Shown piece by piece: positions 1 to 64,000 of a stretch of 64,000 bases of DNA. The stretch comes from a virus. The notes under the pieces are model-generated. The model saw only the letters and a list, made by a program, of their open reading frames with translations, did no database searches and was not told the origin of the DNA. The first letter of the stretch is position 1, and each line of letters opens with the position of its first letter. The translations under genes and the position numbers were made by a program. Location of the stretch: the IMG/VR virus record IMGVR_UViG_3300035698_010358, positions 1 to 64,000 of that record. One strand, written 5' to 3'.

Positions 1-2
1 AT

Positions 3-1583
3 ATTGGTAATGGGGCTTTGATGAAAAGTATCCTTACTAACACACCAAATAATGATTGGACTCCAGTTATTAAGGGTTGGGAAGAGGCTGAAAAATCTAA
101 AGCGGAAGAAGCTGCCGCTCAGGCTGAAGAAGCAGAGGCTATTTATCAGAAGTATATGACTGAGATGAAGGGTGACAAACTTTTCAAGCCTGTATTGAAA
201 GACATTGGTGATTTTGATACGGATGGTCAGAATAAAGTGATGAGGGCTTTCCAAGATCAGGTTACTACTATTCAGGCTGAATTGGATGCTGGGGAATTAA
301 CCTCAGAAACTATTCAGGCTGCTTCGGATGCTTTGGAAGACCCTAGTGGTGATGGTATGGCCAATCCTGAGATGACTGGGAAAACTTTGGCACTGGCCAT
401 GACAGCTAAAAAATTGATAGCTAACCCTCTTTATAGAGGAGGGAAATCTTCTGGATTGGATGCTGAAGGAACATTATACAATGATAACGACTTGATTTCA
501 AAAGCCCGGGAAACAGCTACTTATTATAAGTCCCTGACCCCAACCCTCCGTCAAGAAGCTATTAAAGAAACCCGAAAATTATTTAAGGGCTTGGATGAAG
601 AGTCCACTCAACGGGATGAATTGAATAAACTGGCCGATGGTATTCATCATGCCGCCAGTGTTCAGGGGGATTATGATGACCCCCGTAGTGGCAACGAATC
701 TTTAAGGCCACCTCCTGGGCCAGGACTTCGGAGTGTTCTAACAGTTCTGTCTGACAAAGGTGAAGATGATATCATTCTGGATGCTATGGTGACCAGTAAA
801 GGTTTGGGTTCTCAAGATGCTCATGACCAGATAAAAAGAGCTCTGGGGGATTTATCTGATGATGATTTATATGAAGCCTGTGGTGGAACTAATGGTCCAG
901 ATAGTATTACTATAGACCTGCTGCAAAATGGAGGGTTCTCTTCCAAGGAGCGGGGATATGTAAAAAAGATGCTGATAGATGGCTTGGCTGATAGTATTTC
1001 CTCTCATGATGGGATTACTGCTCATTTAGCCCACAGTAAAAAAGTTACCCAGAATATATCTAAAGGGTTATCAAAAAAACCAAGTAAATCTCAAGAGAAA
1101 ACACAAGACCAAAAATCTGAAACAAGGGAGCCTGAAGACTCTGAAAGTTCTGTCTTACACGGTGATACTGATCTTTGTTGGGCTTGTCCTGGTGCTGATG
1201 GTGGGGAATCTTTGCAAGAGATGGTAGATAATATGGAAAATAAGGTTCGGAAGGGTCAGGATGAGATTAGAGGTTCCGTAATTGAGTGCATGGCAAAAGC
1301 TGATGTTCCTGAAAAACGTCAGAAATGCTTAAATAAGATAATGACCAAACCCAAAGCTAAAACTGCTGGTGAAAACGACAACTTACGGCTTGAAGACTCT
1401 TGGGACGAAGCATTGAATGTTTGTCGTTTGAGTTTAGCAGATGCTCGTTTAAAAACTCTTGAGGAAACTTTCGGTGAACTTCCAATAGACGAACCTTTTA
1501 AAGTCCAGATTCAAACGGCACTCAAACTTTATGATGCTGAGGAGTTGGACAAAAGGTACATCCGAGAGGGTGAAAAGTTATGA
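3..1583 (+). CDS. Hypothetical protein, 5'-partial, upstream of head module
   Basis: Frame is open from the window edge to TGA at 1583; acidic and helical; no motif recognised. Confidence 0.6.
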   Translation: MGNGALMKSILTNTPNNDWTPVIKGWEEAEKSKAEEAAAQAEEAEAIYQKYMTEMKGDKLFKPVLKDIGDFDTDGQNKVMRAFQDQVTTIQAELDAGELTSETIQAASDALEDPSGDGMANPEMTGKTLALAMTAKKLIANPLYRGGKSSGLDAEGTLYNDNDLISKARETATYYKSLTPTLRQEAIKETRKLFKGLDEESTQRDELNKLADGIHHAASVQGDYDDPRSGNESLRPPPGPGLRSVLTVLSDKGEDDIILDAMVTSKGLGSQDAHDQIKRALGDLSDDDLYEACGGTNGPDSITIDLLQNGGFSSKERGYVKKMLIDGLADSISSHDGITAHLAHSKKVTQNISKGLSKKPSKSQEKTQDQKSETREPEDSESSVLHGDTDLCWACPGADGGESLQEMVDNMENKVRKGQDEIRGSVIECMAKADVPEKRQKCLNKIMTKPKAKTAGENDNLRLEDSWDEALNVCRLSLADARLKTLEETFGELPIDEPFKVQIQTALKLYDAEELDKRYIREGEKL

Positions 1584-1621
1584 AACATACTTTGAAAAGG
1601 AAACTTTTTCAATCTTTCTTC

Positions 1622-1641
1622 TATACCCAAGGACAGTTAAG
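1622..1641 (+). promoter_or_regulatory. Putative late promoter motif (TAT-N13-TAAG)
   Basis: Same spaced motif recurs in about 10 intergenic regions upstream of + strand genes. Confidence 0.45.
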
Positions 1642-1705
1642 TAGAGGGCGTTGTGTGCCCCGAATTTAACCTTGAGTATGGAAGACCTTTAAAGGAGGAC
1701 ATACA

Positions 1706-2725
1706 ATGACCACAAAGTTGACTAAGAAGGGCGCACGTCAAGTGTCAAAGACACTGGATAGGGTTGCAACTCTGTTCCAGGAGGAGTGCAAAACTTTGGG
1801 AGTGGCTCCCAAAATTGCCAATGATTTTGCCCGCCGTTGTGACATTCTTGCCGATCACGTCGAAAAAAAGGCTGGTGTAAACCGTCAGGCTTTGACTGAG
1901 TTCGACCCGGTAAAAGAAACAGGGTACAATCCAGAGGACATTGGCATTGAAAAAGCCGGTCCCCTCGAAATGATTGATTCTGACGAACCGTACATGAACG
2001 GTGAGTTCACCCAGCAAGAGAACCGTGAGTTGCGTTATGACCAGCAAAGCGGCAAATTGGGACCTGACAAAACTACCTTCGAACCTCAAAACATCCCAGC
2101 AGGCAAGCAAGCATTTGAAAAAATGGGTCGTGAAACTGTCATCAATAAGATGAGTATGATGAACGACACCCTGCATTCAACAGCTCTTAAACTTGCTGGC
2201 CTCAATCAGAGCATTCTGGCTGATGGTGTAACGAAGTTGGCACAAGCCGTGATGGATACCCAATTGGGGATTTCCCTCGGTACCGTGACTGCTGCTAAAA
2301 GTGCTGAAATCATGGATTCTTTCGAGCGTGTGATGCCTTACATTGCTGCTGTCAGTCCCCAGACTCAGTCCAAAGTTGCCCAGATGATTGACCTTGCTCT
2401 CCACGTTGCGAAGAAATCCGATGATGATGAGAAGGACGAGAAGAAGGACGAGAAGAAGGACGAGAAGAAGGACGACAGTGGTAAATCTTTCTTCGAGAAG
2501 ATGGAAGAAGCCAAGGCCAAGAAAAAGGCCAAGAAGTCTGACGACGATGAAGATGAAGACGATGCTGGTGATGACGATGATAACGATGACGATGACGAAG
2601 GTGTTGAAGGCAAGAAGAAAGCAGCCAAGAAGTCCGATGAGGATGAAGATGCTGACGACGACGACGATGATGTCGAAGTTGAAGGCAAGAAAAAAGCCTC
2701 TCACGGATTCACTTTGAACGCTTAA
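1706..2725 (+). CDS. Putative prohead core/scaffold-like protein with acidic-basic low-complexity C-terminus
   Basis: AAGGAGG RBS; AKKSD-(D/E)n-VEGKKK modules shared with 4997-6559; near the protease gene. Confidence 0.55.
   Translation: MTTKLTKKGARQVSKTLDRVATLFQEECKTLGVAPKIANDFARRCDILADHVEKKAGVNRQALTEFDPVKETGYNPEDIGIEKAGPLEMIDSDEPYMNGEFTQQENRELRYDQQSGKLGPDKTTFEPQNIPAGKQAFEKMGRETVINKMSMMNDTLHSTALKLAGLNQSILADGVTKLAQAVMDTQLGISLGTVTAAKSAEIMDSFERVMPYIAAVSPQTQSKVAQMIDLALHVAKKSDDDEKDEKKDEKKDEKKDDSGKSFFEKMEEAKAKKKAKKSDDDEDEDDAGDDDDNDDDDEGVEGKKKAAKKSDEDEDADDDDDDVEVEGKKKASHGFTLNA
2428..2475 (+). repeat. 12-nt coding tandem repeat (KKDE)n
   Basis: gagaagaaggac repeated about 3-4 times. Confidence 0.75.
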
Positions 2726-2742
2726 ACCACAAGGAGCATTTC

Positions 2743-3393
2743 GTGGCAAAAACTGCATCTACCGTCAATTATCAAACTCGGGGAGCACAGTTCGCTGTCG
2801 GTGACGTAGTGTACCCGTTTTTGGACGGCAGCTCTGACCTGAATGGTCGAGTTGTAGCGGTCTGGCCTGCCATCGGAATGGTAGATGTGGAGTGGCCTCA
2901 CGGGTCAGAACGTCTCCCGGTTGAGGATATTCAAAAAATATCTCCTGATTCATTCTATCAACCCCCCGAAGTGGCACCTGGTGAAAGTAGTGTACCAGGT
3001 GGTGCTGATAGTGTTCCAGTGTCGTCAGGCCCGTCTGAAAAGGCAACTATCCCTGATGAGGGACAAGTAACTCGGTTGACTGCTGCTTACGTTAAGAAAG
3101 CTGTGTGGCAGAACTCCCAATTACCTGAATTCAAACGAAGATTATCCCTTTACTGGGCATCTCGTGACCGACGGTATAGGGCCAGGAAGACTGAGACTAT
3201 TGGTGGTGTTTATCATTGCCCGAAGTGTGAAGGGGTTGAATTACGGAAAGCTATCTATAAACGACGTGCCGGTGAAAGCCTGCATTTGCTAGGTTGCCCT
3301 AACTGTCTGTTCCTTATTAAGAAGTCAGACATCATCGGTGACCCGAGTTATACTGAATTTGATGTTACATCCAACCGGAAACGGAGGCTGTAA
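2743..3393 (+). CDS. Hypothetical head-module protein with C-terminal zinc ribbon
   Basis: AAGGAG RBS and GTG start; CPKC...CPNC; stop overlaps the protease start. Confidence 0.65.
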   Translation: MAKTASTVNYQTRGAQFAVGDVVYPFLDGSSDLNGRVVAVWPAIGMVDVEWPHGSERLPVEDIQKISPDSFYQPPEVAPGESSVPGGADSVPVSSGPSEKATIPDEGQVTRLTAAYVKKAVWQNSQLPEFKRRLSLYWASRDRRYRARKTETIGGVYHCPKCEGVELRKAIYKRRAGESLHLLGCPNCLFLIKKSDIIGDPSYTEFDVTSNRKRRL

Positions 3394-5000
3394 TGGCATT
3401 TATGAAGTTTGCTCACGCAACAGTCGTTCAACCACACGTGTCAGCTAATAGTTGGAGTAAAGTCCGAACTGCTGGTGATGTGGCCAAATCAGGTAGTGAC
3501 TTGGATAAGAACCTTATTGTCCGAGCCTCAAAATTATTTGAACAGGACTTCAAACCGAGTGATTTTCTTTTAACCCACGCTACCATCATTGCTTCAGTTG
3601 ACACGTTTGCTCCTGTCGGGGTGAAGACAGGTGCTCAACTGGTGGATGGATTCCAGGTTAACCGTAAATACTCAGATTTCAGAATCACAGCTTCCACTGA
3701 TAAATTCGTCAACAACAATAACGATGCTTGGGCACGAGATGTCCTCATGAAGTCCTACCAGACGTTCGTGGGGGGCCATAATTTCGTCGAACACATCCAG
3801 GTAGAGGAATTGTCCCGTGGGAGAATCATTGATGCCGTAGCTCGTGATGTCGGTGATTCCATCTATGTTGACATTCTCATTGCCACTGACCGTAAACACA
3901 CTGATCTGATTCAGGCTATTGAGTCTGGAAAAATGAGTACCTTATCTATGGGTTGTACTGTAGATGGGACGATTTGTTCGAAGTGTGGTCATTGGGCAGC
4001 AGACGAAACCGAAATGTGTCCCCATATCAAGTATGAGAAGGGGAACACCTTTTTTGATGAACAGGGGCGTCAGTCCCGGGTTGCAGAGCTTTGCGGTCAC
4101 GGAACAATTGACCCTCATGGTGGTGTTCATTTTGTTGAAGCCTCCTGGGTAGAACAACCTGCATTTACTGGGGCAGTTCTACGGAACGTGTTGGAGCCTA
4201 CTCCTATCACAATAGCTAAAGTTCAGGAAGTTTTATCTTCTGTACCTCCACAATGGTCGGATAATGATCAGCTAAAGGCTGCCAGTATCCGAACTGATAT
4301 TTCTTCTGAAGCCCCTATAGTGGCTGCAAGGATAGTGGATGGCACTTTCGTACAGACCAAAGTAGCTGTTGGAAACATTGGGGAAGCCCAACGTTTTGCA
4401 GCTTATGGTGGTGCAGACCCGTTCTTAGCAGGCTGGGAAGATGAGGGTGAAGCTGAGGGTGAAGCTGAGGGTGAAGCTGAAATGAGTGACACCCCTCCGA
4501 CCGGACAACCTGCCAAAAGTCCGTTGGAAGATGCTGAGGAAGACCTTGAAAAACATTTGATGAACCGAGTAGTTCAAAGAATGAAAGACAAGATGAAAGA
4601 CAAGGCTGTGGGTGAGGCCCTTGGTGGTGAATCCTCAATGGCACCAAATGACAGTCTCGTTAAAGAGGGGACTGTCGGTAGAATGTATAAAGCAGCTTTG
4701 AAAACTATTGTCAGGAAAACATCAAGTGATGCTGACATGGTGGATTCTTTAGCTGATTATCATCAGACAATAGGTATTGATATTCCTGTAGAAATCTATA
4801 GGGCATCTTTAGTAGTTGGTTCTCATAAGAAATATAGCTCAGTGAATACGTTCTGGAGTGCTTGCTGTCGGGTTCTTGGACGTGTACCGAGTCATTATGA
4901 GGCAAAAACAATATTAAGAATTTCTAAATTGCTAACCCAGAGGAAGTCTTTGGGTAGTGATTTTCAATCAGGCAGCCGCCGTAAGGAGAAAACGAGATGA
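3393..5000 (+). CDS. Prohead maturation protease (HK97/herpes-like fold) with CxxC insertion
   Basis: GGHNFVEH (His), STLSMGC (Ser), CSKCGH..CPH, FVEASWVEQPAFTGA; upstream of scaffold and capsid genes. Confidence 0.8.
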   Translation: MAFMKFAHATVVQPHVSANSWSKVRTAGDVAKSGSDLDKNLIVRASKLFEQDFKPSDFLLTHATIIASVDTFAPVGVKTGAQLVDGFQVNRKYSDFRITASTDKFVNNNNDAWARDVLMKSYQTFVGGHNFVEHIQVEELSRGRIIDAVARDVGDSIYVDILIATDRKHTDLIQAIESGKMSTLSMGCTVDGTICSKCGHWAADETEMCPHIKYEKGNTFFDEQGRQSRVAELCGHGTIDPHGGVHFVEASWVEQPAFTGAVLRNVLEPTPITIAKVQEVLSSVPPQWSDNDQLKAASIRTDISSEAPIVAARIVDGTFVQTKVAVGNIGEAQRFAAYGGADPFLAGWEDEGEAEGEAEGEAEMSDTPPTGQPAKSPLEDAEEDLEKHLMNRVVQRMKDKMKDKAVGEALGGESSMAPNDSLVKEGTVGRMYKAALKTIVRKTSSDADMVDSLADYHQTIGIDIPVEIYRASLVVGSHKKYSSVNTFWSACCRVLGRVPSHYEAKTILRISKLLTQRKSLGSDFQSGSRRKEKTR

Positions 5001-6559
5001 AAAAGCAGCGTGAGCGTATGACGTGGGCTGCGGGTCGTAAGGCGAGTGCCCCACCCGCAGTTCCTGGCTACAACGTGGAAGACCAAGATCATCCAGCACA
5101 CAACGGACCCGATCCTGACATGCACAAGTATGAAAATGGTGATACGTCCAGTTGGGCTGAAGATGTCCGTCAACCCCCTTACCCCGAAGGCAATCCTCCG
5201 GCTACCCCCGGATATGATGCTGAAGACCAGGACCACCCGGCTCACCAGAGTCCACCTCGTGTGTCCCTGACAGCAGCCGTTCGGAAACGTGCCAGCAAAT
5301 GTCTGAAACTTGCAGGCATTCAGTTGGATGGCAGGAAGATGACCAAAGCTCAAATCGAAGACCATGCAATGGACTTGATGGAGCTGGGTGACTCTCAAAT
5401 CGATAACATGCTTAACCGTTTCGGTGGTGGGTTCCTCGCTGACGAAATGGATATGGGAGAAGTTACCGAACCGATTGCTGATGATCTGGACGAACTTCTG
5501 TCGATGGATGAATTGGAAGATGATATGGCTCTCGAAGAACCTATCCTTGCTTCTGATGACGATGACGATGACGATGATGAGTCTGATAAGGAAGCATCTT
5601 CTGAAAAGACAGCAGTGGAATCCATCATGGCAAAACTGGAAGCCATGTCCGCTGATATTGCTACTCTGAAAGGTGATGTTGTTGCATCTGATGATGATGA
5701 TGATGACGAAGAAGAACCTGACAAAGAAGCAGCCAGTCAGAATGACCCTAAAGGTCCAACCCTTGCTCCAACTCCGAAGTCAGAAGATGAAGCCCGTAAA
5801 GAGGCTTCTGACCCTATCCTTCAGGAATTCGATTCGTATGACACCGGTAAAACGGGATTCGTCAGCGTTGATGAATGGCAGGGCAGTAAAGCTGTGTTTG
5901 CAGCACTGGATACCGACAACGACAAGATTCTTGCTCGTGTCGACCTTGTAGCTTCCTGTAGTTCAGTAGTCGAAGCAGGTCTGGAACCTGAAGAAGTGGC
6001 TATGTTGGCTGAGATGACAGCGGGTGCTGAAGTTGGAGCCTCTGCCTGTAACCCAACTTCTGACATCCTTGAAGATGAAGAGATGATGGGTGATCCGATG
6101 GAACTGGAACTCATGGATGAGCCTCTCGTAGGTGAGCCCATGATTGTGGCTGAAGAAGATGCTGGTATGTTCGGCATGACGCATGACCCAATGGGACTCT
6201 CTGACGGTGCTCCTATCATGTCCTCTGAGGACGATGCCATGCTCGAAGAAATCTTCGGTGGTAAAGTTGCCAAGAAATCCGATGACGATGACGAAGAAGT
6301 TATCGAAGAAGAAGTCGAAGGCAAAAAGAAATCAGCTAAGAAATCTGATGCTGAAGAAGAAGAAGAAGTCGTAGAGGAAGAAGTCGAAGGCAAGAAAAAA
6401 GCTGCCAAGACTGCTTCCCAACGGCCTCAACCCCGTAAGAGGAGTGCTGGTGTCCAGCAGGTTGGGAACATGACCAAAGCTGCTTCCAGTAACGAATTCA
6501 AAGAACTCCAGAGCATGTGGGCATCTGATCCTGACGTGTCTGACGTGTTCGGTAGCTAG
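4997..6559 (+). CDS. Acidic capsid scaffolding protein with an EF-hand-like pair
   Basis: Very D/E-rich; lies between protease and capsid genes; loops DTGKTGFVSVDE and DTDNDKILARVD. Confidence 0.65.
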   Translation: MKKQRERMTWAAGRKASAPPAVPGYNVEDQDHPAHNGPDPDMHKYENGDTSSWAEDVRQPPYPEGNPPATPGYDAEDQDHPAHQSPPRVSLTAAVRKRASKCLKLAGIQLDGRKMTKAQIEDHAMDLMELGDSQIDNMLNRFGGGFLADEMDMGEVTEPIADDLDELLSMDELEDDMALEEPILASDDDDDDDDESDKEASSEKTAVESIMAKLEAMSADIATLKGDVVASDDDDDDEEEPDKEAASQNDPKGPTLAPTPKSEDEARKEASDPILQEFDSYDTGKTGFVSVDEWQGSKAVFAALDTDNDKILARVDLVASCSSVVEAGLEPEEVAMLAEMTAGAEVGASACNPTSDILEDEEMMGDPMELELMDEPLVGEPMIVAEEDAGMFGMTHDPMGLSDGAPIMSSEDDAMLEEIFGGKVAKKSDDDDEEVIEEEVEGKKKSAKKSDAEEEEEVVEEEVEGKKKAAKTASQRPQPRKRSAGVQQVGNMTKAASSNEFKELQSMWASDPDVSDVFGS

Positions 6560-6567
6560 ACCTTTGC

Positions 6568-6604
6568 AACCCTCTCGGATGCCTCGTAGTCCGAGAGGGT
6601 TTTG
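6568..6604 (+). terminator. Rho-independent terminator
   Basis: AACCCTCTCGGA/TCCGAGAGGGTT stem followed by Ts. Confidence 0.75.
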
Positions 6605-6628
6605 AAAAGTAAATAACTTTTTTATCGG

Positions 6629-6657
6629 TAGATTCCTTATATCGACCGACATTTAAG
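6629..6657 (+). promoter_or_regulatory. Putative late promoter (TA-N7-TAT-N13-TAAG)
   Basis: Recurrent motif; upstream of the decoration and capsid genes. Confidence 0.5.
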
Positions 6658-6770
6658 TATAGAAGTACCACAGAAGCCTACGCGGAGGCTGATGTGGATT
6701 GGTAATTGAATGATGAATTTATTTTCATCCCAACTAACCCTGTAAACAGGGAGTCAAAAGGAGGCTTAAC

Positions 6771-7469
6771 ATGCCTATCGGACTCGGACAGGCCAGTGGT
6801 GGGTGGACAGAATCGTCAGCAGCTCTGAGAATACTTTATGCAGGTATTCGTAATACAGAGGGTCTGTTGACTGATGATGCCTATACCCAAACCAATCCAC
6901 CGGCAGTTGCAACGAATGTTAGCACCAAGGTTGATACGACCATCAATGGCGTACTCAGCGGAAGTGTGGCATTTACTCGCCCAGACGTAGGAAGCGATAA
7001 CATTGGTGGTGCAGGCAGTGCAGCTAACCAGCTTGCAATTCAGAATGCCGTTGCTCAGGCAATCGGTTTCAAAGCCCTCGGTGTTTTCATCAACACAGCA
7101 GTAGGTAATGCCTACGAGAACCAACCTGGTATTGCCAGTGGTCGTGGACCGTACATGTCCCAAATGGGAACTTACGGAAACCAACTGTACGAAACAGCCT
7201 TAATTGGTGATTCGGTCGGTGGTGACCCTGCAGCCGGTGCAGCCCTTGTGTATTACACAGGTGTTGGTCTCATTGCATCACGTAACGGTTACCTGACTCC
7301 AGCCCAGCAGCTCAATGCAGCTGCTAATGCTATCATCTCTTGTGATGATATCACGGTTGCAGCCGAATCGTATGTGTTGAACACTGATAATTCTTCAACC
7401 CTGCTTGGTATCGTAAAGATGCCGCCGGATGCGACTCAAGCTGAAGTCGTGTACGATCAGCGGATATAA
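6771..7469 (+). CDS. Putative capsid decoration/cement protein
   Basis: AAGGAGG RBS; Gly/Ala-rich beta protein immediately before the capsid gene. Confidence 0.6.
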   Translation: MPIGLGQASGGWTESSAALRILYAGIRNTEGLLTDDAYTQTNPPAVATNVSTKVDTTINGVLSGSVAFTRPDVGSDNIGGAGSAANQLAIQNAVAQAIGFKALGVFINTAVGNAYENQPGIASGRGPYMSQMGTYGNQLYETALIGDSVGGDPAAGAALVYYTGVGLIASRNGYLTPAQQLNAAANAIISCDDITVAAESYVLNTDNSSTLLGIVKMPPDATQAEVVYDQRI

Positions 7470-7480
7470 AGGAGGTACTC

Positions 7481-8353
7481 ATGCCTATTGACAATGCCGT
7501 AAAACAACGGTTGATTGGTGAGTACATCAAGACCCCCGCCGGTCGTGCTAAACTCGCTGCTTCGATGACACAACCCCTGAGAACCCGTCGGGATTATGCT
7601 GCCGTTGGTCGTAAGACCTTCTTGGTAGAACAACTCCCAGATGGTGCTTTGCCGTTATACGACAAAGACCCTGATGTGACGGCGTTCGTGGTTGGTGAAG
7701 AAGGTCAGAATATCCTGGCTGTCACTAAACCTAGACGTGTGATTTTCCCTCTGTTTGAGGTTGCCTCAAACCCCGAAATTCCTTTGACTCAAATCAAGGA
7801 ACGTCGGTTCGATCTTATCGAACGTGCCCAGGAACTGGCTCGCGCCCAGATTCAGGCTGCTGAAGATGAGAGAGTGTTTGCTGTTCTCGACAGTATTGCT
7901 ACAGCAGGTTTCGATTCTTTGCCTGCACAGATGAATGCTGACATCCCTGTCATTGCACCCATCACAGGTCAGATCCTTGCTGATGCTTTCTCTTTGATCG
8001 AACGTCATGACCTTCGTGTAGCCCGTGTCTACATGAATGCCCGTGACTATGCTGATCTGAGAAAGTTTGGACGAGACATCCTGGATATCGAATCCCAGGC
8101 AACTCTGCTGAAGACTGGTCTGATGGCTACCCTCTGGGGAGCACAGATTGTGACAAGCCGTTTGGTTCCTGTGGGAACGGTCTACATTTGCTGTGAGCCT
8201 GAGCACTTCGGTCGAATTCCGGTTCGTACTGAGCTGACAGTCCTCTCCGCCGATGACCCCAAAGCCCGTACAATCGGTTTCTCCGTCTTCGAGAACATTG
8301 GTATTGGAGCCTTCAACCCTCGTGGTTTGGCTCGTCTGACTATCACCCGATAA
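7481..8353 (+). CDS. Major capsid protein (HK97 fold)
   Basis: Strong RBS; 290 aa; AQIQAAEDERVF, VYMNARDYADL, LWGAQIVTS and GFSVFENIG pattern; terminator follows. Confidence 0.85.
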   Translation: MPIDNAVKQRLIGEYIKTPAGRAKLAASMTQPLRTRRDYAAVGRKTFLVEQLPDGALPLYDKDPDVTAFVVGEEGQNILAVTKPRRVIFPLFEVASNPEIPLTQIKERRFDLIERAQELARAQIQAAEDERVFAVLDSIATAGFDSLPAQMNADIPVIAPITGQILADAFSLIERHDLRVARVYMNARDYADLRKFGRDILDIESQATLLKTGLMATLWGAQIVTSRLVPVGTVYICCEPEHFGRIPVRTELTVLSADDPKARTIGFSVFENIGIGAFNPRGLARLTITR

Positions 8354-8377
8354 CTTTGGGCTGAACTGAAGACACCT

Positions 8378-8408
8378 ACCCGACCCCTTACAGGGGGTCG
8401 GGTTTTTT
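8378..8408 (+). terminator. Rho-independent terminator
   Basis: ACCCGACCCC/GGGGTCGGGT stem plus T run. Confidence 0.85.
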
Positions 8409-8467
8409 CGTTAAGATCTTTATAGACAACCTTTTGTAGGTAATTACTTTTAATTGGAGGGACTCAG

Positions 8468-8812
8468 ATGAATTATAAAGAAATGCAAAAGAAGGCTAAT
8501 GAGAACCCTGAGCTTCGGGCTAAGTTGGTCCCTCTGTTGAAAAAAACAGCTCAAAGCAAGAATTTTCAACATGCTCAGAAAATCCTAAAGCTCATAAAAG
8601 AACTGACGAGTGTAGGTCAGGAATTTTCTAATTCCTGGGGTGCTATTGAGAATTCCTGGGGTGATTTTGACCATCACGATGAAGATTATAAAGAATTTTT
8701 AGATGCTGTTTCTAAAGGGTATCCTGCATCAGCGGCTAAGTTTTCCGGAGGTTCTTCTCAATTAAAAAAATGGGGACAGAGAGCCGAAGCAGCTTTACGG
8801 AAAATTAAATAA
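8468..8812 (+). CDS. Small protein with N-terminal ANENPELR..LVPLLK tag (candidate internal head protein)
   Basis: GGAGG RBS; tag shared with 22680, 24309 and 24766. Confidence 0.65.
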   Translation: MNYKEMQKKANENPELRAKLVPLLKKTAQSKNFQHAQKILKLIKELTSVGQEFSNSWGAIENSWGDFDHHDEDYKEFLDAVSKGYPASAAKFSGGSSQLKKWGQRAEAALRKIK

Positions 8813-8875
8813 AACCTGCCTGGTAATTATTGGGTATAGTCCAAACTGTTCAATCAACGTCAGGACAGTTTCATA

Positions 8876-9109
8876 ATGGACGTACTGGTTATCAAAAATA
8901 TTGAAGATGTTGCTATTTCCCCTAAAGCTAATGCCTTCCGAGTGTTGGATGATGGCAATGGGGTGAGCTGTTTCTTAGATTTTCTAGTATATAAACCAGA
9001 AAAAAACAAGGCTTGTGTCCTATCCAGAATCCAGATAAACCGTGGGTTCCTCTCAGTAATTCGAGATAGATTGGATATATCCCTGAAAGAAATAACTGAG
9101 GAGAGTTAA
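8876..9109 (+). CDS. Small protein, DUF3467-like; paralog of 18318-18686
   Basis: ANAFRV..CFLDF..IRDRLDISLKEI versus ADAFRI..CLLDF..IRDRLESTLEEI. Confidence 0.6.
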   Translation: MDVLVIKNIEDVAISPKANAFRVLDDGNGVSCFLDFLVYKPEKNKACVLSRIQINRGFLSVIRDRLDISLKEITEES

Positions 9110-9212
9110 TTTCCCACAGTCTTTTCGGGTTTCATCGGTAAGGTGTGAGAGTTGAGAGATTACATGCTATTTCAAGGTCCACACTTATTAAGGATCGTTA
9201 ACGGAGGGAAAA

Positions 9213-10316
9213 ATGGCCCAGATAGTTCACAAACGTGGAGTTTTCCGGAAATTCAGAGCACTGAGCAGTATTCACATGGGGGCCTACGAAATGGACCTCC
9301 CGGCAAACTCAGAGGTTGAATTCGATGGCGTGGTGCTGATGTGGGGGGATGAGAAATATAATCTCCCTTTATTTGCTGGGGCTATCAATGCTAAATGGGC
9401 TGTCCCTATTGAGGATAACATCAGTCGTTATATCCCTCAGCCTGCCGGTGTTGAAGTTCGACCTGCTACATCGGACGGTCCTGAACGGGGTGCCCCGATG
9501 GTAATTGGGAAATCTCCTGATGAGGAAGATGTTCTGGTCGGCACAGTCGATGGCAACAATGCTCGTCGAGAATCCATTAATCATCCTCCAGTTCCTGCTG
9601 CTTCTCAGGACTCAATGGATAGAGCTGCTTCTCTGGCCACAGCACTTCGTCAACAGGCGGCTGCTGCTGAAGCTGCTGTAAAAGTAGAAACAGGTGATGA
9701 AACTCCTGTCACGGATGTTGGTTTCGTTGATGAAGTTAATGCTGAGACAGTCTATGCAGATCCTCCAAGTGTTCAACATTCGGATGACGATGATCCGGCA
9801 CCTGTCGTGATTCAATCCAAGACGTTTGATGACACCCCGAAGGTTACCCATAATGGGATGGAGATTATCTCCGAAGACCAGCAAGCTGTTCCTGTTGCCA
9901 CCATCGGTGATAGGAGTTCGGCTGCCGTCGGTTCTAATGCTTTGTCAAAGAATCGTACTGTCCTGTCGGATGCTTCTCAGGCAGCAACGGCTGTTAGAAT
10001 GGCAGAGGCCACAAAGCCTATCAGAACCATCAAGAAACCTGCTCCCATAGCTCAACCTACTCCCATAGCTCAACCTGCTCCCGTAGCTCAACCAGCTCCC
10101 GTAGCTCAACCAGCTCCCGTAGCAAAAACGGCTGCTGATGCCCCGGCTAAGAAAATCAAATGGAGCCGTAGTGGGATGAAACCCACAGAACGAGCCGTGG
10201 CTGCTGTAAGCAAGTACGGTTCTGATGAGAAAGCTCTGAAACAGATTATGAAACAAGAAACTGATCAGGTACGTCGACTGATCCGTAGAGAGCGGAAGAC
10301 CCAACAACGGGGTTAA
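9213..10316 (+). CDS. Hypothetical protein with low-complexity Ala/Pro linker
   Basis: GGAGG RBS; 367 aa; PAPVAQ repeats. Confidence 0.7.
   Translation: MAQIVHKRGVFRKFRALSSIHMGAYEMDLPANSEVEFDGVVLMWGDEKYNLPLFAGAINAKWAVPIEDNISRYIPQPAGVEVRPATSDGPERGAPMVIGKSPDEEDVLVGTVDGNNARRESINHPPVPAASQDSMDRAASLATALRQQAAAAEAAVKVETGDETPVTDVGFVDEVNAETVYADPPSVQHSDDDDPAPVVIQSKTFDDTPKVTHNGMEIISEDQQAVPVATIGDRSSAAVGSNALSKNRTVLSDASQAATAVRMAEATKPIRTIKKPAPIAQPTPIAQPAPVAQPAPVAQPAPVAKTAADAPAKKIKWSRSGMKPTERAVAAVSKYGSDEKALKQIMKQETDQVRRLIRRERKTQQRG
10038..10124 (+). repeat. 18-nt coding tandem repeat (PAPVAQ), about 5 copies
   Basis: cctgctcccatagctcaa-like units in tandem. Confidence 0.85.
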
Positions 10317-10395
10317 AACCTTTTTATGTGTCGGTTATCTTTCAATGATAAACCTCTGTTGGGAACATAATGTTTCCTAATGGAGGTTTTTCATT

Positions 10396-11070
10396 GTGAG
10401 ACAAAGTAAAAAAGCCAGTAGTCAAGCAGCATGGGCACTCCTAATGGGAGGTGTTGCACACGCCCGAGTAGATGCCCATCGTCTGAAACACCTGATAAAT
10501 CGAGCATTTCGTTTGGTGGAGGCTTCTGATGAAAAAGAACATATTTACCAAGTGGCCGGGGATATCATCGTAGGTATTCCTAAAAGGCTCGAACATTTAG
10601 AGATTGATTTGGACAGGACTGGTCTGGCATTATCTAAAATGGGTGCTGATTTTCTTTCTGCCCGATTACCTTTATCAGACAAAGTAATGGTGGATGAAGC
10701 TGTAGAAGCAGCTTTTGGACGACCTACTCCAAAGGACTCAGACGTAGCAAGATTGGCCAAGAGGTTCATGTTAGCTGTCATTAAAGAAAAATGGCCAAAG
10801 GCTCCCGGAGCAATTAAGGATGTTTTGGCCAAGTTAGATGAGTCTGGGGCCAAGTATAAGAAAATCTCTGATTGGTATCGGTGGGAATTTTCAGGTGATT
10901 ACAGTTACATTGCCTATCACCCCAAACGAGCCAAGCTCCTGAATATAAGTGGGGGTCAAGGGTCGAAGGCTTATACCTGGTTTGCCCGTAATAATTCCCA
11001 CAGATTCTCTGTGCAACCTATGGATGGTGGCACGGATGGCCCCTCCAATTGGCAGTGTAAACTGAAATGA
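10396..11070 (+). CDS. Hypothetical protein (candidate head-associated)
   Basis: GGAGG RBS and GTG start; contains VARLAKRF motif. Confidence 0.65.
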   Translation: MRQSKKASSQAAWALLMGGVAHARVDAHRLKHLINRAFRLVEASDEKEHIYQVAGDIIVGIPKRLEHLEIDLDRTGLALSKMGADFLSARLPLSDKVMVDEAVEAAFGRPTPKDSDVARLAKRFMLAVIKEKWPKAPGAIKDVLAKLDESGAKYKKISDWYRWEFSGDYSYIAYHPKRAKLLNISGGQGSKAYTWFARNNSHRFSVQPMDGGTDGPSNWQCKLK

Positions 11071-12635
11071 GACGAAAAAGCTACAGCAGACCCACACAGG
11101 AATTACCCGGAGCTCAGACGTTTGTTCGTCCTGATACGGGTGATAAAAATAAGGATGTCAAACAGATTCTTCCTTCCCCTCCGTGGTCTCGTAGTAAACC
11201 AGCCCCACCTCTCGGATTTGGTAAGCCTGCTCCAGGGAATCAGAACTATAAGATTCCAAATAAACCTGGTGAAGATTCCCCTATTCCAAACCCTGCTCCA
11301 AGTACTACGGTTCATCGCCGCCCTGAAGTGAATTCAGCAGTGACTCGCCCCGGCCCACCTTCGGCTCTTAAACGGCAAAAAGATCAACGGGGCCAAGCCA
11401 AGATGTACCACAGAAAGTATTACAGGGGAAACAAAGGGAAAATTAAGCATCGGATGAAAATCTGGTATAATAAATGGAAGAACAAGTTTAATTATAAAAA
11501 AGACCAAGAGAAACGTCGAAAAAACCCTCAACGGTTTGAAAGAAAACCTGGTGGGGGGATTCAAGAGAATAAGAATAGGGCTGAACGTGATAGAAATAAG
11601 AATGCTGCGATGATGAATCTTCCAGCAGCTCGTTTAGTCAGTCTCGTAACTGGTCAGTATGGAATGATGTTAGGGGCCGACCCTGACACAGGTTACATCC
11701 TGTTGTATCTGGATAATCATGAAACAGTCGAAGTTCCTTTGGAAGTTTTCCTAGATGATTTTGTTATGTTATCAGAAGAAGATATTGAAACAGCTATGGA
11801 AAATCTTGATGCTGCTTTTGATATGGATGAAGAATCTGAGGCCGTTGATCGGATAGCTGCTCGGTATGCTGATTTTTTATATGAGAAACGTCCTCCTCAG
11901 ATGGATCCTGACACAACATATGATCGGGGTTCCGAACGGCAGAAGGATGATCCTCCCCCACCTGCACCGGGTCGAACACCTAATACTTATGTGTGGGACA
12001 ATCCAGGGTCAGCCAAGGTTATCCCTGACAACCGTGATTTTATTAATAATAAGGCTGCTATCAAAGTAGCGGCCAAGATTGCTGACATTCAGGATGCTTG
12101 CAGTTCTGAGTTACGTTCGAAAGCTGGGGGTGTGGAGATTCGTTTGGCTCGGGTAGATAATAAGAATGCAATGTGGTCATTCGATGCTACCGGGTCTGGT
12201 GGGAAGAAATATCGGATAAAGATTAAAGCTATTCCTAAAAAGGGAAATATTCGGGATATGAAGAAGGCTGACATCCTTGTTTCATGTTCCTGTCCGTATT
12301 GGCAATGGCAGGGTCCTGAGTATTATGCTAGGCAAGAAGGGTATCTCCTGGGTAAACCCCGAGGGACAGCTTCTAAACCTGACGTAAAAGACCCTCACAG
12401 CCACCACAAGGCGTGTAAGCATATTTTGGCATGTCTTGATAGGGTGGCAGGTTACACAGTGCCTGTGAAGCTGGGGAGAGCCAAGAAGACTGCTTCTGCA
12501 CTTCAGTATCTGGCTGATATTGTTTCTCAGGGAAAGATTATTGTTGTTTCTCGTGATCAAATGGAGTTAGAGTTGTTCGTTCGTCGGTATGGTTTGAAGA
12601 AGGCTTTTACAGGAGGAAACCATGCCAATTTATGA
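11067..12635 (+). CDS. Multidomain protein with C-terminal SWIM-type zinc finger
   Basis: VSCSCPYWQW...ACKHILA; basic N-terminal region; VDRIAARY motif. Confidence 0.65.
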   Translation: MRRKSYSRPTQELPGAQTFVRPDTGDKNKDVKQILPSPPWSRSKPAPPLGFGKPAPGNQNYKIPNKPGEDSPIPNPAPSTTVHRRPEVNSAVTRPGPPSALKRQKDQRGQAKMYHRKYYRGNKGKIKHRMKIWYNKWKNKFNYKKDQEKRRKNPQRFERKPGGGIQENKNRAERDRNKNAAMMNLPAARLVSLVTGQYGMMLGADPDTGYILLYLDNHETVEVPLEVFLDDFVMLSEEDIETAMENLDAAFDMDEESEAVDRIAARYADFLYEKRPPQMDPDTTYDRGSERQKDDPPPPAPGRTPNTYVWDNPGSAKVIPDNRDFINNKAAIKVAAKIADIQDACSSELRSKAGGVEIRLARVDNKNAMWSFDATGSGGKKYRIKIKAIPKKGNIRDMKKADILVSCSCPYWQWQGPEYYARQEGYLLGKPRGTASKPDVKDPHSHHKACKHILACLDRVAGYTVPVKLGRAKKTASALQYLADIVSQGKIIVVSRDQMELELFVRRYGLKKAFTGGNHANL

Positions 12636-13011
12636 ATTTAGATGTTGTGATGAGAAATGTTTGGAAGAGTTCGAGATGATTTTAACCTTTGACGAGTATA
12701 GAAACCCCCAAGTTTGCCCTGTTTGCGGAAAGTCTTCCAAAAAGCTGGTGTCCTTGGGTGATTTTATCCTGAAGGGGGATGGATGGTACGGAAAAGCCCA
12801 GAGAATTAAAGGGCAGATGAAAAAGAAGAACGAACGTATTCTGGAACGTCAGAAAGATAGATATCACGGGACTGGTCCATGCTTACAACCGAATGTAGGT
12901 GGGGAACATGTTGATTCATGGAAAGATGCTCAAAAACTTGCTGCCGATAAGGGGAAGGTTTCTGAGACCTATCAGCCTATGGTAGAAAAAGAAAAAAGAG
13001 GTGCCGTATGA
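12622..13011 (+). CDS. FmdB-family zinc-ribbon protein
   Basis: MPIYEFRC..C..FE...CPVCG...FILKGDGWY. Confidence 0.8.
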   Translation: MPIYEFRCCDEKCLEEFEMILTFDEYRNPQVCPVCGKSSKKLVSLGDFILKGDGWYGKAQRIKGQMKKKNERILERQKDRYHGTGPCLQPNVGGEHVDSWKDAQKLAADKGKVSETYQPMVEKEKRGAV

Positions 13012-13868
13012 GCAATTATGGACCATTTGATGCCCGTATCGGCATCTTGGAGCGTACACCACATTTCGTTGATTTAATTACTCGGAACAAACCGGGTGTG
13101 ACTCAATACCGTCTTTGGGGTGCTCGTAACATCAATGATGTTTACGGGGATTTAACTGATAGTGGTGTTGGTGGTACTGGCCCAACATTGATGATGACAG
13201 CCAATTTTGCAGGGCAGCGTGTTCAGAGTCCTGAGCTTGTCCGTCGTAGGGCTGGGATGGTTGAGGAAAGCCGTAAAGGCCAGACTTCTTTCCAGTTTGA
13301 CATCGTTGATTTCCTGGCTCCGGGGGTCCCTCAACCATTTGGTTCGGATGAGGAACCTGTATTTGTCCGTTTGCAGGAGTTCAGGCAGGCAACAGGATTA
13401 TGGCAATCTGTTCCAATAGGAGCACCTATCAATCCAGGTGTGCCAATCCTCGGACCCGCTCTGGTAGTTCCCGGATCAAGACAAAACAAAGCAATTTCTA
13501 CTGAAGTTATGGGTATTGCCCCAGCAGCCACGGGTTGCATGGAGATGTATCCCCCGAACTTTGATGAGACACTTCAGCAACCCATCCCGATGCATTTTGT
13601 GTTCCCTCGGCCTGTGGACAATATTATTATTCGTAATGATGCTGAAGACGAAGATACATGGCTTTTGGTGTCCTACGGCATTGGCCAGCATATGTTTGCT
13701 ATTCCGGGTGGTAGGGGCAACCAAAGTACCGTGGCTTATGATTCGGCTCAAGGTAGCATTCATGAAATGATTGTGGCTTGTGATACCCCGGTTCCACCAA
13801 GTTCTATTGGTGCTGACCCAGGGTGTCCATTTACGGTAGTCGTTGTTTCACCCAGTTGGAGGATGTAA
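13008..13868 (+). CDS. Hypothetical protein (possibly structural)
   Basis: GAGG RBS; 286 aa; overlaps the upstream stop. Confidence 0.65.
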   Translation: MSNYGPFDARIGILERTPHFVDLITRNKPGVTQYRLWGARNINDVYGDLTDSGVGGTGPTLMMTANFAGQRVQSPELVRRRAGMVEESRKGQTSFQFDIVDFLAPGVPQPFGSDEEPVFVRLQEFRQATGLWQSVPIGAPINPGVPILGPALVVPGSRQNKAISTEVMGIAPAATGCMEMYPPNFDETLQQPIPMHFVFPRPVDNIIIRNDAEDEDTWLLVSYGIGQHMFAIPGGRGNQSTVAYDSAQGSIHEMIVACDTPVPPSSIGADPGCPFTVVVVSPSWRM

Positions 13869-13871
13869 ACA

Positions 13872-14201
13872 GTGGCAAAAAAAGAGAACCGCTGGCCTCC
13901 TATGATTAGCCCTCCTGGTTGGTTGATTGAGTCGGAGATGAACGGGCAGGGGTTAATGATTAAGGATTTGGTTACTCATACCGGTGTGTCACATGATGAA
14001 ATACAGAGGATATTTTCAGGTGTCACAGAAATCACTCCAGAATTTGCTGAAAGTGTTGAAGGCATGTTAAGTATTGGTAAGTCTTTACTTTTAAGACTGG
14101 TGGATGATTATAAAGGTTATTTGGGGTTCCGTGAGTGGGAAACTAACCAAGAGTCAATAAGACTATTACCCTGTTTGAAAATGTTTATGAACCTCATATA
14201 A
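13872..14201 (+). CDS. HigA/VapI-like Xre HTH protein (orphan antitoxin-like)
   Basis: SPPGWLI..E, LMIKDLVTHTGVSHDEIQRIFSG, EITPEFAESVEGML...LRLVDDY match the HigA pattern. Confidence 0.65.
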   Translation: MAKKENRWPPMISPPGWLIESEMNGQGLMIKDLVTHTGVSHDEIQRIFSGVTEITPEFAESVEGMLSIGKSLLLRLVDDYKGYLGFREWETNQESIRLLPCLKMFMNLI

Positions 14202-14329
14202 TGCTGGCTTTCATCCTTTCATAACCAAACTATTGAAGCAACTCCTAGTTTAATAAACCCCTACAGTTAAGTGAGCAGGAATTTGTCCTGCTTGTTCGGA
14301 TTAATTTCTTTCGAGACGGAGGTTAAAAC

Positions 14330-15511
14330 ATGCCTTATATCTGTCTAACAAGAAGTGACATCCCGGACGGAACATTGCAGATTTTAGATTTGATACCTAA
14401 CGCATCCCAACGGCACCCAGGTTATGACCCCCCTGCCCAGACGCGTTATATAAATCGAGTCCAAAATGAAGCTATTGCTCTTGTCAACGGGGTGTCCTAC
14501 GGGGTAAAAAATGGGCTGGCTGCCTATATCCTGGACAGAGTCGAGCCGGGCGGACTACAAGTTGGGTCGGCTGAAGTGGATTTGGATGCTCCTGGAGCAG
14601 TCCTAGCTACTGACACTATCACCATTGGTGGAGTTGTTTTCACAGCTACGGATGGGTTGTATGACCCTGCATTACAGGAATTCTATTCTGATGTGGGTGG
14701 TGGTTCTGACGAAACAGTCATGGCCAATTCACTTATTGATGCTGTAAACGACCCTGCAACTCAGGCATTGCTCCTGGCAGCGGGTTCTACTGTTACAGCA
14801 TCTGCTGGTGCTTCATTAGGTGCTGGACAAGTCACTCTGACAGCCGATACGGCTGGTGCAACTGGAGGATTAACTCTGGCTGAAAGCACTGCCGGGTTAC
14901 GGATTGACATTTCAAATGATCATCTGGCTCGAACTTTTGAGGCTTTTACAGCCCGACAGCTTGCCAACATTACCGAACGAATCATTATTCGTTTGGATGC
15001 AGCTTCTGCTCTGACGGCTACTGATGTCAATACTGCAATCAATGCTGAGGGTGGTGTTTCTGGTTGTTCGATTGCCAGTGTTGGAACTCTGGGTTCTCTG
15101 GTGGAAATGCTTTCAATCCTGGCTGGCCGTGGATACAGACTTCCTGACTTGGCTTCCGTCTACACAGGGGCAACTTATGACATCTGGCATAGTGCAGCAG
15201 CCGGAGGTTTTGACATCTCCCGTTTGGTGAATGACACCAATATGGTAGCTGGTGAGCTTACCCCAACAAACATTGGTGGTGACAGTGCTCAGGTTCCGGT
15301 GAAAGGTATCACAAATACTTTCCACAGTTCAGCTTTAGACATTTCCCTTCTGGAAGGTGATCTGTCAAAGATGGGCTCAGGACTCACACTCTGGCCGGAT
15401 AGTGACCCTATCCCCCATTTCCCGTGGACGTACCAGAAGGGTACTTCTTATGCTCAAACAACCGCCCGTGTCGTCACAGTCTATGATGATGACGGCACAG
15501 TTCTCGTCTAA
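14330..15511 (+). CDS. Virion structural protein, paralog 1 of 3
   Basis: N-terminal YICLTRSDI..LQILDLIPNASQ and C-terminal VTVYDDDGTVL shared with the next two genes. Confidence 0.7.
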   Translation: MPYICLTRSDIPDGTLQILDLIPNASQRHPGYDPPAQTRYINRVQNEAIALVNGVSYGVKNGLAAYILDRVEPGGLQVGSAEVDLDAPGAVLATDTITIGGVVFTATDGLYDPALQEFYSDVGGGSDETVMANSLIDAVNDPATQALLLAAGSTVTASAGASLGAGQVTLTADTAGATGGLTLAESTAGLRIDISNDHLARTFEAFTARQLANITERIIIRLDAASALTATDVNTAINAEGGVSGCSIASVGTLGSLVEMLSILAGRGYRLPDLASVYTGATYDIWHSAAAGGFDISRLVNDTNMVAGELTPTNIGGDSAQVPVKGITNTFHSSALDISLLEGDLSKMGSGLTLWPDSDPIPHFPWTYQKGTSYAQTTARVVTVYDDDGTVLV

Positions 15512-15525
15512 AGGAGGGATTTACT

Positions 15526-16332
15526 ATGGCTTATGCGTACATCGTATTGAACCGTAACGACATTGCAGACAACCTTCTGCAAGTGTTTGACATCAAACCC
15601 AACACTAGCCAGCTCGGCATTTATGATGCTGCTTGGGCTAGCCAGGGTGGTCAAACTGGGTATTTAACGTGGCTGTCCCAACACGATGTTGTGGCTACCA
15701 CAGCTGGAGCTGCTGCCATTGAAGTCACTGATGCTGCATACAAAGGGCTGAATGCTTACCTGATTGATAACGTTGAAAACGTTCAGGATGGTAACTTGGC
15801 TCTGACCGACACTCTGGCTATTGCAGTTGGGGATCTTATCCGTGACCGTTTATCGGCAGGTGGAACTCTGACTCTGGCCATCCTCAACACCATTATCAAC
15901 AATACCATCGGTGGGGCAGCCAGCTCTGACCTCGATGGTACAGCAGCAGCCTCCTACTCGACTGGGACGGTTGAGGAAGTCCTCCGTGTTCTGGCCGGTG
16001 AGGTTTACCGTGTCCCAGCAGGAGCTCAGGTTGGTAATGCTGCCAATGCTTTCCCTGGTCATGGTACAACCCACGTCAGGCTTGGTGGCTATGTGGCTAC
16101 TACGGACAGTGAATTCCGTCACGTTCGTAAGTTTGCTAACACAGGTGCCCTGAACCTGTCGTGTTTGTCGGGCAACATGTCCAAGATTAAAGCGGCCACC
16201 TACTCCTTCGTGAACCCTCTGTTCACCTATGGGGCAGCAGGCACAGCTTTGACATTGGATGGAACCCATATCCCAGCAACCGGAGTTGCAGCAGCTGTTG
16301 CAGTCTACGAAAATGACGGCGAACTGCTGTAA
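15526..16332 (+). CDS. Virion structural protein, paralog 2 of 3
   Basis: YIVLNRNDI..LQVFDIKPNTSQ ... VAVYENDGELL. Confidence 0.7.
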   Translation: MAYAYIVLNRNDIADNLLQVFDIKPNTSQLGIYDAAWASQGGQTGYLTWLSQHDVVATTAGAAAIEVTDAAYKGLNAYLIDNVENVQDGNLALTDTLAIAVGDLIRDRLSAGGTLTLAILNTIINNTIGGAASSDLDGTAAASYSTGTVEEVLRVLAGEVYRVPAGAQVGNAANAFPGHGTTHVRLGGYVATTDSEFRHVRKFANTGALNLSCLSGNMSKIKAATYSFVNPLFTYGAAGTALTLDGTHIPATGVAAAVAVYENDGELL

Positions 16333-16344
16333 GGAGGTAATTTC

Positions 16345-17292
16345 ATGGCACATAGAGCTTATGTTCTTGCCCAACGGAACGATGTGACTGGGATGAATAT
16401 CCAAGTCCTCGATCTCAAGCCAAATTCGAGCCAGAAAAGTGGTTCTTATGATGGTGACGGGCAAACTTTCTATTTGAATTCCATTGACACCGCTGGAACT
16501 ACCCACATGATTGACAATGGGTATGAGTCCGGCAGTCGTCAGACGACTATGATTGCTTTTTACGAAGCAGTTGCCGATGACACCACCGGTGGTGGAAACG
16601 ACGTTCTTGCTAACCAGAATGCCTGCCTTGGTTTGGCTGCTTACCTCCGTGAGCATGTACAACCTGGTGGTGTTGCCTCGGCTACAGCCGGTCGTATGAC
16701 CTTGGCTCATGCTAACGATCAGGCAAGTGCTATCTTGGCTTTGGTGGTTTCTGGTAGTGACTTGACTTTGGCTGGAATCAACGCAGTCCTGGTGAGTGTG
16801 GCAGACGGTGGTGTGGCCAACACGGACCTCGACGGTGCAGCAACCCTGTCGAAATCGTTCGGTAGTGTGAGCGACATCCTTCGTATCGTAGCTGGTGAGA
16901 TTTATCGTTCTCCGATGAATTGCATCGTCTGTAACGTAGCCAATCAGTTCCAGTCCCTGGCAGAACGAGATGTTCTGGTACTTGCCCAAGTGAGTGCAAC
17001 TACTGAGAAGACCTTCGTGTCTCAAGGTGGCTTCTTGAGTAATCTGGAAAACGGTTACGAGAAAATCCCGACGTTGGCAATCACTGGTGATATGATGGCA
17101 TCCATCGGCGGTGGCTACCTGTTCAAAATGGAAGCTGGGATGACCTTCAAAAACCCTGGCTTTGCTTATGCAGCAGCCGATGTCACTCCTTACAAACCCC
17201 GTGCCAATGACCTGAGTGGTACAAACATTCCGGCAACAGGGACTCTGGGAGCCGTGCGTGTTTACGATTATGAAGGAACCAACCTGCTGTAA
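16345..17292 (+). CDS. Virion structural protein, paralog 3 of 3
   Basis: YVLAQRNDV..IQVLDLKPNSSQ ... VRVYDYEGTNLL. Confidence 0.7.
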   Translation: MAHRAYVLAQRNDVTGMNIQVLDLKPNSSQKSGSYDGDGQTFYLNSIDTAGTTHMIDNGYESGSRQTTMIAFYEAVADDTTGGGNDVLANQNACLGLAAYLREHVQPGGVASATAGRMTLAHANDQASAILALVVSGSDLTLAGINAVLVSVADGGVANTDLDGAATLSKSFGSVSDILRIVAGEIYRSPMNCIVCNVANQFQSLAERDVLVLAQVSATTEKTFVSQGGFLSNLENGYEKIPTLAITGDMMASIGGGYLFKMEAGMTFKNPGFAYAAADVTPYKPRANDLSGTNIPATGTLGAVRVYDYEGTNLL

Positions 17293-17319
17293 AAAGCCAG
17301 TTCCTGCTCCAGATAGATG

Positions 17320-17349
17320 ACGGAGGCCATGATGGCCTCCGTTTTCTTT
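17320..17349 (+). terminator. Rho-independent terminator
   Basis: ACGGAGGCCA/TGGCCTCCGT stem plus Ts. Confidence 0.85.
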
Positions 17350-17422
17350 TATATAACCCTGCTTAGTATAGGAACCCCGTTTTTTGTGGGTGGGGGAAAT
17401 AAAACAGACAAGGAGAACAGAC

Positions 17423-17668
17423 ATGGAAACGACAAAAGAATTTAGAACTTCAGACCTCTATTTTGCAGCTTATCTGAAAGTGGCTGGTGTGGAATTCAAA
17501 GGAACGACCAAAGAAGGAAATCGAGTTTTCTTCATGTTCGAGTCTGGGGGAAGTATTCCTGACCTGAAAACACAGTATTTCAACCGGGTGGCTAAGGTCC
17601 CAGCCCTGACGTTCGTGGATGAAGTTCGTTCAATGAAGGGTCTGACTTACATGGAAACAGGAAGCTAA
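17423..17668 (+). CDS. DUF5659-like small protein
   Basis: AAGGAG RBS; FRTSDLYFAAYL..G...RVFFMF pattern. Confidence 0.65.
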   Translation: METTKEFRTSDLYFAAYLKVAGVEFKGTTKEGNRVFFMFESGGSIPDLKTQYFNRVAKVPALTFVDEVRSMKGLTYMETGS

Positions 17669-18028
17669 ATGGCCACTGTCCTTGCTAATAGTCCATTCAC
17701 ATTTCAGGTTTTATTCCTGGATGTGGACAATACCCCAATTGTTGTGTTGAATCCAACGATTACTATATTCAGTTATAGTGACCTTGGGGTAAAACAAGAG
17801 TTGGTTGCTGCCACCGTAATGGATCCAGTTACCCCCGTGGAAGTTGGCCGTTATATTTACACGTATACCGTGCCCAGTGTTTTTGATGAAGGGGATATGA
17901 TTTACGGTGAGATAATGGGAGAGCATCCTGTCAGTGGAGACCTTCTACGGTATAGTGAAGGTGTCTCAGTGGTGACGTTGCCGCCGGGGTCCCAAGGGTT
18001 GTCTTGGAATATCATCAAAGGTGGTTGA
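17669..18028 (+). CDS. Small Ig-like beta protein (putative structural)
   Basis: VGRYIYTYTVP resembles VGEYYASLMVP in 18688; abuts neighbours. Confidence 0.55.
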   Translation: MATVLANSPFTFQVLFLDVDNTPIVVLNPTITIFSYSDLGVKQELVAATVMDPVTPVEVGRYIYTYTVPSVFDEGDMIYGEIMGEHPVSGDLLRYSEGVSVVTLPPGSQGLSWNIIKGG

Positions 18029-18030
18029 AA

Positions 18031-18327
18031 ATGCTGTGGGTTTTGTTTCTTTTAGCCGTGTATGGCATCGTGTTCCTGCTCAGGCATAAATGGGAGCTGG
18101 GGTTTCTTCGTGGCTTCGAGTTCTTTGAGAGGCTATTGGACTGTGCCTTCTGTTTAGGTTTCTGGGTTGGAGGTCTAGTATGGACGGTCATTCAGACATT
18201 TTCCGACCTCATCATGGACACTAATAGTTGGATTGGGTTCTTTTTCTTCGGGATTATGTGGTCCTTTGCTTCAGCAGCGTTCTGTTACAACGTGGATAGA
18301 ATCGTGGAGGATTCAGAATGGATATGA
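18031..18327 (+). CDS. Small membrane protein, DUF1360-like
   Basis: Three hydrophobic segments; LLDCAFCLGFWVG. Confidence 0.6.
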   Translation: MLWVLFLLAVYGIVFLLRHKWELGFLRGFEFFERLLDCAFCLGFWVGGLVWTVIQTFSDLIMDTNSWIGFFFFGIMWSFASAAFCYNVDRIVEDSEWI

Positions 18328-18686
18328 GGATAGATTGCCAAGTAGACGTACCTATAGAGGTTCAAGGTGGTAATTTTGCTGATGCCTTTCGGATCATCAC
18401 TTTAAAAAATGATGAGTGTCTTTTGGATTTCATGTCCATCTCACAATGCCGTACCAAAGCATCTGTTGTGGCCAGAATCCGTGTAGAGAATAAATTCATG
18501 GCTTCTATTAGGGATCGATTGGAATCAACCCTGGAAGAAATAGATGGTAAGCATTACGGTACTCTGACACCAAAACAAGTTGAAGAGATGTGGTTTTTAG
18601 TAGACCAGTTTCCGATAGATGATGACCAGGAAGAAGGAGCATTACCATTAGCTTGGTATGTAACCCCTTCAGAAAAGGTAGATTAA
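18318..18686 (+). CDS. DUF3467-like protein; paralog of 8876-9109
   Basis: GGAGG RBS; shared motifs with 8876. Confidence 0.6.
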   Translation: MDMRIDCQVDVPIEVQGGNFADAFRIITLKNDECLLDFMSISQCRTKASVVARIRVENKFMASIRDRLESTLEEIDGKHYGTLTPKQVEEMWFLVDQFPIDDDQEEGALPLAWYVTPSEKVD

Positions 18687-18687
18687 G

Positions 18688-19188
18688 ATGTCAGTTGCAT
18701 TTGTTCCTGGAGAAACGATAGGGCGGGGGGATCTGGACATTTTCTTGCAGAGTGCTCAAGGTAACCCTGCAAATGCAGCAGAGATTTATTACACCCTCTA
18801 TTACGTATCCCCCGGACCCCCCGAATCTGAAGTTCAGGTTGGACAACCCCAACGAATACCAGTGAATCCAGCCGTCGGGGAGTATTATGCTTCTCTAATG
18901 GTTCCAGCAGGCTCAACCCCTGGGACGTATAGGATTCGGTGGACGTTCCGAGAATTGGTGAATTCTCCCCAGCAGCAAGTTGTTCAAGAATTTGCTGTTG
19001 TCACTGCAGCAGGGATAGCATTGGTTCCTGGATATGACCCGTATCAAACAGCAATGATGAATAGTCTTAGAATGCTTCTCAGAGATCAGTGTGTTGGTGA
19101 GGAGGTGAAAGTCGAAGTAGATGCCGACGGGGAACTTCTGGTTGTGTCTATGAAGGACTTATGGGAGGCTTTGAAAGATGAAGTCTAG
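18688..19188 (+). CDS. Fractured putative neck/head-tail gene, piece 1: 134-aa extein plus 32-aa intein N-fragment
   Basis: Ends LRDQ|CVGEEVKVEVDADGELLVVSMKDLWEALKDEV, an intein block A with Cys1 at 19090. Confidence 0.8.
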   Translation: MSVAFVPGETIGRGDLDIFLQSAQGNPANAAEIYYTLYYVSPGPPESEVQVGQPQRIPVNPAVGEYYASLMVPAGSTPGTYRIRWTFRELVNSPQQQVVQEFAVVTAAGIALVPGYDPYQTAMMNSLRMLLRDQCVGEEVKVEVDADGELLVVSMKDLWEALKDEV

Positions 19189-20101
19189 CCAACCACATGT
19201 AAAACTAGTACCCTTGTTAGAGAAATATAATATTTCTTGGGGTTTATTTTGTAAAAAAGGTCGTTTGCCTAATGACTTGAAGTGGGTAAAAGAGAAACGT
19301 GTGTTTATCATTACAGAATTACACTCTCAAGGCACCTCCTGGGCCAATATGGTATTTATTACGGGTTTGTCTCAAGGTTCTATTCAGCGTTTAACTAAAG
19401 CTATGTGGAACCAAGCATCACGGGACAAATTGAATAAAATAGGTGAGAAGGTTGGGAAATCATGGAAAGGTAAAAAACGTCTAGGGCAATTAGAAAAACA
19501 ATGGAAAAATGGCGTTTTTGATTTTCATCGAGGACGGAAAAGACCGGAGTGGGAAAAAGAAAAATTACGTGCTTCATGGACACCTGAATTAAGGGCACAA
19601 GTATCGGAAGAACGGTTAAAACGGTGGCAAGACCCGGAATACCGAAAAAACCTTTTAGATTACCACAGAAGTCCTGAAGTTAGGGCTGAGAGGTCTAAAT
19701 TACAAACAGAACGGATACTGGCTGATCCTGTGAAATGGACAAAGGGTCGGGGTGCTTATGTTGAGGCTCTAAAAGAAAAACGAGAGGTTGTGTGGACACG
19801 GAGTTCATATGAACGAAGAGCTCTCTTAGTATTAGATAGTGATCCTAATGTGGTTTCTTATGAGTATGAACCACGGATAGAGTTGTCTGATGGTTTTTGG
19901 ATAGTTCCTGATTTTTTAGTGTTCTTTAAAGATGGGTCTCAAACTCTTTTAGAAATAAAAGCCTCTTGGGTATACGGTCTTCCAGAGGGCCATAAAATTC
20001 ACATTAGATTAGAGAAATCTAAAAAGTTAGCTTGTGATAGAGGTTGGGGTTTTTCTATATGGACTGAGAAAGATAGGTTGGAAGATGTTAAGTGTGCATA
20101 A
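19178..20101 (+). mobile_element. Free-standing homing endonuclease, TnsA-like PD-(D/E)XK
   Basis: RSSYERRAL..LDSDPNVVSYEYEP..VPDFLV..LLEIKA; N-terminal HTH and basic helices; overlaps both intein halves. Confidence 0.8.
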
Positions 20102-20849
20102 CAAATTGGTTCAGGCTTTTCGTGCAGGGAAACTGAAAACCCGATCTGTATCCCCTGAAGGAAAATTGGAGTGGAAACCCATAACGGATGTTCATAGGGC
20201 TGAAGTTCCTTGGGAAGAGATTATACAGGTTGGCACAGATCAAGGACATACTTATCTGACTAAAGGGCACAGGGTTTTTGTATCCCCTACTGCAAAACGG
20301 GAAACTGGGGATTTAATAAAAGGTGATGGGGTTCTAGGTGTAGATTTACAGGATAATGTATTTCATCCTGTAATAGTGTCTACAGATACTGTACCATCAC
20401 GTAAATATATGTATGATATGACTGTTGCAGACTGGCATAATTTTGTTTTGTTCGATTCTCGGATTGTTATTAGTAATTGCCCTGATAAATTCTACCATTT
20501 CCGACCACCAGAGTATGAAGGTGACATTGGCCAATACAATCGAATATTCGGACAGATTTGGGAAGATGCTGAACTTCTGGAATATCTGTTGAGATCTTTG
20601 GATTGGTTCAACATGTTCCCTCCCCTGACACAGAAAATCAATACTCTCACACGTTTGGTTCAAGATATGCCCTCGTGGAGGACAGCGATCCTTTGGGGCG
20701 CAATTACCCATGCCTGTTTTGCACTTTCAATAAATTGGGTTGCTGACGAATTTTCTGTTAGGGGTGACCAGGAAGTGACCGTTATAACAAAAACAGGGAA
20801 AAAGGTTACGTTGTCTATTCAGGAGTTGTATGAAATATGCAAGGGATGA
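20085..20849 (+). CDS. Fractured gene, piece 2: 131-aa intein C-fragment, 92-aa extein, 31-aa second intein N-fragment
   Basis: TKGH (block B), MYDMTV..HNF (block F), ISN|C at 20477/20478; WVADEF|SVRGDQEV with Ser1 at 20754. Confidence 0.85.
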   Translation: MLSVHNKLVQAFRAGKLKTRSVSPEGKLEWKPITDVHRAEVPWEEIIQVGTDQGHTYLTKGHRVFVSPTAKRETGDLIKGDGVLGVDLQDNVFHPVIVSTDTVPSRKYMYDMTVADWHNFVLFDSRIVISNCPDKFYHFRPPEYEGDIGQYNRIFGQIWEDAELLEYLLRSLDWFNMFPPLTQKINTLTRLVQDMPSWRTAILWGAITHACFALSINWVADEFSVRGDQEVTVITKTGKKVTLSIQELYEICKG

Positions 20850-21787
20850 TAACAAAACGACAAATTTTGTTGAAATACGGGTTCAATGACAAGACTTTCC
20901 GAAAGATGATGTCCGAGGGGGTTGTCAGCCCTGATTATATTCAACAAGGTAAAAGAAAAACCTTATTTTTTAAAGAGGGCTCTTTGAGGTTTGTTGAAAA
21001 CCTTCACTATGTTATTTGTTTAGAGTGTGGAAAATGGATGAGTCAGATCACCACGAAGCATTTAAAAAGCTGTAGTGGAATGGTATTGCAGGATTACAAG
21101 GAAAAGTACCCTAAAGTTCTATTGATCTGTTATAGGACTAATGGTAACCATGTAAAAACAGAAGAACAAAAGCAAAGACAGTCAGATGTTTTAAAGGCAC
21201 GTTTCCAAACGGAAGAAGGGCAGAAAACCCGAGAAGTTATTTGCCAAGCATCTATTCGTTTAATGAAAGGCCCGTATCGTAAACAAGCTGCAAAACACCT
21301 AAAGGATTTGAATCAGACTACCAAGATGAAGGAATTTCATCGGGGGCATACCAAGAAAAGATGGGAAGATGGCGGGGATCTTCGGTATCTTATCCCAAAA
21401 TGGCATCTGGATAATAAGGATTATTCAAATCAATTGGCCGCAAATGCTCGTAGGTTTATAAAGAAAATTTCAAAGCCGCACATTAGGTTAAAAGTTTTAT
21501 TGGAAGCTGCTGGTATCCCAACAGTTACGGAATATGAAGTCGGTTACTATGCCATTGATGAAGCAATTCCAGGGAAAAAGATATCCATTGAGATGCATGG
21601 TTGTTATTGGCATAGTTGTCCTGTTTGTGGGTTGGAAGGTCCTTCCCTGAATAAAAGGATTGACAAGTCTAAAGCTACTTATCTGAAAAATAGGGGTTGG
21701 GAACTTGTAGTGATTTGGGAACATGAGTTGAAAAATAATCCTGAAATGTGTATTGATCGGGTGAAGGAGGTTGTAATAGGATGTTGA
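20837..21787 (+). mobile_element. Free-standing homing endonuclease, Vsr/DUF559-like
   Basis: YAIDEA..ISIEMHGCYWH..DKSKATYLKNRGWELVVIWEHE; N-terminal CLECG..KHLKSC zinc finger. Confidence 0.85.
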
Positions 21788-22467
21788 CTGATGCTTTAAA
21801 AAGAGAGATTAAGGAATCCTTTGAAGAGGGTTCCCTGAAAGTCCTTAGCGTGAACCCAGATTCTTTAGAGCCCTCTTTAGAATCGGTTACTGATGTTATG
21901 AGGCATCTTACTCCTCATAAAACAATTTTGGATGTTGAGACCTCACAGGGGCATACTGTTACGACTGAAGATCACAGTTTGTTCATGGAGGATATGTCTA
22001 CGGTACCAACTTCTGAGTTGCAGGTGGGGGGTTGTATTGCTTGTATTCAGAACGGGGTCTATCAACCGACCCCTATTCTGGGCATTTCGGAAACGTTGAG
22101 GGAACAATATACTTATGATTTATCTGTCCCTTCATTTGAGAATTTTGTCTTGTCCAATGGAGTGGTTGCACATAACTCATATAGCATAGGGGGAGTGTCC
22201 TTAGATATCGATAAATCTGCCAAATATGAGTCCTTAAAGCAGAATGCTGAGGGACAACTGACTTTGGCCACCGAGGCCAAGCAACGGACAGTGAAATTCA
22301 TTCGTGGGCTACAGCAGCCCAGATTCGGGATGGGTGTTAGGTCGAGTTTTGGCCCGTTTGTGGGGAAAGGTATACTTAGCCCTCGTAATTTCGTGGCTTG
22401 GGCTTCTGTTATATTAGTACCAGCTTTGATGTTTGTTAGTTCTGCTAACAGTTCAGGTTTGGTCTAG
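21781..22467 (+). CDS. Fractured gene, piece 3: 132-aa intein C-fragment plus 96-aa extein
   Basis: TTEDHSLF (block B), YTYDLSV..ENF (block F), VVAHN|S at 22176/22177. Confidence 0.85.
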   Translation: MLTDALKREIKESFEEGSLKVLSVNPDSLEPSLESVTDVMRHLTPHKTILDVETSQGHTVTTEDHSLFMEDMSTVPTSELQVGGCIACIQNGVYQPTPILGISETLREQYTYDLSVPSFENFVLSNGVVAHNSYSIGGVSLDIDKSAKYESLKQNAEGQLTLATEAKQRTVKFIRGLQQPRFGMGVRSSFGPFVGKGILSPRNFVAWASVILVPALMFVSSANSSGLV

Positions 22468-22679
22468 GTGTATGTTTGATAGAAGTTTAGAATTACGTAT
22501 TGGGGGTAATGTTCTTAATTAACTGTTGTATTTTTTGTATGCGTTGGTTAATATCTGTGTTTATTTCAGAAATAAGAAGCCTGAGATCACGGTTAATAGG
22601 ATTCAAAGGTTCCTTGGTATTCGGTAAGGTAGTTATAATTACCTTATTAGTATTGAAGGATTTTTTAAGGAGATAGAAA

Positions 22680-23477
22680 ATGGATAAAGCATCTTTTACT
22701 TTTAATGAGAACTGGTTTTTCCCAGATCCTCCTGCTCGGATTGAGAATCTTCTTTATATGGCACAGAAAGTTGACCCTAGTGCTCATGTGGACGATTCTC
22801 AATACCAAAATAAAGTGGTGGTAGATAAGAAAAAGGCACCAGCCTTAATTAAGGTATTCGAATCCAAAGGAATGTTTGTGTCTGAAGAGAAACGTGGGGC
22901 CTACAAGGTGTTGTGGGGTAAAAAGCGGGCAAACGAGAGTCAGGGTTTACGTGGCCATGTAGAGAAATTAGCCAATGAGAACCCAGAGTTAAGGGGGCAT
23001 CTGGTTCCTTTGTTGAAACAGGCTGCAACACAAAAGTTTAATCCTGAGATGATCTCAAAAGCTAAGAAGCTCCTAAATACTATGAAAAATTATGGTTGGC
23101 AGTGGGGTGATGACAATCTGAAAGAAGTTTCTCGTAATGGGGAGTTTTATTTTTCACAGATGAGTCCTCATAATGCTCCTTGGGATGATGAAGAGGATTT
23201 CAAAACATATGTCCCTCCTTTTCGGGCAGGGCAGCTTTTTCGGAAATATAAAGTGGAGGACCACGCTGGATTGGTAGCAGTTCTTCATAAATTGCAGGAA
23301 CAGTGGAAGAAGGATTCCTTTAAGTTTTCGAGGGTTGTAGGTAAAATTACCCCAAAGGATGCTGATGTTAAGTTATTGTTTAACCCTGACCGTCAAGGTA
23401 CACTTTTTGCACAGGTATATGTGAATGCCCAGCCTTACCTAGAGTGGACAAGTCATCGTGCTAAAGAGGAGAAGTGA
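22680..23477 (+). CDS. Two-domain protein with internal LANENPELRGHLVPLLK tag
   Basis: AAGGAG RBS; shared tag. Confidence 0.7.
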   Translation: MDKASFTFNENWFFPDPPARIENLLYMAQKVDPSAHVDDSQYQNKVVVDKKKAPALIKVFESKGMFVSEEKRGAYKVLWGKKRANESQGLRGHVEKLANENPELRGHLVPLLKQAATQKFNPEMISKAKKLLNTMKNYGWQWGDDNLKEVSRNGEFYFSQMSPHNAPWDDEEDFKTYVPPFRAGQLFRKYKVEDHAGLVAVLHKLQEQWKKDSFKFSRVVGKITPKDADVKLLFNPDRQGTLFAQVYVNAQPYLEWTSHRAKEEK

Positions 23478-23660
23478 TGTTGGAATGGTTTCAAAAATTG
23501 TTTATAGAAAAACCCCCCTGAGCCTCTACCCCTCAAGTATCGGGATTTAGGTAATAACGAGGTTGAAGTGTCTTGTGGTGACCGTAAAACTACAGCTATT
23601 TATTTTTCAGAGGCTGCTGTGGAATATATTGAAGCAGCTAAGAAAAGGATATTGTCATAA
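23477..23660 (+). pseudogene. About 60-aa gene interrupted by a +1 frameshift at a C6 run
   Basis: ATG overlaps the upstream TGA; CCC CCC TGA; the +1 frame is open to a TAA that overlaps the next ATG. Confidence 0.55.
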
Positions 23661-24019
23661 TGTGGTGGGTATACGTCATACAATCTCAAGAAGTTCGGAC
23701 AGGTAAAAACGGTAAGATCTTACCTGGGTTCCATTACGTGGGATGCACAACTGACCCTGCTCGTCGTATAAGACAACACAACGGCTTGTTGACCGGCGGA
23801 GGGAAGTACACCAGTAAACATCGTCCGTGGGTGCCACGAGCTCTCTACGGCCCCTACAATGGACGATCTAATGCAATGAAGGCCGAGTATGCCCTAAAGC
23901 ACGGGAAACGCAGCACAGCTCGAACACGGTGGTCTGTAGAGGATTCTCCTTGGTGTCGAGGTAAAGGGTCAAACGACCCGTGGATTACTGACGGTATTTC
24001 CCCTATTGAGGACTCTTAA
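23660..24019 (+). CDS. GIY-YIG nuclease, SLX1-like
   Basis: WVYVIQS..HYVGCTTDPARRIRQHNG..GGKYTSKHRPW..AMKAEYALK. Confidence 0.85.
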   Translation: MWWVYVIQSQEVRTGKNGKILPGFHYVGCTTDPARRIRQHNGLLTGGGKYTSKHRPWVPRALYGPYNGRSNAMKAEYALKHGKRSTARTRWSVEDSPWCRGKGSNDPWITDGISPIEDS

Positions 24020-24046
24020 TAGAAACATTGTTGTAGGGAGACTGTC

Positions 24047-24226
24047 ATGAATACTTATAGAATAGTTAGTTCCAAGGTAGATGCCAATTTAACTCAAAAG
24101 TTAAAGAAGTTGAAGCCCAAAGCTCGTTCCCGTGGTGATTTTACAGGTGCCGTGTTACAGGCAGCTTTCTATGCTCGGAAAGAAAATGACACTTATTTCC
24201 TTGTAAATTGTATGGTCACATGGTAG
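24047..24226 (+). CDS. Short ORF or gene remnant (59 aa)
   Basis: GGGAG RBS with the late-promoter-like motif upstream. Confidence 0.35.
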   Translation: MNTYRIVSSKVDANLTQKLKKLKPKARSRGDFTGAVLQAAFYARKENDTYFLVNCMVTW

Positions 24227-24308
24227 CCTCTGGTGCAGGGTCGGTACAAGACCCCCTGAGTCGTTACGATGTTGTAGTTTACGTAGGTTAATCTAATAGG
24301 AGATTATA

Positions 24309-24764
24309 ATGAGTTTCCGAGATAAAATAGCCAAATTGGCCAATGAAAATCCTGATGGGGTTAGAAAGCACTTAGTCCCCATTCTGAAACAGGCTGGTAG
24401 TGGTATCTATCAAATTTTCTTTAATATGTTTAAGAAAGCCTTTAAAGAATCTTGCACTGATCTATATACTCAATTCTACCGTGATTACAGTTGGGATAAC
24501 ATTGAAGGGGTGTCTTCGAGTATCAAACCTGGGCTTTGGGAAGTAGTTTCCAAGTATGGTCCTATGGTTGCAGTTTTTTATCACGCACAACCTACAAAAC
24601 TGACTATTACTTGTAGTCTTTTAAATCTTCACCACAAAATGGAAGAAGAGAGACAGATTATTTCTCTGGAGACTTTTCTAGCCCGTGATATGACTGAGAA
24701 AGATATGCAAGCTCTTATTATGAAATTCGTTATTAGCTGTGCTAAGAAGACCTGGAGAGGATAA
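24309..24764 (+). CDS. Protein with N-terminal LANENP..LVPILK tag
   Basis: AGGAG RBS; MSFRDKIAKLANENPDGVRKHLVPILKQA. Confidence 0.7.
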   Translation: MSFRDKIAKLANENPDGVRKHLVPILKQAGSGIYQIFFNMFKKAFKESCTDLYTQFYRDYSWDNIEGVSSSIKPGLWEVVSKYGPMVAVFYHAQPTKLTITCSLLNLHHKMEEERQIISLETFLARDMTEKDMQALIMKFVISCAKKTWRG

Positions 24765-24765
24765 A

Positions 24766-25348
24766 ATGAGTTTACGAGATAAAATACAGAAATTAGCTAA
24801 CGAGAACCCTGATGGCATCAGGGAACATTTGGTTCCCCTGCTCAAGAAGGAAGCCTCAACAGATAAAGGTCTTAAACAGGCAGCTGATCCTAGCTGGTTG
24901 TCTAATGATTTTCCTAAAAAAGCATCCTGTGAGAACCCTGAGCTTCAAAAAACAGCCAGGAGAGCCCCCCGAGGCTTACATCAGGCTGGATAAAGATGCA
25001 ATTTATTGGGCTTATAGTTATTTCATAGCCCCGATGGGTTGGGTGACAGATATGGTTGAACAGCAAGCCAGCTGCCAGAAATTCCTGGAGAGAACCCTTG
25101 GGGCTCTTCAAAAAGAGTTTGGTGGTAAAAAGAAACGTCCAACCAAGATGTATTACACTCAGGATAACAACAAACGTATGGTTTTAACCGGACCTGCTCC
25201 TGGTTCTACAGCTCTTTACGACATCAATGTGGCCCAGCTCACCGTAGAGGATAACGGGGATTACAAACCCTTCGTGAAAGCCGTTCAGGATGTTTTTAAG
25301 AAAACAGGCTGGGATGTGAAGGGCATGGATGATTTGGACATCCGATGA
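24766..25348 (+). pseudogene. Tagged protein interrupted by a +1 frameshift at a C6 run (24965-24970)
   Basis: MSLRDKIQKLANENPDGIREHLVPLLK...KTARRAP continues as EAYIRLDKD in the +1 frame (193 aa if joined). Confidence 0.6.
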
Positions 25349-25414
25349 CTAATGCAGCCGAACTATCCGATTCCAGCATTGACAGTGTGGGAATAGCCTG
25401 AACTCAAGACAAAC

Positions 25415-25448
25415 AAAACCCGTCAGGAATTTACTTGACGGGTTTTTT
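25415..25448 (+). terminator. Rho-independent terminator
   Basis: AAAACCCGTCA/TGACGGGTTTT stem. Confidence 0.85.
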
Positions 25449-25540
25449 CTCGGGGGTTTAGGGTATACTTGAATCTGGTTTCTGAATAGGTTCCTTATAT
25501 TATCCAAGTATAAGGACCCTATTTCGGATTGGAGTTCGAC

Positions 25541-25813
25541 ATGGCCGATAAAAAAGCAGCGAAAATTGCAAGTCGTAGGGTATATTCATATATAGCCGAT
25601 GACGGAACGGTCTTTTATTCGTTTACAAAAACGAAACAGACAGTTTCTACAGGTAAACGGTTAGTTTTACAGAGTCGGAATGGGACCCCCTTTCTTCCTT
25701 TCATGGTGTTCATGAGGGGTCAGGCAGGTTCTTTAGGTAAAGAGGCTTCCATCGAGGATGATGATTCCCGATTGGGAAAAACAAAACAGACGAAAGGACA
25801 AACAAATGAGTGA
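25541..25813 (+). CDS. Hypothetical protein
   Basis: GGAG RBS; follows the promoter-like motif. Confidence 0.55.
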   Translation: MADKKAAKIASRRVYSYIADDGTVFYSFTKTKQTVSTGKRLVLQSRNGTPFLPFMVFMRGQAGSLGKEASIEDDDSRLGKTKQTKGQTNE

Positions 25814-26243
25814 CGAGAAAAACATGGCAGAAATCACACAGCCCAAGGACACCGAAAACCCAGCTTCGGGTCTTCCAACAGCCGAGCCGGATGAGCCACC
25901 CGCAGCAATTGGTGACGAGCCTGATGCTTCCCCTGCTGACCCATCTTCCTTGGGAACTGTAGAGAAACCTGAACAGGACTCTATTATGGCTCTCCAACAG
26001 AAACACCAGCAGATGGTTTTCCAGCTGGGTAACACCGTTCTCCGTATTTTCGAGACAGTGAACCAAGTGGGTGGTGTTGAAGATCAAATCCAGGGTGTTT
26101 ACCAGGCTATCGGTAAACGTTTGAACATTGGACCAAACACTCGTTGGTCAGTGATGCCGGATGGTTCAGTCCGTCTTATCCCTGAACAACCGGGTCCACA
26201 AGTTGTTCCTCCACAAGAGGGCAATGATAAACCGGAGGGTTAA
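25806..26243 (+). CDS. Hypothetical protein (disordered N-terminus, helical core)
   Basis: AAGGA RBS; abuts the next gene. Confidence 0.6.
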   Translation: MSDEKNMAEITQPKDTENPASGLPTAEPDEPPAAIGDEPDASPADPSSLGTVEKPEQDSIMALQQKHQQMVFQLGNTVLRIFETVNQVGGVEDQIQGVYQAIGKRLNIGPNTRWSVMPDGSVRLIPEQPGPQVVPPQEGNDKPEG

Positions 26244-27656
26244 ATGAGTGCAGCAGGATGGGGTCCAGCCCCCGGAGACCAACCGCTCCCGCCTCAAAAC
26301 GGGTCGGTTCAGAGTCCTTTTATTTCAGGAGTCCTAGACCTTAACTGGGACAATCCATCCTTGCTGGCCAAGAATGCTGCTTACACGGTAGTTGGGGTCA
26401 ACGTCTATCGAAGTGATGTCTCTGATCGAGGCCCCTTCTACCGTATTAACGAGTTCCCCGTAGGGGGGACTTTTTATCGGGATTGGACTCAGAATATTCA
26501 GGTTACAGAAACAGTATCCTGGGTAGACTGGACATACAAAGGCGATGGTCCAAATACTCGACAGTATTCGTTTTCTACTAAACAAAAACCTGCCGTCAAA
26601 CAAGTCCCTGAACCACCTTATGATAGGCCAACCCCAGCTAATGCTGTCACAGATGTGACTTTGACCGTTGAGGGTGTAGAAGTCCCTGTTCACTCTGTGT
26701 TCGGCCCAACAGGAGAAATCGTCCTCATTAACCAGGGGACATTCAACGTGGCCACAGAGAAGATTGAGCCAGCATTACTCCCTACGGAGAACTCTGTAGT
26801 GGAAATATCTTACTGGGTGAACAGGAATCAGCTACGTTCCAGCCTTGATACCAGTTTATTTTACCGGTTGACCACCGTGGTAATAGATTCAACCACCCCC
26901 AGTGGGTACAAGGAAACGGATTTAGAGTGGTGTAAACCTATCCTGAGTTCCGCTGTTGAAGATATGGATTACATTTGGAGGGAAGCCGTCAGACGTAATG
27001 CCTGGATTCTCCAGCAGGGTGGGGAACGGGTAAAAATCTTCATAAGGCGAACAACAGGCATCCCATGTTCTTGTGGCCTAGACCCGAAGACTAAAGAGTA
27101 TCTTGGACAGCACTCACAAAGGTGTGAAGTGTGTTACGGGACCGGATTTGTTGGGGGTTATGAGGGTCCTTATGAAGCAATCATTGCTCCTGATGACTTT
27201 GAACGTCGGATAAGCCAAGGACCAACAGGCCGTAAGAAAGAACATTCGGGTGAGGTTTTCATGGGTCCTAGCCCTGTCGTAACTCAACGGGATTTCATTG
27301 TGAAACAGACCAATGAACGATACTCGATAGGACCCGCTCGACGGCCAACAAACCGTGGGAACCTGCTCCAGCAGCATTTCAATATTGGTTATTTGGATGA
27401 ACAGGATGTCCGCCACAAAGTTCCTATTGATGGGGTGGGTGATTTCCTTCGTCCTCAGACTCGATATGGATTCCGTCAGTATCCTTCAATGCCTGTGGAC
27501 GGGGAGCTTTCATTCCCAGAGTCCACTATGCCTGACCAGGCTGCTTATCCTGAAGGTCCTGATTCCCAAACTCCAATGCAGACGGATAAACAACCGTGGG
27601 CTACAGGTACACAACAAAGAGGGCGTACGCCGGTTTGGGAAAATACCTCAGAGTGA
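26244..27656 (+). CDS. Putative neck/head-completion protein with Fn3-like N-terminus and zinc-binding motif
   Basis: LNWDNP..GVNVYRS; GGERVKIFIRR..CSC..CEVCYGTGFVGGY; position between head and tail genes. Confidence 0.6.
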   Translation: MSAAGWGPAPGDQPLPPQNGSVQSPFISGVLDLNWDNPSLLAKNAAYTVVGVNVYRSDVSDRGPFYRINEFPVGGTFYRDWTQNIQVTETVSWVDWTYKGDGPNTRQYSFSTKQKPAVKQVPEPPYDRPTPANAVTDVTLTVEGVEVPVHSVFGPTGEIVLINQGTFNVATEKIEPALLPTENSVVEISYWVNRNQLRSSLDTSLFYRLTTVVIDSTTPSGYKETDLEWCKPILSSAVEDMDYIWREAVRRNAWILQQGGERVKIFIRRTTGIPCSCGLDPKTKEYLGQHSQRCEVCYGTGFVGGYEGPYEAIIAPDDFERRISQGPTGRKKEHSGEVFMGPSPVVTQRDFIVKQTNERYSIGPARRPTNRGNLLQQHFNIGYLDEQDVRHKVPIDGVGDFLRPQTRYGFRQYPSMPVDGELSFPESTMPDQAAYPEGPDSQTPMQTDKQPWATGTQQRGRTPVWENTSE

Positions 27657-27699
27657 TGTTTTAGTGTTGGGGGTCATTTCCAATTGATAGGTGTGTTTC

Positions 27700-28398
27700 A
27701 TGAAAAACAGTGTTGATAGAATAACATCTCGTTATATGATAATTAGCGGTATTACGGACATTACGGACATAGCTTTGAAACTAAAACCTGTAGTTGAGAG
27801 ACTTACAGGAAAAACCGTTGGGGTTTCCAAGGCTAAAAGTGAATCTTCTTCTTATCTTTATGTGCATGATTCTGATAAAGGTGATTTGAAAATCCGAATT
27901 TCCGACCATAATCCGGTTTATGGCTATGATATTGGATTTACATATCCTTTATTTTTTTTGCATAGTGATGTTTCAGGTTTTACCCAGTTTATACTGAAAC
28001 ATTTAAAACCAATATTGAAAGCCTGGTTGGCTAGTAGTGATAGTACTGAGTTTTTCAGTTATCATCAGAAAACCCATAATTTTGTGTTTGGTAAACAAGT
28101 GAAAACAGTACGTCCGACAAAAATGGTTTTATCTTTAATAAAGAAAAGAAAAGGAAAACCCTTGGAGAAAGCTGAGTGGGTTTTAAAACAGCCTTTTTTA
28201 CAATCTTATAAAAAATCAGATAAATATAAATCGTGGAGGGTTGTAAAAATAGAATTGTTTGTAGGTAATAAGCCTTTGTCAGGTTTTGGGTTAGTGCTTC
28301 AAAAAGGTCCTGTTATAGGTGAGCGTGGACGATTTCATGAGGGTTTTTTATTATCGGAGATCGAAAAACGGGATCGTGAATATGTAATTCAGGTTTAA
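27700..28398 (+). CDS. AT-rich hypothetical protein with N-terminal VDRITSRY motif
   Basis: 233-aa ORF; SSYLY..KIRISDH; AT-richer than flanks. Confidence 0.6.
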   Translation: MKNSVDRITSRYMIISGITDITDIALKLKPVVERLTGKTVGVSKAKSESSSYLYVHDSDKGDLKIRISDHNPVYGYDIGFTYPLFFLHSDVSGFTQFILKHLKPILKAWLASSDSTEFFSYHQKTHNFVFGKQVKTVRPTKMVLSLIKKRKGKPLEKAEWVLKQPFLQSYKKSDKYKSWRVVKIELFVGNKPLSGFGLVLQKGPVIGERGRFHEGFLLSEIEKRDREYVIQV

Positions 28399-28781
28399 CG
28401 ATGCCTCGTATAAACTACAATGGGCTACCTATGGGAAAACCAAAATGAATGATTCAGGTTATAAAATTGTCCACTTGACAGAGGACCCTGAGCAGTTAGC
28501 TTTCCAGACTCTTTATGTTATTGGAGAGAACGGGCATTTCTGGCATGTGGTGTTCAACTGCCCTTGTGGTTGTGGAGCCATTATTGCTCTGAATTTACTA
28601 CCTGACTCTTCACCACAATGGAAGCTGGATGAGAAAGGCCCTACATTAACTCCTTCCATCAACAGTACTACTGGTTGTCGAAGCCATTTCGTATTAAAGA
28701 ATGGCCGAATTAACTGGTCATAGAATGAATAACGATGCCTCGTATAGACTACAATCGAATTCGGGCTACCTATGGGAAAAC
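28396..28781 (+). repeat. Imperfect direct repeat (28396-28440 and 28730-28781) flanking the DUF6527-like gene
   Basis: TAACGATGCCTCGTATA(A/G)ACTACAAT[CGAATTC]GGGCTACCTATGGGAAAAC. Confidence 0.9.
28445..28723 (+). CDS. DUF6527-like zinc-binding protein
   Basis: FNCPCGCG..LNL..W..PTLTPSI..GCRSHF..GRINW. Confidence 0.75.
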   Translation: MNDSGYKIVHLTEDPEQLAFQTLYVIGENGHFWHVVFNCPCGCGAIIALNLLPDSSPQWKLDEKGPTLTPSINSTTGCRSHFVLKNGRINWS

Positions 28782-29349
28782 ATGGGCAAAGACCGGTGAA
28801 ATTGAGTTAGATGATAGTATTCTCAAGTTGATTGGGGAGACTCTCGTGTCCGTAGTCAAAATCGAAGCTAAGAATGAATTCGTGAAAAGAGAATGGTCAC
28901 AGGATGACCCTATGGGAGGCCCGCCTATCGGTGAGTCTTTCAAGTATGAGATTCTGGGAGAACGGACAGTTGTTCTTACATCTACCTTCTATGGGTTGGC
29001 TCAGTTGACTTCCAAGGAAGGTATCCCTGAACGGAAGATGACTTGGTTGACTCAGCAGGGGCAGATGAGGAATATCCAACCTCCAAAAGAGTTTGGCAAG
29101 ACACCTAAAACCAAATCAACATCTTCCAGTTCATCCCCGTTAGTGGTTCCTTTGACTACAGATACTGGGGAAGTTATTTTCAGGATGGCACCTCTACGGA
29201 CGGCAGATGCTTGGATTCATCCAGGTATCGCCCGATTCAATTTCATGGAGAGAGCTGTCAAGAAAGCAAAAGCCCAAGTTGATACAATCATGACCGAATA
29301 CTGCGGCAACATTATTAGTGCCGGGATTGCTGAGGCATTTAATGGTTGA
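28735..29349 (+). CDS. Putative neck/tail-completion protein
   Basis: AWIHPGIARFNFMERAV; synteny. Confidence 0.5.
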   Translation: MPRIDYNRIRATYGKTWAKTGEIELDDSILKLIGETLVSVVKIEAKNEFVKREWSQDDPMGGPPIGESFKYEILGERTVVLTSTFYGLAQLTSKEGIPERKMTWLTQQGQMRNIQPPKEFGKTPKTKSTSSSSSPLVVPLTTDTGEVIFRMAPLRTADAWIHPGIARFNFMERAVKKAKAQVDTIMTEYCGNIISAGIAEAFNG

Positions 29350-29962
29350 AGCTAGGATTATTTGTACCTGCCCCTTTATCGGGATACCTGATTTAGGGTT
29401 GACCATGAAACGTGGTCAATCTGCCATAATCCCTGAAGAAAAAGCTAGATCTTCCAAGGATTTACAGATTGCTGAAAAAAACGGTGGGGTGACTGTAGCA
29501 TATATTAAGAGATTCCAAGAACTTAAACCAGCCCTAGAGACTGTTCCTCGTAAAGTTCCGTTGCCACCTTCTATACGGCAACCTAACCCACCTCCTGTTG
29601 AAGTCGTCAGGGTAGAGAAGATGACTCTGGATGAGGATGCCTTGGTGGAGAAATTGGCTGCTAAGATGAACTCTTTACGTGATGGCAACACGAATGCCCT
29701 GATAGATTCTCTGATAGGGGAAGTTCAGTCTATGAGGGAAGATATTGCAAAAGGACAGCAGAATCCTCAGATTGTGAGGGAGGTTGTTCGTTCTGAGGGT
29801 ACAGTAAAAGAAGATGTCCCCATGTTCATTCCCAAGACTATTATGGGGAAAGATGCTGAGGACGTTAAGATAGAGATTAAAGAAACTACTTCAGAAGGCA
29901 CTGTGGATGAGGCTTCCAAAGCCTTACGTGCTTTACGGAAGAAAAAGGAGAAGAAATCATGA
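29342..29962 (+). CDS. Hypothetical protein coupled to the actin-like gene
   Basis: Overlaps both neighbours; basic C-terminus. Confidence 0.6.
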   Translation: MVEARIICTCPFIGIPDLGLTMKRGQSAIIPEEKARSSKDLQIAEKNGGVTVAYIKRFQELKPALETVPRKVPLPPSIRQPNPPPVEVVRVEKMTLDEDALVEKLAAKMNSLRDGNTNALIDSLIGEVQSMREDIAKGQQNPQIVREVVRSEGTVKEDVPMFIPKTIMGKDAEDVKIEIKETTSEGTVDEASKALRALRKKKEKKS

Positions 29963-30993
29963 CAGACGATAAAAAACCTGTGGAAACACCAGTTCCGGCA
30001 GCTTCTATTCCTTTCGGGGTTGGCCTCGACATCGGGACCATGAATGTCGTATCGGCCCGTCGTGGAAAAAACGGCATCACCTCCAAACGGATGAGAGATG
30101 TCTTCATTGACTTACCCCTTAGTGCCAAGAAGATGCTGAGTCTGTCTTCCACCAGCTTCGTTGAACGAGAAGACGATATTTTGATTCTGGGAGATGCTGC
30201 TTTGGAGACGGCCAATGTTTTCGGGACCCCTCCACGTCGTCCACTCTCTGACGGGATTATCTCATCCTGTGAGATCGATAGCTTGGAAGTTCTCGGAATG
30301 CTCATCAAGAATGTCTTGGGAGAACCGAGGGTGAAAGATGAAGCATGTTATTTCTCCGTCCCGGCAGACCCAACGGATTCTGACAAAAATATTATTTATC
30401 ATCGTGGTGTGCTTGAACAAATTATAACAGAGTGTGGGTATACCCCTTATGCTGCTAATGAAGCTATGGCTATTATTTATTCAGAGACTGCTAAGGAGGG
30501 GTTTTCTGGGATCAGCCTATCTTTTGGATCGGGTATGGTAAATGCTGCTTTGTCTATTAACACCATTGAAGGTCTGACGTTTTCCACTTCTCGATGTGGA
30601 GACTGGATCGATGCTGGTGCTGCCAGTTCCGTCGGCCAGACTCAGGCTCGTATCTGTGCCCTGAAAGAGAAGGGCTTCGACCTGATGAAACCTGAAGGCC
30701 GTGAACAAGAAGCTCTGGCCTTCTATTACAAGTCGGCCATCAACTATGCCCTAGACAACATTGAGGAACGGTTCAAGGCCATCCAGAACAAGTTCTCCTT
30801 GTCCAAGCCCATCCCCATCGTGGTATCGGGTGGTACAAGCCTGGCTGGGGGATTCATGGACTTCTTCAATGACGTTTTCAAGAAACGGAAGAAGTTCCCC
30901 ATCGAGATTTCTGATATTCGACATGCTCAGGAACCTTTGAATGCTGTTGCCTATGGACTGTTAATTCAAGCCATCCAAGAACACGAGGATTAA
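29959..30993 (+). CDS. Actin-like ATPase (MreB/ParM/MamK superfamily)
   Basis: Phosphate-1 GLDIGTMN, NEAMA, phosphate-2 LSFGSG, adenosine VVSGGTS, terminal NAVAYG. Confidence 0.85.
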   Translation: MTDDKKPVETPVPAASIPFGVGLDIGTMNVVSARRGKNGITSKRMRDVFIDLPLSAKKMLSLSSTSFVEREDDILILGDAALETANVFGTPPRRPLSDGIISSCEIDSLEVLGMLIKNVLGEPRVKDEACYFSVPADPTDSDKNIIYHRGVLEQIITECGYTPYAANEAMAIIYSETAKEGFSGISLSFGSGMVNAALSINTIEGLTFSTSRCGDWIDAGAASSVGQTQARICALKEKGFDLMKPEGREQEALAFYYKSAINYALDNIEERFKAIQNKFSLSKPIPIVVSGGTSLAGGFMDFFNDVFKKRKKFPIEISDIRHAQEPLNAVAYGLLIQAIQEHED

Positions 30994-30998
30994 GTAAA

Positions 30999-31880
30999 AT
31001 GGGTTCTGTCAAATTTGCATATTCAAGCGATCCCAGAACACGAGGGTTAAGTGAGAAGGATTTTATTGAGTTTACACATTCTAAAGGCATTACATTTTTG
31101 CCTGCTTTGAGAGTAGTAGCCAAGATGTTTTTCGGAATCCCTTTGGATGATACAAACTATTTCGAGATTGTTACGGATTGGGGTTCGGGAACCACCGAAA
31201 CATTCACGGAAGCCTCTTATTTGAAATATCTTTATTTGGATGGTAGATGCAACGTATCTGAGTATAGAGAAGGTGGCTTCAAGGACGTGGTTTTGTGTGC
31301 GGGACGCCGTTCTGGGAAAACCCTTTTTGAAGGAACTCTGGCTTCCTATTTTTATACCCAAGCCTGTCGGATGGATAACCCGAAGCCTATTTCCATATGT
31401 TGCCCAAATAAAGACACGACTGGTCAAGCTATGCATGAGATTAACCAAATGATCCCGAAGTGTGGGAGTAGAAGAACTCTTTCTTATATGATCCACGAAG
31501 AAGGTGCTAAGTTGCTGGCTGTCTCGGTTTATTCTAAAAAGTTGCTTGACAGTAACTTTCAACTGGCCATTCTGGATGATCTTGAACAGGCCCTCGCGGG
31601 AAAACATTCTGAAATTTATAATCATGTAGCCAACTCACGTCGTGTGGTGGCTACAACTCCGAAATTCCTTAAAACGAAAAAAGATTTCTTTCATCAATTG
31701 ATGACCTTAGACGACCCTGACACAATCAGGTTCCAGATCCCAACTTGGGAAGCAAACCCCTCTATCCCTACAGAAAAACTCAGAAGGGATTTTGATCGTG
31801 ATCCTCTTAGTTTCCGACTGGAGTTTGGGGCCGAACTCATTACATCAAAAGGGCAGGCTGCCCAGACGTTGGATGACTAA
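30999..31880 (+). CDS. Terminase-large-subunit-like ATPase domain without nuclease domain
   Basis: Walker A CAGRRSGKT, Walker B LAILDD, ATTP, IPTWEANPS...FRLEFGAEL, then stop. Confidence 0.75.
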   Translation: MGSVKFAYSSDPRTRGLSEKDFIEFTHSKGITFLPALRVVAKMFFGIPLDDTNYFEIVTDWGSGTTETFTEASYLKYLYLDGRCNVSEYREGGFKDVVLCAGRRSGKTLFEGTLASYFYTQACRMDNPKPISICCPNKDTTGQAMHEINQMIPKCGSRRTLSYMIHEEGAKLLAVSVYSKKLLDSNFQLAILDDLEQALAGKHSEIYNHVANSRRVVATTPKFLKTKKDFFHQLMTLDDPDTIRFQIPTWEANPSIPTEKLRRDFDRDPLSFRLEFGAELITSKGQAAQTLDD

Positions 31881-31881
31881 T

Positions 31882-32463
31882 ATGGCCGATAAAGTTAAAG
31901 TTCAGAGAGTGACTCTTACCATCCATGAAGAAATGGTTCCCGTGGATTCTAATAATCCAAGTCATGTGGCTCTGGCGGAACGATTAAGTCAGCCTCATGT
32001 TCATGATATTAAATCCTACCGTATAATGGAAATCCCAAAACCTAAAACAGGTGTTGTTGAATTTACAATTAAGGGGTTTAGTTATTATAAAAATGAGAAA
32101 CCATCATGTAAAAAGAAGATGAAAGCATCTAATGAAAACGGACCTTATGTTGCAATACCTGTCCCTACTGTTAGAACTCCCTTTGACTGGTTGTCTGATG
32201 AGTTTACCCAGATAGAAAAATCTGACATCATAGTGAAGGATGTTGTGATGACTCCTTGTTTTTGGGGGATTCTTAAAAAAGATAAACTTTTTAAGGATTC
32301 TTGTGATTTGGGTAGCAATGAGTCTTGCCACATTGGGTATGTGTGGGGGGCTCGTGTTTGGTTATCTGAAGCTGTTAGTAGGGAAGCCTTAGTGTATAGA
32401 GAAAACGATCCGAATTTCCTAAAGGATTGGCCAGCTTTTGCTAATTGGGGTATGGAGGACTAA
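31882..32463 (+). CDS. Protein with C-terminal capsid-protein-like fragment
   Basis: LSDEFTQIEKSDIIVKDVVM...VWGARVWLS aligns with MCP LADAFSLIERHDLRVARVYM...LWGAQIVTS. Confidence 0.7.
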   Translation: MADKVKVQRVTLTIHEEMVPVDSNNPSHVALAERLSQPHVHDIKSYRIMEIPKPKTGVVEFTIKGFSYYKNEKPSCKKKMKASNENGPYVAIPVPTVRTPFDWLSDEFTQIEKSDIIVKDVVMTPCFWGILKKDKLFKDSCDLGSNESCHIGYVWGARVWLSEAVSREALVYRENDPNFLKDWPAFANWGMED

Positions 32464-32464
32464 T

Positions 32465-32737
32465 ATGCCTACCGATAGAGAATCTGCTCGACTCAAGAAA
32501 GTCACTGTCACCATCAAAAAGGAATGGGAGCCAGTAAACCCAGACAATGCTGAGGATGTAGCCCTGGCTGCCAAACTCAGTGAAGTCCCCGTAGTGTGGA
32601 ACATGAACCCGAAGAAAACGAGTATGAGCCAGAAACGGGAAGTGAGTCATTTCATAGATGCTGGGTCAAAAGAAAACGTGGAGATGGGTGTCGGCCCTAC
32701 AATGGCTACTGTCTCTGGGGATCTGTTGGACGAATAA
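32465..32737 (+). CDS. Small paralog of the 31882 N-terminal domain
   Basis: KKVTVTIKKEWEPVNPDNAEDVALAAKLS versus QRVTLTIHEEMVPVDSNNPSHVALAERLS; GGAGG RBS. Confidence 0.7.
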   Translation: MPTDRESARLKKVTVTIKKEWEPVNPDNAEDVALAAKLSEVPVVWNMNPKKTSMSQKREVSHFIDAGSKENVEMGVGPTMATVSGDLLDE

Positions 32738-32817
32738 TAATTAATATGGAATAAGAAATAAAGGGTACTGTTGTTCTGTGAGTTCGTTGGATAATGAGAA
32801 TTAAGAAGGAGGTTACG

Positions 32818-33165
32818 ATGAAAACATTACAAGAAATTGAAAATGGTTTAACGGCTAAAGATTTTTTAGAGGTTTTGAAAAAATTGCTGGACAAACAATT
32901 AGATGGTTTTGTTCATACAGAGTATTTAAAACAGTTCATGGATGCTTATTGGAAACATTATGATGAGAAGGGTGGGGTTGGTAAAATCGTTATGGACTTG
33001 AAAACTTGGGATGATTTTAGGAAAGCCACCCGGAACGATCCTAATGTTGAGATAGAATCAAAAGCTACGAACCTAAAAAAAGGTTTGATGGGGACTTGGG
33101 ATAAAATACCGATTTTTATTTCCTCTTTGTGTGAAGGATTAGTATTTCATACCGAAAAGGATTGA
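32818..33165 (+). CDS. Small capsid-protein-like fragment
   Basis: AAGGAGG RBS; VEIESKATNLKKGLMGT versus MCP LDIESQATLLKTGLMAT. Confidence 0.75.
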   Translation: MKTLQEIENGLTAKDFLEVLKKLLDKQLDGFVHTEYLKQFMDAYWKHYDEKGGVGKIVMDLKTWDDFRKATRNDPNVEIESKATNLKKGLMGTWDKIPIFISSLCEGLVFHTEKD

Positions 33166-33223
33166 TCTGGTCTAATAGAATAATCCCCCTATGTACCTCC
33201 CTTCTATAGGGAGGTACATTTGA

Positions 33224-34423
33224 ATGTACTTTAGATTAACAGAAGCTTTAAAGCGTCGGCTTATTATGGAATTGAGGAATTACTGGCAATACCACCCTCT
33301 TTATCCAGACCTGCCTGATCATATTATTGGGAAATACTCTTTCAGAGAACGCCCCTCAACAGGTATCATTGTCAAAACTGGCGGTGGTAGCCATGTAGCT
33401 TTGTCTGCCGACAATTACCTAGGCATCCAAGAGAGTTATGTTAACCTGACCAAGTACAAGAACAAACCAGGCTTGGCTATTGAATGGGTTCGAGAAGATG
33501 CCATTGCCATCCAGAAGAATGATGGGGTTTTCCCTTCTCCTCCCGGTGTCTATTACACCCAGCTAACAGAAGACAATCAATTTTATGTGGATGCTCTCGT
33601 TAACATCTATAATGAGATTCTAACCCCTATAGATACCTTCACGTACTCGATGACTCAGACTCCGTTGGAAGGGACTATTCGAGTCTTTGAGATGCCTGCC
33701 CGTTATCAATTGCTTGAGGGTGAGAACTACACCGTTGAGTTGGACGGCCAAGGAAAACCCACAGGTGAAATCACTCTAACACAAGCTCTGACAGGCAACC
33801 GATACTTGGTTGTAGATTATAAACACCCAATCGGTTCTCAGGGTCCTTACACCATCGACCCCGGTTTTGCAAACAACACTGCTATCCCTGGAGTCGTTCT
33901 GGCTTTTGGCCGACGAAATAAAAAAGGAGATATTCAAGCAGTGGTTGTAGAGGACGTTCGTAGAGCAGCCTCTCAGATATATGGGGGCAAGTGGGAAATC
34001 TCAATGGAGTTCGATGTGGTGGCCAGAGATGTGTTTGCTCAACAGGAAATTGCTGACCAAACTGTCATATATCTCTGGGGGATACTTAGACCTCGATTAT
34101 CTTCCGAAGGTATTGAAATGTCTGAGATTTCTTTGGGTGGTGAGTCAGAAGAAGTTTACGATGAGAGTGGTGATGATTATTTCTATAACTCCTCGTTTTC
34201 ATTAACAGTTACGACTGACTGGGAAGTTCATATCCCGTTAAGTGCCTTCCTTCGTCAGGTTACTCCTGCCAGCCGTGCCTATGCCGAATATTTGGCTTCA
34301 ATACCAGATGAACAATTAAGACAAGCAGGGGCCGGAATACGCCAAGCCAATGAGATGGGGTTGGAAGTTATGAGGGACCCATATTTTGTTGGAAGGACTG
34401 CTAATTTCGAAGTAGTTCGTTAG
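33224..34423 (+). CDS. Putative tail terminator/completion protein
   Basis: GGAGG RBS; upstream of sheath; ISMEFDVVARD..QQEIAD..YL pattern. Confidence 0.55.
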   Translation: MYFRLTEALKRRLIMELRNYWQYHPLYPDLPDHIIGKYSFRERPSTGIIVKTGGGSHVALSADNYLGIQESYVNLTKYKNKPGLAIEWVREDAIAIQKNDGVFPSPPGVYYTQLTEDNQFYVDALVNIYNEILTPIDTFTYSMTQTPLEGTIRVFEMPARYQLLEGENYTVELDGQGKPTGEITLTQALTGNRYLVVDYKHPIGSQGPYTIDPGFANNTAIPGVVLAFGRRNKKGDIQAVVVEDVRRAASQIYGGKWEISMEFDVVARDVFAQQEIADQTVIYLWGILRPRLSSEGIEMSEISLGGESEEVYDESGDDYFYNSSFSLTVTTDWEVHIPLSAFLRQVTPASRAYAEYLASIPDEQLRQAGAGIRQANEMGLEVMRDPYFVGRTANFEVVR

Positions 34424-34463
34424 TCCTTTAATTTTTCACCCATTCTAAGAGAGTGGAGGAACA

Positions 34464-34913
34464 ATGCCTTTATATTCATATCAATGTAGTTGTGGGATTC
34501 GTTTTGAGGGATCGGCCAGTATGGCCAAACATGCCGATCCAAAAGAATGCCCAGAGTGTGGGAAAATGTCTGAACGATTGATGCCAACAGATGTGAATGG
34601 GGTCTTCAATCAGGAAGTTTCAGGACCCGTCCCTCAGAATACTGGAGTGGATAGTTTTGATGCTCATATTGATAGAGTAATTGGTCAGTCTGCTGAACAA
34701 GGACGAAAAGCTCATGTGGCTCGGGTAGATACCAAAAAAGAATTACTGCGGGATAATCCCGGAGCAACTGGAAAAGATATCACGAAAACTTCTGACGGGG
34801 GATTTCATTTGATGTCTTTAGAGGAAAGAAATGCCCGAGATGCCGCTCTATCCATCAATAATCAGGCTATGAACGCCATACAACAGGAGAGGATGAAAAT
34901 CACTCCAAAGTAG
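34464..34913 (+). CDS. FmdB-family zinc-ribbon protein
   Basis: MPLYSYQCSCG..FE...CPECG. Confidence 0.8.
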   Translation: MPLYSYQCSCGIRFEGSASMAKHADPKECPECGKMSERLMPTDVNGVFNQEVSGPVPQNTGVDSFDAHIDRVIGQSAEQGRKAHVARVDTKKELLRDNPGATGKDITKTSDGGFHLMSLEERNARDAALSINNQAMNAIQQERMKITPK

Positions 34914-35091
34914 AAACTAGACCATAAGTGGTCGTGGACAAAACATACATATGGAAATACTGACAACCAACTTGAGCTTGATAACCGCCGTAGGCTGGAG
35001 AAACAGACGAACTAACTGATGAACAGATTGAATAGTTTGAGCTGAAACTCCGCAATAACTTGTGGAATGAACCGAATTTAAGAGGTGTACA

Positions 35092-38000
35092 ATGGCATTT
35101 CCTGGTAAATCATACGCACCACCAGGCGTCTACACGAGAACGCTTTTCGAGAACCCCCTTTCTGGAGCTATCGATAGTTTCAAGATTCCGATTTTTATCG
35201 GTGAGGGAAACGAACACCTGGTTCAGAAGAATCTGGAGGTCGTTCGAGGGTCGTCCCGGGACATCGATCAAAAGATTGTCGGTGAAGACGAGGCTGGTCG
35301 TGCTGTAGTCAGTGTTACTCAGGCAGGTGTAATCACCTTGGGTGACTTTGACGGAACTTTGGACAAGATTCAAGTCCGTAAATACCCCATCACTGACGGT
35401 CAAGGTTCGGGTACAACCACGAACAGCCGTTCCGATGTGGTTGTCACCATCAACAATCAGATTATGGTTGTTCGACAGGTGGATGGGGCTACTGGTGTTA
35501 TTAAATTGGCACAGCCTCCGCGGGTCACGGATGAAGTCCGGGTCACTTACTTCTTCAAACGAACGGATACTCTGACCACTGATGATGTCAGTGACCAAGT
35601 GAATCCTGATCCGGCAGTCGTTCGGGGTGTTAACGGTATAGCTGATGTAGACTCCCCGGTCGGACAAGAAGGCTCGATTGGTTCTGGTGCAGTCATTGAC
35701 TTGCACGGGGATATCACCAATGCCTCTGGACAAGTTGTCGTTCCGGCCAACAATGTTCTGAATCTGGTTATCGACGGTGTGAAATACACTATTACCCTGG
35801 CTGCTCGGAACGATTATACGATGTCTCAGATTGCTGCTGCTATCACAGCAGCCAATAAGGGTACTCTGACAGCCAGTGCTTTCATCAATAATTTTGGCCT
35901 TTCTGCACTTTTATTGAATGCCAGCGGTAGCATTGTCGTCAGTGCCGGTTCAGCCAATGCTCTTTTAGGACTCATTACGGGTTCTGCTGACACTCGAACC
36001 TCAACTTTCTATACCTTCGAAGGTCCCATCGTAGATGGCTCCAACGGTGGTGTAACGACTACTGATCCTGCTAAAGTGGTGGTCAAGGTCAATAACACTC
36101 AGGTCATTCCCGTATCGGTGAATGGTTCTACACGGGCAGTCACTTTGTCAGCAGCTCCTAAAGCTGGTGCTACTGTGACTATTCAATACTGGTTCAACGC
36201 TTGGCAGGATACATTTGATTACCTGCAACATAATGGGATCACTGAGATTACTAAGTGTGGTGTGGCCCCTGAGTCCAAGTCCTATGTTCAGGAAACAGAT
36301 TTCGTCCTGAAAGACGATAAAATCGTCTGGGGTACAGCAGCTCTGGTTTCCAGCGGGATCCATACATCAGGTGCTTCCTTGTTTGGGGAAACTCAAATCA
36401 CCAGTACTCTGATAGACAATAAAACGTTCCTCTCAACTTGTACACCAGTTGTGCAGAGCAGTGGTGGTATTTCTTCCGATAACCGGATGGACTTCACACT
36501 CCCCTTCCAGCCGACTCTCGGTAATGGGCGAAATACCCCCTTGGGTCAAAGTCTGTTCCAGACGGTCAGCAACGGACGTATCGACCTTCCGACCAACCGC
36601 CCAGACGTGGTGGATGTGTATTGGGGTTATGATGTTCAGGATGCCCTTGACCGTGGCAAAGTGGAAGTGGACAAAGTAGAAGGTATTACCGTTTCGTTGG
36701 CTGAATCCGTTCCCGTCGGAGCAATAGTATTTGCTTCCTTCTGGTACAACCTTCTGACAGATGAAGAGTACACCATAACATGTGTGAATCCTGGGGCTTC
36801 CGGTTCTGGTACATACACCATCATTGACAAAGGTGACTCTGAAGTCTACGGTGTCACACTTAACACTGGCACCAAGGGTTCATCCCTTAACGGTGTCACC
36901 CTTGAATTCCCATCAGGTTCCGAGTTGACCCCTGATCTTCACTTTGAAGGTTTGTCTGGTGACGACTTTGTTGGCCCTGTTGAAGAAATCGTGACAGTAC
37001 AGTTTTCTTCCCGTGTGGCTACTCCTGCAAAATGGACGATGCCTGGTGCAGGACCTTACGAATTCATCAAGAGTTACTCCGACAGACTCAGAATTAAACT
37101 GCACACCTACGAATCCGTCGGTGTTGTGGGCCTGAACTTGGATAACCCTTCTGGTAGTGCGGCTATTGCAGGACACGGTGGTGGTTTCTTTGCTTCCGTT
37201 GTCGGTGACGAGGTGGATTATACAGGTGGTGTTGGTGCAACAATCGGTCAAAGTTATTCTTTGGCTGCAGCCGAAGACTTCTACCTCCAGGTAGATGATG
37301 CCAATATCCTGGTGAAAACATCCAGCACGGTGACAGATGTGGATGTCAGCTATTTTGCCGATGTCATCAATGAAGCTGCAAGTGGTCATCAGGCTTTGGC
37401 TTTGACAGGAGGTTCTAACGTAATAGGGCTTCCACATACCAAGTCCGATGTAAATAACTACTACGTTGGTTGGAGAGTGGTCATCGGTAACCATGCTCTC
37501 AGTGGTGCAACACCGGGCCAATACAGGACTATCACAGCTTACGATGGTACAACATGGGAAGCTACAGTGGATTCTGCCTGGGCTGGTGGTTCTGTTTCTG
37601 TAAACACTCCTTACTACATCTATAACCCAGATGCTCGTTCCACAATGGTCGGTGCAACTGAGTTCAACGGCCCCGTGACAATCACAGCAGGTGCCCATGA
37701 TAAATTGAACTTTGCTTACATAGGTGATGTTGTTTCGGTTGCTTTCGAGATTACATTAACACCTGGAACTTATGCTACTCCGGTCTTACTTGCTACCGAA
37801 GTCCAAGATCAGATTGATACTGAACTTGCTGCTGCTGGTGCTGCTGCTGCTGGTCTGAACATAGAATGTACGGCCAATGCTCAAGCCAAGTTGCAATTTA
37901 AAATACAACATGCTGGTTTGAACGCCGCTGGTTACATCCAGTTCCTTGATTCTACCAGTTCTCCTGATGAAGACTTTGCAGTCATCGCAGGGTTGGACAC

Positions 38001-40410
38001 TGGAGCATCTACTGGTGATGGCCAGGCAGCTTTACTTCAAGCTCCTATTGCTCGATCTTATCTCTGCCCAACGGGTACAGGTTCTCGGAAACTGTACGAT
38101 AGACTTATTCTTCGGAACCGTCTGTTGCCTGGTGGTGGTCCTTTCAGCAGCATGGATGCCCACGACATCGAATCCCAGATTCAGCTCCAAGTTCTGACGG
38201 GTAACACCAAAGCAGGATTGGAATCAGGTCTGTATGGAACAGCTGCTCGTTCAGCTACAGTTCGACCTTCCACTATTAGTGGGCAAGTTGGCTTCGTAGG
38301 TGGCATGGACGGTGATGGTGAGCCTTTGGTCATCTTCTATGATGGTGCAGGGACAGTGGCAGCTAACAACATTCTCAAGTTCGATGTGGATGGGACTCCA
38401 GTTGAAGTTATCTTCGATGCTGATTCCACGGGGATATCTACTAACCTCGGCCCCATTTCGGATGACGACTCGATTCTGGGTCAAATCAAAGTGGCAATGG
38501 CTACCGTACCGGGTGCTCCTTTCGGGGATGCAGCCAATATCGTCAGTAGCTTCTACCTGCGACAAGAAGGTGCAGGGTTCCGTATCACTGGTGTTGAAAC
38601 TAGCAGCAACTCTAAGGTTTCTGTTGGCTCGGGTTCGGCAAACGGTGTGTTGGGTATTTCTTCTGGAACAGTAGCCCTTCGAAACACGGTATCTGTCAGG
38701 AAGCTGGCTTCCGCTCTGATGGCTAACAGACATGCAAACTTCACGACTTGGTTGCTGACTCTTGCTTCTGCCGACCTTTCCTTCTCCCGGGATGGTTTGG
38801 CTAGAGTAGAAGAAGATGCAGTGGGTGCTCAATATCTCTACTTGCAGGATGCTCCGACAGTCGTATCCGAACTGGGATCTCAGTCTTCAGTTGAAGTCCT
38901 GAACACCCAGAGCCAGATTGACGATGCCTTGGCTTATGACACGGGTCTGAATGCTAAAGAAGGTGATGGTGCTTCTGGTGAACCTGCTTTGGATGGTTTC
39001 TTCGTGAAATCTAGTATTTCCGATGGTTCTGGTTCTATCAACGAATCCCAGCTTAACCCTTCCGGAGACGGAACAGGTCAGGACGGAATCGTTGGTCAAA
39101 CCTACCGTGATGAAATCACTGGCCTGACATTCACTCTGCTGCCTCGTGGTTGGAGTACCGACCCGAATGGCCCGTGGCTCCAGTACCCAACAGGAACTAA
39201 CTCCACGTTCCGTATCCAGGTTAGTAAGTCGTTCACATCGGATGCAAACATACCTCATAATGCCCTTAACGGTGTCGAGCTGACCGTAGCAAATACCGTA
39301 GGCGTTGGTGTTGAGGATACAGCAACGGTAGAGACTTTCAAACGTGGTGGAAATGAACCGTCTATCGGTGACTTGTACTACACTTCGTACATCTACCAGA
39401 AACAGGACTTTGCAACGGCATTTTACACCAAGATGTTTTCCATCGAACAGGCTTACGGAAGTATCGGAGTAGATTCTCCCTTAACACTGGCTTCTGACTT
39501 GGCAGTGCTGAATGGTGCCATTCTGGTGGGCCTGAAGCAGATTCCTCGTGAGTCTGGTGAACCTTATGCTAGCCTGATAGACTATCGTGATGCTATCAAA
39601 GAACTGGAAGGCACACTTCCAGGCTTCGTAAATCCCGATATCATCACACCACTTCGCGGTGATTCATCGGACTTGTATCAGTATCTGAAACAGTCTAATG
39701 AACTGATGTCTTCTATCCGGTACAAATCGGAACGAACTTCCATCATCGGTATGGCAGCAGGTTCTTTACCTGAAGCATGTGGTGACTTAGCCCAGTCCCT
39801 TGAAAACACTCGTATGCGGTTGGTTTACCCAGACTTTGCAGTGGTTTCTATCACAGATGCTTTGGGTAACAGTACAGATGAGTTGATGGATGGCCCAATG
39901 CTGGCAGCAATGTTGGTAGGTTCCGTGGTGTCCCCGAACCTCGATGTGGCAACCCCGTGGACAGGCCGACGATTGGTTGGGGCCCGGCAGCTAGGACGCA
40001 ACCTTGATGCCGTTGAACAGAATTTGTTGGCTACCAAGGGTGTTACAGTTCTCGAAGACAAACCTCCGTTCATTCGTGTACGACATGGTTTGACAACGGA
40101 CATGACGAATGTTCTGACCAAACTGCCAACCATTGTCTTGATCGCAGATGAAGTTCAGCGTCAATCCCGACAACTCTTGGAAAACTTCGTGGGAATCAAG
40201 TTCCTGCCTGGTATCCTGTCACAGGTTGAAGGCCGGATGGCAATGCTGCTCAAACAGTTGGTGTCTGCTCAGATCATCACAGCTTACACAGGTATCAAAG
40301 CATCTGTAGCAGCAGATGATCCAACCGTTGCCGAGGTAGAGGCTTGGTACAGTCCGGTTTTCCCACTTTTGTATATGGTCCTGACTTTTCACCTCCGGTC
40401 CTCACTTTAG
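35092..40410 (+). CDS. Contractile tail sheath protein (1772 aa)
   Basis: N-terminal YAPPGVYT; C-terminal RVRHGLTTD...YSPVFPLLYMVLTF; many inserted beta domains. Confidence 0.85.
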   Translation: MAFPGKSYAPPGVYTRTLFENPLSGAIDSFKIPIFIGEGNEHLVQKNLEVVRGSSRDIDQKIVGEDEAGRAVVSVTQAGVITLGDFDGTLDKIQVRKYPITDGQGSGTTTNSRSDVVVTINNQIMVVRQVDGATGVIKLAQPPRVTDEVRVTYFFKRTDTLTTDDVSDQVNPDPAVVRGVNGIADVDSPVGQEGSIGSGAVIDLHGDITNASGQVVVPANNVLNLVIDGVKYTITLAARNDYTMSQIAAAITAANKGTLTASAFINNFGLSALLLNASGSIVVSAGSANALLGLITGSADTRTSTFYTFEGPIVDGSNGGVTTTDPAKVVVKVNNTQVIPVSVNGSTRAVTLSAAPKAGATVTIQYWFNAWQDTFDYLQHNGITEITKCGVAPESKSYVQETDFVLKDDKIVWGTAALVSSGIHTSGASLFGETQITSTLIDNKTFLSTCTPVVQSSGGISSDNRMDFTLPFQPTLGNGRNTPLGQSLFQTVSNGRIDLPTNRPDVVDVYWGYDVQDALDRGKVEVDKVEGITVSLAESVPVGAIVFASFWYNLLTDEEYTITCVNPGASGSGTYTIIDKGDSEVYGVTLNTGTKGSSLNGVTLEFPSGSELTPDLHFEGLSGDDFVGPVEEIVTVQFSSRVATPAKWTMPGAGPYEFIKSYSDRLRIKLHTYESVGVVGLNLDNPSGSAAIAGHGGGFFASVVGDEVDYTGGVGATIGQSYSLAAAEDFYLQVDDANILVKTSSTVTDVDVSYFADVINEAASGHQALALTGGSNVIGLPHTKSDVNNYYVGWRVVIGNHALSGATPGQYRTITAYDGTTWEATVDSAWAGGSVSVNTPYYIYNPDARSTMVGATEFNGPVTITAGAHDKLNFAYIGDVVSVAFEITLTPGTYATPVLLATEVQDQIDTELAAAGAAAAGLNIECTANAQAKLQFKIQHAGLNAAGYIQFLDSTSSPDEDFAVIAGLDTGASTGDGQAALLQAPIARSYLCPTGTGSRKLYDRLILRNRLLPGGGPFSSMDAHDIESQIQLQVLTGNTKAGLESGLYGTAARSATVRPSTISGQVGFVGGMDGDGEPLVIFYDGAGTVAANNILKFDVDGTPVEVIFDADSTGISTNLGPISDDDSILGQIKVAMATVPGAPFGDAANIVSSFYLRQEGAGFRITGVETSSNSKVSVGSGSANGVLGISSGTVALRNTVSVRKLASALMANRHANFTTWLLTLASADLSFSRDGLARVEEDAVGAQYLYLQDAPTVVSELGSQSSVEVLNTQSQIDDALAYDTGLNAKEGDGASGEPALDGFFVKSSISDGSGSINESQLNPSGDGTGQDGIVGQTYRDEITGLTFTLLPRGWSTDPNGPWLQYPTGTNSTFRIQVSKSFTSDANIPHNALNGVELTVANTVGVGVEDTATVETFKRGGNEPSIGDLYYTSYIYQKQDFATAFYTKMFSIEQAYGSIGVDSPLTLASDLAVLNGAILVGLKQIPRESGEPYASLIDYRDAIKELEGTLPGFVNPDIITPLRGDSSDLYQYLKQSNELMSSIRYKSERTSIIGMAAGSLPEACGDLAQSLENTRMRLVYPDFAVVSITDALGNSTDELMDGPMLAAMLVGSVVSPNLDVATPWTGRRLVGARQLGRNLDAVEQNLLATKGVTVLEDKPPFIRVRHGLTTDMTNVLTKLPTIVLIADEVQRQSRQLLENFVGIKFLPGILSQVEGRMAMLLKQLVSAQIITAYTGIKASVAADDPTVAEVEAWYSPVFPLLYMVLTFHLRSSL

Positions 40411-40454
40411 TCAATGATTTCAGGCACTTACATAGCTTGAATAAAGAACTTGAT

Positions 40455-40497
40455 AACCTCCTAGGGTCTTGCTAATATGACCCTAGGAGGTTTTTTT
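40455..40497 (+). terminator. Rho-independent terminator
   Basis: AACCTCCTAGGGTC/GACCCTAGGAGGTT stem plus T7. Confidence 0.85.
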
Positions 40498-40935
40498 ATG
40501 AACATCCCACAATTTAATAAAGCAACAGAAGAAATTTTACCCGTCTCCCTTACCTGTGCAAGTATTCGAACGGAATGTGTACAGGCTTCAATCCAATCAC
40601 GAATGGAAGTGAGGGGTCATTGGGTCTGTGAAATAACAGAGGTTTTAGAAAACACATTTACTGCAAAAATCACTGGAGATAATGATCATCCTACTGATAG
40701 GAATTTTGCCACATTTCAAAATAATAACATATTAGATCATGAAAAAAAACGGATACAACTCGGATCCCGGTTTTATTGGGATATTGGATATGAAACATGC
40801 CCCACAGGTCAACGTAAGATTTTCTCCGTAGTTCATTTCCGAAGGTTTCCGATATATATTGAGTCTGATTTCAGGGAAGCAGAAGAAAAAAGTAAAAACC
40901 TTGTAAGGCTATTCAAAAAAGCTAAGACTATTTAA
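40498..40935 (+). CDS. Hypothetical protein
   Basis: GGAGG in the terminator stem precedes the ATG; 145 aa. Confidence 0.55.
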   Translation: MNIPQFNKATEEILPVSLTCASIRTECVQASIQSRMEVRGHWVCEITEVLENTFTAKITGDNDHPTDRNFATFQNNNILDHEKKRIQLGSRFYWDIGYETCPTGQRKIFSVVHFRRFPIYIESDFREAEEKSKNLVRLFKKAKTI

Positions 40936-40936
40936 G

Positions 40937-40971
40937 AAAAAAGCCCCGGCCATTACGGTCGGGGCTTTTTT
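40937..40971. terminator. Bidirectional terminator between convergent genes
   Basis: A6-GCCCCG/CGGGGC-T6. Confidence 0.9.
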
Positions 40972-40986
40972 CTTGGTCTCTGAGGA

Positions 40987-42759
40987 TTAACCCTCATCTA
41001 CGGGGTATTTCTTTTTCATATTCACGTCACCGAACCCCAAGTCTTTTAAGCTGTTCTTCATTGAGGCTCGGATGGCATCCGATGCTTTGATGATACCAAA
41101 AGTTACAGCATGGGCAATGATTTCATTGAGGGTGTAGTCGGTATTTTCCAACAGTAGGTTAATGTCTTTCTGCATCAGGTTGTCCGGGAAAAGAACAACA
41201 TGGACGGTAGAGGGGCATTTTTTGTTATCCAGGTCTTCTTTCACGAGGGTCTCCAAGGATTTCTTTTCAAGAGCTTTTTCAGCTACGGTGGGAGTTTTTA
41301 CGAGATCTGTCACAGAAGAGATTGGGTAGTCTTTTTCCGTGATAGGTTCCAAATTGACGGCATGTCCTTGTGAGATAAGCCATCCAACCAAATCCTTAAT
41401 AACTTCACAGGTTTGGTTGATGTAGGATTGAGGGTTGTTGTGGTATGTGTTTAGGAATCTCACTACCTGGGTTTTCGTGATTTTATTGACCTTGGAAGTT
41501 CTCCCCATATCTATGAGGAATTGTGGGATGGTTATTTGGTGGTGTGTTGTACCTTTGGTTTTGAAGTTGTTAGGGTCTTCATCAAGATATCCTCTAACAG
41601 CTGTTTCCAAGAATATAGAGGCTGCTGTTTCCTTGTGTTTTTCTATCCCCAGTTCTTCTTTTGAAGGCAGTGAGACATCGATCAATTCCTTAGCTTGGAG
41701 CCATGAAAAAAACTGTTTTAAGATCGAGTGTTTTGATCTCAGTGTTGATTTTTCATATCTGAAACTTGCTGATTTAAAGTACAGTTCCAGAGAGTGTTCT
41801 GTGATCTCCTTGGTATTTACGATGTTTGCGGATACGGTCAAGAAATTTACAAGATCCTCCACAGAGAATTTGTGTTGGTCTTTCGTACCCTGTTTGGATT
41901 TCTGGACTCTTAGAGGAAGGTCTGTGAAATATTTCTGAACGGCTTTATTCAGAGTCATATCTTTTGAAACATCGGTTTCTATTTCTGGTGCCACCGTTAT
42001 TTCTTGGGTGCTTAACACGTTGGACACGTTTTGGGTTACTATTTCCTTTGTTTTTGGGGGTTTTGTATCTGTCCCAAATAAGCCTGAAAGCTCCTCGATA
42101 CCGTCAGAGCGGTGGTCGAAAGGGATTTCATCTTTTCCTGGGGTGTATTGATATTTTGTGCTTTCTTTTCCCATGTTGATCTCCTTTATATTTCCGTCAG
42201 TTATAAGCATTTTGATTCCTTTTTTGGCATCTGTTTCTGAGAGGTTATAGAAACTCCTTATGTCTATGAGTGTTGGGTTTTTGGGGTAATAGTCTCTTTC
42301 TTCTTCATTGAAACAGTACCTGATGTAGTTTTTGATAATTTTCTTTGGCCATAGGCGTTTGAAGTCAGGGGTGAAGGGGTCGATTTTGAACCCAGGACTA
42401 AAACAAACTTTTTCTATGCGGTTTCTCAGCCAATCTGTGGGTTGATATTGAGTTTCTTTATATCTCGTCAATATCTTGATAAAACCTTTACCAGCCATTT
42501 TCTTGAGGTATTTTTCCCTGGAGTCTGCCCTCAATTCTTTAACACGAACAGGCCGGTTCCAGTTTTTGTTGGCATAACCGGGGTCTTTTAATTTGCCTTT
42601 TTTGAAAGCATCATCTTTTTCCTTTTTTTCTTGTTTCAGGAGATTATGGATTTCTTTTTCTGACCAGCTTCCGTTATAGCCGTCCCCTGCCTTGAGTGTA
42701 ACACATGAGATTTCCAACCAGTGCATGTTTATGTAAGTGTAAGTTGACATTTTTTTCAA
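40987..42759 (-). CDS. Multidomain DNA-binding protein: winged helices plus two integrase core-binding-like domains, no catalytic domain seen
   Basis: EITEHSLELYF..YEKSTLRSKHSILKQFFSWL and KITKTQVVRFL..PQSYINQTCEVIKDLVGWL; only credible minus-strand gene. Confidence 0.6.
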   Translation of the reverse strand: MKKMSTYTYINMHWLEISCVTLKAGDGYNGSWSEKEIHNLLKQEKKEKDDAFKKGKLKDPGYANKNWNRPVRVKELRADSREKYLKKMAGKGFIKILTRYKETQYQPTDWLRNRIEKVCFSPGFKIDPFTPDFKRLWPKKIIKNYIRYCFNEEERDYYPKNPTLIDIRSFYNLSETDAKKGIKMLITDGNIKEINMGKESTKYQYTPGKDEIPFDHRSDGIEELSGLFGTDTKPPKTKEIVTQNVSNVLSTQEITVAPEIETDVSKDMTLNKAVQKYFTDLPLRVQKSKQGTKDQHKFSVEDLVNFLTVSANIVNTKEITEHSLELYFKSASFRYEKSTLRSKHSILKQFFSWLQAKELIDVSLPSKEELGIEKHKETAASIFLETAVRGYLDEDPNNFKTKGTTHHQITIPQFLIDMGRTSKVNKITKTQVVRFLNTYHNNPQSYINQTCEVIKDLVGWLISQGHAVNLEPITEKDYPISSVTDLVKTPTVAEKALEKKSLETLVKEDLDNKKCPSTVHVVLFPDNLMQKDINLLLENTDYTLNEIIAHAVTFGIIKASDAIRASMKNSLKDLGFGDVNMKKKYPVDEG

Positions 42760-42845
42760 TCCTTTTGTTTATAGTCCAATTAATTGTCAGTGTTTCTTAT
42801 ACCCTAAAAAAAAGGAATTTTTATTTTGGGGTATGAAAACAGTTC

Positions 42846-42873
42846 TTGACAGTGGCTAGAAAGTGTGTATTAT
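42846..42873 (+). promoter_or_regulatory. Sigma70-type promoter
   Basis: TTGACA-16 nt-TATTAT upstream of the MerR gene. Confidence 0.65.
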
Positions 42874-42899
42874 AGAGAGGCATGAAAGGAGTTTTGCCG

Positions 42900-43286
42900 A
42901 TGAAATATACGATTAGAGAACTGGCAAAGAAGACGGGGGTAACAGCCCGGACGATTCGTTATTGGATTACGGAGCAACTTATTCCGTCTCCAAACGGTTC
43001 CGGGCATGGGGCGGTTTCCACCGAGAAACACATGGAGGCCATTCTTCGGGTAAAGGAGATGAAAGATAAACAGGGTTTGACTCTGGCTGCCATCAAAATC
43101 AATCAGGGTTTCCCTGAAAACGAGGCAGTAGCATTACGAACCAGGCGGTTGACACATCTAGCACTAATTCCAGGAGTAGATTTGCTGATAGACGACAGTG
43201 TAGCCCCGCAACACAAACGATTAATCATTAAGGCCCTGTCAGATGTGGCCAAGACATTACCAACAGACAAAGGAGGACGATCATGA
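42900..43286 (+). CDS. MerR-family HTH regulator
   Basis: YTIRELAKKTGVTARTIRYWITEQLIPSP..GLTLAAIK; AAGGAG RBS. Confidence 0.9.
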   Translation: MKYTIRELAKKTGVTARTIRYWITEQLIPSPNGSGHGAVSTEKHMEAILRVKEMKDKQGLTLAAIKINQGFPENEAVALRTRRLTHLALIPGVDLLIDDSVAPQHKRLIIKALSDVAKTLPTDKGGRS

Positions 43287-45787
43287 GGTTAAAACCTATA
43301 GGGAACAGAATAACAGAAGCTGGCACAGGTGTAGAAATACCTCTAGCAATGCAGAGGATGGATTTGGCTGGCCGTGTAACTCCAGCAGGGGCCATGCTGA
43401 GGGTAACTCACCAATTCAAGACAGAAGGGCGGTCTGAACCTTTGGAGGCCATATATACATTTATGCTGCCTCGTAACGGAACCCTTCGACGGTTCATCGT
43501 CAAAGGGGAGGATTTCGAGGTTGAGTCCAAACTCGAACCTCGTGAAGAAGCCCGTGAAGAATACGAAGAAGGCATGGAAGCAGGACATCTTTCTGTGTTG
43601 GCTGAAGCTAATATTGATGGCATGGTGTCCTTGTCTGTTGGCCAGATTCAACCTGATGAAACCGTGACTGTTGTAATGGATATCGTGTCGGGTGTCGAGA
43701 TCAAAGATAACACCTACCGTTTCCGTTTCCCGTTTACTCTGGCCCCTAATTACCATGCAAGTGCCACGGCACCCTCCACTAAAGAAGGTAGGAAGGTTAC
43801 GCTGCCTTCGGATGTGTTCGGTGACATTATCCTTCCTGAATGGAAAAATGATGCTTCTGGCCTGCATCAGGTATCTTTCAATATAAATGTTGAAGCTGCC
43901 GGTAAGTTGGATTCCGTATCGTCTCCATCTCACCGTATCTTGGTTCGACCAAGTGGGGAAGGTTCTGCCCAAATCGAACTGTCAGGTGCGGGAGACGTTC
44001 CGAACCGTGATTTGGTGATTGAAGTGCAGGCAAAAGAAGTTGAAGCCTCTGTGTTTGCTGATGCAAAGTTGGTCTCCAAGAAGTCCAGCAAGGATGACCC
44101 CAAGGTTCCGAAGGGTGCCCCTCGATGGACGGTAGTGGTTCCTTCAAGTCTGCTTCCGAAAGCAAAGAAGGCTCCCCGAAAAGTCTGTTTCATCGTAGAC
44201 GACTCTGGCTCGATGCAAGGGCAGCCCATTGAGCAGGCTAAATTGGCAATACGTGCTTGTTTGTCAACTCTCCGTCCGACGGATGAGTTTGGCCTGATTT
44301 ATTTCGGGTCTAACTACCATACATTCGATGCTGGTATGGCCAAGGCCACGGATGCTAACCGAAAGTGTGCTGATAAATTTATCAGCCAAATCCATGCCAA
44401 CAGTGGTGGGACTGAGTTGGCTCCAGCCCTTGGTCAGGCCATCAGTGTTTTGGGTGGTTCTGGTGGGGACATTTTCTTGATGACAGATGGCCAAGTGTTT
44501 GAAACAGGCACTATCGTTGAGCAATGTGCTGCAGCAGGGACAAGAGTTCATGTCCTTGGTATTGGTTCAGCCAGTCAGGACCGTTTCCTTTCCAGCCTTG
44601 CTCGTCGGAGTGATGGTGTTCAGAAGATGGTTGGTACGAACGAGGATGTTACGGCCAATGCCCTGGAGTTATTCAATTCCGTTAAACAGCCTGTGCAGAC
44701 GGACCTCAAGGTTTTCGTCGTCACTGGTAAGAAGATGTCACAGGAACATCAGGTTGATACCATCTGGGATGGTTATCCTGTGTTGCTGACAGATGACGGG
44801 ACTACTGGCCTGAATGCTCCGCAGACGGTGACGTTCACTTGGGGTCGTGGGAAGAAGGTCAAAGTTCCCGTGAGTTACACTCAAGAAGTTCCGAACGGTT
44901 TGTCTGGTCTGTTGTATGCTGGTCGTCAGGTGGAAGACCTTGAAACAGCATTGGATGCTGCTCTAAAAGACGGCCCTGAAAAAAAATCTGTCGAAACTAC
45001 CTTGAAGGCTATTTCTACGGTTTATGGATTAGCCAGTCAGGTGATGTCTCTGATAGCTATCGTGAAACGTGCCGGAGACCAAAAAAGCCAACAGGTGAAA
45101 CAACAGATCATAGCTGTTGGTACCCCTGAAGGGATGAGTAGTGGTGGGATTTTCCGTAGTGCCTCCTGTAATGCCTCCTATGGAGCATCAGTCCAATGTT
45201 GCACTCAGAGCCTCGGACTCAGGGACAGTGGTGATGGTTCCAGAGGTTTGAGTCGGGGCATGACGACGAAATCCCTTCTGATAGGCGATTCTGCCAGCAG
45301 TGAGGTCTACGGTAGCAGTTCTGGTACGATGAACTGGATGGAGTATGAACCCGAATGTACCCCTAAAGAATCCTTAGCTCCGAGAAGTTTCCAGAGAAGT
45401 TTCCAGAGGAAGGAAATTCAGTTTGAGGACTCGGATATTAAGAGTTCCGACTTGTTTAACGAGCTTGCCGGACTGCAATCCGACGGTGGTTTGCCCGGCT
45501 TAACCCGGAAAAAACGTGCCCACGAGACAGTAATTCTGGCTTTGATGGCCTACATTGCCGACAAAGACAGTGCTGCCCCGAAGTATGCCCTTCATATCGA
45601 ACGGATGCTGGACTTCCTGAACCACTACCTCGACCTGAACGTTGGAAAAGACCCCAACATGGCCAAAGCTGTTGGAATCCTTGAGGCTGGTCAGGATCAG
45701 GTGAATGAGGAGTGCCAGGAACATCTCCTGAATCCATGCTCTTGTGATCCTGAAGTGATTTGGGTGCATGTAGGTCAGTCTCTCTGA
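43283..45787 (+). CDS. VIT plus von Willebrand A domain protein
   Basis: PLEAIYTFMLP..EAREEYEE (VIT); MIDAS FIVDDSGSM, GGTEL, FLMTDGQ, VHVLGIG. Confidence 0.9.
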   Translation: MRLKPIGNRITEAGTGVEIPLAMQRMDLAGRVTPAGAMLRVTHQFKTEGRSEPLEAIYTFMLPRNGTLRRFIVKGEDFEVESKLEPREEAREEYEEGMEAGHLSVLAEANIDGMVSLSVGQIQPDETVTVVMDIVSGVEIKDNTYRFRFPFTLAPNYHASATAPSTKEGRKVTLPSDVFGDIILPEWKNDASGLHQVSFNINVEAAGKLDSVSSPSHRILVRPSGEGSAQIELSGAGDVPNRDLVIEVQAKEVEASVFADAKLVSKKSSKDDPKVPKGAPRWTVVVPSSLLPKAKKAPRKVCFIVDDSGSMQGQPIEQAKLAIRACLSTLRPTDEFGLIYFGSNYHTFDAGMAKATDANRKCADKFISQIHANSGGTELAPALGQAISVLGGSGGDIFLMTDGQVFETGTIVEQCAAAGTRVHVLGIGSASQDRFLSSLARRSDGVQKMVGTNEDVTANALELFNSVKQPVQTDLKVFVVTGKKMSQEHQVDTIWDGYPVLLTDDGTTGLNAPQTVTFTWGRGKKVKVPVSYTQEVPNGLSGLLYAGRQVEDLETALDAALKDGPEKKSVETTLKAISTVYGLASQVMSLIAIVKRAGDQKSQQVKQQIIAVGTPEGMSSGGIFRSASCNASYGASVQCCTQSLGLRDSGDGSRGLSRGMTTKSLLIGDSASSEVYGSSSGTMNWMEYEPECTPKESLAPRSFQRSFQRKEIQFEDSDIKSSDLFNELAGLQSDGGLPGLTRKKRAHETVILALMAYIADKDSAAPKYALHIERMLDFLNHYLDLNVGKDPNMAKAVGILEAGQDQVNEECQEHLLNPCSCDPEVIWVHVGQSL

Positions 45788-45805
45788 TTTTTAACCTTCC
45801 TCAAT

Positions 45806-45862
45806 AAAACGGGGCTGTTTCTTATGAGACTGCCCCGTTTCTTATGAGACTGCCCCGTTTTT
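45806..45862 (+). terminator. Terminator with a 20-nt tandem duplication
   Basis: AAAACGGGGC...GCCCCGTTTT; gtttcttatgagactgcccc occurs twice in tandem. Confidence 0.75.
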
Positions 45863-45960
45863 CCGTCTCCATGACTCGGTAGGGAGCCTATAATACCAAT
45901 AATTGTAAGGGTTGATGATTACATGCCCAATTTGAGTTTCCTATGACGGAGGTTTTTGAC

Positions 45961-46797
45961 ATGCCGAACACAGATAACAATAATGCCAACATCGGGGTGG
46001 GTGGTACTTCGTACTTGTACGATTACGGGACTAGCCCCAATACTCGAACAGCAGTTTCTCAGAAAGTCAGAATTCTGACACCTCACATGGGGAATACGAG
46101 TACGATGGCTCAGATGGGGGTGTTATCTCAGTTCAACCCAAGCCAGAGTCGTACCGTTGAACCTGTTCGAGGAATTGGTTTTGGTGATCAGGTTGCCGAA
46201 TTGGTCCCGTCCGTAACGGAACCAACAACAGGAAACTTTGAACGAGCACTTCTGTACCTGTGCAACTTGTGGCAAGCCACTGGTTATGCTTCGGGTGTAG
46301 ATGGCCCAGTTCGTTCCTTGGCTCATCACAAATGGCCTTTCGATATTGAACAACAGGTTGTTTTCAGTACATTGGCTGATGTGGATATGGGAGCACCGAA
46401 TGAAGGTGTTGGATTTGATCCCGGTACTTTCAACGGTGGTGTAAGCCAGGTAGCTTACGGAGCTATCACTCCTAATCAGGAAGGTACCCCGGCAGATGAG
46501 TCCCAACGTGGTCACTCTGCCATCATCACTGTCTATGAAGCCTGCTGGTTTACCAGTTGGTCTACGACATTTGCTAAAGATTCCGGCCTCATCATGGAAT
46601 CCGGTGATGTTACCGTCAGTGATGTCCATGACTTCGCCAGTGTTTACGGTGAGTTCTTGGCAACTGGTAATGACCCAACAATTGGCCAGCTTGGTTCTGT
46701 CCGATATGCAGAGTCAGGGTACAATGTGGCTGGTGCTGCTGGTCGTCAGACCGTTGGTGCTGCTGGCCAAGGCTTCGCAGCCGTTGGTGCTACTTAA
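45961..46797 (+). CDS. Tail tube protein
   Basis: GGAGG RBS; QSRTVEPVRGIG..ELVP, PFDIEQ, TVYEACWFTSWS; precedes chaperones and tape measure. Confidence 0.8.
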   Translation: MPNTDNNNANIGVGGTSYLYDYGTSPNTRTAVSQKVRILTPHMGNTSTMAQMGVLSQFNPSQSRTVEPVRGIGFGDQVAELVPSVTEPTTGNFERALLYLCNLWQATGYASGVDGPVRSLAHHKWPFDIEQQVVFSTLADVDMGAPNEGVGFDPGTFNGGVSQVAYGAITPNQEGTPADESQRGHSAIITVYEACWFTSWSTTFAKDSGLIMESGDVTVSDVHDFASVYGEFLATGNDPTIGQLGSVRYAESGYNVAGAAGRQTVGAAGQGFAAVGAT

Positions 46798-47023
46798 TCC
46801 AGGTCGTCCTTGATTGCTTGGGTAAAGTACAGGTTATAACTGGGGAAATAACCCAGCAGCCTGTTAAGACGAACAGATGTACAGATAGACAACGACTTGA
46901 GCTATTTTCCTCTCCCATCAGGGAGATGGTCTGACTTACCTATTGAAACGGACTGACAAGCTCAATCTTGTGCTATCCAGGGCTGCAGGGTTGTTTTCCT
47001 TTAACAGAAGGGAAATAACGAAA

Positions 47024-48364
47024 ATGGAACAGATTACACTTGATGCTCTGGTGAGTGCTCTTGCCCCTATCGAAGCCATCGGTAAAAATGAGATTACTTT
47101 CAATGTCCAGGGGAAAGATTCCGGGACAACGGTAACGCTGCGGATTCTTCTCCCCGAAGAAGAAATCATAGCCCAGCGTTATGCTTCTGAGGCTTTGGCA
47201 GATGCAAATGAGAAGAAAAGCCATGATGCCTTGGAGTATCTGGAAAGATTCAAAATTAGTATTTTGTCTTTTTCCTTGGTTTCCATCGGAGCTCTCGACC
47301 TTCATAATTCAGAATATATCGAAACCGGGGAAACTCTAAAAAACGGCAAAAAGGTGAAGGAACCTAAGCATTTGGCAATGCGGAAGCTCCTTCTCAAATG
47401 GACACAAGACATCCGAACCTTGATGTTCAATAAATACAATGAGTTACTGCTCCAGTCTGAGTTGGATGCAGAGAAAGCTATTGTATTTGATCCAGTAGAC
47501 TTGGCCACAGAAATTGAACGGGTTGAGAAACGATTGGAGGATCTGAAGAAAACTCAGGAGAAGGAATCCTCTACCTCGGCTTTTCATGACCAGGTGAAAG
47601 AAATTGCTGAGTTGGATAAATCTGACGGGCAAGACCGCCGAGCTGCTGTTGATGCTATGACAGCAAAACGGGCTGGCATCGCCCCCCAAGTTGACGAGGA
47701 TGCGGCTCTCCCTGAAAACCTCGATGCTTCAGAGGCACTAGGTCCTCAACGAACCCAACAGGAAGAATTCAAATCAACGGTCTTCCATGATACAGTCTTC
47801 CATGATGCAGCCACACCACCTCCTGAGAGGCCCGTAGATCAACAAGCAGCTCCAATGCCACCTACGGCTCAGGAACCTTCACAAGAACAGCCTCAGCAGC
47901 CTGTAATAGGTGAGGAACCACCATTACCTGTATGGGAAGATGACTCGTTTATAGATTCGAGTGATTCCGATGGGATGAAGGCTGCTGTTCACGCCGAAAA
48001 CCAGAAACTTCTAGCTGCCCGACGTGGGGACCTTCCTCCTGAACCGTCAGCCTTGAATAACATGAGAGCAGAACAGGCCGCTAAAGGTGCCCCCGTGATG
48101 AGACCCGGTGTAAAGCCACCTCATGTTGGAGCAAAATCCGTAGCTGATGAATTGGAGTCTGAGGAAACCAGGATTCTGAATGCTTCTCGAAAAGCTATGA
48201 CGGAATCTACTGAAAAAAGGGATGGTGCTGATGTGTATCGTCAGCCTGTTGAAACTCTGGACAGGGTAGAGCCTGACAAATCAGCTCAACAGCCTGTTTT
48301 GAATAGTGCTCCTGTGAATCAATCGACAAATCCTAGGTTCAAACCTAATAATCGAAAGCCGTAA
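47024..48364 (+). CDS. Putative tail assembly chaperone
   Basis: Between tube and tape measure; VTLRILLPEEE N-domain plus disordered tail. Confidence 0.55.
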   Translation: MEQITLDALVSALAPIEAIGKNEITFNVQGKDSGTTVTLRILLPEEEIIAQRYASEALADANEKKSHDALEYLERFKISILSFSLVSIGALDLHNSEYIETGETLKNGKKVKEPKHLAMRKLLLKWTQDIRTLMFNKYNELLLQSELDAEKAIVFDPVDLATEIERVEKRLEDLKKTQEKESSTSAFHDQVKEIAELDKSDGQDRRAAVDAMTAKRAGIAPQVDEDAALPENLDASEALGPQRTQQEEFKSTVFHDTVFHDAATPPPERPVDQQAAPMPPTAQEPSQEQPQQPVIGEEPPLPVWEDDSFIDSSDSDGMKAAVHAENQKLLAARRGDLPPEPSALNNMRAEQAAKGAPVMRPGVKPPHVGAKSVADELESEETRILNASRKAMTESTEKRDGADVYRQPVETLDRVEPDKSAQQPVLNSAPVNQSTNPRFKPNNRKP

Positions 48365-48367
48365 TTT

Positions 48368-49531
48368 ATGGGCTTATTGCCGACGACAACCCCCGAACAA
48401 CGGGCACCATTCTATGAAGACGTTGAAGATTTAACCACTGTAGGGTTCTTATCCCATTCGGTGAGTCTTGCCGGGGCTCGTTTGTCGTTCAGGTCTTTGA
48501 GTGCCGGAGATTTATTCTTGCTTCAGACTCATGGTGATGATGAGGCTTGGCAATCTTGGATGGTTGCGTCATCTGTGTGGATGGTTGATGGTTATAGCCT
48601 TCTGGCTGAAACTAATTCTTCATATCATATTCATAAACTGTTGAAGACATTACCTCAGTCAGCTATGACCATTTTATTTAGTATTGTCAAAGGGTTATTC
48701 TCTCGTCAAGATAAAGCTCTCAGTGCAGTCGAGGCATATTGTTATGAAAGTGCTTCACGTTTTCGGTGGAAAGCCACTAAAGGATCCTCTATAGGGACCC
48801 TTTCAGGAATTCAGGGTACTGACCGGTTCGGGATGAACCCTGTAATGCAAATGTGGCGGTTTTTTAATGAGATCGAAGACAAACGTAATTACGATGAAGT
48901 CCAATGGGATGGATTCAAGTTGGCTGCTTCAGCTTCTGCTCCTAAAGGGGTGGAGAAGATTGACAAGCATGATAAAAACCGACGTGAACGAGAAGAAAAC
49001 AGGCGGCAGGATGTTCTGGATAGATTCTTTTACGTTCGAAAAGGAGTTATTTCACCAGAGTCGAAGCCAACGGATATTGAATCTATTGGTATTCGAGCCA
49101 AGTCTTACGATGACCTAGAAGGTGAAATGCAACGGTGGGTGAGTGGTGATGATGATTTCCATGATACTATTGTTAGTAATTATAAGAATTCAATTACTGA
49201 CAGGTATGACAAGGAACGAGAAGAAAGAGCTACTCGTCGGGAAGTCTTACAGAAAAAGTATGAAGAGATGGAGTTGGATACGAAGCCGAGGCCCTTGGTT
49301 GGTTACACACTAGATCAACTGGAGCATGTTGTGAAAAGCAGGAAGCCTGGTGTGGCTAAACTTTATCATGACACTCAGGGGCTTCAGGAGAAGATGTATC
49401 AACGTCATTTGAAATTAGCGGAGAAGGGGCTATTGGAAGCTGAAGATGGCCAGATAAAAGCCCCACCAGGGAACCCTGAATTGATGGAGTTAATTACCAA
49501 ACGTCAGGTTCCATTTTCGTCAGAGGATTAA
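48368..49531 (+). CDS. Putative tail assembly chaperone 2
   Basis: LSFRSLSAGD; immediately before the tape measure gene. Confidence 0.5.
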   Translation: MGLLPTTTPEQRAPFYEDVEDLTTVGFLSHSVSLAGARLSFRSLSAGDLFLLQTHGDDEAWQSWMVASSVWMVDGYSLLAETNSSYHIHKLLKTLPQSAMTILFSIVKGLFSRQDKALSAVEAYCYESASRFRWKATKGSSIGTLSGIQGTDRFGMNPVMQMWRFFNEIEDKRNYDEVQWDGFKLAASASAPKGVEKIDKHDKNRREREENRRQDVLDRFFYVRKGVISPESKPTDIESIGIRAKSYDDLEGEMQRWVSGDDDFHDTIVSNYKNSITDRYDKEREERATRREVLQKKYEEMELDTKPRPLVGYTLDQLEHVVKSRKPGVAKLYHDTQGLQEKMYQRHLKLAEKGLLEAEDGQIKAPPGNPELMELITKRQVPFSSED

Positions 49532-49534
49532 ATC

Positions 49535-52500
49535 ATGAGTATCCGTTCAGAAATTCTAAATTTTAGTACCCAGCTCGATACGACTGGGATGACTAAATCC
49601 ATCGTTTCCATGAAGGATTTGATGGAGAAGAATGTCCGAGATGCTTTTTCAACAGGTATGAAAAACGGTATCTCTCTGAAACATATGGATGCTGTGCGTA
49701 AGAAAATGACGGATGCTACAAAAGAAATCAGTGTTATCCAAACAAAAATGCAGAAGGAACAACTCAAGATAGACAGCACCAAACTTAATGATGGTTTTAA
49801 GAATATTGCTAAAAAAAGAAAACAGAAACTGGCAGATCAACTAGAACTTCAAACACAGGCTTTATCTGCTGATCAGGATAGAATAGCAAATATGGGCCAG
49901 AAACTAGAACAGATGCAAATCAATGACGAGAAAAGCCGGATGGCTATAGTCGGGAAATCTGTTGAAACCTTCGGTGAGGGGATGCACTCTGTTTTCTCTG
50001 ATATCACATCTAAAGATGTCACTTCCATTTTTGGTGTTATTCAAAAGGGTGCCGCAAAACTTCAGCAGGTACAGGCAAAGGCTGTAGCTTCTAAAGAGGC
50101 TGGTGGGACAGGTGGGATGGCCAAAATTGCTGGGATTATGACCAAGTTGGGACCTACTCTTGTGGCAGTCGGGGCTATTGCCGCAGGTTTTGCAGCAATT
50201 GTTAAAATTATCATTGATGCTGATGCCCAAGCAAAGGAACTTCATAAGACTTTGATGGATGGTGGGGTTTCTGTTGGGGATATGGTTATCGGGGCTGAGG
50301 GACTGGAAGGGGCTTTAAAAGAGGTCCGTGAGATGGCCGTTGATGTTGGGAACAATTTGGATTGGGGTACATTAGCTGACGACCAGATTAAAATATTAGG
50401 TGCATGGAATGAAGCAGGGCACACTTTGAAAGAAATGTCTGGGGATTTAGACACAGCAGAAAAAAGGATGAGTGCTTACCAGAAAGCAACTTCTGCTGCT
50501 TTAACATATTCGAAGTTACTGGGTGAGTCTGCAGATAAAGTTGCTCAGGACATGACAGGGATGATGGAGCAGTTAGGTTTTTCTTTAGGCGGGGTTCAAG
50601 AAAACTTTGCCATGATTTACGATGCCGCTCAAACAAGTGGCTTTGGGACGAAAAGATTCTTTGGGATGGTTTTACAAGCCACCACGGGGATGGGGATGTA
50701 CAATGTTCGGTTAGAACAGACAACTAACATGCTCCTTAATCTGAATAAGATTCTCGGAACTAAGTTTGGTGCCGACTTCTTCAATAAGTTGACGGGTCAG
50801 TTCTCTGGGGACAGCGCTCAAGAAGGTATTAAAAAAATTATGTTGCGGGGTGGGAAAGCAGTATCCGCTACTTTACAAAGCCAGGCTGAATATACTGCTG
50901 ATGGTGTGATGAATGTTTTCAAATCTCATTTAGGTGATGATTTTTCTAAAGGGTTAAAGGATATTTTTGGGGCTGAGGGTACAGAGTTGGCAGCACAACT
51001 CTCTAATGCCGATACACGAGGGGAAGGGATTAGCACTCTCGTAAAAACATTAAGGGAGATGAACCCCCAAGAACAAGCGGCTATTCTTGTAAAAACTCAG
51101 AAAGAGATTGGTTCCGATGCTTCTCGGCAACTACAGCAATTACTGATTCAGGCTAATGGTATTGGTGGTTCTATGGGAAAACAGATGACGGCTTTAAGGT
51201 CTTTGGGTCCGGGAGGTGTGTTAGTAGATACCATTGATAGGTTAATGAAGGCAGCGGGGGTTTCAAGTTTAGAAGAATTATCTCAGATGGGTGCAATATC
51301 TCAATCAGTTGTTGAAAGTTTAGATGGTATCGATTCTACTATGAGGGATCAATCTGTACAAATGGCTATGCAGGTTGGTGGTCAGTGGAATGATATGAAG
51401 AAACTCCAAGAGAGAATGAGAACTGAGGAGTTTAAAGGTGAAGTAGGCCAAGCAAAATTATTGGCAGAACAAACAAAACAAATTAATGCTTGGGGTGCAA
51501 CGGCCACGAGTGAAAATAAAATCATGCACGCAAAAATGGATAAAGATGGGAAAATAAAAGAGATTGGTTTTAAGGCAATGGGGTCGGCTAAGGATTTATT
51601 GATGGGTCGAGTGAAAGCTGATGCCGATGTTGCTAAAATGATGACTGATCAGGAAATCCAAGCAAAAAAAGTTGCTGATAATACTACAGCAATGACTCAT
51701 GCTCTGGAAGTTGGGATTCAATACATCCTAAATGGTATTTATGATTCCGTAAAAACTATTTCTAAGTTCCTTACTGGGAAAGGGTTAGATGCGGATGAGA
51801 AAAAAGAACGAGATAAAGCTCTAGCCTCACAAGAGGCCATTTCTAAGAGGTTCTTGGATCAATTAAAAGAAAACAGGGAGAAACAGGGGAAAGTAGAATC
51901 AGAAATGCTTCAGGCTAAAGGGCCTGAAAGAACAGCTCTTGAAGCGGAGTTGGGGAAATTACGTTCAAGTTTTAAGACTTTAAGTACCAAATTGGATTTT
52001 AGCAGAGCAAAAGAAAAAAACATTTCTGGTTTTGAAGGTACTTTTCTTGATAAGGATGCCGCTGAAGTTTCCAAGTTTGCTCACGAGAAGACGGCAAATG
52101 AGATGTACGGGCGTACAGCAGGTTCTAGGGGCACTCAGGTAGGTGCAAGTGGGGCTGTTATAGGTGCTACACCTGCTTCTTATGATCAAACACAACTCAG
52201 GCAAGGATTAAGTCAAAGCCATCCTGAAGAATTAAAAGAATTATTGGAGTTGGAAAAAAAGAATATTGATATTACTGATAAACTTCAGGAATTGGGTGAT
52301 AGAGCTCATAAGGAATTGCTTCGGTCAAATGAACAAATATCTACGGAGGACCAAAAGAAAGCCAAGGACCTGCAAGAAAAGAAAATAAGTGAGGAAAAGG
52401 GTCCTATAGCTAAAGCCTTCGCAGAGGCTCAGGATTCTGTAACTAGAGATAATGATCTGAGAGCTTTGATGTCAGATGCCCTCGGAGGAGTTTCTGTGAC

Positions 52501-52807
52501 CGATAAAATGGTACATGGACTAAAAAATGGGACTACCTCAGATTTTGGGTCCACTGAGAGAGACAAACTAATGAAACAGTGGAAAACTGGCAAGAGTACT
52601 ATAGAGAAAACAGAAGATTTCATTTTGACTTCTGGGGGCCGGCTTATCAAACCTAGTTCAAAAGATACAATTACAGGTTCTAAACCTGGTGGACCATTAG
52701 ACAGAAGAGGTGGGGGTCAGACCGTTATCAATAACTACAACCTCCCGAACGATGCCAATCAGAACTTGATGGCCATAACGAAAGCTCAAAAGGCGGGGGT
52801 GTTATAA
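49535..52807 (+). CDS. Tape measure protein
   Basis: 1090 aa; helical, A/G/K/M-rich, with a hydrophobic segment; synteny. Confidence 0.75.
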   Translation: MSIRSEILNFSTQLDTTGMTKSIVSMKDLMEKNVRDAFSTGMKNGISLKHMDAVRKKMTDATKEISVIQTKMQKEQLKIDSTKLNDGFKNIAKKRKQKLADQLELQTQALSADQDRIANMGQKLEQMQINDEKSRMAIVGKSVETFGEGMHSVFSDITSKDVTSIFGVIQKGAAKLQQVQAKAVASKEAGGTGGMAKIAGIMTKLGPTLVAVGAIAAGFAAIVKIIIDADAQAKELHKTLMDGGVSVGDMVIGAEGLEGALKEVREMAVDVGNNLDWGTLADDQIKILGAWNEAGHTLKEMSGDLDTAEKRMSAYQKATSAALTYSKLLGESADKVAQDMTGMMEQLGFSLGGVQENFAMIYDAAQTSGFGTKRFFGMVLQATTGMGMYNVRLEQTTNMLLNLNKILGTKFGADFFNKLTGQFSGDSAQEGIKKIMLRGGKAVSATLQSQAEYTADGVMNVFKSHLGDDFSKGLKDIFGAEGTELAAQLSNADTRGEGISTLVKTLREMNPQEQAAILVKTQKEIGSDASRQLQQLLIQANGIGGSMGKQMTALRSLGPGGVLVDTIDRLMKAAGVSSLEELSQMGAISQSVVESLDGIDSTMRDQSVQMAMQVGGQWNDMKKLQERMRTEEFKGEVGQAKLLAEQTKQINAWGATATSENKIMHAKMDKDGKIKEIGFKAMGSAKDLLMGRVKADADVAKMMTDQEIQAKKVADNTTAMTHALEVGIQYILNGIYDSVKTISKFLTGKGLDADEKKERDKALASQEAISKRFLDQLKENREKQGKVESEMLQAKGPERTALEAELGKLRSSFKTLSTKLDFSRAKEKNISGFEGTFLDKDAAEVSKFAHEKTANEMYGRTAGSRGTQVGASGAVIGATPASYDQTQLRQGLSQSHPEELKELLELEKKNIDITDKLQELGDRAHKELLRSNEQISTEDQKKAKDLQEKKISEEKGPIAKAFAEAQDSVTRDNDLRALMSDALGGVSVTDKMVHGLKNGTTSDFGSTERDKLMKQWKTGKSTIEKTEDFILTSGGRLIKPSSKDTITGSKPGGPLDRRGGGQTVINNYNLPNDANQNLMAITKAQKAGVL

Positions 52808-52810
52808 TCA

Positions 52811-53509
52811 ATGGCTGACAGACCACCAGTTTTCCGGTCATCTTTCATGTCACCTGATGATGGATTTGATGAAAGCAAGGGTAAAAAACCCGTTGTTTTC
52901 GATATTCTGGCAACAGATAAGGAAACCAGTATCCTTCCTGACAATATGAAGCTGGTGCTGCATGTGAACCCAGAGTCCATGTCCATCAATTATGCTAAGA
53001 TCATCGAACGGATCCCAACCAAAGGAGGATTCGTTGAACAGCATTTTGGTGAAGGTTTAAATTCCCTGGAGTTTAACATTGCTACAGGTGGGTTCATGCG
53101 GTTGTATTCCGGTTTGTCAAATATTACAGGTGGTCAAGGAGCCCTCGATGTAGAAGGAACTCGTCGGGATTCTATTGCTTACGATAAATATCTGGATGTG
53201 TTGGCACTGTTTCATAATAATGGGTCTATTTACGACATCACTGGGAAAATCGTATTTCAGGGATTCATCAGTGTTACGTTTGATGGGGGTGTTTATCTGG
53301 GGGTCTTCAACGACTTTACCGTATCGGAGGCTGCTGATAAACCATACCAGTTCACGATGTCAACGAGTTTTACTATCCAATCTGAGATGGTTCGGGTTCG
53401 GACAGATATGAGTTACCAAACTCAAGGTTCTATAAGTGAGGATTCTGGAATTAGTGTCCCTGATCTATTGAACCCTGATTACCTTGATTTGGGCAACAGG
53501 ATAAAGTGA
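52811..53509 (+). CDS. Baseplate tube-initiator-like protein
   Basis: LHVNPESMSINYAK..TKGGFVEQHFGE..YLGVFNDFTVSE..PYQF. Confidence 0.65.
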   Translation: MADRPPVFRSSFMSPDDGFDESKGKKPVVFDILATDKETSILPDNMKLVLHVNPESMSINYAKIIERIPTKGGFVEQHFGEGLNSLEFNIATGGFMRLYSGLSNITGGQGALDVEGTRRDSIAYDKYLDVLALFHNNGSIYDITGKIVFQGFISVTFDGGVYLGVFNDFTVSEAADKPYQFTMSTSFTIQSEMVRVRTDMSYQTQGSISEDSGISVPDLLNPDYLDLGNRIK

Positions 53510-53516
53510 GGGTGTT

Positions 53517-54914
53517 ATGGCTGAAGTGGTTACATTAGATGAAGCTGTAGAGAGATCAAAGGAAACAGGGGGTCCACCGATCACAGGCCCTAACATGGCA
53601 ATGATTACGGCTCAGTCTGTGAAAAACCCTCCAGCTCCATTGGCTTATCAATATTTGAATGTTGGACCGGAACTGACTATTGAGATGGAAGACATTTCAA
53701 CGGATCAGATTGATAACACTCGGCAAATGCTTAGGAATTTATCCCCTTTTGTTCTTCAGATTGAACCCCCTGCGGCATTTCAGAATTATGCCTCACAGCC
53801 AAGTGCTGCCGGTAGTCCAAGTATCAGCCTCTATGATGTGGCCAATGGGACGGCTTCCAGTTATCAGAAGGCTCGGGATGCCCTATATCAAGATGCTTCG
53901 TTGCTTAATGTTGCAGCAAATCAAAACTCAATGAACCCTGAAGATTATTTAGTAAGGTTTAGCCCTACTGAGGATTTGGTTGAGGATCTGGATGTGATGG
54001 GTCCCCCCGAACCAGGCAATTCAGATTTACCTTCACGAGGAAAACCCGCCCTTCCTGACTTGTTGAGTGTGATGGATATGCGGCTTCAAGTATCGAATAT
54101 CCTTAATATTCCACCTTTGGTTTTGTTGATCAATCCGACATCGTTCCAGATTCAGTACACCAAGATTCAACAATATCAAGATCGTAGCCGGTATGGTTAC
54201 ATTCTCCATACTTGGGGTGAAGATCAAGCCAAGATTTCGTTCACAGCAAAGTGTGGAGCGTTTATCTCTGGTGGCAGGGGTGTCCATGTTACCAGCCGTA
54301 ATGATTCTAAAGCCTGGCAGAATATGCAGAACCTGATGAGGTTCTACAAAAATAATGGGTACATCTATGATACGATGGGTCGGTCAAATGCTCATCTTCA
54401 TGTTGGAGCTTTGTCTATTCGGTATGATGGATTCATTTACTATGGCAGTATGGAATCATTTACATTTGAATTAAACGAAGATAATGAGCTGGGTGGTGTA
54501 GAGTTTAATATTGAGTTCACGGCCAACGGGATTATGGATACAACTCCCGACACCAATATTGTGCAGCCTATGCGGGCACCTTTACCCAGTATCGAAGATC
54601 AACGGTACATGAGTAAAGGTAGAAATAAACCTGGTGAGTATTCTTTGGGGTTGGGTGGTGTTACTACCATTCAAGAACAGGAAGTTAGTTCTAGTGATGC
54701 TTTGGATACGTTAGTTCCCCAAGATGGTACCGGAGTCCCTCAAGACGGTACCAGAGACGGTACCAATGGTTTTGACCGTATCATAATTGGTGGTATTATA
54801 GAACAACCTGTAGGAAATCAGGCTTTTCAGAGTTTCGATGATGATTCCAGTGTTGCTGTGGATAGACCTGTTGAACAGGATATCCCTCGTAATGCTAAAC
54901 CGTTTGGATTTTAA
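53517..54914 (+). CDS. Second tube-initiator-like baseplate protein (paralog of 52811)
   Basis: LLINPTSFQIQYTK..YILHTWGE..YYGSMESFTF. Confidence 0.6.
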   Translation: MAEVVTLDEAVERSKETGGPPITGPNMAMITAQSVKNPPAPLAYQYLNVGPELTIEMEDISTDQIDNTRQMLRNLSPFVLQIEPPAAFQNYASQPSAAGSPSISLYDVANGTASSYQKARDALYQDASLLNVAANQNSMNPEDYLVRFSPTEDLVEDLDVMGPPEPGNSDLPSRGKPALPDLLSVMDMRLQVSNILNIPPLVLLINPTSFQIQYTKIQQYQDRSRYGYILHTWGEDQAKISFTAKCGAFISGGRGVHVTSRNDSKAWQNMQNLMRFYKNNGYIYDTMGRSNAHLHVGALSIRYDGFIYYGSMESFTFELNEDNELGGVEFNIEFTANGIMDTTPDTNIVQPMRAPLPSIEDQRYMSKGRNKPGEYSLGLGGVTTIQEQEVSSSDALDTLVPQDGTGVPQDGTRDGTNGFDRIIIGGIIEQPVGNQAFQSFDDDSSVAVDRPVEQDIPRNAKPFGF

Positions 54915-54916
54915 CG

Positions 54917-57900
54917 ATGGGTATAGAAAATCGACCTTTTATAGGTACATGGAGGCTGAATCGTCAGCAGGTTATCCAACATACTCCAGATTGCTTGGTA
55001 TATCTGAATGGGGATCTCTCTTTACCGGGGTGTGCTCGGTGCAACAGCAAAATTAATATCCAAGAGTTTGTCACAGAGGTGTCTGTGGACGCCGGAACGG
55101 ACCCTGGAGCCACTTCCGCATCATTTACCTTGTCAGTACCCGTTCACCATCACGAATCGTTTGCAAGGGATGCTCAGTTCATTCTCCGACCTGGTTTGGA
55201 AGTTCATATTTACCAACGTGGCTTTTTCCCGGTTGAGGGTATGTATCAATCCACTGATGATGACACGATGCCTGCTTATCCATATTATCATGTTTTCCAC
55301 GGAGTTGTGACTCAAGTCGGTGGTTCCTATAGTTCTGGTGTTCAGACTTTCTCTGTTCAGTGTGGCTCGATGCTACATTTTTGGCAGTTCCAACAAGTCA
55401 GTACGAATGCTTCTATTTTTGGTAAACGGCCAACTAACTCTGGTAACAAAGCGTCTTCCGTTGGTCATAACTATACAGGTCAGCACCCTTATGAAATTAT
55501 TTGGCATATCCATAACGATTTTATCAGTGCCGCTGCAGGTGTTGGAAGTGCCCTTCAATCTCAAACCAATATCAGTGCAATGTTTGGGAATAAACAACTT
55601 TTTTCTTTTGCAGCCAAATACTGGGAGGAACGATTTAAGACTTCTACCATCAGATTGAGGATGCACGGTGCAACGGGCCAGTTATTTAATGCAGCTCAGG
55701 CAGCCTTCTTGGGCAGGGCTTCAAGTAAAGAATTGATCAAATTAACCAGAAGTCGATTCAATCAAAGTAACACAGGGTCGAAAAGTAATTCCCAGGTGAT
55801 GAGTAATGCTACAATCCGTGGGTCTTTGACTCCTGATGTTTTGGATGCCCTTCTCTATTCGGAGAGAGCCTCTGGTGGTAGTGAGCCAGTAGATTTAAAT
55901 ATCGTAGATATGAAAGCCTTCGTTACGGACATTGGAATGTTTGGGCAGTTTAATGAGTTTGAATCTACATATGAAAGTAAGATGGATATGGCCAACAAAG
56001 TCTGTGAAACCACAGGTTTTGAATTCTTTCAGGATGTGGATGGGGATTTTGTTTTTAAGCCTCCTTTTTATAACTTGGACACATCAGGTTCTCGGACTTA
56101 TTGTATTGAAGATATTGATATTATCAATATTAGTTTTGATGAAAAAGAACCTGAAATCACATATATGACAGCTAAGAGTGGGGCAATCAAAAATGTTGTA
56201 GGGCTAGGAGCTGACGGTGAATACGGTGTTCGTGCTCAGTATGTAGATTATCGGTTAGTGGCCCAGTATGGATGGCGGCCTGGTGAGTTTGAAACGGCAT
56301 ATTTCAATGATAAAGATGCTATGCAACATGCAGCAGCTAATAGGATGGACATCATGAATGCTCCATCGAAGTCGGCTTCTGTAACGATTCCTCTCCGACC
56401 TGAAATCCGACCCGGTTATCCCGTGTATATTCGGTATCTGGATTGTTTTTATTACTGCAACTCTTTTTCACATTCTTTTATGGCCGGTGGTCAATGTACA
56501 ACCACTCTCCAGCTCATTGCCAAGAGAGCCAAGTTCTTTGCTCCCGGTGATGTAGATAAACCGAACGGCGGTATTGATGCTATTCATTTAGATAACCCTT
56601 CAATGCCTGCTCGCCCTCTTCAGGTAGAAGACAATATGGGTTATCCTACTTTGATGGGGTTCCCTAATGTGGTAATGGGCCTTGACCCGAATCGTGTAGA
56701 TCCTCGGATAATGTTGCTTGGGGGTGGGGTGTTTGATGTATCTATCCCTACAATGATCTCTGGAATCATCCAGATGGCCTTGGATATGAAAGTTATTCGA
56801 TTTGCCGGTGGTGCTGATATGGGAACTTTGTTTGAAATGCAGACAGGTGAGAACACCACCATGAAGTTTTCATATGATATTGATCAGGATTTACTTCCTC
56901 CTGGGACACACCCTCCGGTAAATGCCACAGGGGAATTTGCAGATTTAGCTGCCGGTGTGGATAAATATAAAACTTTACTAGATGGTTTGGGTGCTTCCAA
57001 GAAGACCCGGAGAGCAGCCCTTCGGAAAGCGTCAAAAGGAGTAACTAAAGCAAGGGCAGATTATAAGAAAACATCTAAAAAAAAGAAAACGGAACGGGTA
57101 AATGCCAGGGCAAAAATTAAAACTGCTCGTAAAAAAGTTGTTGCTGCTTCAAACAATTTAAAACAATGTGAGATTGCATTTGAAGAGAAACTTAGTAAGA
57201 TAAATGATACGGACCCTGTAAAAATGCTTTATTCTATTATTCTGAATATGCAGAGTATGAGAGATGGTTCTCGAAAAGATATTCACAGCACCAGTTTCAT
57301 CTTAGATGTCCTGGCAGACAAAAAAGCAACTCGGACGAACGGTAACATGCCCGGTTCATACCGGTATTACTCCTCTTCTCACCCAGACTCTAAACATCAA
57401 GGGATGGGTAGTTTAACTATCAATGTTACAGAAGGGGATAAATCCCATACCATAGTAGATGAACCTTTGGAAGAGGGCCCGATTGAGGGTGAGGGTTTCC
57501 TTCCTGGTGGATCACAAACACCCTTAAATAAAGCAGTGGATTCCAAGTTCGGGATCATTCCAGTGACCAAAGGGATTAAAATTTTGAATGGTGATCCTAA
57601 AAAAAAGGGCGGGGTTGTTGTCCCGACTTCTGAAATTCGAGAGCTGAGTTTTTCTCCTGTGCATTATAATTTGACAAGTGTGAAGACCACAACGATTCAG
57701 AAAGCAAACCCTGGAGCTTTAGGGGCCAAGTTCTTTGCAAATTTAACAAGTAGTGCTGTGGTTCAGGGAGCAGCTCAGTCGAAGGCTTCTACTTTGAGAG
57801 ATGCTTTTACGGATTGGATTGCTTCTTTGGGATTTATTCTTACGAGTGCCGCTAATGAAGCCGATCCCGACATTGAAAAACCAGCACCTCTAACCCTGTT

Positions 57901-59050
57901 GTCGGTGGGTATCAAGAATGAAACAATGCAGCTTCATGATTCCCCAAACTCTTTCAAGCTCAGTGATACAGAGGGCACTCGGGTTTTTGTTGGTTGTGAG
58001 AAAATGTCTGTAGACGAATTCTGGAAAATCATATCCAAGAATCTGGTTAAAGATTTAAGGAGTCGTGTTAATAATTGGGTGAGGGATTGGAGACGGTCAG
58101 TATTAAAAGAGGATCCTGAAACCGAACAAAGTTCACAAGGTTTAAATACCATTGCCCATTTTTTCTCTGTTCTTTCAGGTGTTTACGGTATAGCAGGCAT
58201 AACGAAAATCAAACGAACGAGTAAATCAAAGAATAGAAAAATTGGTGTAACTAGTCCTGTCTTCCCCGTATCTGATGCCCGGGGTTATGAGATCATAGGT
58301 TCCTATCGGTATGGCCGAGGTGTGGATATTGATGAGAATGGTGTATTCTCTCAGTTGGTTAATGAGGGTCCTCTGCAAAGTTTGGATACCGCCAGTGTGG
58401 ATAAGTTTGTTGATGGCATTATACGAAGAAAATCAACCGTTAAGTATGCACAAACTCAGGCTTTATTACAGAGCCTTTCTAAGGCTCGTCCTGAAGATGA
58501 AGCTCTAGCTTCTATTCGTCAGAAATTAAATAATTCAGGTTCCAATGAAGCAACACAAACTCAATTGCTGACGGAAGGGCTTCGTAACTGGTATACCAGT
58601 GCCGTGAAGGACGGAGTAGCTAAAACAAAAATACAACTGACGAATGCTGCTTATTCCCTGGCTGATTTAGTTCCTGAGTCCCTTCGGGTTTGTAATTGTA
58701 AAATGGCTGAGGCCAATATTGTTCTTGAAAGTGCTCAAGACCGTGAGTTCATTCCAGTTGTGGAAGGATTTATGGAGCTGCAACAGGGCGACCCAGTAAC
58801 GGCAGCCAATGCAAAAGCAACGGCTGCTGCTGGACAGAATTGGATTCTTCATCAGAAAGCTCTCCGTGGTCAGGTTGCAGATAGAGACCCTGGAGATTTA
58901 GTGGACTTTGTATCCAGTTTGGATGAAACGTATGAAGCTGCCAAAAGAGCAACTCAACGTGCAGTAGATGATGTGGAAGATGCAGCAGAAGACCTTGTAG
59001 ATGCAGCAGAAAATATTGATGACTCCTTTGGTGGAGATGGAGAAGAATAA
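54917..59050 (+). CDS. Baseplate hub protein (large)
   Basis: GFEFFQDVDGDFVFKPPFYN, SVTIPLRPEIRPGYPVY; precedes the spike gene. Confidence 0.7.
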   Translation: MGIENRPFIGTWRLNRQQVIQHTPDCLVYLNGDLSLPGCARCNSKINIQEFVTEVSVDAGTDPGATSASFTLSVPVHHHESFARDAQFILRPGLEVHIYQRGFFPVEGMYQSTDDDTMPAYPYYHVFHGVVTQVGGSYSSGVQTFSVQCGSMLHFWQFQQVSTNASIFGKRPTNSGNKASSVGHNYTGQHPYEIIWHIHNDFISAAAGVGSALQSQTNISAMFGNKQLFSFAAKYWEERFKTSTIRLRMHGATGQLFNAAQAAFLGRASSKELIKLTRSRFNQSNTGSKSNSQVMSNATIRGSLTPDVLDALLYSERASGGSEPVDLNIVDMKAFVTDIGMFGQFNEFESTYESKMDMANKVCETTGFEFFQDVDGDFVFKPPFYNLDTSGSRTYCIEDIDIINISFDEKEPEITYMTAKSGAIKNVVGLGADGEYGVRAQYVDYRLVAQYGWRPGEFETAYFNDKDAMQHAAANRMDIMNAPSKSASVTIPLRPEIRPGYPVYIRYLDCFYYCNSFSHSFMAGGQCTTTLQLIAKRAKFFAPGDVDKPNGGIDAIHLDNPSMPARPLQVEDNMGYPTLMGFPNVVMGLDPNRVDPRIMLLGGGVFDVSIPTMISGIIQMALDMKVIRFAGGADMGTLFEMQTGENTTMKFSYDIDQDLLPPGTHPPVNATGEFADLAAGVDKYKTLLDGLGASKKTRRAALRKASKGVTKARADYKKTSKKKKTERVNARAKIKTARKKVVAASNNLKQCEIAFEEKLSKINDTDPVKMLYSIILNMQSMRDGSRKDIHSTSFILDVLADKKATRTNGNMPGSYRYYSSSHPDSKHQGMGSLTINVTEGDKSHTIVDEPLEEGPIEGEGFLPGGSQTPLNKAVDSKFGIIPVTKGIKILNGDPKKKGGVVVPTSEIRELSFSPVHYNLTSVKTTTIQKANPGALGAKFFANLTSSAVVQGAAQSKASTLRDAFTDWIASLGFILTSAANEADPDIEKPAPLTLLSVGIKNETMQLHDSPNSFKLSDTEGTRVFVGCEKMSVDEFWKIISKNLVKDLRSRVNNWVRDWRRSVLKEDPETEQSSQGLNTIAHFFSVLSGVYGIAGITKIKRTSKSKNRKIGVTSPVFPVSDARGYEIIGSYRYGRGVDIDENGVFSQLVNEGPLQSLDTASVDKFVDGIIRRKSTVKYAQTQALLQSLSKARPEDEALASIRQKLNNSGSNEATQTQLLTEGLRNWYTSAVKDGVAKTKIQLTNAAYSLADLVPESLRVCNCKMAEANIVLESAQDREFIPVVEGFMELQQGDPVTAANAKATAAAGQNWILHQKALRGQVADRDPGDLVDFVSSLDETYEAAKRATQRAVDDVEDAAEDLVDAAENIDDSFGGDGEE

Positions 59051-61497
59051 TGGCAACAGCAATCAATCCTCAAGCAGGTTTGGGTGGGCACGGTTCGGTT
59101 CCTTGGGGACAACTGAAAGCCTCAACTGCTTTTGCAGCTAAGAGTAAAAAGGATATGAATCCCGATAGCAATTGGGGTTTGGGTACGGCACGGGTGCTAA
59201 ATATCAACTATGTCGAGATGTTTGTCACCCTTCGGACTCTAATGGGGGCTTCCGGTACATTTGATCGTGTCCCTGTTCCTATAACCTTCCCAGGGGCTGG
59301 GGCTCGTCATTTTTTCGGTGCCATGCCTGAAATCGGTGACATTTGTGTGGTTGGGTGGATGCCCCCAGAGAGTATATCCCAGACTAATACTCGAACACCC
59401 GTTATTCTTTCATGGTTAATACCTGGCGTATGGCCCGGTCAGGATTGGGTAACTACTTCTGATTTTGACCCTGATGAATACGATATCAATAACCCGAAAG
59501 ACCAGCAAGCTCTACGGGGAGTTTATTCTCAGACCCGACATAAACTTCGGCACATCCAGCCTGGTAATATTGTGGCTTCATCTTCCCAAGGTTCTGATAT
59601 GGTTCTGGATGAGGGTGTTACTTTGGCCAACCGTCGGGGGAATGAAATCCGATTACGGGACCAGGATCAAGCCTTGGTTACTCGAAGTCTGCAACAATTC
59701 CATGCAATGGCGGGTACTCGAATTTATGCTGGTATGGTTCAACGTGATGCTCGGTTATTGCCGGCCATGTGTGTTTCTGATGGGTATGAGTGGGATAGTA
59801 AAACTCAGGCTTATGCTGGAGAGGCTATTAGTGATTCTGAGCTTGCTGTTGACTCTCAAGCTGGGGAAGGGTTCTATACTCCTTCTAAATTATTCCAACG
59901 TCGTCAATTAACTACTACTGAAGGGGATTTGGCTGGGCAGCCTTTCCCCATTTCTTCATATTTGGACCCCTATAAATTTCTCCAACGGGGTGGGTTTATT
60001 GATGATGCCGGTTATGTTCTTGATATTAATCATATTCCAGCAGTTAGTGATGCCGTGTACGGAGGAAAGTCCTTCTTCCGAGTGGCCAATCAGGGTCTTC
60101 AAAATGCAGCAGTGGAAACAGACACCCCAACTCTGACAGAATATCGTATCGAGTTAGCTCATACATCTGATGGTCGTTTACCAGTCACCGAACAGACCGA
60201 CATGTTTGATGCCGAACGGCTTTTGGAGACTGATCCAAATGTTCCTGGGGCAACCTCTACGAACACCCCCTTCATTGAATGGGTAATGGGTTCCGTCGTA
60301 GGTAATGACCCATATTCAGCCAAAGGGCAAGAGGGTTATGGTTTGCCCGTGGTCCCTATCATTTTTGATGGGGATACTCCTGCTCCCAGATTGGAACCTG
60401 CTAAAATCACGGATGCTGCAGACGGTAGTACCCCAACCCCTATGAAGAACCAAGCAGCCATGCTTTTCCGTATGGCCCCCCCAACGGCTGAACCAGCAGC
60501 CCCTACTTTCTGGTCGGTCAATAAACAGGGGCAGTTCCGAGGTTACATCGGAGGTGAATCTAAAGAAGATTCAGTCCATTTATATGCCCAAGGAAATATT
60601 AAAATTGGCACCGGAGGGAAATTAGACCTCCAGTTACAGGATGGGATAAATCTCAGTGCTTTAGGGAAGAATGATTTTAATCTGAATTCTCCTGAAGGGG
60701 CTGTTGTTATCTACGGTGGTGGGCCAATCAAGACGGCTGAAACCACAGTAGAACGAGCTTCCGGCACAGGTGGTGGTGAAGGTGATGTTCCTGCCGTGGA
60801 TATTGGGGCTAAGACTAATATCCGATTGATGGCTGAGAAGAAAATTCTTCTGAAAAGTAACACTCACGAAACTCAGGCCACCAGTATAAAGTTGATCGGT
60901 CATGAGAAAATTGAAATCAACGGTACGAAGACTATCAGTGAGTCCACTGAGAACTATCAATTGACGGTTAGTTCTCAGGCTTCAGAGTCTTATAGCGGCC
61001 CGAAATATTTACTCCCAACCAACTTTCCTTTGCATGAGCGGGTATATACGAGTCAGTACCCAGGTTTCACGGGTGAGAAAATCTCTTATCAGATGTGTGA
61101 CCGTGAAGAAGAGTTCAAGATTCTCGGTAATCATTCAACGAAGATGCAAATTGGGGATATGACTTATGAAACATTGCTGGGCAAGTGGTCAGCTACAGCA
61201 ACAGCAAACAGTCTTGAAGTGGACTCAACCTCTGGTATTACCGGAGAAGCTAAGGTAGGGAACGTAGTTTTAAAGACTTTGGTTGGGACAGCTACCGTTT
61301 CAGGAATGGCCACGGCCACGTTGGAAGCAACGGCGGGTGTGGCTACAGTTCGGGGTGGTTCCGGTGTTACACTGGCAGCTCCGATTACAGGTCCGGACTC
61401 AGGTCCGATTATTTGTGCAGGTTCTCTGGAGCCTTTTACTAATTTGCCATTTGCCACCTGGGGTATGGGTGCCAAAATGCATAATGTATCGGCTTAA
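59050..61497 (+). CDS. Baseplate spike protein (gp5/VgrG-like)
   Basis: OB-fold-like MPEIGDICVVGW; beta-repeat C-terminus. Confidence 0.65.
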   Translation: MATAINPQAGLGGHGSVPWGQLKASTAFAAKSKKDMNPDSNWGLGTARVLNINYVEMFVTLRTLMGASGTFDRVPVPITFPGAGARHFFGAMPEIGDICVVGWMPPESISQTNTRTPVILSWLIPGVWPGQDWVTTSDFDPDEYDINNPKDQQALRGVYSQTRHKLRHIQPGNIVASSSQGSDMVLDEGVTLANRRGNEIRLRDQDQALVTRSLQQFHAMAGTRIYAGMVQRDARLLPAMCVSDGYEWDSKTQAYAGEAISDSELAVDSQAGEGFYTPSKLFQRRQLTTTEGDLAGQPFPISSYLDPYKFLQRGGFIDDAGYVLDINHIPAVSDAVYGGKSFFRVANQGLQNAAVETDTPTLTEYRIELAHTSDGRLPVTEQTDMFDAERLLETDPNVPGATSTNTPFIEWVMGSVVGNDPYSAKGQEGYGLPVVPIIFDGDTPAPRLEPAKITDAADGSTPTPMKNQAAMLFRMAPPTAEPAAPTFWSVNKQGQFRGYIGGESKEDSVHLYAQGNIKIGTGGKLDLQLQDGINLSALGKNDFNLNSPEGAVVIYGGGPIKTAETTVERASGTGGGEGDVPAVDIGAKTNIRLMAEKKILLKSNTHETQATSIKLIGHEKIEINGTKTISESTENYQLTVSSQASESYSGPKYLLPTNFPLHERVYTSQYPGFTGEKISYQMCDREEEFKILGNHSTKMQIGDMTYETLLGKWSATATANSLEVDSTSGITGEAKVGNVVLKTLVGTATVSGMATATLEATAGVATVRGGSGVTLAAPITGPDSGPIICAGSLEPFTNLPFATWGMGAKMHNVSA

Positions 61498-61499
61498 TT

Positions 61500-62102
61500 A
61501 TGGCACTTAGCCCCAACATCATCACGTCAGCTTTGTTGGCAAATAGAGCATCAGGTGGTTTTCCTATGGCAGGGGTGAATTTTGACCGTCTGGCTTTAGG
61601 TGTGGGGATGGCTGTCGGAACGTGGGCAATCAGTCAGCCACAGAATTTGGCTTTAACGGGCGTAACAACAGGAACTGTTGGTTCTGGGGTAATAAATCCA
61701 GCAGCTTCCAAAATTATTGTTCCTCCTTCTGTATCTATTATGTCGGGAGCAATAGCTGGGGCGGGTATGGTAGGACCACTGGCTCAGTCTCTGGCCGTGA
61801 TTGTTACATTGGCAATTTCACAGTCTTTCTCAGCTTCGGCTCAGTATTCAGGAGTTTCAGCTGGTGTTGGTTTAGGTTCCGATGTTTCGATGATGAGTGT
61901 GGCTAATTCAGCAACTCTGGTAGGGCTCCTGATGGCAAACTTGACGGCAACGTTGGGGCCTGGGGCTGCTTTGATAACAATGGCTTCTGGTCTGGGTAAT
62001 GGGATTGCTTCCTTACTCATGACGGGAACAGGTGTTGGTTCTGTAATGGGATCCCCTGTTTCTGCTTCAGGAGCGGGTACTTCACTAAGTGTGGTGGTAT
62101 AG
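61500..62102 (+). CDS. Gly/Ala/Ser-rich hydrophobic baseplate-associated protein
   Basis: 200-aa ORF directly after the spike gene. Confidence 0.55.
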   Translation: MALSPNIITSALLANRASGGFPMAGVNFDRLALGVGMAVGTWAISQPQNLALTGVTTGTVGSGVINPAASKIIVPPSVSIMSGAIAGAGMVGPLAQSLAVIVTLAISQSFSASAQYSGVSAGVGLGSDVSMMSVANSATLVGLLMANLTATLGPGAALITMASGLGNGIASLLMTGTGVGSVMGSPVSASGAGTSLSVVV

Positions 62103-62104
62103 AT

Positions 62105-64000
62105 ATGAGCTTTCAATTTGATGGGAAAATACTAGAGGGTGTTCGACAGTCACCGGTGAATTCTCCAAAAACTGATGAGCCTGGGACTGGTGTGGTTCGA
62201 GATATCAGAGCTCTCCCTACAGGTTATACTTTAGATTCTCCTCCTTTAGTTTGTGCCACAGCCGACCAGTACCGTGTCGCTACTTTGGAAGCTCCCGGTT
62301 CGACAATCGTAGAATACTTGGTTTGGGCACAGAACTCAGCCCAACTGGCCACCGTGGATGACCCTTCTTGGTATACAACAGAAGGCATTGGGAATATCCC
62401 GACAGGGGATTTAGATGTGATTTCTTATCCTGGTCCTGATCAGGTACTTTATATTGACGGGACTGTCAATGTCATCGTTGTAGATAACGGAAATCGAAGC
62501 ATTGGCTCCATCTTATGGCTTGTGGTGGCTCGTGGTGATGTAGAATATGACGATGATGGTTGGGATGATGTTGATAACCTAGCAGCAGGCAGAGAGGGCA
62601 GTAATCCATACTTGGTGTTTGGGATTGCTGTTGAAAATCAGAATCCTGTCTCTGGGATGGTGACATTAACCGATGCTCAATTAGCCCTACTCAGTGGAGG
62701 GTTGTCCCTCGGGCGTGGTGACAGAGTTATTCAACCTCGATACACGGCAGCTGCTCCACGATTCTGGTGGACCCGGAATGACAGGTACGAGAAGCGTTTC
62801 GGATGGAATGCTTCTATTCAACGATGGGAACCGTGGAAAGGTTCAGGGGTTAAGAACTTGGGGTACCTTCTGTTGGATGAGGCTTCGTTCACAATGGCCC
62901 CTAAACTCCAGAACTTCCCCGTTGGAGCTTTCCTGCCTGGTGATGCTCTTACTCCTGACAAGTATTCCATGATTCGACTGGGGACTGACCCCGGTGTTAC
63001 GAGTACTCCAGCAGCATCGGGAGATGGGTTCCTTGGGATCCAAGTGAAACCTGATGATTCTGTAGAGGATTTTGATTTCAGTGCTGCCACTACTTTGATT
63101 GGTGTCATGGGTCAGACTAACGGGAAACTGGTATTCAACCCAGCCTATGTGAACCTACATGCTGGAAAATCAGTTTGGTATTCGTACAAAGGGTTCTCTG
63201 GGGATGAAGATGGGGTTATTGGAAGTATTCAAGATGCCTTGACTTCCGACCTGTTCCTTGCACCTCTCCCTGGCCCAACCGATGCTCCTTTACTTCGATA
63301 TGGTAACCGGAGTTATTTGGATACCATAACCTTTGCAGATGATGCAGCCCTACAAGCTGAGGTTGATGCACCTGCCGAAGGTCAAGTTTATCTTTCATTA
63401 TCTACGGGGCGTTTGAAACTTAGTCCTGTGGATATGGGCAAAGCCAATCCCGATAGTCCATCCACATTTTCCAAGTATTACCTGGGAGATGATGTGGTTT
63501 ACGACGGGGTTTCTCTCTGTCAACGGCCACAACCGACCCGTTCTCCTGTTAGGATGCTTGATGCTGATAGTGCCCCGACTACAGATGCTGACGAAGTGTT
63601 CCTTCCAGAAGCTGAGTATCTTCCAGATGCTTACAGTTCCCTGGACTGGAATAATGCTTATCGAGGATTGGGTGTTTCAGGTATTTTGAATGTTCCTGAT
63701 GGAACCGGTTCGTTGCCCATAGTAGGGGATGTCCCTGTTCGTCCTGGTGGCGACAATTCCTATTCAGGCTCTCCTGATCCGAATGTAGGGATGGTAAGGC
63801 TCTTGGACGATGGGGTGAGTGACCTCATTATCTTCGGGCGTAATCATGCCATCACATCTACACGTTCTTATCGTATACCTGATGACAAGCCCTCCCGTAT
63901 TCGGGGTGGTAATGCTTACATCTGCCTTCAGGTTGAAGGTAGTGATCCAGGATCTCGTGTGGAAATGGGCCGGTATGACCGACGGAAACTGGATGGGGAT
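62105..64000 (+). CDS. Large structural (baseplate/fibre) protein, 3'-partial
   Basis: ATG two nt after the upstream stop; MSFQFDGKILEGVRQSP..., apparently open to the window end (absent from the ORF track because it has no stop). Confidence 0.7.
   Translation, partial: MSFQFDGKILEGVRQSPVNSPKTDEPGTGVVRDIRALPTGYTLDSPPLVCATADQYRVATLEAPGSTIVEYLVWAQNSAQLATVDDPSWYTTEGIGNIPTGDLDVISYPGPDQVLYIDGTVNVIVVDNGNRSIGSILWLVVARGDVEYDDDGWDDVDNLAAGREGSNPYLVFGIAVENQNPVSGMVTLTDAQLALLSGGLSLGRGDRVIQPRYTAAAPRFWWTRNDRYEKRFGWNASIQRWEPWKGSGVKNLGYLLLDEASFTMAPKLQNFPVGAFLPGDALTPDKYSMIRLGTDPGVTSTPAASGDGFLGIQVKPDDSVEDFDFSAATTLIGVMGQTNGKLVFNPAYVNLHAGKSVWYSYKGFSGDEDGVIGSIQDALTSDLFLAPLPGPTDAPLLRYGNRSYLDTITFADDAALQAEVDAPAEGQVYLSLSTGRLKLSPVDMGKANPDSPSTFSKYYLGDDVVYDGVSLCQRPQPTRSPVRMLDADSAPTTDADEVFLPEAEYLPDAYSSLDWNNAYRGLGVSGILNVPDGTGSLPIVGDVPVRPGGDNSYSGSPDPNVGMVRLLDDGVSDLIIFGRNHAITSTRSYRIPDDKPSRIRGGNAYICLQVEGSDPGSRVEMGRYDRRKLDGD

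Follow-up and report, generated by a model that had tools for sequence, protein, structure and literature searches.

The stretch between positions 18688 and 22467 of the window, as the whole 64,000 nucleotides of viral DNA analysed are called here, raises the question of how a single protein can be obtained from a gene that appears to be broken twice, with a nuclease gene lodged in each break. Reading of the window, which derives from a huge salt-lake phage, revealed five overlapping ORFs in this stretch, all of them on the plus strand, which encode in order a first extein with an intein N-fragment (extein1-IntN1), a TnsA-like nuclease (HEN1), a central piece with intein sequences at both ends (IntC1-extein2-IntN2), a Vsr-like nuclease (HEN2) and a last piece (IntC2-extein3). 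The ORF of piece 1 (18688-19188, 166 aa) comprises a 134-aa extein and a 32-aa tail opened by the Cys at 19090, and is followed by that of HEN1 (19178-20101, 307 aa). Piece 2 (20034/20085-20849) comprises, counting from the ATG at 20085, segments of 131, 92 and 31 aa, with the motifs TKGH and ISN|C and a Ser1 at 20754. After HEN2 (20837-21787, 316 aa), piece 3 (21781-22467) contributes 132 and 96 aa, with the motifs TEDH and AHN|S. The frames of the five ORFs are 1, 2, 0, 2 and 1, with mutual overlaps of 7-17 bases, and both nuclease ORFs run into the downstream pieces (19178-20101 across 20085, and 20837-21787 across 21781). Gene callers would report here five unrelated hypothetical proteins for what would be one host gene and four selfish parts. 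A previous sequence-only reading had noticed this layout of three pieces and two nuclease ORFs, and every one of its parts was found in place. Such an arrangement is very probably a doubly fractured gene, in which two split inteins would rejoin by trans-splicing the three pieces of one protein of the virion module.

Inspection by eye of four of the starts detected Shine-Dalgarno-like motifs 10-12 bases upstream of those at 19178, 20837 and 21781, and a weak one upstream of 20085. The longest ORF of piece 2 opens at a GTG at 20034; translation more likely begins at the ATG at 20085, as judged from a relative (L002) that has an in-frame stop two codons before the equivalent ATG. ORFs that overlap in different frames, together with the abundance of introns described for huge phages (PMC12880540), might indicate that the inserts are excised from the message or skipped in translation, either as group I or II introns or through programmed frameshifts fusing the five frames, or even that they are an assembly artefact. 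An explanation of this kind is highly improbable: no Rfam family, group I and II introns included, matches positions 18000-23000 at E values up to 1, intein halves can be recognised in the flanks of the inserts, in the reading frames of the exteins, four frameshifts would be required, and L002, in which the nuclease genes are deleted, retains the stop and start codons. Moreover, four sequencing runs provided short contigs that agree letter for letter with the window across 19090/19178, 20754/20837 and 21781, leaving three of the four junctions unchanged, and none of these DNA contigs skips an insert or carries the continuous ORF that the sequence-only reading had considered, an agreement that is not independent support because the best-matching run may be the source sample. 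None of the RNA runs searched contains the 18688-22467 stretch.

What protein is interrupted in this way can be seen from its uninterrupted homologues. A profile built from 13 of them matched the record in exactly three tiles, one for each extein. Extein 1 (18688-19089, 134 aa; profile positions 1-133) holds an N-terminal Ig-like beta-sandwich domain and the first helix of the host protein, extein 2 (20478-20753, 92 aa; positions 127-226) its central helical part, and extein 3 (22177-22467, 96 aa plus stop; positions 219-298) its conserved C-terminal part, which finishes with a hydrophobic tail of ~23 aa also present in homologues L006, L017 and L020. Extein 1 is 46-91% identical to its counterparts in 27 related viral loci, in 20 of which the same protein is uninterrupted (~298 aa) and the three exteins adjoin gaplessly at the predicted junction residues. 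In one of them, L001, whose model places the beta-sandwich at residues 1-105, the extein tiles lie at 2470-2871, 2875-3147 and 3148-3366. Empty alleles read LRDQ|NPDKFYHF at junction 1 and ADEF|DYSIGG at junction 2, and the search for contiguous homologues across the junctions, proposed at the outset, found both of them spanned exactly. Asn135 is shared by all 13 uninterrupted proteins and Asp227 by nearly all of them, and in every intein-bearing allele read the +1 residue is Cys, Ser or Thr, which is exactly the change that splicing chemistry needs.

The host is a conserved protein of the phage virion module, a setting in which its more precise naming as a neck or head-tail protein, as first proposed, went further than the data. 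A role as head-tail connector is weakly suggested by gene position and by matches to phrog_17327 (head-tail connector) in 8 of the 13 uninterrupted homologues, themselves weak (best E 6.5e-6) and limited to residues ~160-261, aligned with profile positions 253-351 of 405. The separate pieces of the window gave no match to phrog_17327 in the PHROG search, the host protein has no Pfam match, and fold searches resolve only its N-terminal Ig-like domain.

The sequences that border the exteins are those of two inteins. IntN1 (19090-19188, 32 aa plus stop), which opens with Cys1 at 19090 and spans the first helix and the two strands before it, aligns with residues 1-30 of the contiguous mini-inteins, and its partner IntC1 (20085-20477, 131 aa) carries TKGH as block B, the block F Asp and a terminal Ser-Asn followed by Cys+1. 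Similarly, IntN2 (20754-20849, 31 aa plus stop; Ser1 at 20754) aligns with the N-terminal ends of contiguous site-2 inteins, and IntC2 (21781-22176, 132 aa) shows TEDH as block B, the block F Asp and a terminal His-Asn followed by Ser+1. In both inteins the split lies behind the first helix, and both contain the class-1 catalytic set (C1, TKGH, D and SN|C in intein 1; S1, TEDH, D and HN|S in intein 2). The Pfam family Intein_splicing, with a cut-off of 35.8 bits, matches piece 3 above this value (47.1 bits, within IntC2); piece 2 stays under it, with 20.7 bits (E 3.8e-4). It is on this Pfam match and on the alignment to intein 1 that intein 2 is assigned as a probable Hint domain. For intein 1, the model of the contiguous site-1 intein of L013, to which IntC1 is 49% identical, revealed a Hint fold (pLDDT 96.3, pTM 0.90), and the Foldseek matches listed for it are inteins, at the top, and other Hint-type domains, with TMq values mostly of 0.6-0.8 and up to 0.80. 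In this model the strands cover residues 7-12 and 15-20 and the helix residues 21-30, so that the split, after about residue 32, falls in the variable linker of the intein alignment, which is also the stretch of lowest confidence.

The complex predicted for IntN1 and IntC1 of the window reached an ipSAE of 0.94 in three runs, versus 0.02 for the best control, with full agreement of the contacts and a pLDDT no lower than 94 for the partners, and it passes a mark reached by 51 of 78 solved complexes and by 2 of 108 mismatched pairs. Since structures of split inteins have been solved, likeness to them may account for part of this result. The expectation of a Hint fold for the rejoined halves is thereby borne out for intein 1, through the fold of its contiguous relative and the predicted pairing of the window fragments. 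A prediction of this kind speaks of pairing and not of chemistry, and a system in which the pieces assemble noncovalently, the intein halves being interaction domains only and no peptide bond being made, has a precedent in the nuclease-split NrdA of phage Aeh1 (PMC3045599). The lack of the penultimate His in intein 1 points in the same direction, although Ser stands before the terminal Asn in 11 of the 12 remaining site-1 inteins of the alignment as well (P0015 has His), and the absence of the His, which might bear on Asn cyclisation, looks from the alignment like a family trait. Docking without splicing is nonetheless unlikely, since none of the 15 aligned inteins has lost Cys1/Ser1, the Thr and His of block B, the Asp of block F or the Asn at the end, even at identities to the reference as low as 24-49%, and since the replacement of Asn or Asp by Cys, Ser or Thr at +1 is specific to intein-bearing alleles, a change for which docking alone gives no selection. 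Furthermore, the same inteins also occur as contiguous alleles (L013, P0013), which must splice in cis because the host protein would otherwise not be freed. The two trans-splicing reactions originally proposed, which would lead to a protein of 322 aa, are supported by the exact junctions, the Hint fold and the predicted pairing of IntN1 with IntC1, and each of the proposed checks that the analysis covered spoke in their favour. As regards a possible orthogonality of the two inteins, the net charges in the window (-7 for IntN1, +1 for IntN2 and -13 for IntC2) form a pattern that is not conserved: of the 17 tails accepted as intein tails in relatives, 16 give an acidic IntN2.

Regarding the genes that separate the halves, HEN1 (19178-20101, 307 aa) is a free-standing gene for a putative TnsA-like PD-(D/E)xK endonuclease within intein 1. 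Its score against PF08722 (TnsA-like endonuclease N-terminal domain), 20 bits, is below the cut-off of 26.5, and a count of the listing of its 97 homologues found gave 55 with PF08722 on record. Residues E231, P244-D245 and E259-x-K261 are invariant in 20 out of 20 sequences, and the HEN1 profile search returned no solved relative. At 19 of the 22 loci found with this profile, the gene sits at the same place in the same host gene. HEN2 (20837-21787, 316 aa) is in turn a free-standing gene for a putative Vsr-like PD-(D/E)xK endonuclease within intein 2; residues 57-91 form a ROS/MucR-like zinc-finger stretch, and homologues occur at the same place in L005, L025 and L031. HEN2 matches phrog_3339 (homing endonuclease) with an E value of 2.9e-11, and below the Pfam cut-offs MTES_1575 (27.5 bits), ROS_MUCR (25.3 bits), Vsr (16.2 bits) and DUF559. 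Its best solved relative is 3r3p_A, a 'Mobile intron protein', at a weak E of 0.018, followed by Vsr (E 0.26). The GC content of the nuclease genes is 0.385-0.389 (0.389 for HEN1) versus 0.485 for extein 1, a composition that we regard as foreign. Both this low GC and the presence or absence of the genes at one fixed place in close relatives are consistent with homing endonucleases. Folding of 19120-19200 and 20780-20860 gave no significant hairpin before the nuclease starts (z-scores of 0.19 and -0.78).

How the gene came to be broken can be followed in the alleles of its relatives, which include, besides empty sites, contiguous mini-inteins (L013, P0007, P0006, P0013 and others), split inteins with a nuclease gene (the window, L005, L023, L025, L026 and L031), split inteins from which the nuclease gene has been deleted, and mixtures of these. 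In L002 both nuclease genes have been lost and the gene is still split, with spacers of 79 and 90 bases whose sequence aligns with both ends of HEN1 and HEN2. A sceptical view of the locus would be that of a decaying pseudogene, destroyed by the nuclease insertions in a phage that uses another copy or no longer needs the gene. The nuclease genes are indeed decayed in some relatives (L048, L051 and L002), and the record covers only ~14% of the genome by CheckV estimate, so an intact second copy could lie elsewhere. Decay of the host gene itself is very unlikely, as the five ORFs are all open, with ribosome-binding motifs before three of the four starts inspected, and the profile search found no second copy of the host protein within the 72 kb of the record. 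Besides, L002 keeps its extein and intein pieces intact, with exteins 83-95% identical to those of the window, despite the decay of its nuclease genes, and L031 repeats all five ORFs at an extein identity of only ~52-58%. The arrangement is real and is not a one-off: besides L031, nine of the best 150 cluster representatives are middle pieces of the IntC1-extein2-IntN2 type. An intein part is found in 63 of these 150 and at least four insertion sites occur across the family, from which this protein of the virion module emerges as a hot spot for inteins on sequence grounds.

According to the pathway that we propose, a host protein of ~298-322 aa would have acquired two related class-1 mini-inteins, at separate sites, and each of these would have been invaded later, in the loop after the first helix, by a free-standing endonuclease gene, TnsA-like in one case and Vsr-like in the other. 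The invading gene would be the source of the stop codon of the upstream piece and of the start codon of the downstream one, and three polypeptides would therefore be made: extein1-IntN1, IntC1-extein2-IntN2 and IntC2-extein3. Pairing of IntN1 with IntC1 and of IntN2 with IntC2 would rebuild two Hint domains, and two trans-splicing reactions (Cys1/Cys+1 and Ser1/Ser+1) would yield the 322-aa protein, with Cys at junction 1 where its uninterrupted homologues have Asn, and Ser at junction 2 where they have Asp. The only role of the nucleases would be to propagate the inserts, through homing into intein alleles that lack a nuclease gene. Every step of this gene-breaking pathway is preserved in living alleles, and the position of the nuclease genes, at the S2 site, suggests how atypically split inteins arise.

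We lean, if only slightly, towards a broader reading, where the infected cell contains two active inteins, each orthogonal to the other, and the virion protein is routinely and obligatorily assembled from three polypeptides by tandem trans-splicing. This would provide a natural toolkit of two S2-split inteins with an IntN of ~31 aa, one of which (Ser1/Ser+1) would need no cysteine for catalysis. The TnsA-like gene would represent an undescribed family of homing endonucleases targeting intein-coding DNA, and the landing of two unrelated nuclease families in the same loop of two paralogous inteins would make invasion by nuclease genes the origin of the atypical split site. Short-IntN split inteins are wanted for protein semisynthesis, cysteine-independent ones are scarce, and three-segment ligation now depends on hand-picked orthogonal pairs (PMC12707363). 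Candidates for such engineering that nature has already paired can be drawn from this locus and its many relatives, and the locus would be, if splicing occurs as proposed, a natural example of three-segment protein ligation.

Several known systems resemble parts of this locus. The inteins of AceL TerL and GOS TerL are natural and atypically split at the S2 site, after the first alpha-helix, and natural IntN fragments of this class range from 15 to 37 aa (PMC13014065). The window inteins share with them the short IntN, the split after the first helix and the phage-metagenome source, a likeness of split site and description, in a host protein different from TerL; unlike those two, as described there, they still have a nuclease gene within the split and lie in tandem. 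PolB16, with a 15-aa IntN and the S1 site, is called in the same source the only known natural cysteine-less atypically split intein, whereas intein 2 of the window, with Ser1 and Ser+1, has three non-catalytic Cys residues. With regard to HEN2, its C-terminal domain (residues 213-308), the region that aligns to 3r3p_A and Vsr, appears weakly similar to I-Bth0305I, the Vsr-like homing endonuclease family of solved structure 3r3p (PMC3239194), from which HEN2 differs in the long N-terminal region that includes the zinc-finger stretch. Tandem protein trans-splicing with two orthogonal split inteins was engineered by Humberg et al. 2025 (PMC12707363), and three segments are joined there in order, as they would be in the window, the middle one with an IntC at its N-terminus and an IntN at its C-terminus; the former is a laboratory design with chosen orthogonal inteins, whereas the latter is natural, recurrent in relatives and presumably obligatory.

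The window inteins, with an IntN of 31-32 aa, are split near the N-terminus. Those of the fractured genes collected in 2009 are reportedly split at the canonical site of the nuclease domain. In that work, Dassa, London, Stoddard, Schueler-Furman and Pietrokovski described genes broken by split inteins whose two halves flank a free-standing homing endonuclease gene (PMC2677866), and the window shares with their loci a host gene broken at the intein insertion point, with intein halves on both pieces, a free-standing endonuclease ORF that overlaps the start of the downstream piece, a Vsr-like nuclease (one of its two) and the phage origin. The alleles of the relatives (contiguous, fractured, and with the nuclease gene lost) likewise fit their model (PMC2677866). 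On the other hand, the second nuclease of the window is TnsA-like, unlike those described there, and the hairpin located just upstream of the endonuclease coding region in their loci, an accessory feature, has no significant counterpart here. The hosts in that collection are enzymes of DNA synthesis, repair or packaging, except for one locus of unknown function, and it was argued that phage proteins outside the DNA-metabolism set are too variable to shelter inteins (PMC2677866); here the host belongs to the virion module. As presented in the same source, the 26 loci have one fracture each, DnaE-1 having in addition only part of an in-frame intein, and we found no natural double fracture of one gene in the literature searched. 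The window locus is thus a fractured gene of a known type, and what it newly brings is two fractures, and three pieces, in a single gene.

Five ORFs occupy 18688-22467 on the + strand of the window, in frames 1, 2, 0, 2 and 1 and with overlaps of 7-17 bases. ORF 1 (166 aa) reaches LRDQ and continues into a 32-aa tail that opens with CVGEE, its first residue, Cys, lying at 19090; it is read as extein 1 followed by the N-terminal half of a first intein (IntN1). ORF 3, taken from the ATG at 20085, comprises 131 aa with a TKGH motif and a terminal ISN (IntC1), a 92-aa extein with Cys first, and a 31-aa tail with Ser first at 20754 (IntN2), and ORF 5 comprises 132 aa with TEDH and a terminal AHN (IntC2), then a 96-aa extein with Ser first. 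Lying between these pieces on the same strand are ORF 2 (307 aa; HEN1, 19178-20101) and ORF 4 (316 aa; HEN2, 20837-21787), two nuclease genes. Every ORF, motif and boundary residue of this five-part layout, as first described from the nucleotide sequence, was recovered in its place. Inspection by eye found Shine-Dalgarno-like motifs ahead of three of four starts (19178, 20837 and 21781) and a weak one ahead of 20085. The second piece likely starts at this ATG rather than at an upstream GTG, because L002, a related viral locus, has an in-frame stop two codons ahead of the equivalent ATG. Moreover, a profile of 13 uninterrupted homologues matched the 72-kb record in three tiles only, at profile positions 1-133, 127-226 and 219-298. 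At the DNA level, the doubly fractured gene is real and well supported.

Searching viral contigs with extein 1 yielded 27 loci, which were sorted by local tblastn with nine parts and by ORF translation. In 20 of them the gene is an uninterrupted ORF of ~298 aa (318-325 aa in four, a hydrophobic tail included) where the three exteins abut at the predicted residues with no gap or overlap, so that the contiguous homologues sought across both junctions by the sequence-only reading do exist. L019, a member of this class, has its ORF cut after 22 aa. The remaining loci present the inteins in diverse states: both split and without a nuclease gene (L002), site 2 split with HEN2 present (L005 and L025), a contiguous 162-aa mini-intein at site 1 (L013 and L014), site 1 split with HEN1 next to a contiguous mini-intein at site 2 (L023), and site 1 split with HEN1 present (L026). 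A further relative, L031, shares all five ORFs with the window at an extein identity of only 52-58%. In all, 46 loci contain the host gene. The empty sites read LRDQ/NPDKFYHF and ADEF/DYSIGG, the slash marking the insertion point, and the 13 uninterrupted proteins all have Asn135 and nearly all have Asp227. The +1 residue is Cys, Ser or Thr in all intein-bearing alleles read, and therefore the predicted spliced product differs from the native protein at two residues.

The same arrangement extends through the protein family. The host-protein profile matched 572 cluster representatives (E <=0.001) among 1.84 billion, and the best 150 of these 572 were classed by blastp with the parts of the window: 43 are uninterrupted, 63 contain an intein part, and 44 are fragments or have no detected part. 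Among those 63, nine have the form IntC1-extein2-IntN2, which corresponds to the central piece of a doubly split gene, seven are extein1-IntN1 and nine IntC2-extein3; mixed forms are present too, and one protein, P0013, carries two contiguous inteins. Another intein site was observed six residues past site 1 (NPDRNY/S...HN/SF) in P0106, P0077 and P0066, and yet another in a conserved C-terminal motif (FGPF/S...SHN/SGRG), occupied by a contiguous mini-intein at L046:3038-3740 and in P0042. In all, this family of ~300-aa host proteins has at least four intein insertion sites.

With regard to the inteins themselves, piece 3 passes the cut-off of the Pfam Intein_splicing model and piece 2 matches it at a sub-threshold score. 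Fifteen sequences were aligned, namely eight IntC fragments, two contiguous inteins from the loci and, as whole proteins, five that contain a contiguous site-1 intein. Their identity to the reference is 24-49%, and the Thr and His of block B, the Asp of block F and the terminal Asn do not vary among them. Intein 2 contains three non-catalytic cysteines. The L013 intein modelled with this alignment (pLDDT 96.3, pTM 0.90) shows two strands (7-12, 15-20) and a helix (21-30). Confidence is lowest in the block 31-40, which differs in length among contiguous relatives and contains the split point of the window inteins. Such a split, following the first helix, corresponds to the S2 position, reported for AceL TerL and GOS TerL in the covered part of a 2026 paper (PMC13014065), which gives a natural IntN range of 15-37 aa. 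The matches listed by Foldseek for this model against the PDB all belong to inteins or other domains of the Hint type, with TMq mostly 0.6-0.8, including RadA, Mtu RecA, Npu DnaB, NrdJ-1, Aes123 PolB1, VidaL and gp41-1. For the window's own IntC1 and IntN1, each of three complex predictions scored 0.94, the highest of three controls scoring 0.02, with partner pLDDT of at least 94 and full contact agreement. Of 78 solved complexes 51 attain this mark, as do 2 of 108 mismatched pairs, and resemblance to already solved split-intein structures may have contributed to the pass. This prediction supports the pairing of IntN1 with IntC1 and, together with the contiguous relative, agrees with the Hint fold originally proposed.

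From sequence and structural models, it is very probable that three polypeptides would be made from the three pieces, that the pairs IntN1/IntC1 and IntN2/IntC2 would form, and that a 322-aa protein would be built in two trans-splicing reactions, the nucleases having no role other than the spread of the inserts. The intein halves might instead only dock and hold the pieces together without a covalent join, which is improbable in view of the conserved catalytic residues and of the altered +1 residues in intein-bearing alleles: the +1 change is a requirement of splicing chemistry that docking alone would not select. Trans-splicing of this kind poses a problem of specificity, as mispairing would skip or cyclise extein 2, and something must keep IntN1/IntC1 and IntN2/IntC2 apart. 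Net charges in the window are -7 for IntN1, +2 for the first 45 residues of IntC1, +1 for IntN2 and -4 for the first 45 residues of IntC2. In relatives, IntN1 tails range from -5 to -8 (seven of seven) and IntN2 tails from -2 to -8 (16 of 17, leaving out the regex match P0078, judged not to be an intein tail). Orthogonality by charge swap fits the window, but was rejected as a family rule given that the pattern is not conserved in the IntN2 tails of relatives; it is possibly a trait of the window's lineage.

The nuclease genes have a GC content of 0.385-0.389, lower than that of extein 1 (0.485) or of the window (0.452). HEN1 has 97 homologues at 37-65% identity, 55 of them (counted by hand) with PF08722 on record, and all 20 aligned sequences keep its residues E231, P244-D245 and E259-x-K261. 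Its profile found no relative among solved structures and recovered 22 viral loci: 19 occupy this very position of the host gene, and the other three, more distant at 27-34% identity, lie elsewhere. Scanning viral contigs with the HEN1 or the HEN2 protein alone gave no match. HEN2 matches the PHROG "homing endonuclease" at E 2.9e-11, and among solved structures it is closest to 3r3p_A ("Mobile intron protein", E 0.018), followed by Vsr endonucleases; this fits, on weak sequence evidence, the Vsr-like family predicted by Dassa et al. in the covered part of PMC2677866. As to the initial TnsA-like and Vsr-like labels, the window's own Pfam matches are sub-threshold both for HEN1 (TnsA-like) and for HEN2 (MTES_1575, Vsr and DUF559). 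Residues 57-91 of HEN2 resemble a ROS/MucR zinc finger (25.3 bits against a cut-off of 25.4; also 2jsp_A, E 0.42), likely a DNA-binding module ahead of the Vsr-like nuclease domain. Folding against shuffled controls revealed no hairpin standing out ahead of the nuclease starts.

In L002, whose exteins are 83-95% identical to those of the window, spacers of 79 and 90 bases (L002:6499-6580 and L002:7343-7433) align to both extremities, 5′ and 3′, of HEN1 and HEN2, so both nuclease genes were evidently deleted there. The spacers are evidently deletion remnants, and the gene was left permanently in three pieces, with split, stop and start codons kept. At L048:2501-2746 and L051:2501-3066, HEN1 is truncated or internally deleted between intact intein halves, and these loci look like intermediate stages of nuclease-gene decay. 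A pseudogene broken by the insertions is very unlikely, as the frames are still open at 52-58% extein identity and the pieces remain intact even where the nuclease genes decayed. Even less credible is that RNA splicing, frameshifting or an assembly artefact explains the inserts. There is no Rfam match in 18000-23000 that would point to RNA splicing; L002 retains stops and starts, against both splicing and frameshifting; and contigs from four runs are identical across three junctions, none skipping an insert, so the continuous ORF that would have contradicted the sequence-only reading did not appear. The junction at 20085-20101 is bridged by one diverged contig only. None of the runs listed as containing the stretch is RNA, and they consist of contigs only, so depth and missing cover are uninformative.

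The host gene comes from a 72-kb virus fragment, about 14% of a huge phage genome by CheckV estimate, with related contigs of up to 497 kb; blastn of 17000-24000 against phage GenBank records gave no match. The major head protein (phrog_2522, E 1.6e-50) is encoded upstream on the same strand at 7481-8353, as is a head-maturation-protease-like protein at 3393-5000; these are the only neighbours given names. Of 10 neighbouring proteins, all 10 had no match in PHROG and nine none in Pfam (E <=0.01), the tenth having only sub-threshold EF-hand matches. A 520-aa protein at 4997-6559, adjoining the protease-like gene, matches EF-hand_6 at residues 275-295 (E 1e-4, 22.2 bits against a cut-off of 25). 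A 524-aa open frame at 15850-17424 (-) runs antisense to + ORFs at 15526-16332 and 16345-17292 and may be spurious. The three pieces found no match naming a function in Pfam or PHROGs, and a profile of 13 homologues no relative among solved structures. The sequence-only reading had assigned a virion neck or head-tail protein. A virion structural protein is likely; the head-tail connector is a lead only, coming from phrog_17327 "head-tail connector protein", which eight of 13 homologues match (best E 6.5e-6) and always at residues ~160-261.

A model of the L001 homologue is moderate (pLDDT 65; below 50 at residues 137-160, 220-246 and 262-299), and Foldseek on PDB and VIA-align resolved only residues 1-107, as a common Ig-like or macroglobulin-like sandwich. 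BFVD matches are uncharacterised phage proteins, some labelled BppU_N or minor-tail, and ESM Atlas matches are viral "hypothetical protein" clusters; the C-terminal two thirds gave no fold match in any of these four. The N-terminal domain is thus modelled as a common Ig-like sandwich. Many relatives have a second, weaker extein 1 match (26-36% identity) upstream of the host gene, at a distance of 0.1-1.9 kb, for example at L021:5670-5894, L023:5198-5446, L031:1106-1411 and L034:1042-1332, which suggests a nearby paralogous Ig-like domain protein; the window ORF at 17669-18028 is a candidate counterpart. In the giant protein P0130 (4922 aa), profile positions 73-107, the Ig-like part, are matched by 20 separate stretches.

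The absence of a known natural double atypical split in a virion structural gene, noted at the outset, was borne out within the literature covered: that search found no natural gene with two split inteins, no intein reported in the family of the host protein and no TnsA-like homing endonuclease reported inside an intein. Compared with the covered part of Dassa 2009 (PMC2677866), which described split inteins with a free-standing endonuclease gene between their halves, the window locus has the defining features of a fractured gene, and every state of the gene-breaking model proposed there is represented among its relatives. Unlike the loci described in that part, it comprises a single gene fractured twice, its host protein belongs to the virion module, the nuclease gene still occupies the atypical S2 split, and one nuclease is TnsA-like.

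What the first reader, a model, noticed from the sequence alone, without database searches (positions are those of the whole stretch)
30999..33165. Cluster of truncated self-paralogues (terminase ATPase plus two capsid fragments): candidate immune-decoy island
Seen: adjacent intact ORFs encode (i) a TerL-like ATPase that stops before the nuclease domain and (ii) two proteins aligning with residues ~164-229 of this phage's MCP. Established: terminase and major capsid protein are triggers for bacterial sensors (Avs NLR-like proteins sense terminase; CapRel and Lit sense capsid). Inference: diverged non-assembling mimics could titrate such sensors, interfere with competing phages or satellites, or regulate assembly.
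Basis: partly seen in the sequence, partly recalled or inferred. Interest (0 to 1): 0.8.

Follow-up and report, generated by a model that had tools for sequence, protein, structure and literature searches.

The report
Capsid and terminase domain-mimic gene cassette
A huge salt-lake phage carries, in a fast-changing slot among its structural genes, small intact genes copied from one domain of its capsid protein and from the motor domain of a DNA-packaging enzyme; selection keeps them, and they may act as molecular mimics, but their job is untested.

Summary

- **B** (30999-31880, 293 aa) is a TerL ATPase domain that stops at the ATPase/nuclease boundary.
- **C and E** (31882-32463; 32818-33165) each hold a module homologous to residues 164-248 of this phage's HK97-fold MCP, 7481-8353 (hhalign 96-99%; PDB 6WKK E 4e-13).
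- **D** (32465-32737) is not detectably MCP-like.

**Setting.** B-E fill a hypervariable slot between a volactin-like actin gene and a conserved gene F. Three large relatives have nothing there. Closer relatives hold other mixes of mini-MCP genes. Only the window has B.

**Not a split terminase.** Five large relatives have full-length TerL elsewhere. By synteny the window's own TerL lies just beyond the record's start.

**Selection.** C and E change several- to tens-fold faster than flanking genes but under purifying selection (dN/dS 0.18-0.28). They are not decaying. B has lesions in two catalytic motifs.

**Recurrence.** A 536-kb relative has an analogous cluster.

**Function** is untested. 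Domain mimicry in a conflict is the leading idea: antagonism of MCP- or TerL-sensing immunity, or interference with assembly.

The parts
7481..8353 (+). Major capsid protein (290 aa, HK97 fold), the parent of the mini-MCP modules
   Evidence: phrog_2522 E 1.6e-50; NF042927 E 2e-43; PDB 6WKK phage G gp27 E 4e-62; 75-91% identical in five large relatives
29959..30993 (+). Volactin-family actin homologue; conserved left border of the slot
   Evidence: PF25216 E 4.8e-70; directly followed by F in G002, G003 and G005; 79-87% identical in L051 and L052, 98% over 64 aa in L058
30964..31077 (+). 57-nt tandem duplication across the volactin/B junction. Copy 2 puts a copy of the volactin 3' end, read in another frame, into B codons 8-26
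   Evidence: the repeat finder family D1, 75% identity; sequence read
30999..31880 (+). B: TerL-like ATPase domain only (293 aa), no nuclease domain. Walker A is intact (GRRSGKT), the conserved P-x-Q glutamine is lost (PAL), and Walker B is ILDD instead of ILDE
   Evidence: homologues of about 290 aa; present only in the window among the slot variants; identical short contigs in three salt-lake runs
31870..31884 (+). B/C junction TGGATGACTAATATG (stop, 1 nt, start), repeated at the C/D junction 32453-32467 (93% identical)
   Evidence: the repeat finder family D9
31882..32463 (+). C: two-domain protein (193 aa). It has an N-terminal D-like domain (about residues 1-75) and a C-terminal mini-MCP module (from 32119). 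The MCP-homologous segment is about 32185-32436, matching MCP 164-248
   Evidence: the same fusion occurs in P0006/L058 at 57% identity; dN/dS 0.28 against L058
32465..32737 (+). D: 90-aa protein, paralogue of the N-terminal domain of C; unknown fold
   Evidence: orthologues in L051 and L052 at 54-64%, dN/dS 0.26-0.33; no significant MCP similarity; absent from L058
32818..33165 (+). E: second mini-MCP (115 aa), the most divergent copy. The MCP-like segment is about 32929-33162
   Evidence: orthologue in L058 identical at 83 of 104 residues, dN/dS 0.18
33191..33219 (+). 12-bp hairpin that pairs the Shine-Dalgarno sequence of F; marks the right end of the slot
   Evidence: inverted repeat I12; -23.9 kcal/mol, z -3.5, weaker versions in L051 and L052
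33224..34423 (+). F: conserved 399-aa gene of the structural block; right border of the slot; not a terminase nuclease
   Evidence: no family hit; 59% identical in G001, 82-89% in L051 and L052; adjacent to volactin in G002, G003 and G005

Best explanation
Window 30994-33223 is a lineage-specific accessory cassette. It sits in a hypervariable slot between two conserved genes of the structural block of a phage-G-like huge phage. It encodes domain-sized, non-assembling and probably non-catalytic derivatives of two core virion-assembly proteins:
- B is a TerL ATPase domain without the nuclease domain and with lesions in two catalytic motifs.
- C and E are stand-alone copies of the MCP A-domain segment (MCP 164-248).
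- D is a small partner domain, which is fused to the A-module in C.

Shown:
- homology of B to TerL and of C and E to the MCP;
- where B ends and how little of the MCP C and E cover;
- the variability of the slot;
- fast evolution under purifying selection for C, D and E.

Inferred:
- The proteins are made together with the late structural proteins.
- They act by mimicry, meaning they bind something that normally binds the parent domain.

The mechanism I rank first is competitive antagonism, or shielding, against host pattern-recognition sensors that bind monomeric MCP at the capsomer-forming face of its A-domain, or TerL at its ATPase domain.

My odds:
- about 0.85 that this is a selected accessory cassette of TerL- and MCP-domain derivatives;
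- about 0.6 that it serves a conflict, whether host immunity or rival phages;
- about 0.25-0.3 that it specifically antagonises sensors.

The confidence figure given for this explanation (0.4) is for the whole statement, with mimicry in a conflict as the mode of action.
For: Homology and truncation.

Slot variability:
- Volactin is followed directly by F in G002, G003 and G005, with gaps of 14, 118 and 7 nt.
- G001 has about 380 bp at the syntenic place.
- L051, L052 and L058 carry other combinations of C-type, D and E-type genes, and none has B.

Selection, window against L058:
- E: dN 0.124, dS 0.69, dN/dS 0.18.
- C: dN 0.273, dS 0.96, dN/dS 0.28.
- Adjacent volactin 3' end: dN 0.007, dS 0.81.

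Selection, window against L051 and L052:
- dN is 0.27-0.31 for C, 0.21-0.40 for D and 0.77-1.1 for E.
- Flanking genes have dN 0.05-0.17.

Fold-core positions of the MCP are kept in the 11 minis compared (10 mini-MCPs and the G001 A-domain fragment): F170 in 9 of 11, E174 in 10, V180 in 11, W219 in 9, Y235 in 8 and P247 in 9. Other MCP-invariant positions (H176, L178, R249) are changed in all 11.

The MCP is 75-91% identical in relatives that lack the minis. They are therefore not needed for assembly.

Catalytic lesions:
- Six of 9 distinct short TerL copies deviate in the P-x-Q, Walker A or Walker B motif.
- Among aligned full-length rows, 22 of 22 have D-E, 20 of 21 have the glutamine, and 20 of 21 have GK[T/S] or GK followed by an intein.

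Fusion pattern: D is separate in L051 and L052, fused to the A-module in L058/P0006, and both forms occur in the window.

Recurrence: in the complete 536-kb G001, a 343-aa ATPase-only copy lies within about 11 kb of three ORFs that carry MCP fragments. Chance is of order 1e-3 if placement were uniform.

Other points:
- C and E have lower G+C (0.39 and 0.34) than the flanks (0.44-0.49).
- The slot variants co-occur in the same salt-lake metagenomes.

Literature:
- KpAvs2 binds the TerL ATPase domain (PMC11564622, section 7 passage).
Against: - No structure or complex could be predicted, so the A-domain fold and any binding are unverified.
- The host and its defence systems are unknown.
- No RNA data exist.
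- In the same Nature paper, isolated core segments were necessary and sufficient to ACTIVATE some Avs sensors (tape measure, polymerase; section 12). A mimic could therefore trigger immunity rather than block it.
- B is seen in one genome lineage only, and no orthologue was available for a selection test.
- B's Walker A is intact, so residual nucleotide binding or activity is possible.
- In G001, two MCP-fragment ORFs start with Tat-like signal peptides (read by eye). This points to other, extracytoplasmic uses of MCP-derived pieces.
- dS is high (0.7-1.0, and saturated in some pairs), so the dN/dS values are rough.
- No anti-defence or defence family matches (PADLOC).
Confidence: 0.4

Rival explanations
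1. Assembly or packaging interference. The minis and B act on phage proteins rather than on host sensors. One form is a dominant-negative or capping subunit that poisons the capsomers or packaging motors of co-infecting related phages, which would be superinfection exclusion or competition. Another form is a brake or chaperone on the phage's own MCP and TerL monomers.
For: - A-domains pack against each other in capsomers (established for HK97-fold capsids; recalled).
- B keeps the ATPase core but has lesions in catalytic motifs. Inactive subunits in ring ATPases are classic poisons (recalled).
- Closely related variants of this phage co-occur in the same salt-lake metagenomes.
- The genes are variable, fast-evolving and dispensable.
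- In L013 and L020, short ATPase-only copies sit directly upstream of the full-length terL.
Against: - MCPs of the relatives are 75-91% identical, so a poison would be hard to aim at rivals while sparing the phage's own capsid.
- B is only 25-30% identical to the clade's TerLs, which argues against co-assembly with them.
- No binding test was possible.
Confidence: 0.25
2. Minor structural or morphogenetic proteins. The A-domain-like proteins, with D, would be accessory parts of the very large capsid, such as decoration, vertex or internal proteins. They would be specific to this sub-lineage.
For: - The cassette lies inside the structural gene block, on the same strand and tightly coupled.
- MCP paralogues with structural roles are known, for example T4 gp24 (recalled).
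- C, D and E are under purifying selection.
Against: - The cassette is absent from relatives whose MCP is 75-91% identical.
- Copy number and content differ even between near-identical phages: volactin is 98% identical while C is 57%.
- The segment kept lacks the N-arm, E-loop and P-domain that tie subunits into a lattice.
- This reading does not explain B.
Confidence: 0.1
3. Functionless debris. The genes would be leftovers of duplicated or imported late genes that are on their way to loss. This applies above all to B, and possibly to E.
For: - B occurs in one lineage only and has lesions in the P-x-Q and Walker B motifs.
- A 57-nt junction duplication and a repeated junction motif show recent illegitimate recombination.
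- The window's E deviates at 5 of the 7 best-kept core positions and lacks the C-terminal tail of the family.
- C and E have low G+C.
Against: - E has an orthologue identical at 83 of 104 residues, with dN/dS 0.18. C has dN/dS 0.28.
- C-type genes are intact in the window, L051, L052, L058 and further metagenome proteins.
- B is an uninterrupted 293-codon ORF that keeps 33 columns invariant with homologues only about 30% identical.
- ATPase-only copies of about 280-390 aa recur in at least 5 contexts.
Confidence: 0.1
4. B is the N-terminal half of a split, or fractured, large terminase whose nuclease half is encoded nearby.
For: - B ends exactly at the ATPase/nuclease boundary.
- No full-length terL is present in the 72-kb record.
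- Another gene of this window is fractured by a split-intein-like insertion.
Against: - None of C, D, E or F resembles a nuclease.
- F is a conserved gene that sits next to volactin in three relatives, each of which also has a 612-651-aa TerL.
- The closest relatives lack B altogether.
- B is at most 30% identical to the clade's TerLs, which share 48-64% with each other.
- By synteny with G001, terL lies about 8-10 kb upstream of the record's first base.
Confidence: 0.02

Closest known systems
Large terminase subunit TerL (solved example: ATPase domain of Thermus phage P74-26 TerL, PDB 4ZNI; full-length TerLs of this huge-phage clade, 605-684 aa)
   Same: B has the TerL-type P-loop ATPase domain. 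This includes the clade-specific N-terminal region (GIPLDD), Walker A, the QIPTWE motif and the terminal E-x-G-A-E-F motif.
   Different: - No RNase H-like nuclease domain.
- The catalytic Glu after Walker B is Asp.
- The conserved P-x-Q glutamine is Leu.
- B is only 25-30% identical to the clade's TerLs, which share 48-64% with each other.
- B lies in an accessory slot, not at the terL locus.
HK97-fold major capsid protein of the phage G type (gp27, PDB 6WKK; NCBIfam NF042927)
   Same: C and E share an 85-residue segment with MCP 164-248, with the core hydrophobic and signature residues kept.
   Different: - Only that segment is present.
- No N-arm, E-loop, spine helix or C-terminal strands could be aligned.
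- The proteins are 115-193 aa, against 290 aa for the MCP.
- They evolve several- to tens-fold faster than the MCP and the flanking genes.
Capsid-protein paralogues with structural roles, such as T4 gp24 vertex protein (recalled, not tested here)
   Same: A duplicate of the major capsid protein gene kept by the same phage.
   Different: gp24 is a full-length HK97-fold subunit that assembles into the shell. The minis are single-segment fragments, are variable in number, and are dispensable in close relatives.
phi29 gp16, a packaging ATPase without a nuclease (recalled, not tested here)
   Same: A terminase-type ATPase of about 300 aa that lacks nuclease activity.
   Different: gp16 is the phage's only packaging motor and is catalytically intact. 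B is an extra, divergent copy with lesions in its motifs, in a clade that has full-length TerL.
Viral mimic or decoy proteins and phage anti-defence sponges (for example poxvirus K3L pseudosubstrate, filovirus secreted glycoprotein, phage Tad and Acb sponges; recalled)
   Same: Concept only. These are truncated or diverged copies of a recognised protein, or a binder, that diverts an immune receptor. They are accessory and evolve fast.
   Different: - No sensor, no binding and no phenotype is known here.
- I found no report of a phage using a fragment of its own capsid or terminase in this way (searches; supplements closed).

Membership tests
Large terminase subunit (TerL) | N-terminal ASCE P-loop ATPase domain homologous to TerL | tested here: met
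   phrog_2 E 3e-4, profile positions 280-452; profile A1 against PDB 4ZNI, E 1e-3, chain residues 40-262; relatives reach phrog_2 at E 1e-9 to 1e-26
Large terminase subunit (TerL) | Walker A GxxxxGK[S/T] | tested here: met
   GRRSGKT in B
Large terminase subunit (TerL) | Walker B followed by the catalytic glutamate (hhhhDE) | tested here: not met
   B has ILDD; 22 of 22 aligned full-length rows have D-E. That Glu-to-Asp abolishes activity in T4 gp17 is recalled, not tested here
Large terminase subunit (TerL) | C-terminal RNase H-like nuclease domain | tested here: not met
   B ends 13 residues after the ATPase-domain end motif. Full-length relatives extend to phrog_2 position about 625 and carry the D...HDDxxDA motifs. 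The downstream ORFs give no nuclease hit
Large terminase subunit (TerL) | ATP-driven DNA packaging with portal and small terminase | not testable with these tools
   Needs biochemistry or genetics
HK97-fold major capsid protein | A-domain core segment | tested here: met
   hhalign 98.8% (all minis), 99.1% (E family), 95.8% (C family) to MCP 164-251; 6WKK E 4e-13
HK97-fold major capsid protein | N-arm, E-loop and P-domain with spine helix | tested here: not met
   No alignment outside MCP 164-251 for C or E. Weak, mutually inconsistent hits for the D-like domain: HMMER places it at MCP 244-282, hhalign at MCP 18-72 with E 0.45
HK97-fold major capsid protein | Three-dimensional fold and assembly into capsomers | not testable with these tools
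Phage counter-defence decoy or sensor antagonist (functional class) | Accessory, variable between close relatives, fast-evolving yet selected | tested here: met
Phage counter-defence decoy or sensor antagonist (functional class) | Binds a host sensor and lowers its activation | not testable with these tools
   Host and sensors are unknown. There are no matches in PADLOC. The literature shows only that the parent domains are sensor epitopes
Fractured (split) gene | Complementary second half encoded nearby | tested here: not met
   No nuclease-like ORF in the 72-kb record. F is an unrelated conserved gene

The most novel reading that the evidence does not exclude
The cassette is a self-mimicry counter-defence. 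The stand-alone copies of the MCP A-domain, together with partner D, and a catalytically crippled TerL ATPase domain would be made alongside the late proteins. They would occupy, or mask the epitopes of, NLR-like sensors (Avs-type and others) that detect monomeric MCP at its capsomer-forming face and TerL at its ATPase domain, without triggering those sensors. This would be the first case of a phage using fragments of its own conserved virion proteins as immune antagonists. The hypervariable slot would be an arms-race locus.
Probability: 0.22. Interest if true: 0.9.

Novelty: new variant of a known kind. Interest (0 to 1): 0.62.

Why it matters
MCP and TerL are the most conserved phage proteins. 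For that reason they are favoured targets of bacterial and archaeal pattern-recognition immunity. How phages escape such recognition without changing essential proteins is an open question.

A selected, fast-evolving cassette of single-domain copies of exactly the sensed domains is a concrete candidate answer, and it is cheap to test. C, E or B can be co-expressed with the cognate MCP or TerL and an MCP- or TerL-sensing Avs.

Even if the decoy idea is wrong, three results stand:
- The family of about 120-aa A-domain-only proteins would be a stand-alone HK97 A-domain under selection; I found no described counterpart in the searches listed.
- ATPase-only TerL pseudo-enzymes recur in this clade.
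- A defined hypervariable slot exists in huge-phage structural modules. Such slots are useful for finding conflict genes.

Tried and rejected
Explanations tested and rejected or left unsupported:
- **Split terminase.** Rejected; see the rival explanations.
- **D as an MCP fragment.** HMMER gave a weak hit of C's N-terminus to MCP 244-282. hhalign of the D family gave MCP 18-72 at E 0.45. The two are inconsistent and not significant, so the idea is not claimed.
- **The 57-60-aa ORF upstream of the C-type gene in L051 and L052 as an MCP N-arm.** It looks like one by eye. Its score is -0.7 bits, and shuffles reach 7 bits. Not significant.
- **G001 N-arm-like ORFs.** E 0.0012 and E 0.24, in a database of only eight sequences. 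A lead only.

Searches that gave nothing for B-E:
- Pfam, apart from chance-level rows.
- PADLOC.
- NCBIfam.
- Rfam on the whole window.
- tRNA scan.
- Promoter and terminator scan, not above shuffles.
- megablast of 24 kb against 50,697 phage records.

Searches for relatives that failed or added little:
- The search for related loci with B alone found nothing. The alignment A1 then worked.
- Volactin against genome contigs found nothing.
- P0013 against metagenome contigs found nothing.
- The Protein Atlas gave no usable hit for C. For D it gave only unnamed small viral clusters and tail-tube fragments at 0.92-0.95, which are leads only.
- The E representative search found 4 proteins in 1.84 billion. 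One is E itself, two are repeat-like and were dropped, and one (P0013) was used.

Other limits:
- The FastTree of ATPase domains has 36 rows, after 5 exact duplicates were dropped. It puts all short copies on long branches and cannot say whether they share one origin.
- No RNA holder was listed among the sequencing runs, so nothing can be said on expression.
- Supplements of papers were closed. Supplementary tables of PMC13581612, PMC7824862 and PMC12484599 might list such genes.


Full report
**What the window is.** The window is the first 64 kb of a 72,158-bp IMG/VR virus record. CheckV rates the record 14% complete, which implies a genome near 500 kb.
- Its MCP (7481-8353) matches phage G gp27 (PDB 6WKK, E 4e-62) and the NCBIfam HK97-fold model NF042927.
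- The MCP is 75-91% identical to the MCPs of five IMG/VR records of 234-536 kb, G001-G005. It is 50% identical to that of Tunturiibacter phage Tunturi_5 and 38% to that of phage G.
- Genes 1706-29962 and 33224-52807 are collinear with G001:143835-90573.
- Short contigs identical to the finding's region occur in DNA runs labelled salt lake metagenome, from several studies.
- The host is unknown.

**The observation.** All ORFs of 29959-34913 lie on the + strand and are tightly packed.
- B (30999-31880, 293 aa):
  - It matches TerL profiles only over their ATPase part.
  - A profile of B and five homologues aligns with the solved ATPase domain of P74-26 TerL up to the end-of-domain motif.
  - Full-length TerLs of the clade (605-684 aa; some are 1060-1448 aa with an insert after the P-loop) cover the ATPase and nuclease parts of phrog_2. 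Short copies cover only positions 275-456.
- C (31882-32463) and E (32818-33165):
  - Each contains a module homologous to MCP 164-248. The pairwise E-values are 8e-5 and 1e-6.
  - Profile-profile comparison gives 95.8% for the C family, 99.1% for the E family and 98.8% for all minis.
  - The mini-MCP profile picks phage G MCP out of the whole PDB at E 4e-13, and the next hit is at E 2.
- D (32465-32737) shares a domain with the first 75 residues or so of C. It cannot be tied to the MCP.
- Among 85 gene proxies of the record, only six paralogue pairs reach E 1e-3. MCP-E is one of them, so fragment paralogy is not a general feature of this genome.

**A hypervariable slot.** The table lists what lies between the volactin-family actin gene and F in each genome.

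| Genome | Between volactin and F |
|---|---|
| G002, G003, G005 | nothing (gaps of 14, 118 and 7 nt) |
| G001 | volactin absent; about 380 bp at the syntenic place |
| L051 | 57-aa ORF, short C-type gene, D, E-type gene |
| L052 (identical to the metagenome locus L060) | 110-aa ORF, 60-aa ORF, C-type gene, second C-type gene, D, E-type gene |
| L058 (1,087-bp metagenome contig) | fused C-type gene at 57% identity, then E at 83 of 104 residues; no B and no D |
| Window | B, fused C, D, E |

- L051 and L052 have flanking genes 82-91% identical to the window's.
- The volactin end on L058 is 98% identical in protein to the window's.
- Only the window has B.
- The finding's coordinates therefore delimit a lineage-specific insert almost exactly.
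- Contig ends in runs X3 and X4 continue into the L051-type and L052-type versions. The variants therefore co-occur.

**Not a split terminase.**
- Each of G001-G005 holds a full-length TerL-like ORF of 612-1068 aa.
- G001 also holds a separate 343-aa ATPase-only copy.
- G001's terL (151771-153732) lies upstream of its head genes. By synteny the window's copy would be about 8-10 kb before the record's first base.
- F is a conserved gene unrelated to terminase.
- The record itself holds no second TerL-like sequence, so the window's own terL is inferred, not seen.

**How the genes evolve.**

| Comparison | Gene | dN | dS | dN/dS |
|---|---|---|---|---|
| Window v L058 | E | 0.124 | 0.69 | 0.18 |
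| Window v L058 | C | 0.273 | 0.96 | 0.28 |
| Window v L058 | volactin 3' end (62 codons) | 0.007 | 0.81 | about 0.01 |

- Against L051 and L052, dN is 0.27-0.31 for C, 0.21-0.40 for D and 0.77-1.1 for E. Flanking genes give 0.05-0.17. dN/dS stays below 1, but dS is near saturation.
- The minis therefore change several- to tens-fold faster than their neighbours, yet they are under purifying selection. Neutral decay is rejected for C, D and E.
- Core positions of the MCP segment (F170, E174, V180, G213, W219, Y235, P247) are kept in 8-11 of the 11 minis compared. Other MCP-invariant positions are replaced in all of them. The window's E is the most deviant copy.
- E-type minis score higher against MCPs of this clade than against Tunturi_5 or phage G, so they derive from within the clade.
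- The family is rare:
  - 7 proteins among 5.8 billion clusters;
  - no mini-MCP gene in 50,697 deposited phage records, where only full-length MCP genes were hit.

**B in detail.**
- B is 25-30% identical to every TerL or short copy compared. The clade's TerLs share 48-64% with each other, and G001's short copy is 47-50% identical to them.
- B keeps Walker A. It has Leu for the conserved P-x-Q glutamine and Asp for the Walker-B glutamate.
- Six of nine distinct short copies carry at least one such deviation. Nearly all aligned full-length rows carry none; the exceptions are two long-branch proteins, L030 and L033.
- Because B is so divergent and is absent from four close slot variants, it was probably imported into the slot rather than duplicated there.
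- Two marks of the recombination remain:
  - a 57-nt tandem duplication spans the volactin/B junction;
  - the 15-nt stop-start junction of C/D is repeated at B/C.
- No orthologue allowed a selection test for B.

**Recurrence.**
- ATPase-only copies occur alone in G001. They occur directly upstream of the full-length terL in L013 (392 and 316 aa) and L020 (328 aa). They also occur as metagenome proteins of 278-295 aa.
- In G001 the short copy (318.8 kb) lies among ORFs that carry MCP pieces:
  - an E-loop-like piece at 313.3 kb;
  - an A-domain-like piece at 323.3 kb (HMM E 1e-14);
  - a weaker A-domain-like piece at 307.6 kb.
- Three of five or six such ORFs within about 11 kb has a chance of order 1e-3 under uniform placement. 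Accessory genes do cluster anyway.

**Mechanism.**
- Shown: domain-sized derivatives of MCP and TerL, dispensable for assembly, variable, fast-evolving and selected.
- Inferred from position: co-expression with late genes.
- Inferred from the alternation of fused and separate forms: D works with the A-module.
- The parent domains are the surfaces bound by immune sensors:
  - KpAvs2 binds the TerL ATPase domain (PMC11564622, passages).
- This makes antagonism or shielding by mimicry the most attractive mechanism.
- The same paper shows that isolated core segments can suffice to activate sensors, which cuts against a simple decoy.
- Interference with rival or own assembly, a minor structural role, and, for B, junk all remain open.

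**Literature.**
- I found no report of A-domain-only MCP proteins or of ATPase-only TerL paralogues.
- I also read passages of PMC7824862 and PMC12484599, which notes that no TerS was found in phage G. Supplements were closed.

**Limits.**
- All fold statements rest on sequence profiles.
- The HK97 domain layout, the T4 gp17 glutamate data, T4 gp24, phi29 gp16 and the eukaryotic-virus decoy analogies are recalled, not tested here.

Noticed in passing
window 29959-30993: A volactin-family actin homologue (PF25216, E 4.8e-70) sits inside the structural gene block. It is conserved at the same place, directly before F, in G002, G003 and G005 (51-64% identical) and in L051 and L052. It is absent from G001 and G004. 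A phage-encoded actin of a family described in haloarchaea, in a phage from salt-lake metagenomes.
   Followed up: partly
window 20034-22467: A gene that is continuous in G001 (117679-117149) is here in three ORFs in three frames. The outer two carry intein-splicing-domain hits. The middle one (20837-21787) is a homing or REase_MTES_1575-type endonuclease. This looks like a 'fractured gene' with a split intein (the name is recalled).
   Followed up: partly
window 40477-45787: A second insert relative to G001, between the 1772-aa ORF and 45943. It holds a minus-strand ORF with an integrase SAM-like domain (40987-42759), a MerR-type HTH protein (42882-43286) and an 834-aa VIT + von Willebrand A protein (43283-45787).
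   Followed up: partly
window 33191-33219: A perfect 12-bp hairpin whose 3' arm contains the Shine-Dalgarno sequence of F (-23.9 kcal/mol, z -3.5). Shorter versions of the same CCUCC/GGAGG pairing occur in L051 and L052. It may control translation of F.
   Followed up: partly
L049/L050 (G001:312934-313602 and 321049-321657, minus strand): Two accessory ORFs of the 536-kb relative begin with twin-arginine (Tat)-like signal peptides, read by eye. They carry short MCP-like segments, E-loop-like and 'LWGAQIVTSRLVP'-like. G001 also has ORFs with N-arm-like starts at 323804-324750.
   Followed up: partly
L013, L020, L024-L027, L029/L032: Full-length TerL genes of 1060-1448 aa carry an insert of about 440 aa (two inserts in L029) directly after the Walker A lysine (GK|C). 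These are probable inteins. They were not checked with a family search.
   Followed up: no
window 35092-40410: A 1772-aa ORF conserved in G001 (56% identity) and L051 (89%) has no Pfam hit. Its C-terminus reads like a tail-sheath C-terminal domain to me (recalled, no tool support).
   Followed up: no
window 12622-13011 and 34464-34913; 22680-23477, 24309-24764 and 8468-8812: Small paralogue sets: two zinc-ribbon proteins share their first 40 residues, and three ORFs share an N-terminal module that also heads a 110-aa ORF in the L052 slot.
   Followed up: no
window 28700-34500 in runs X1-X4: The window-type slot (with B) and the L051-type and L052-type slots are all present in salt-lake metagenome runs from different studies. 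Closely related huge phages with different slot contents therefore coexist.
   Followed up: partly
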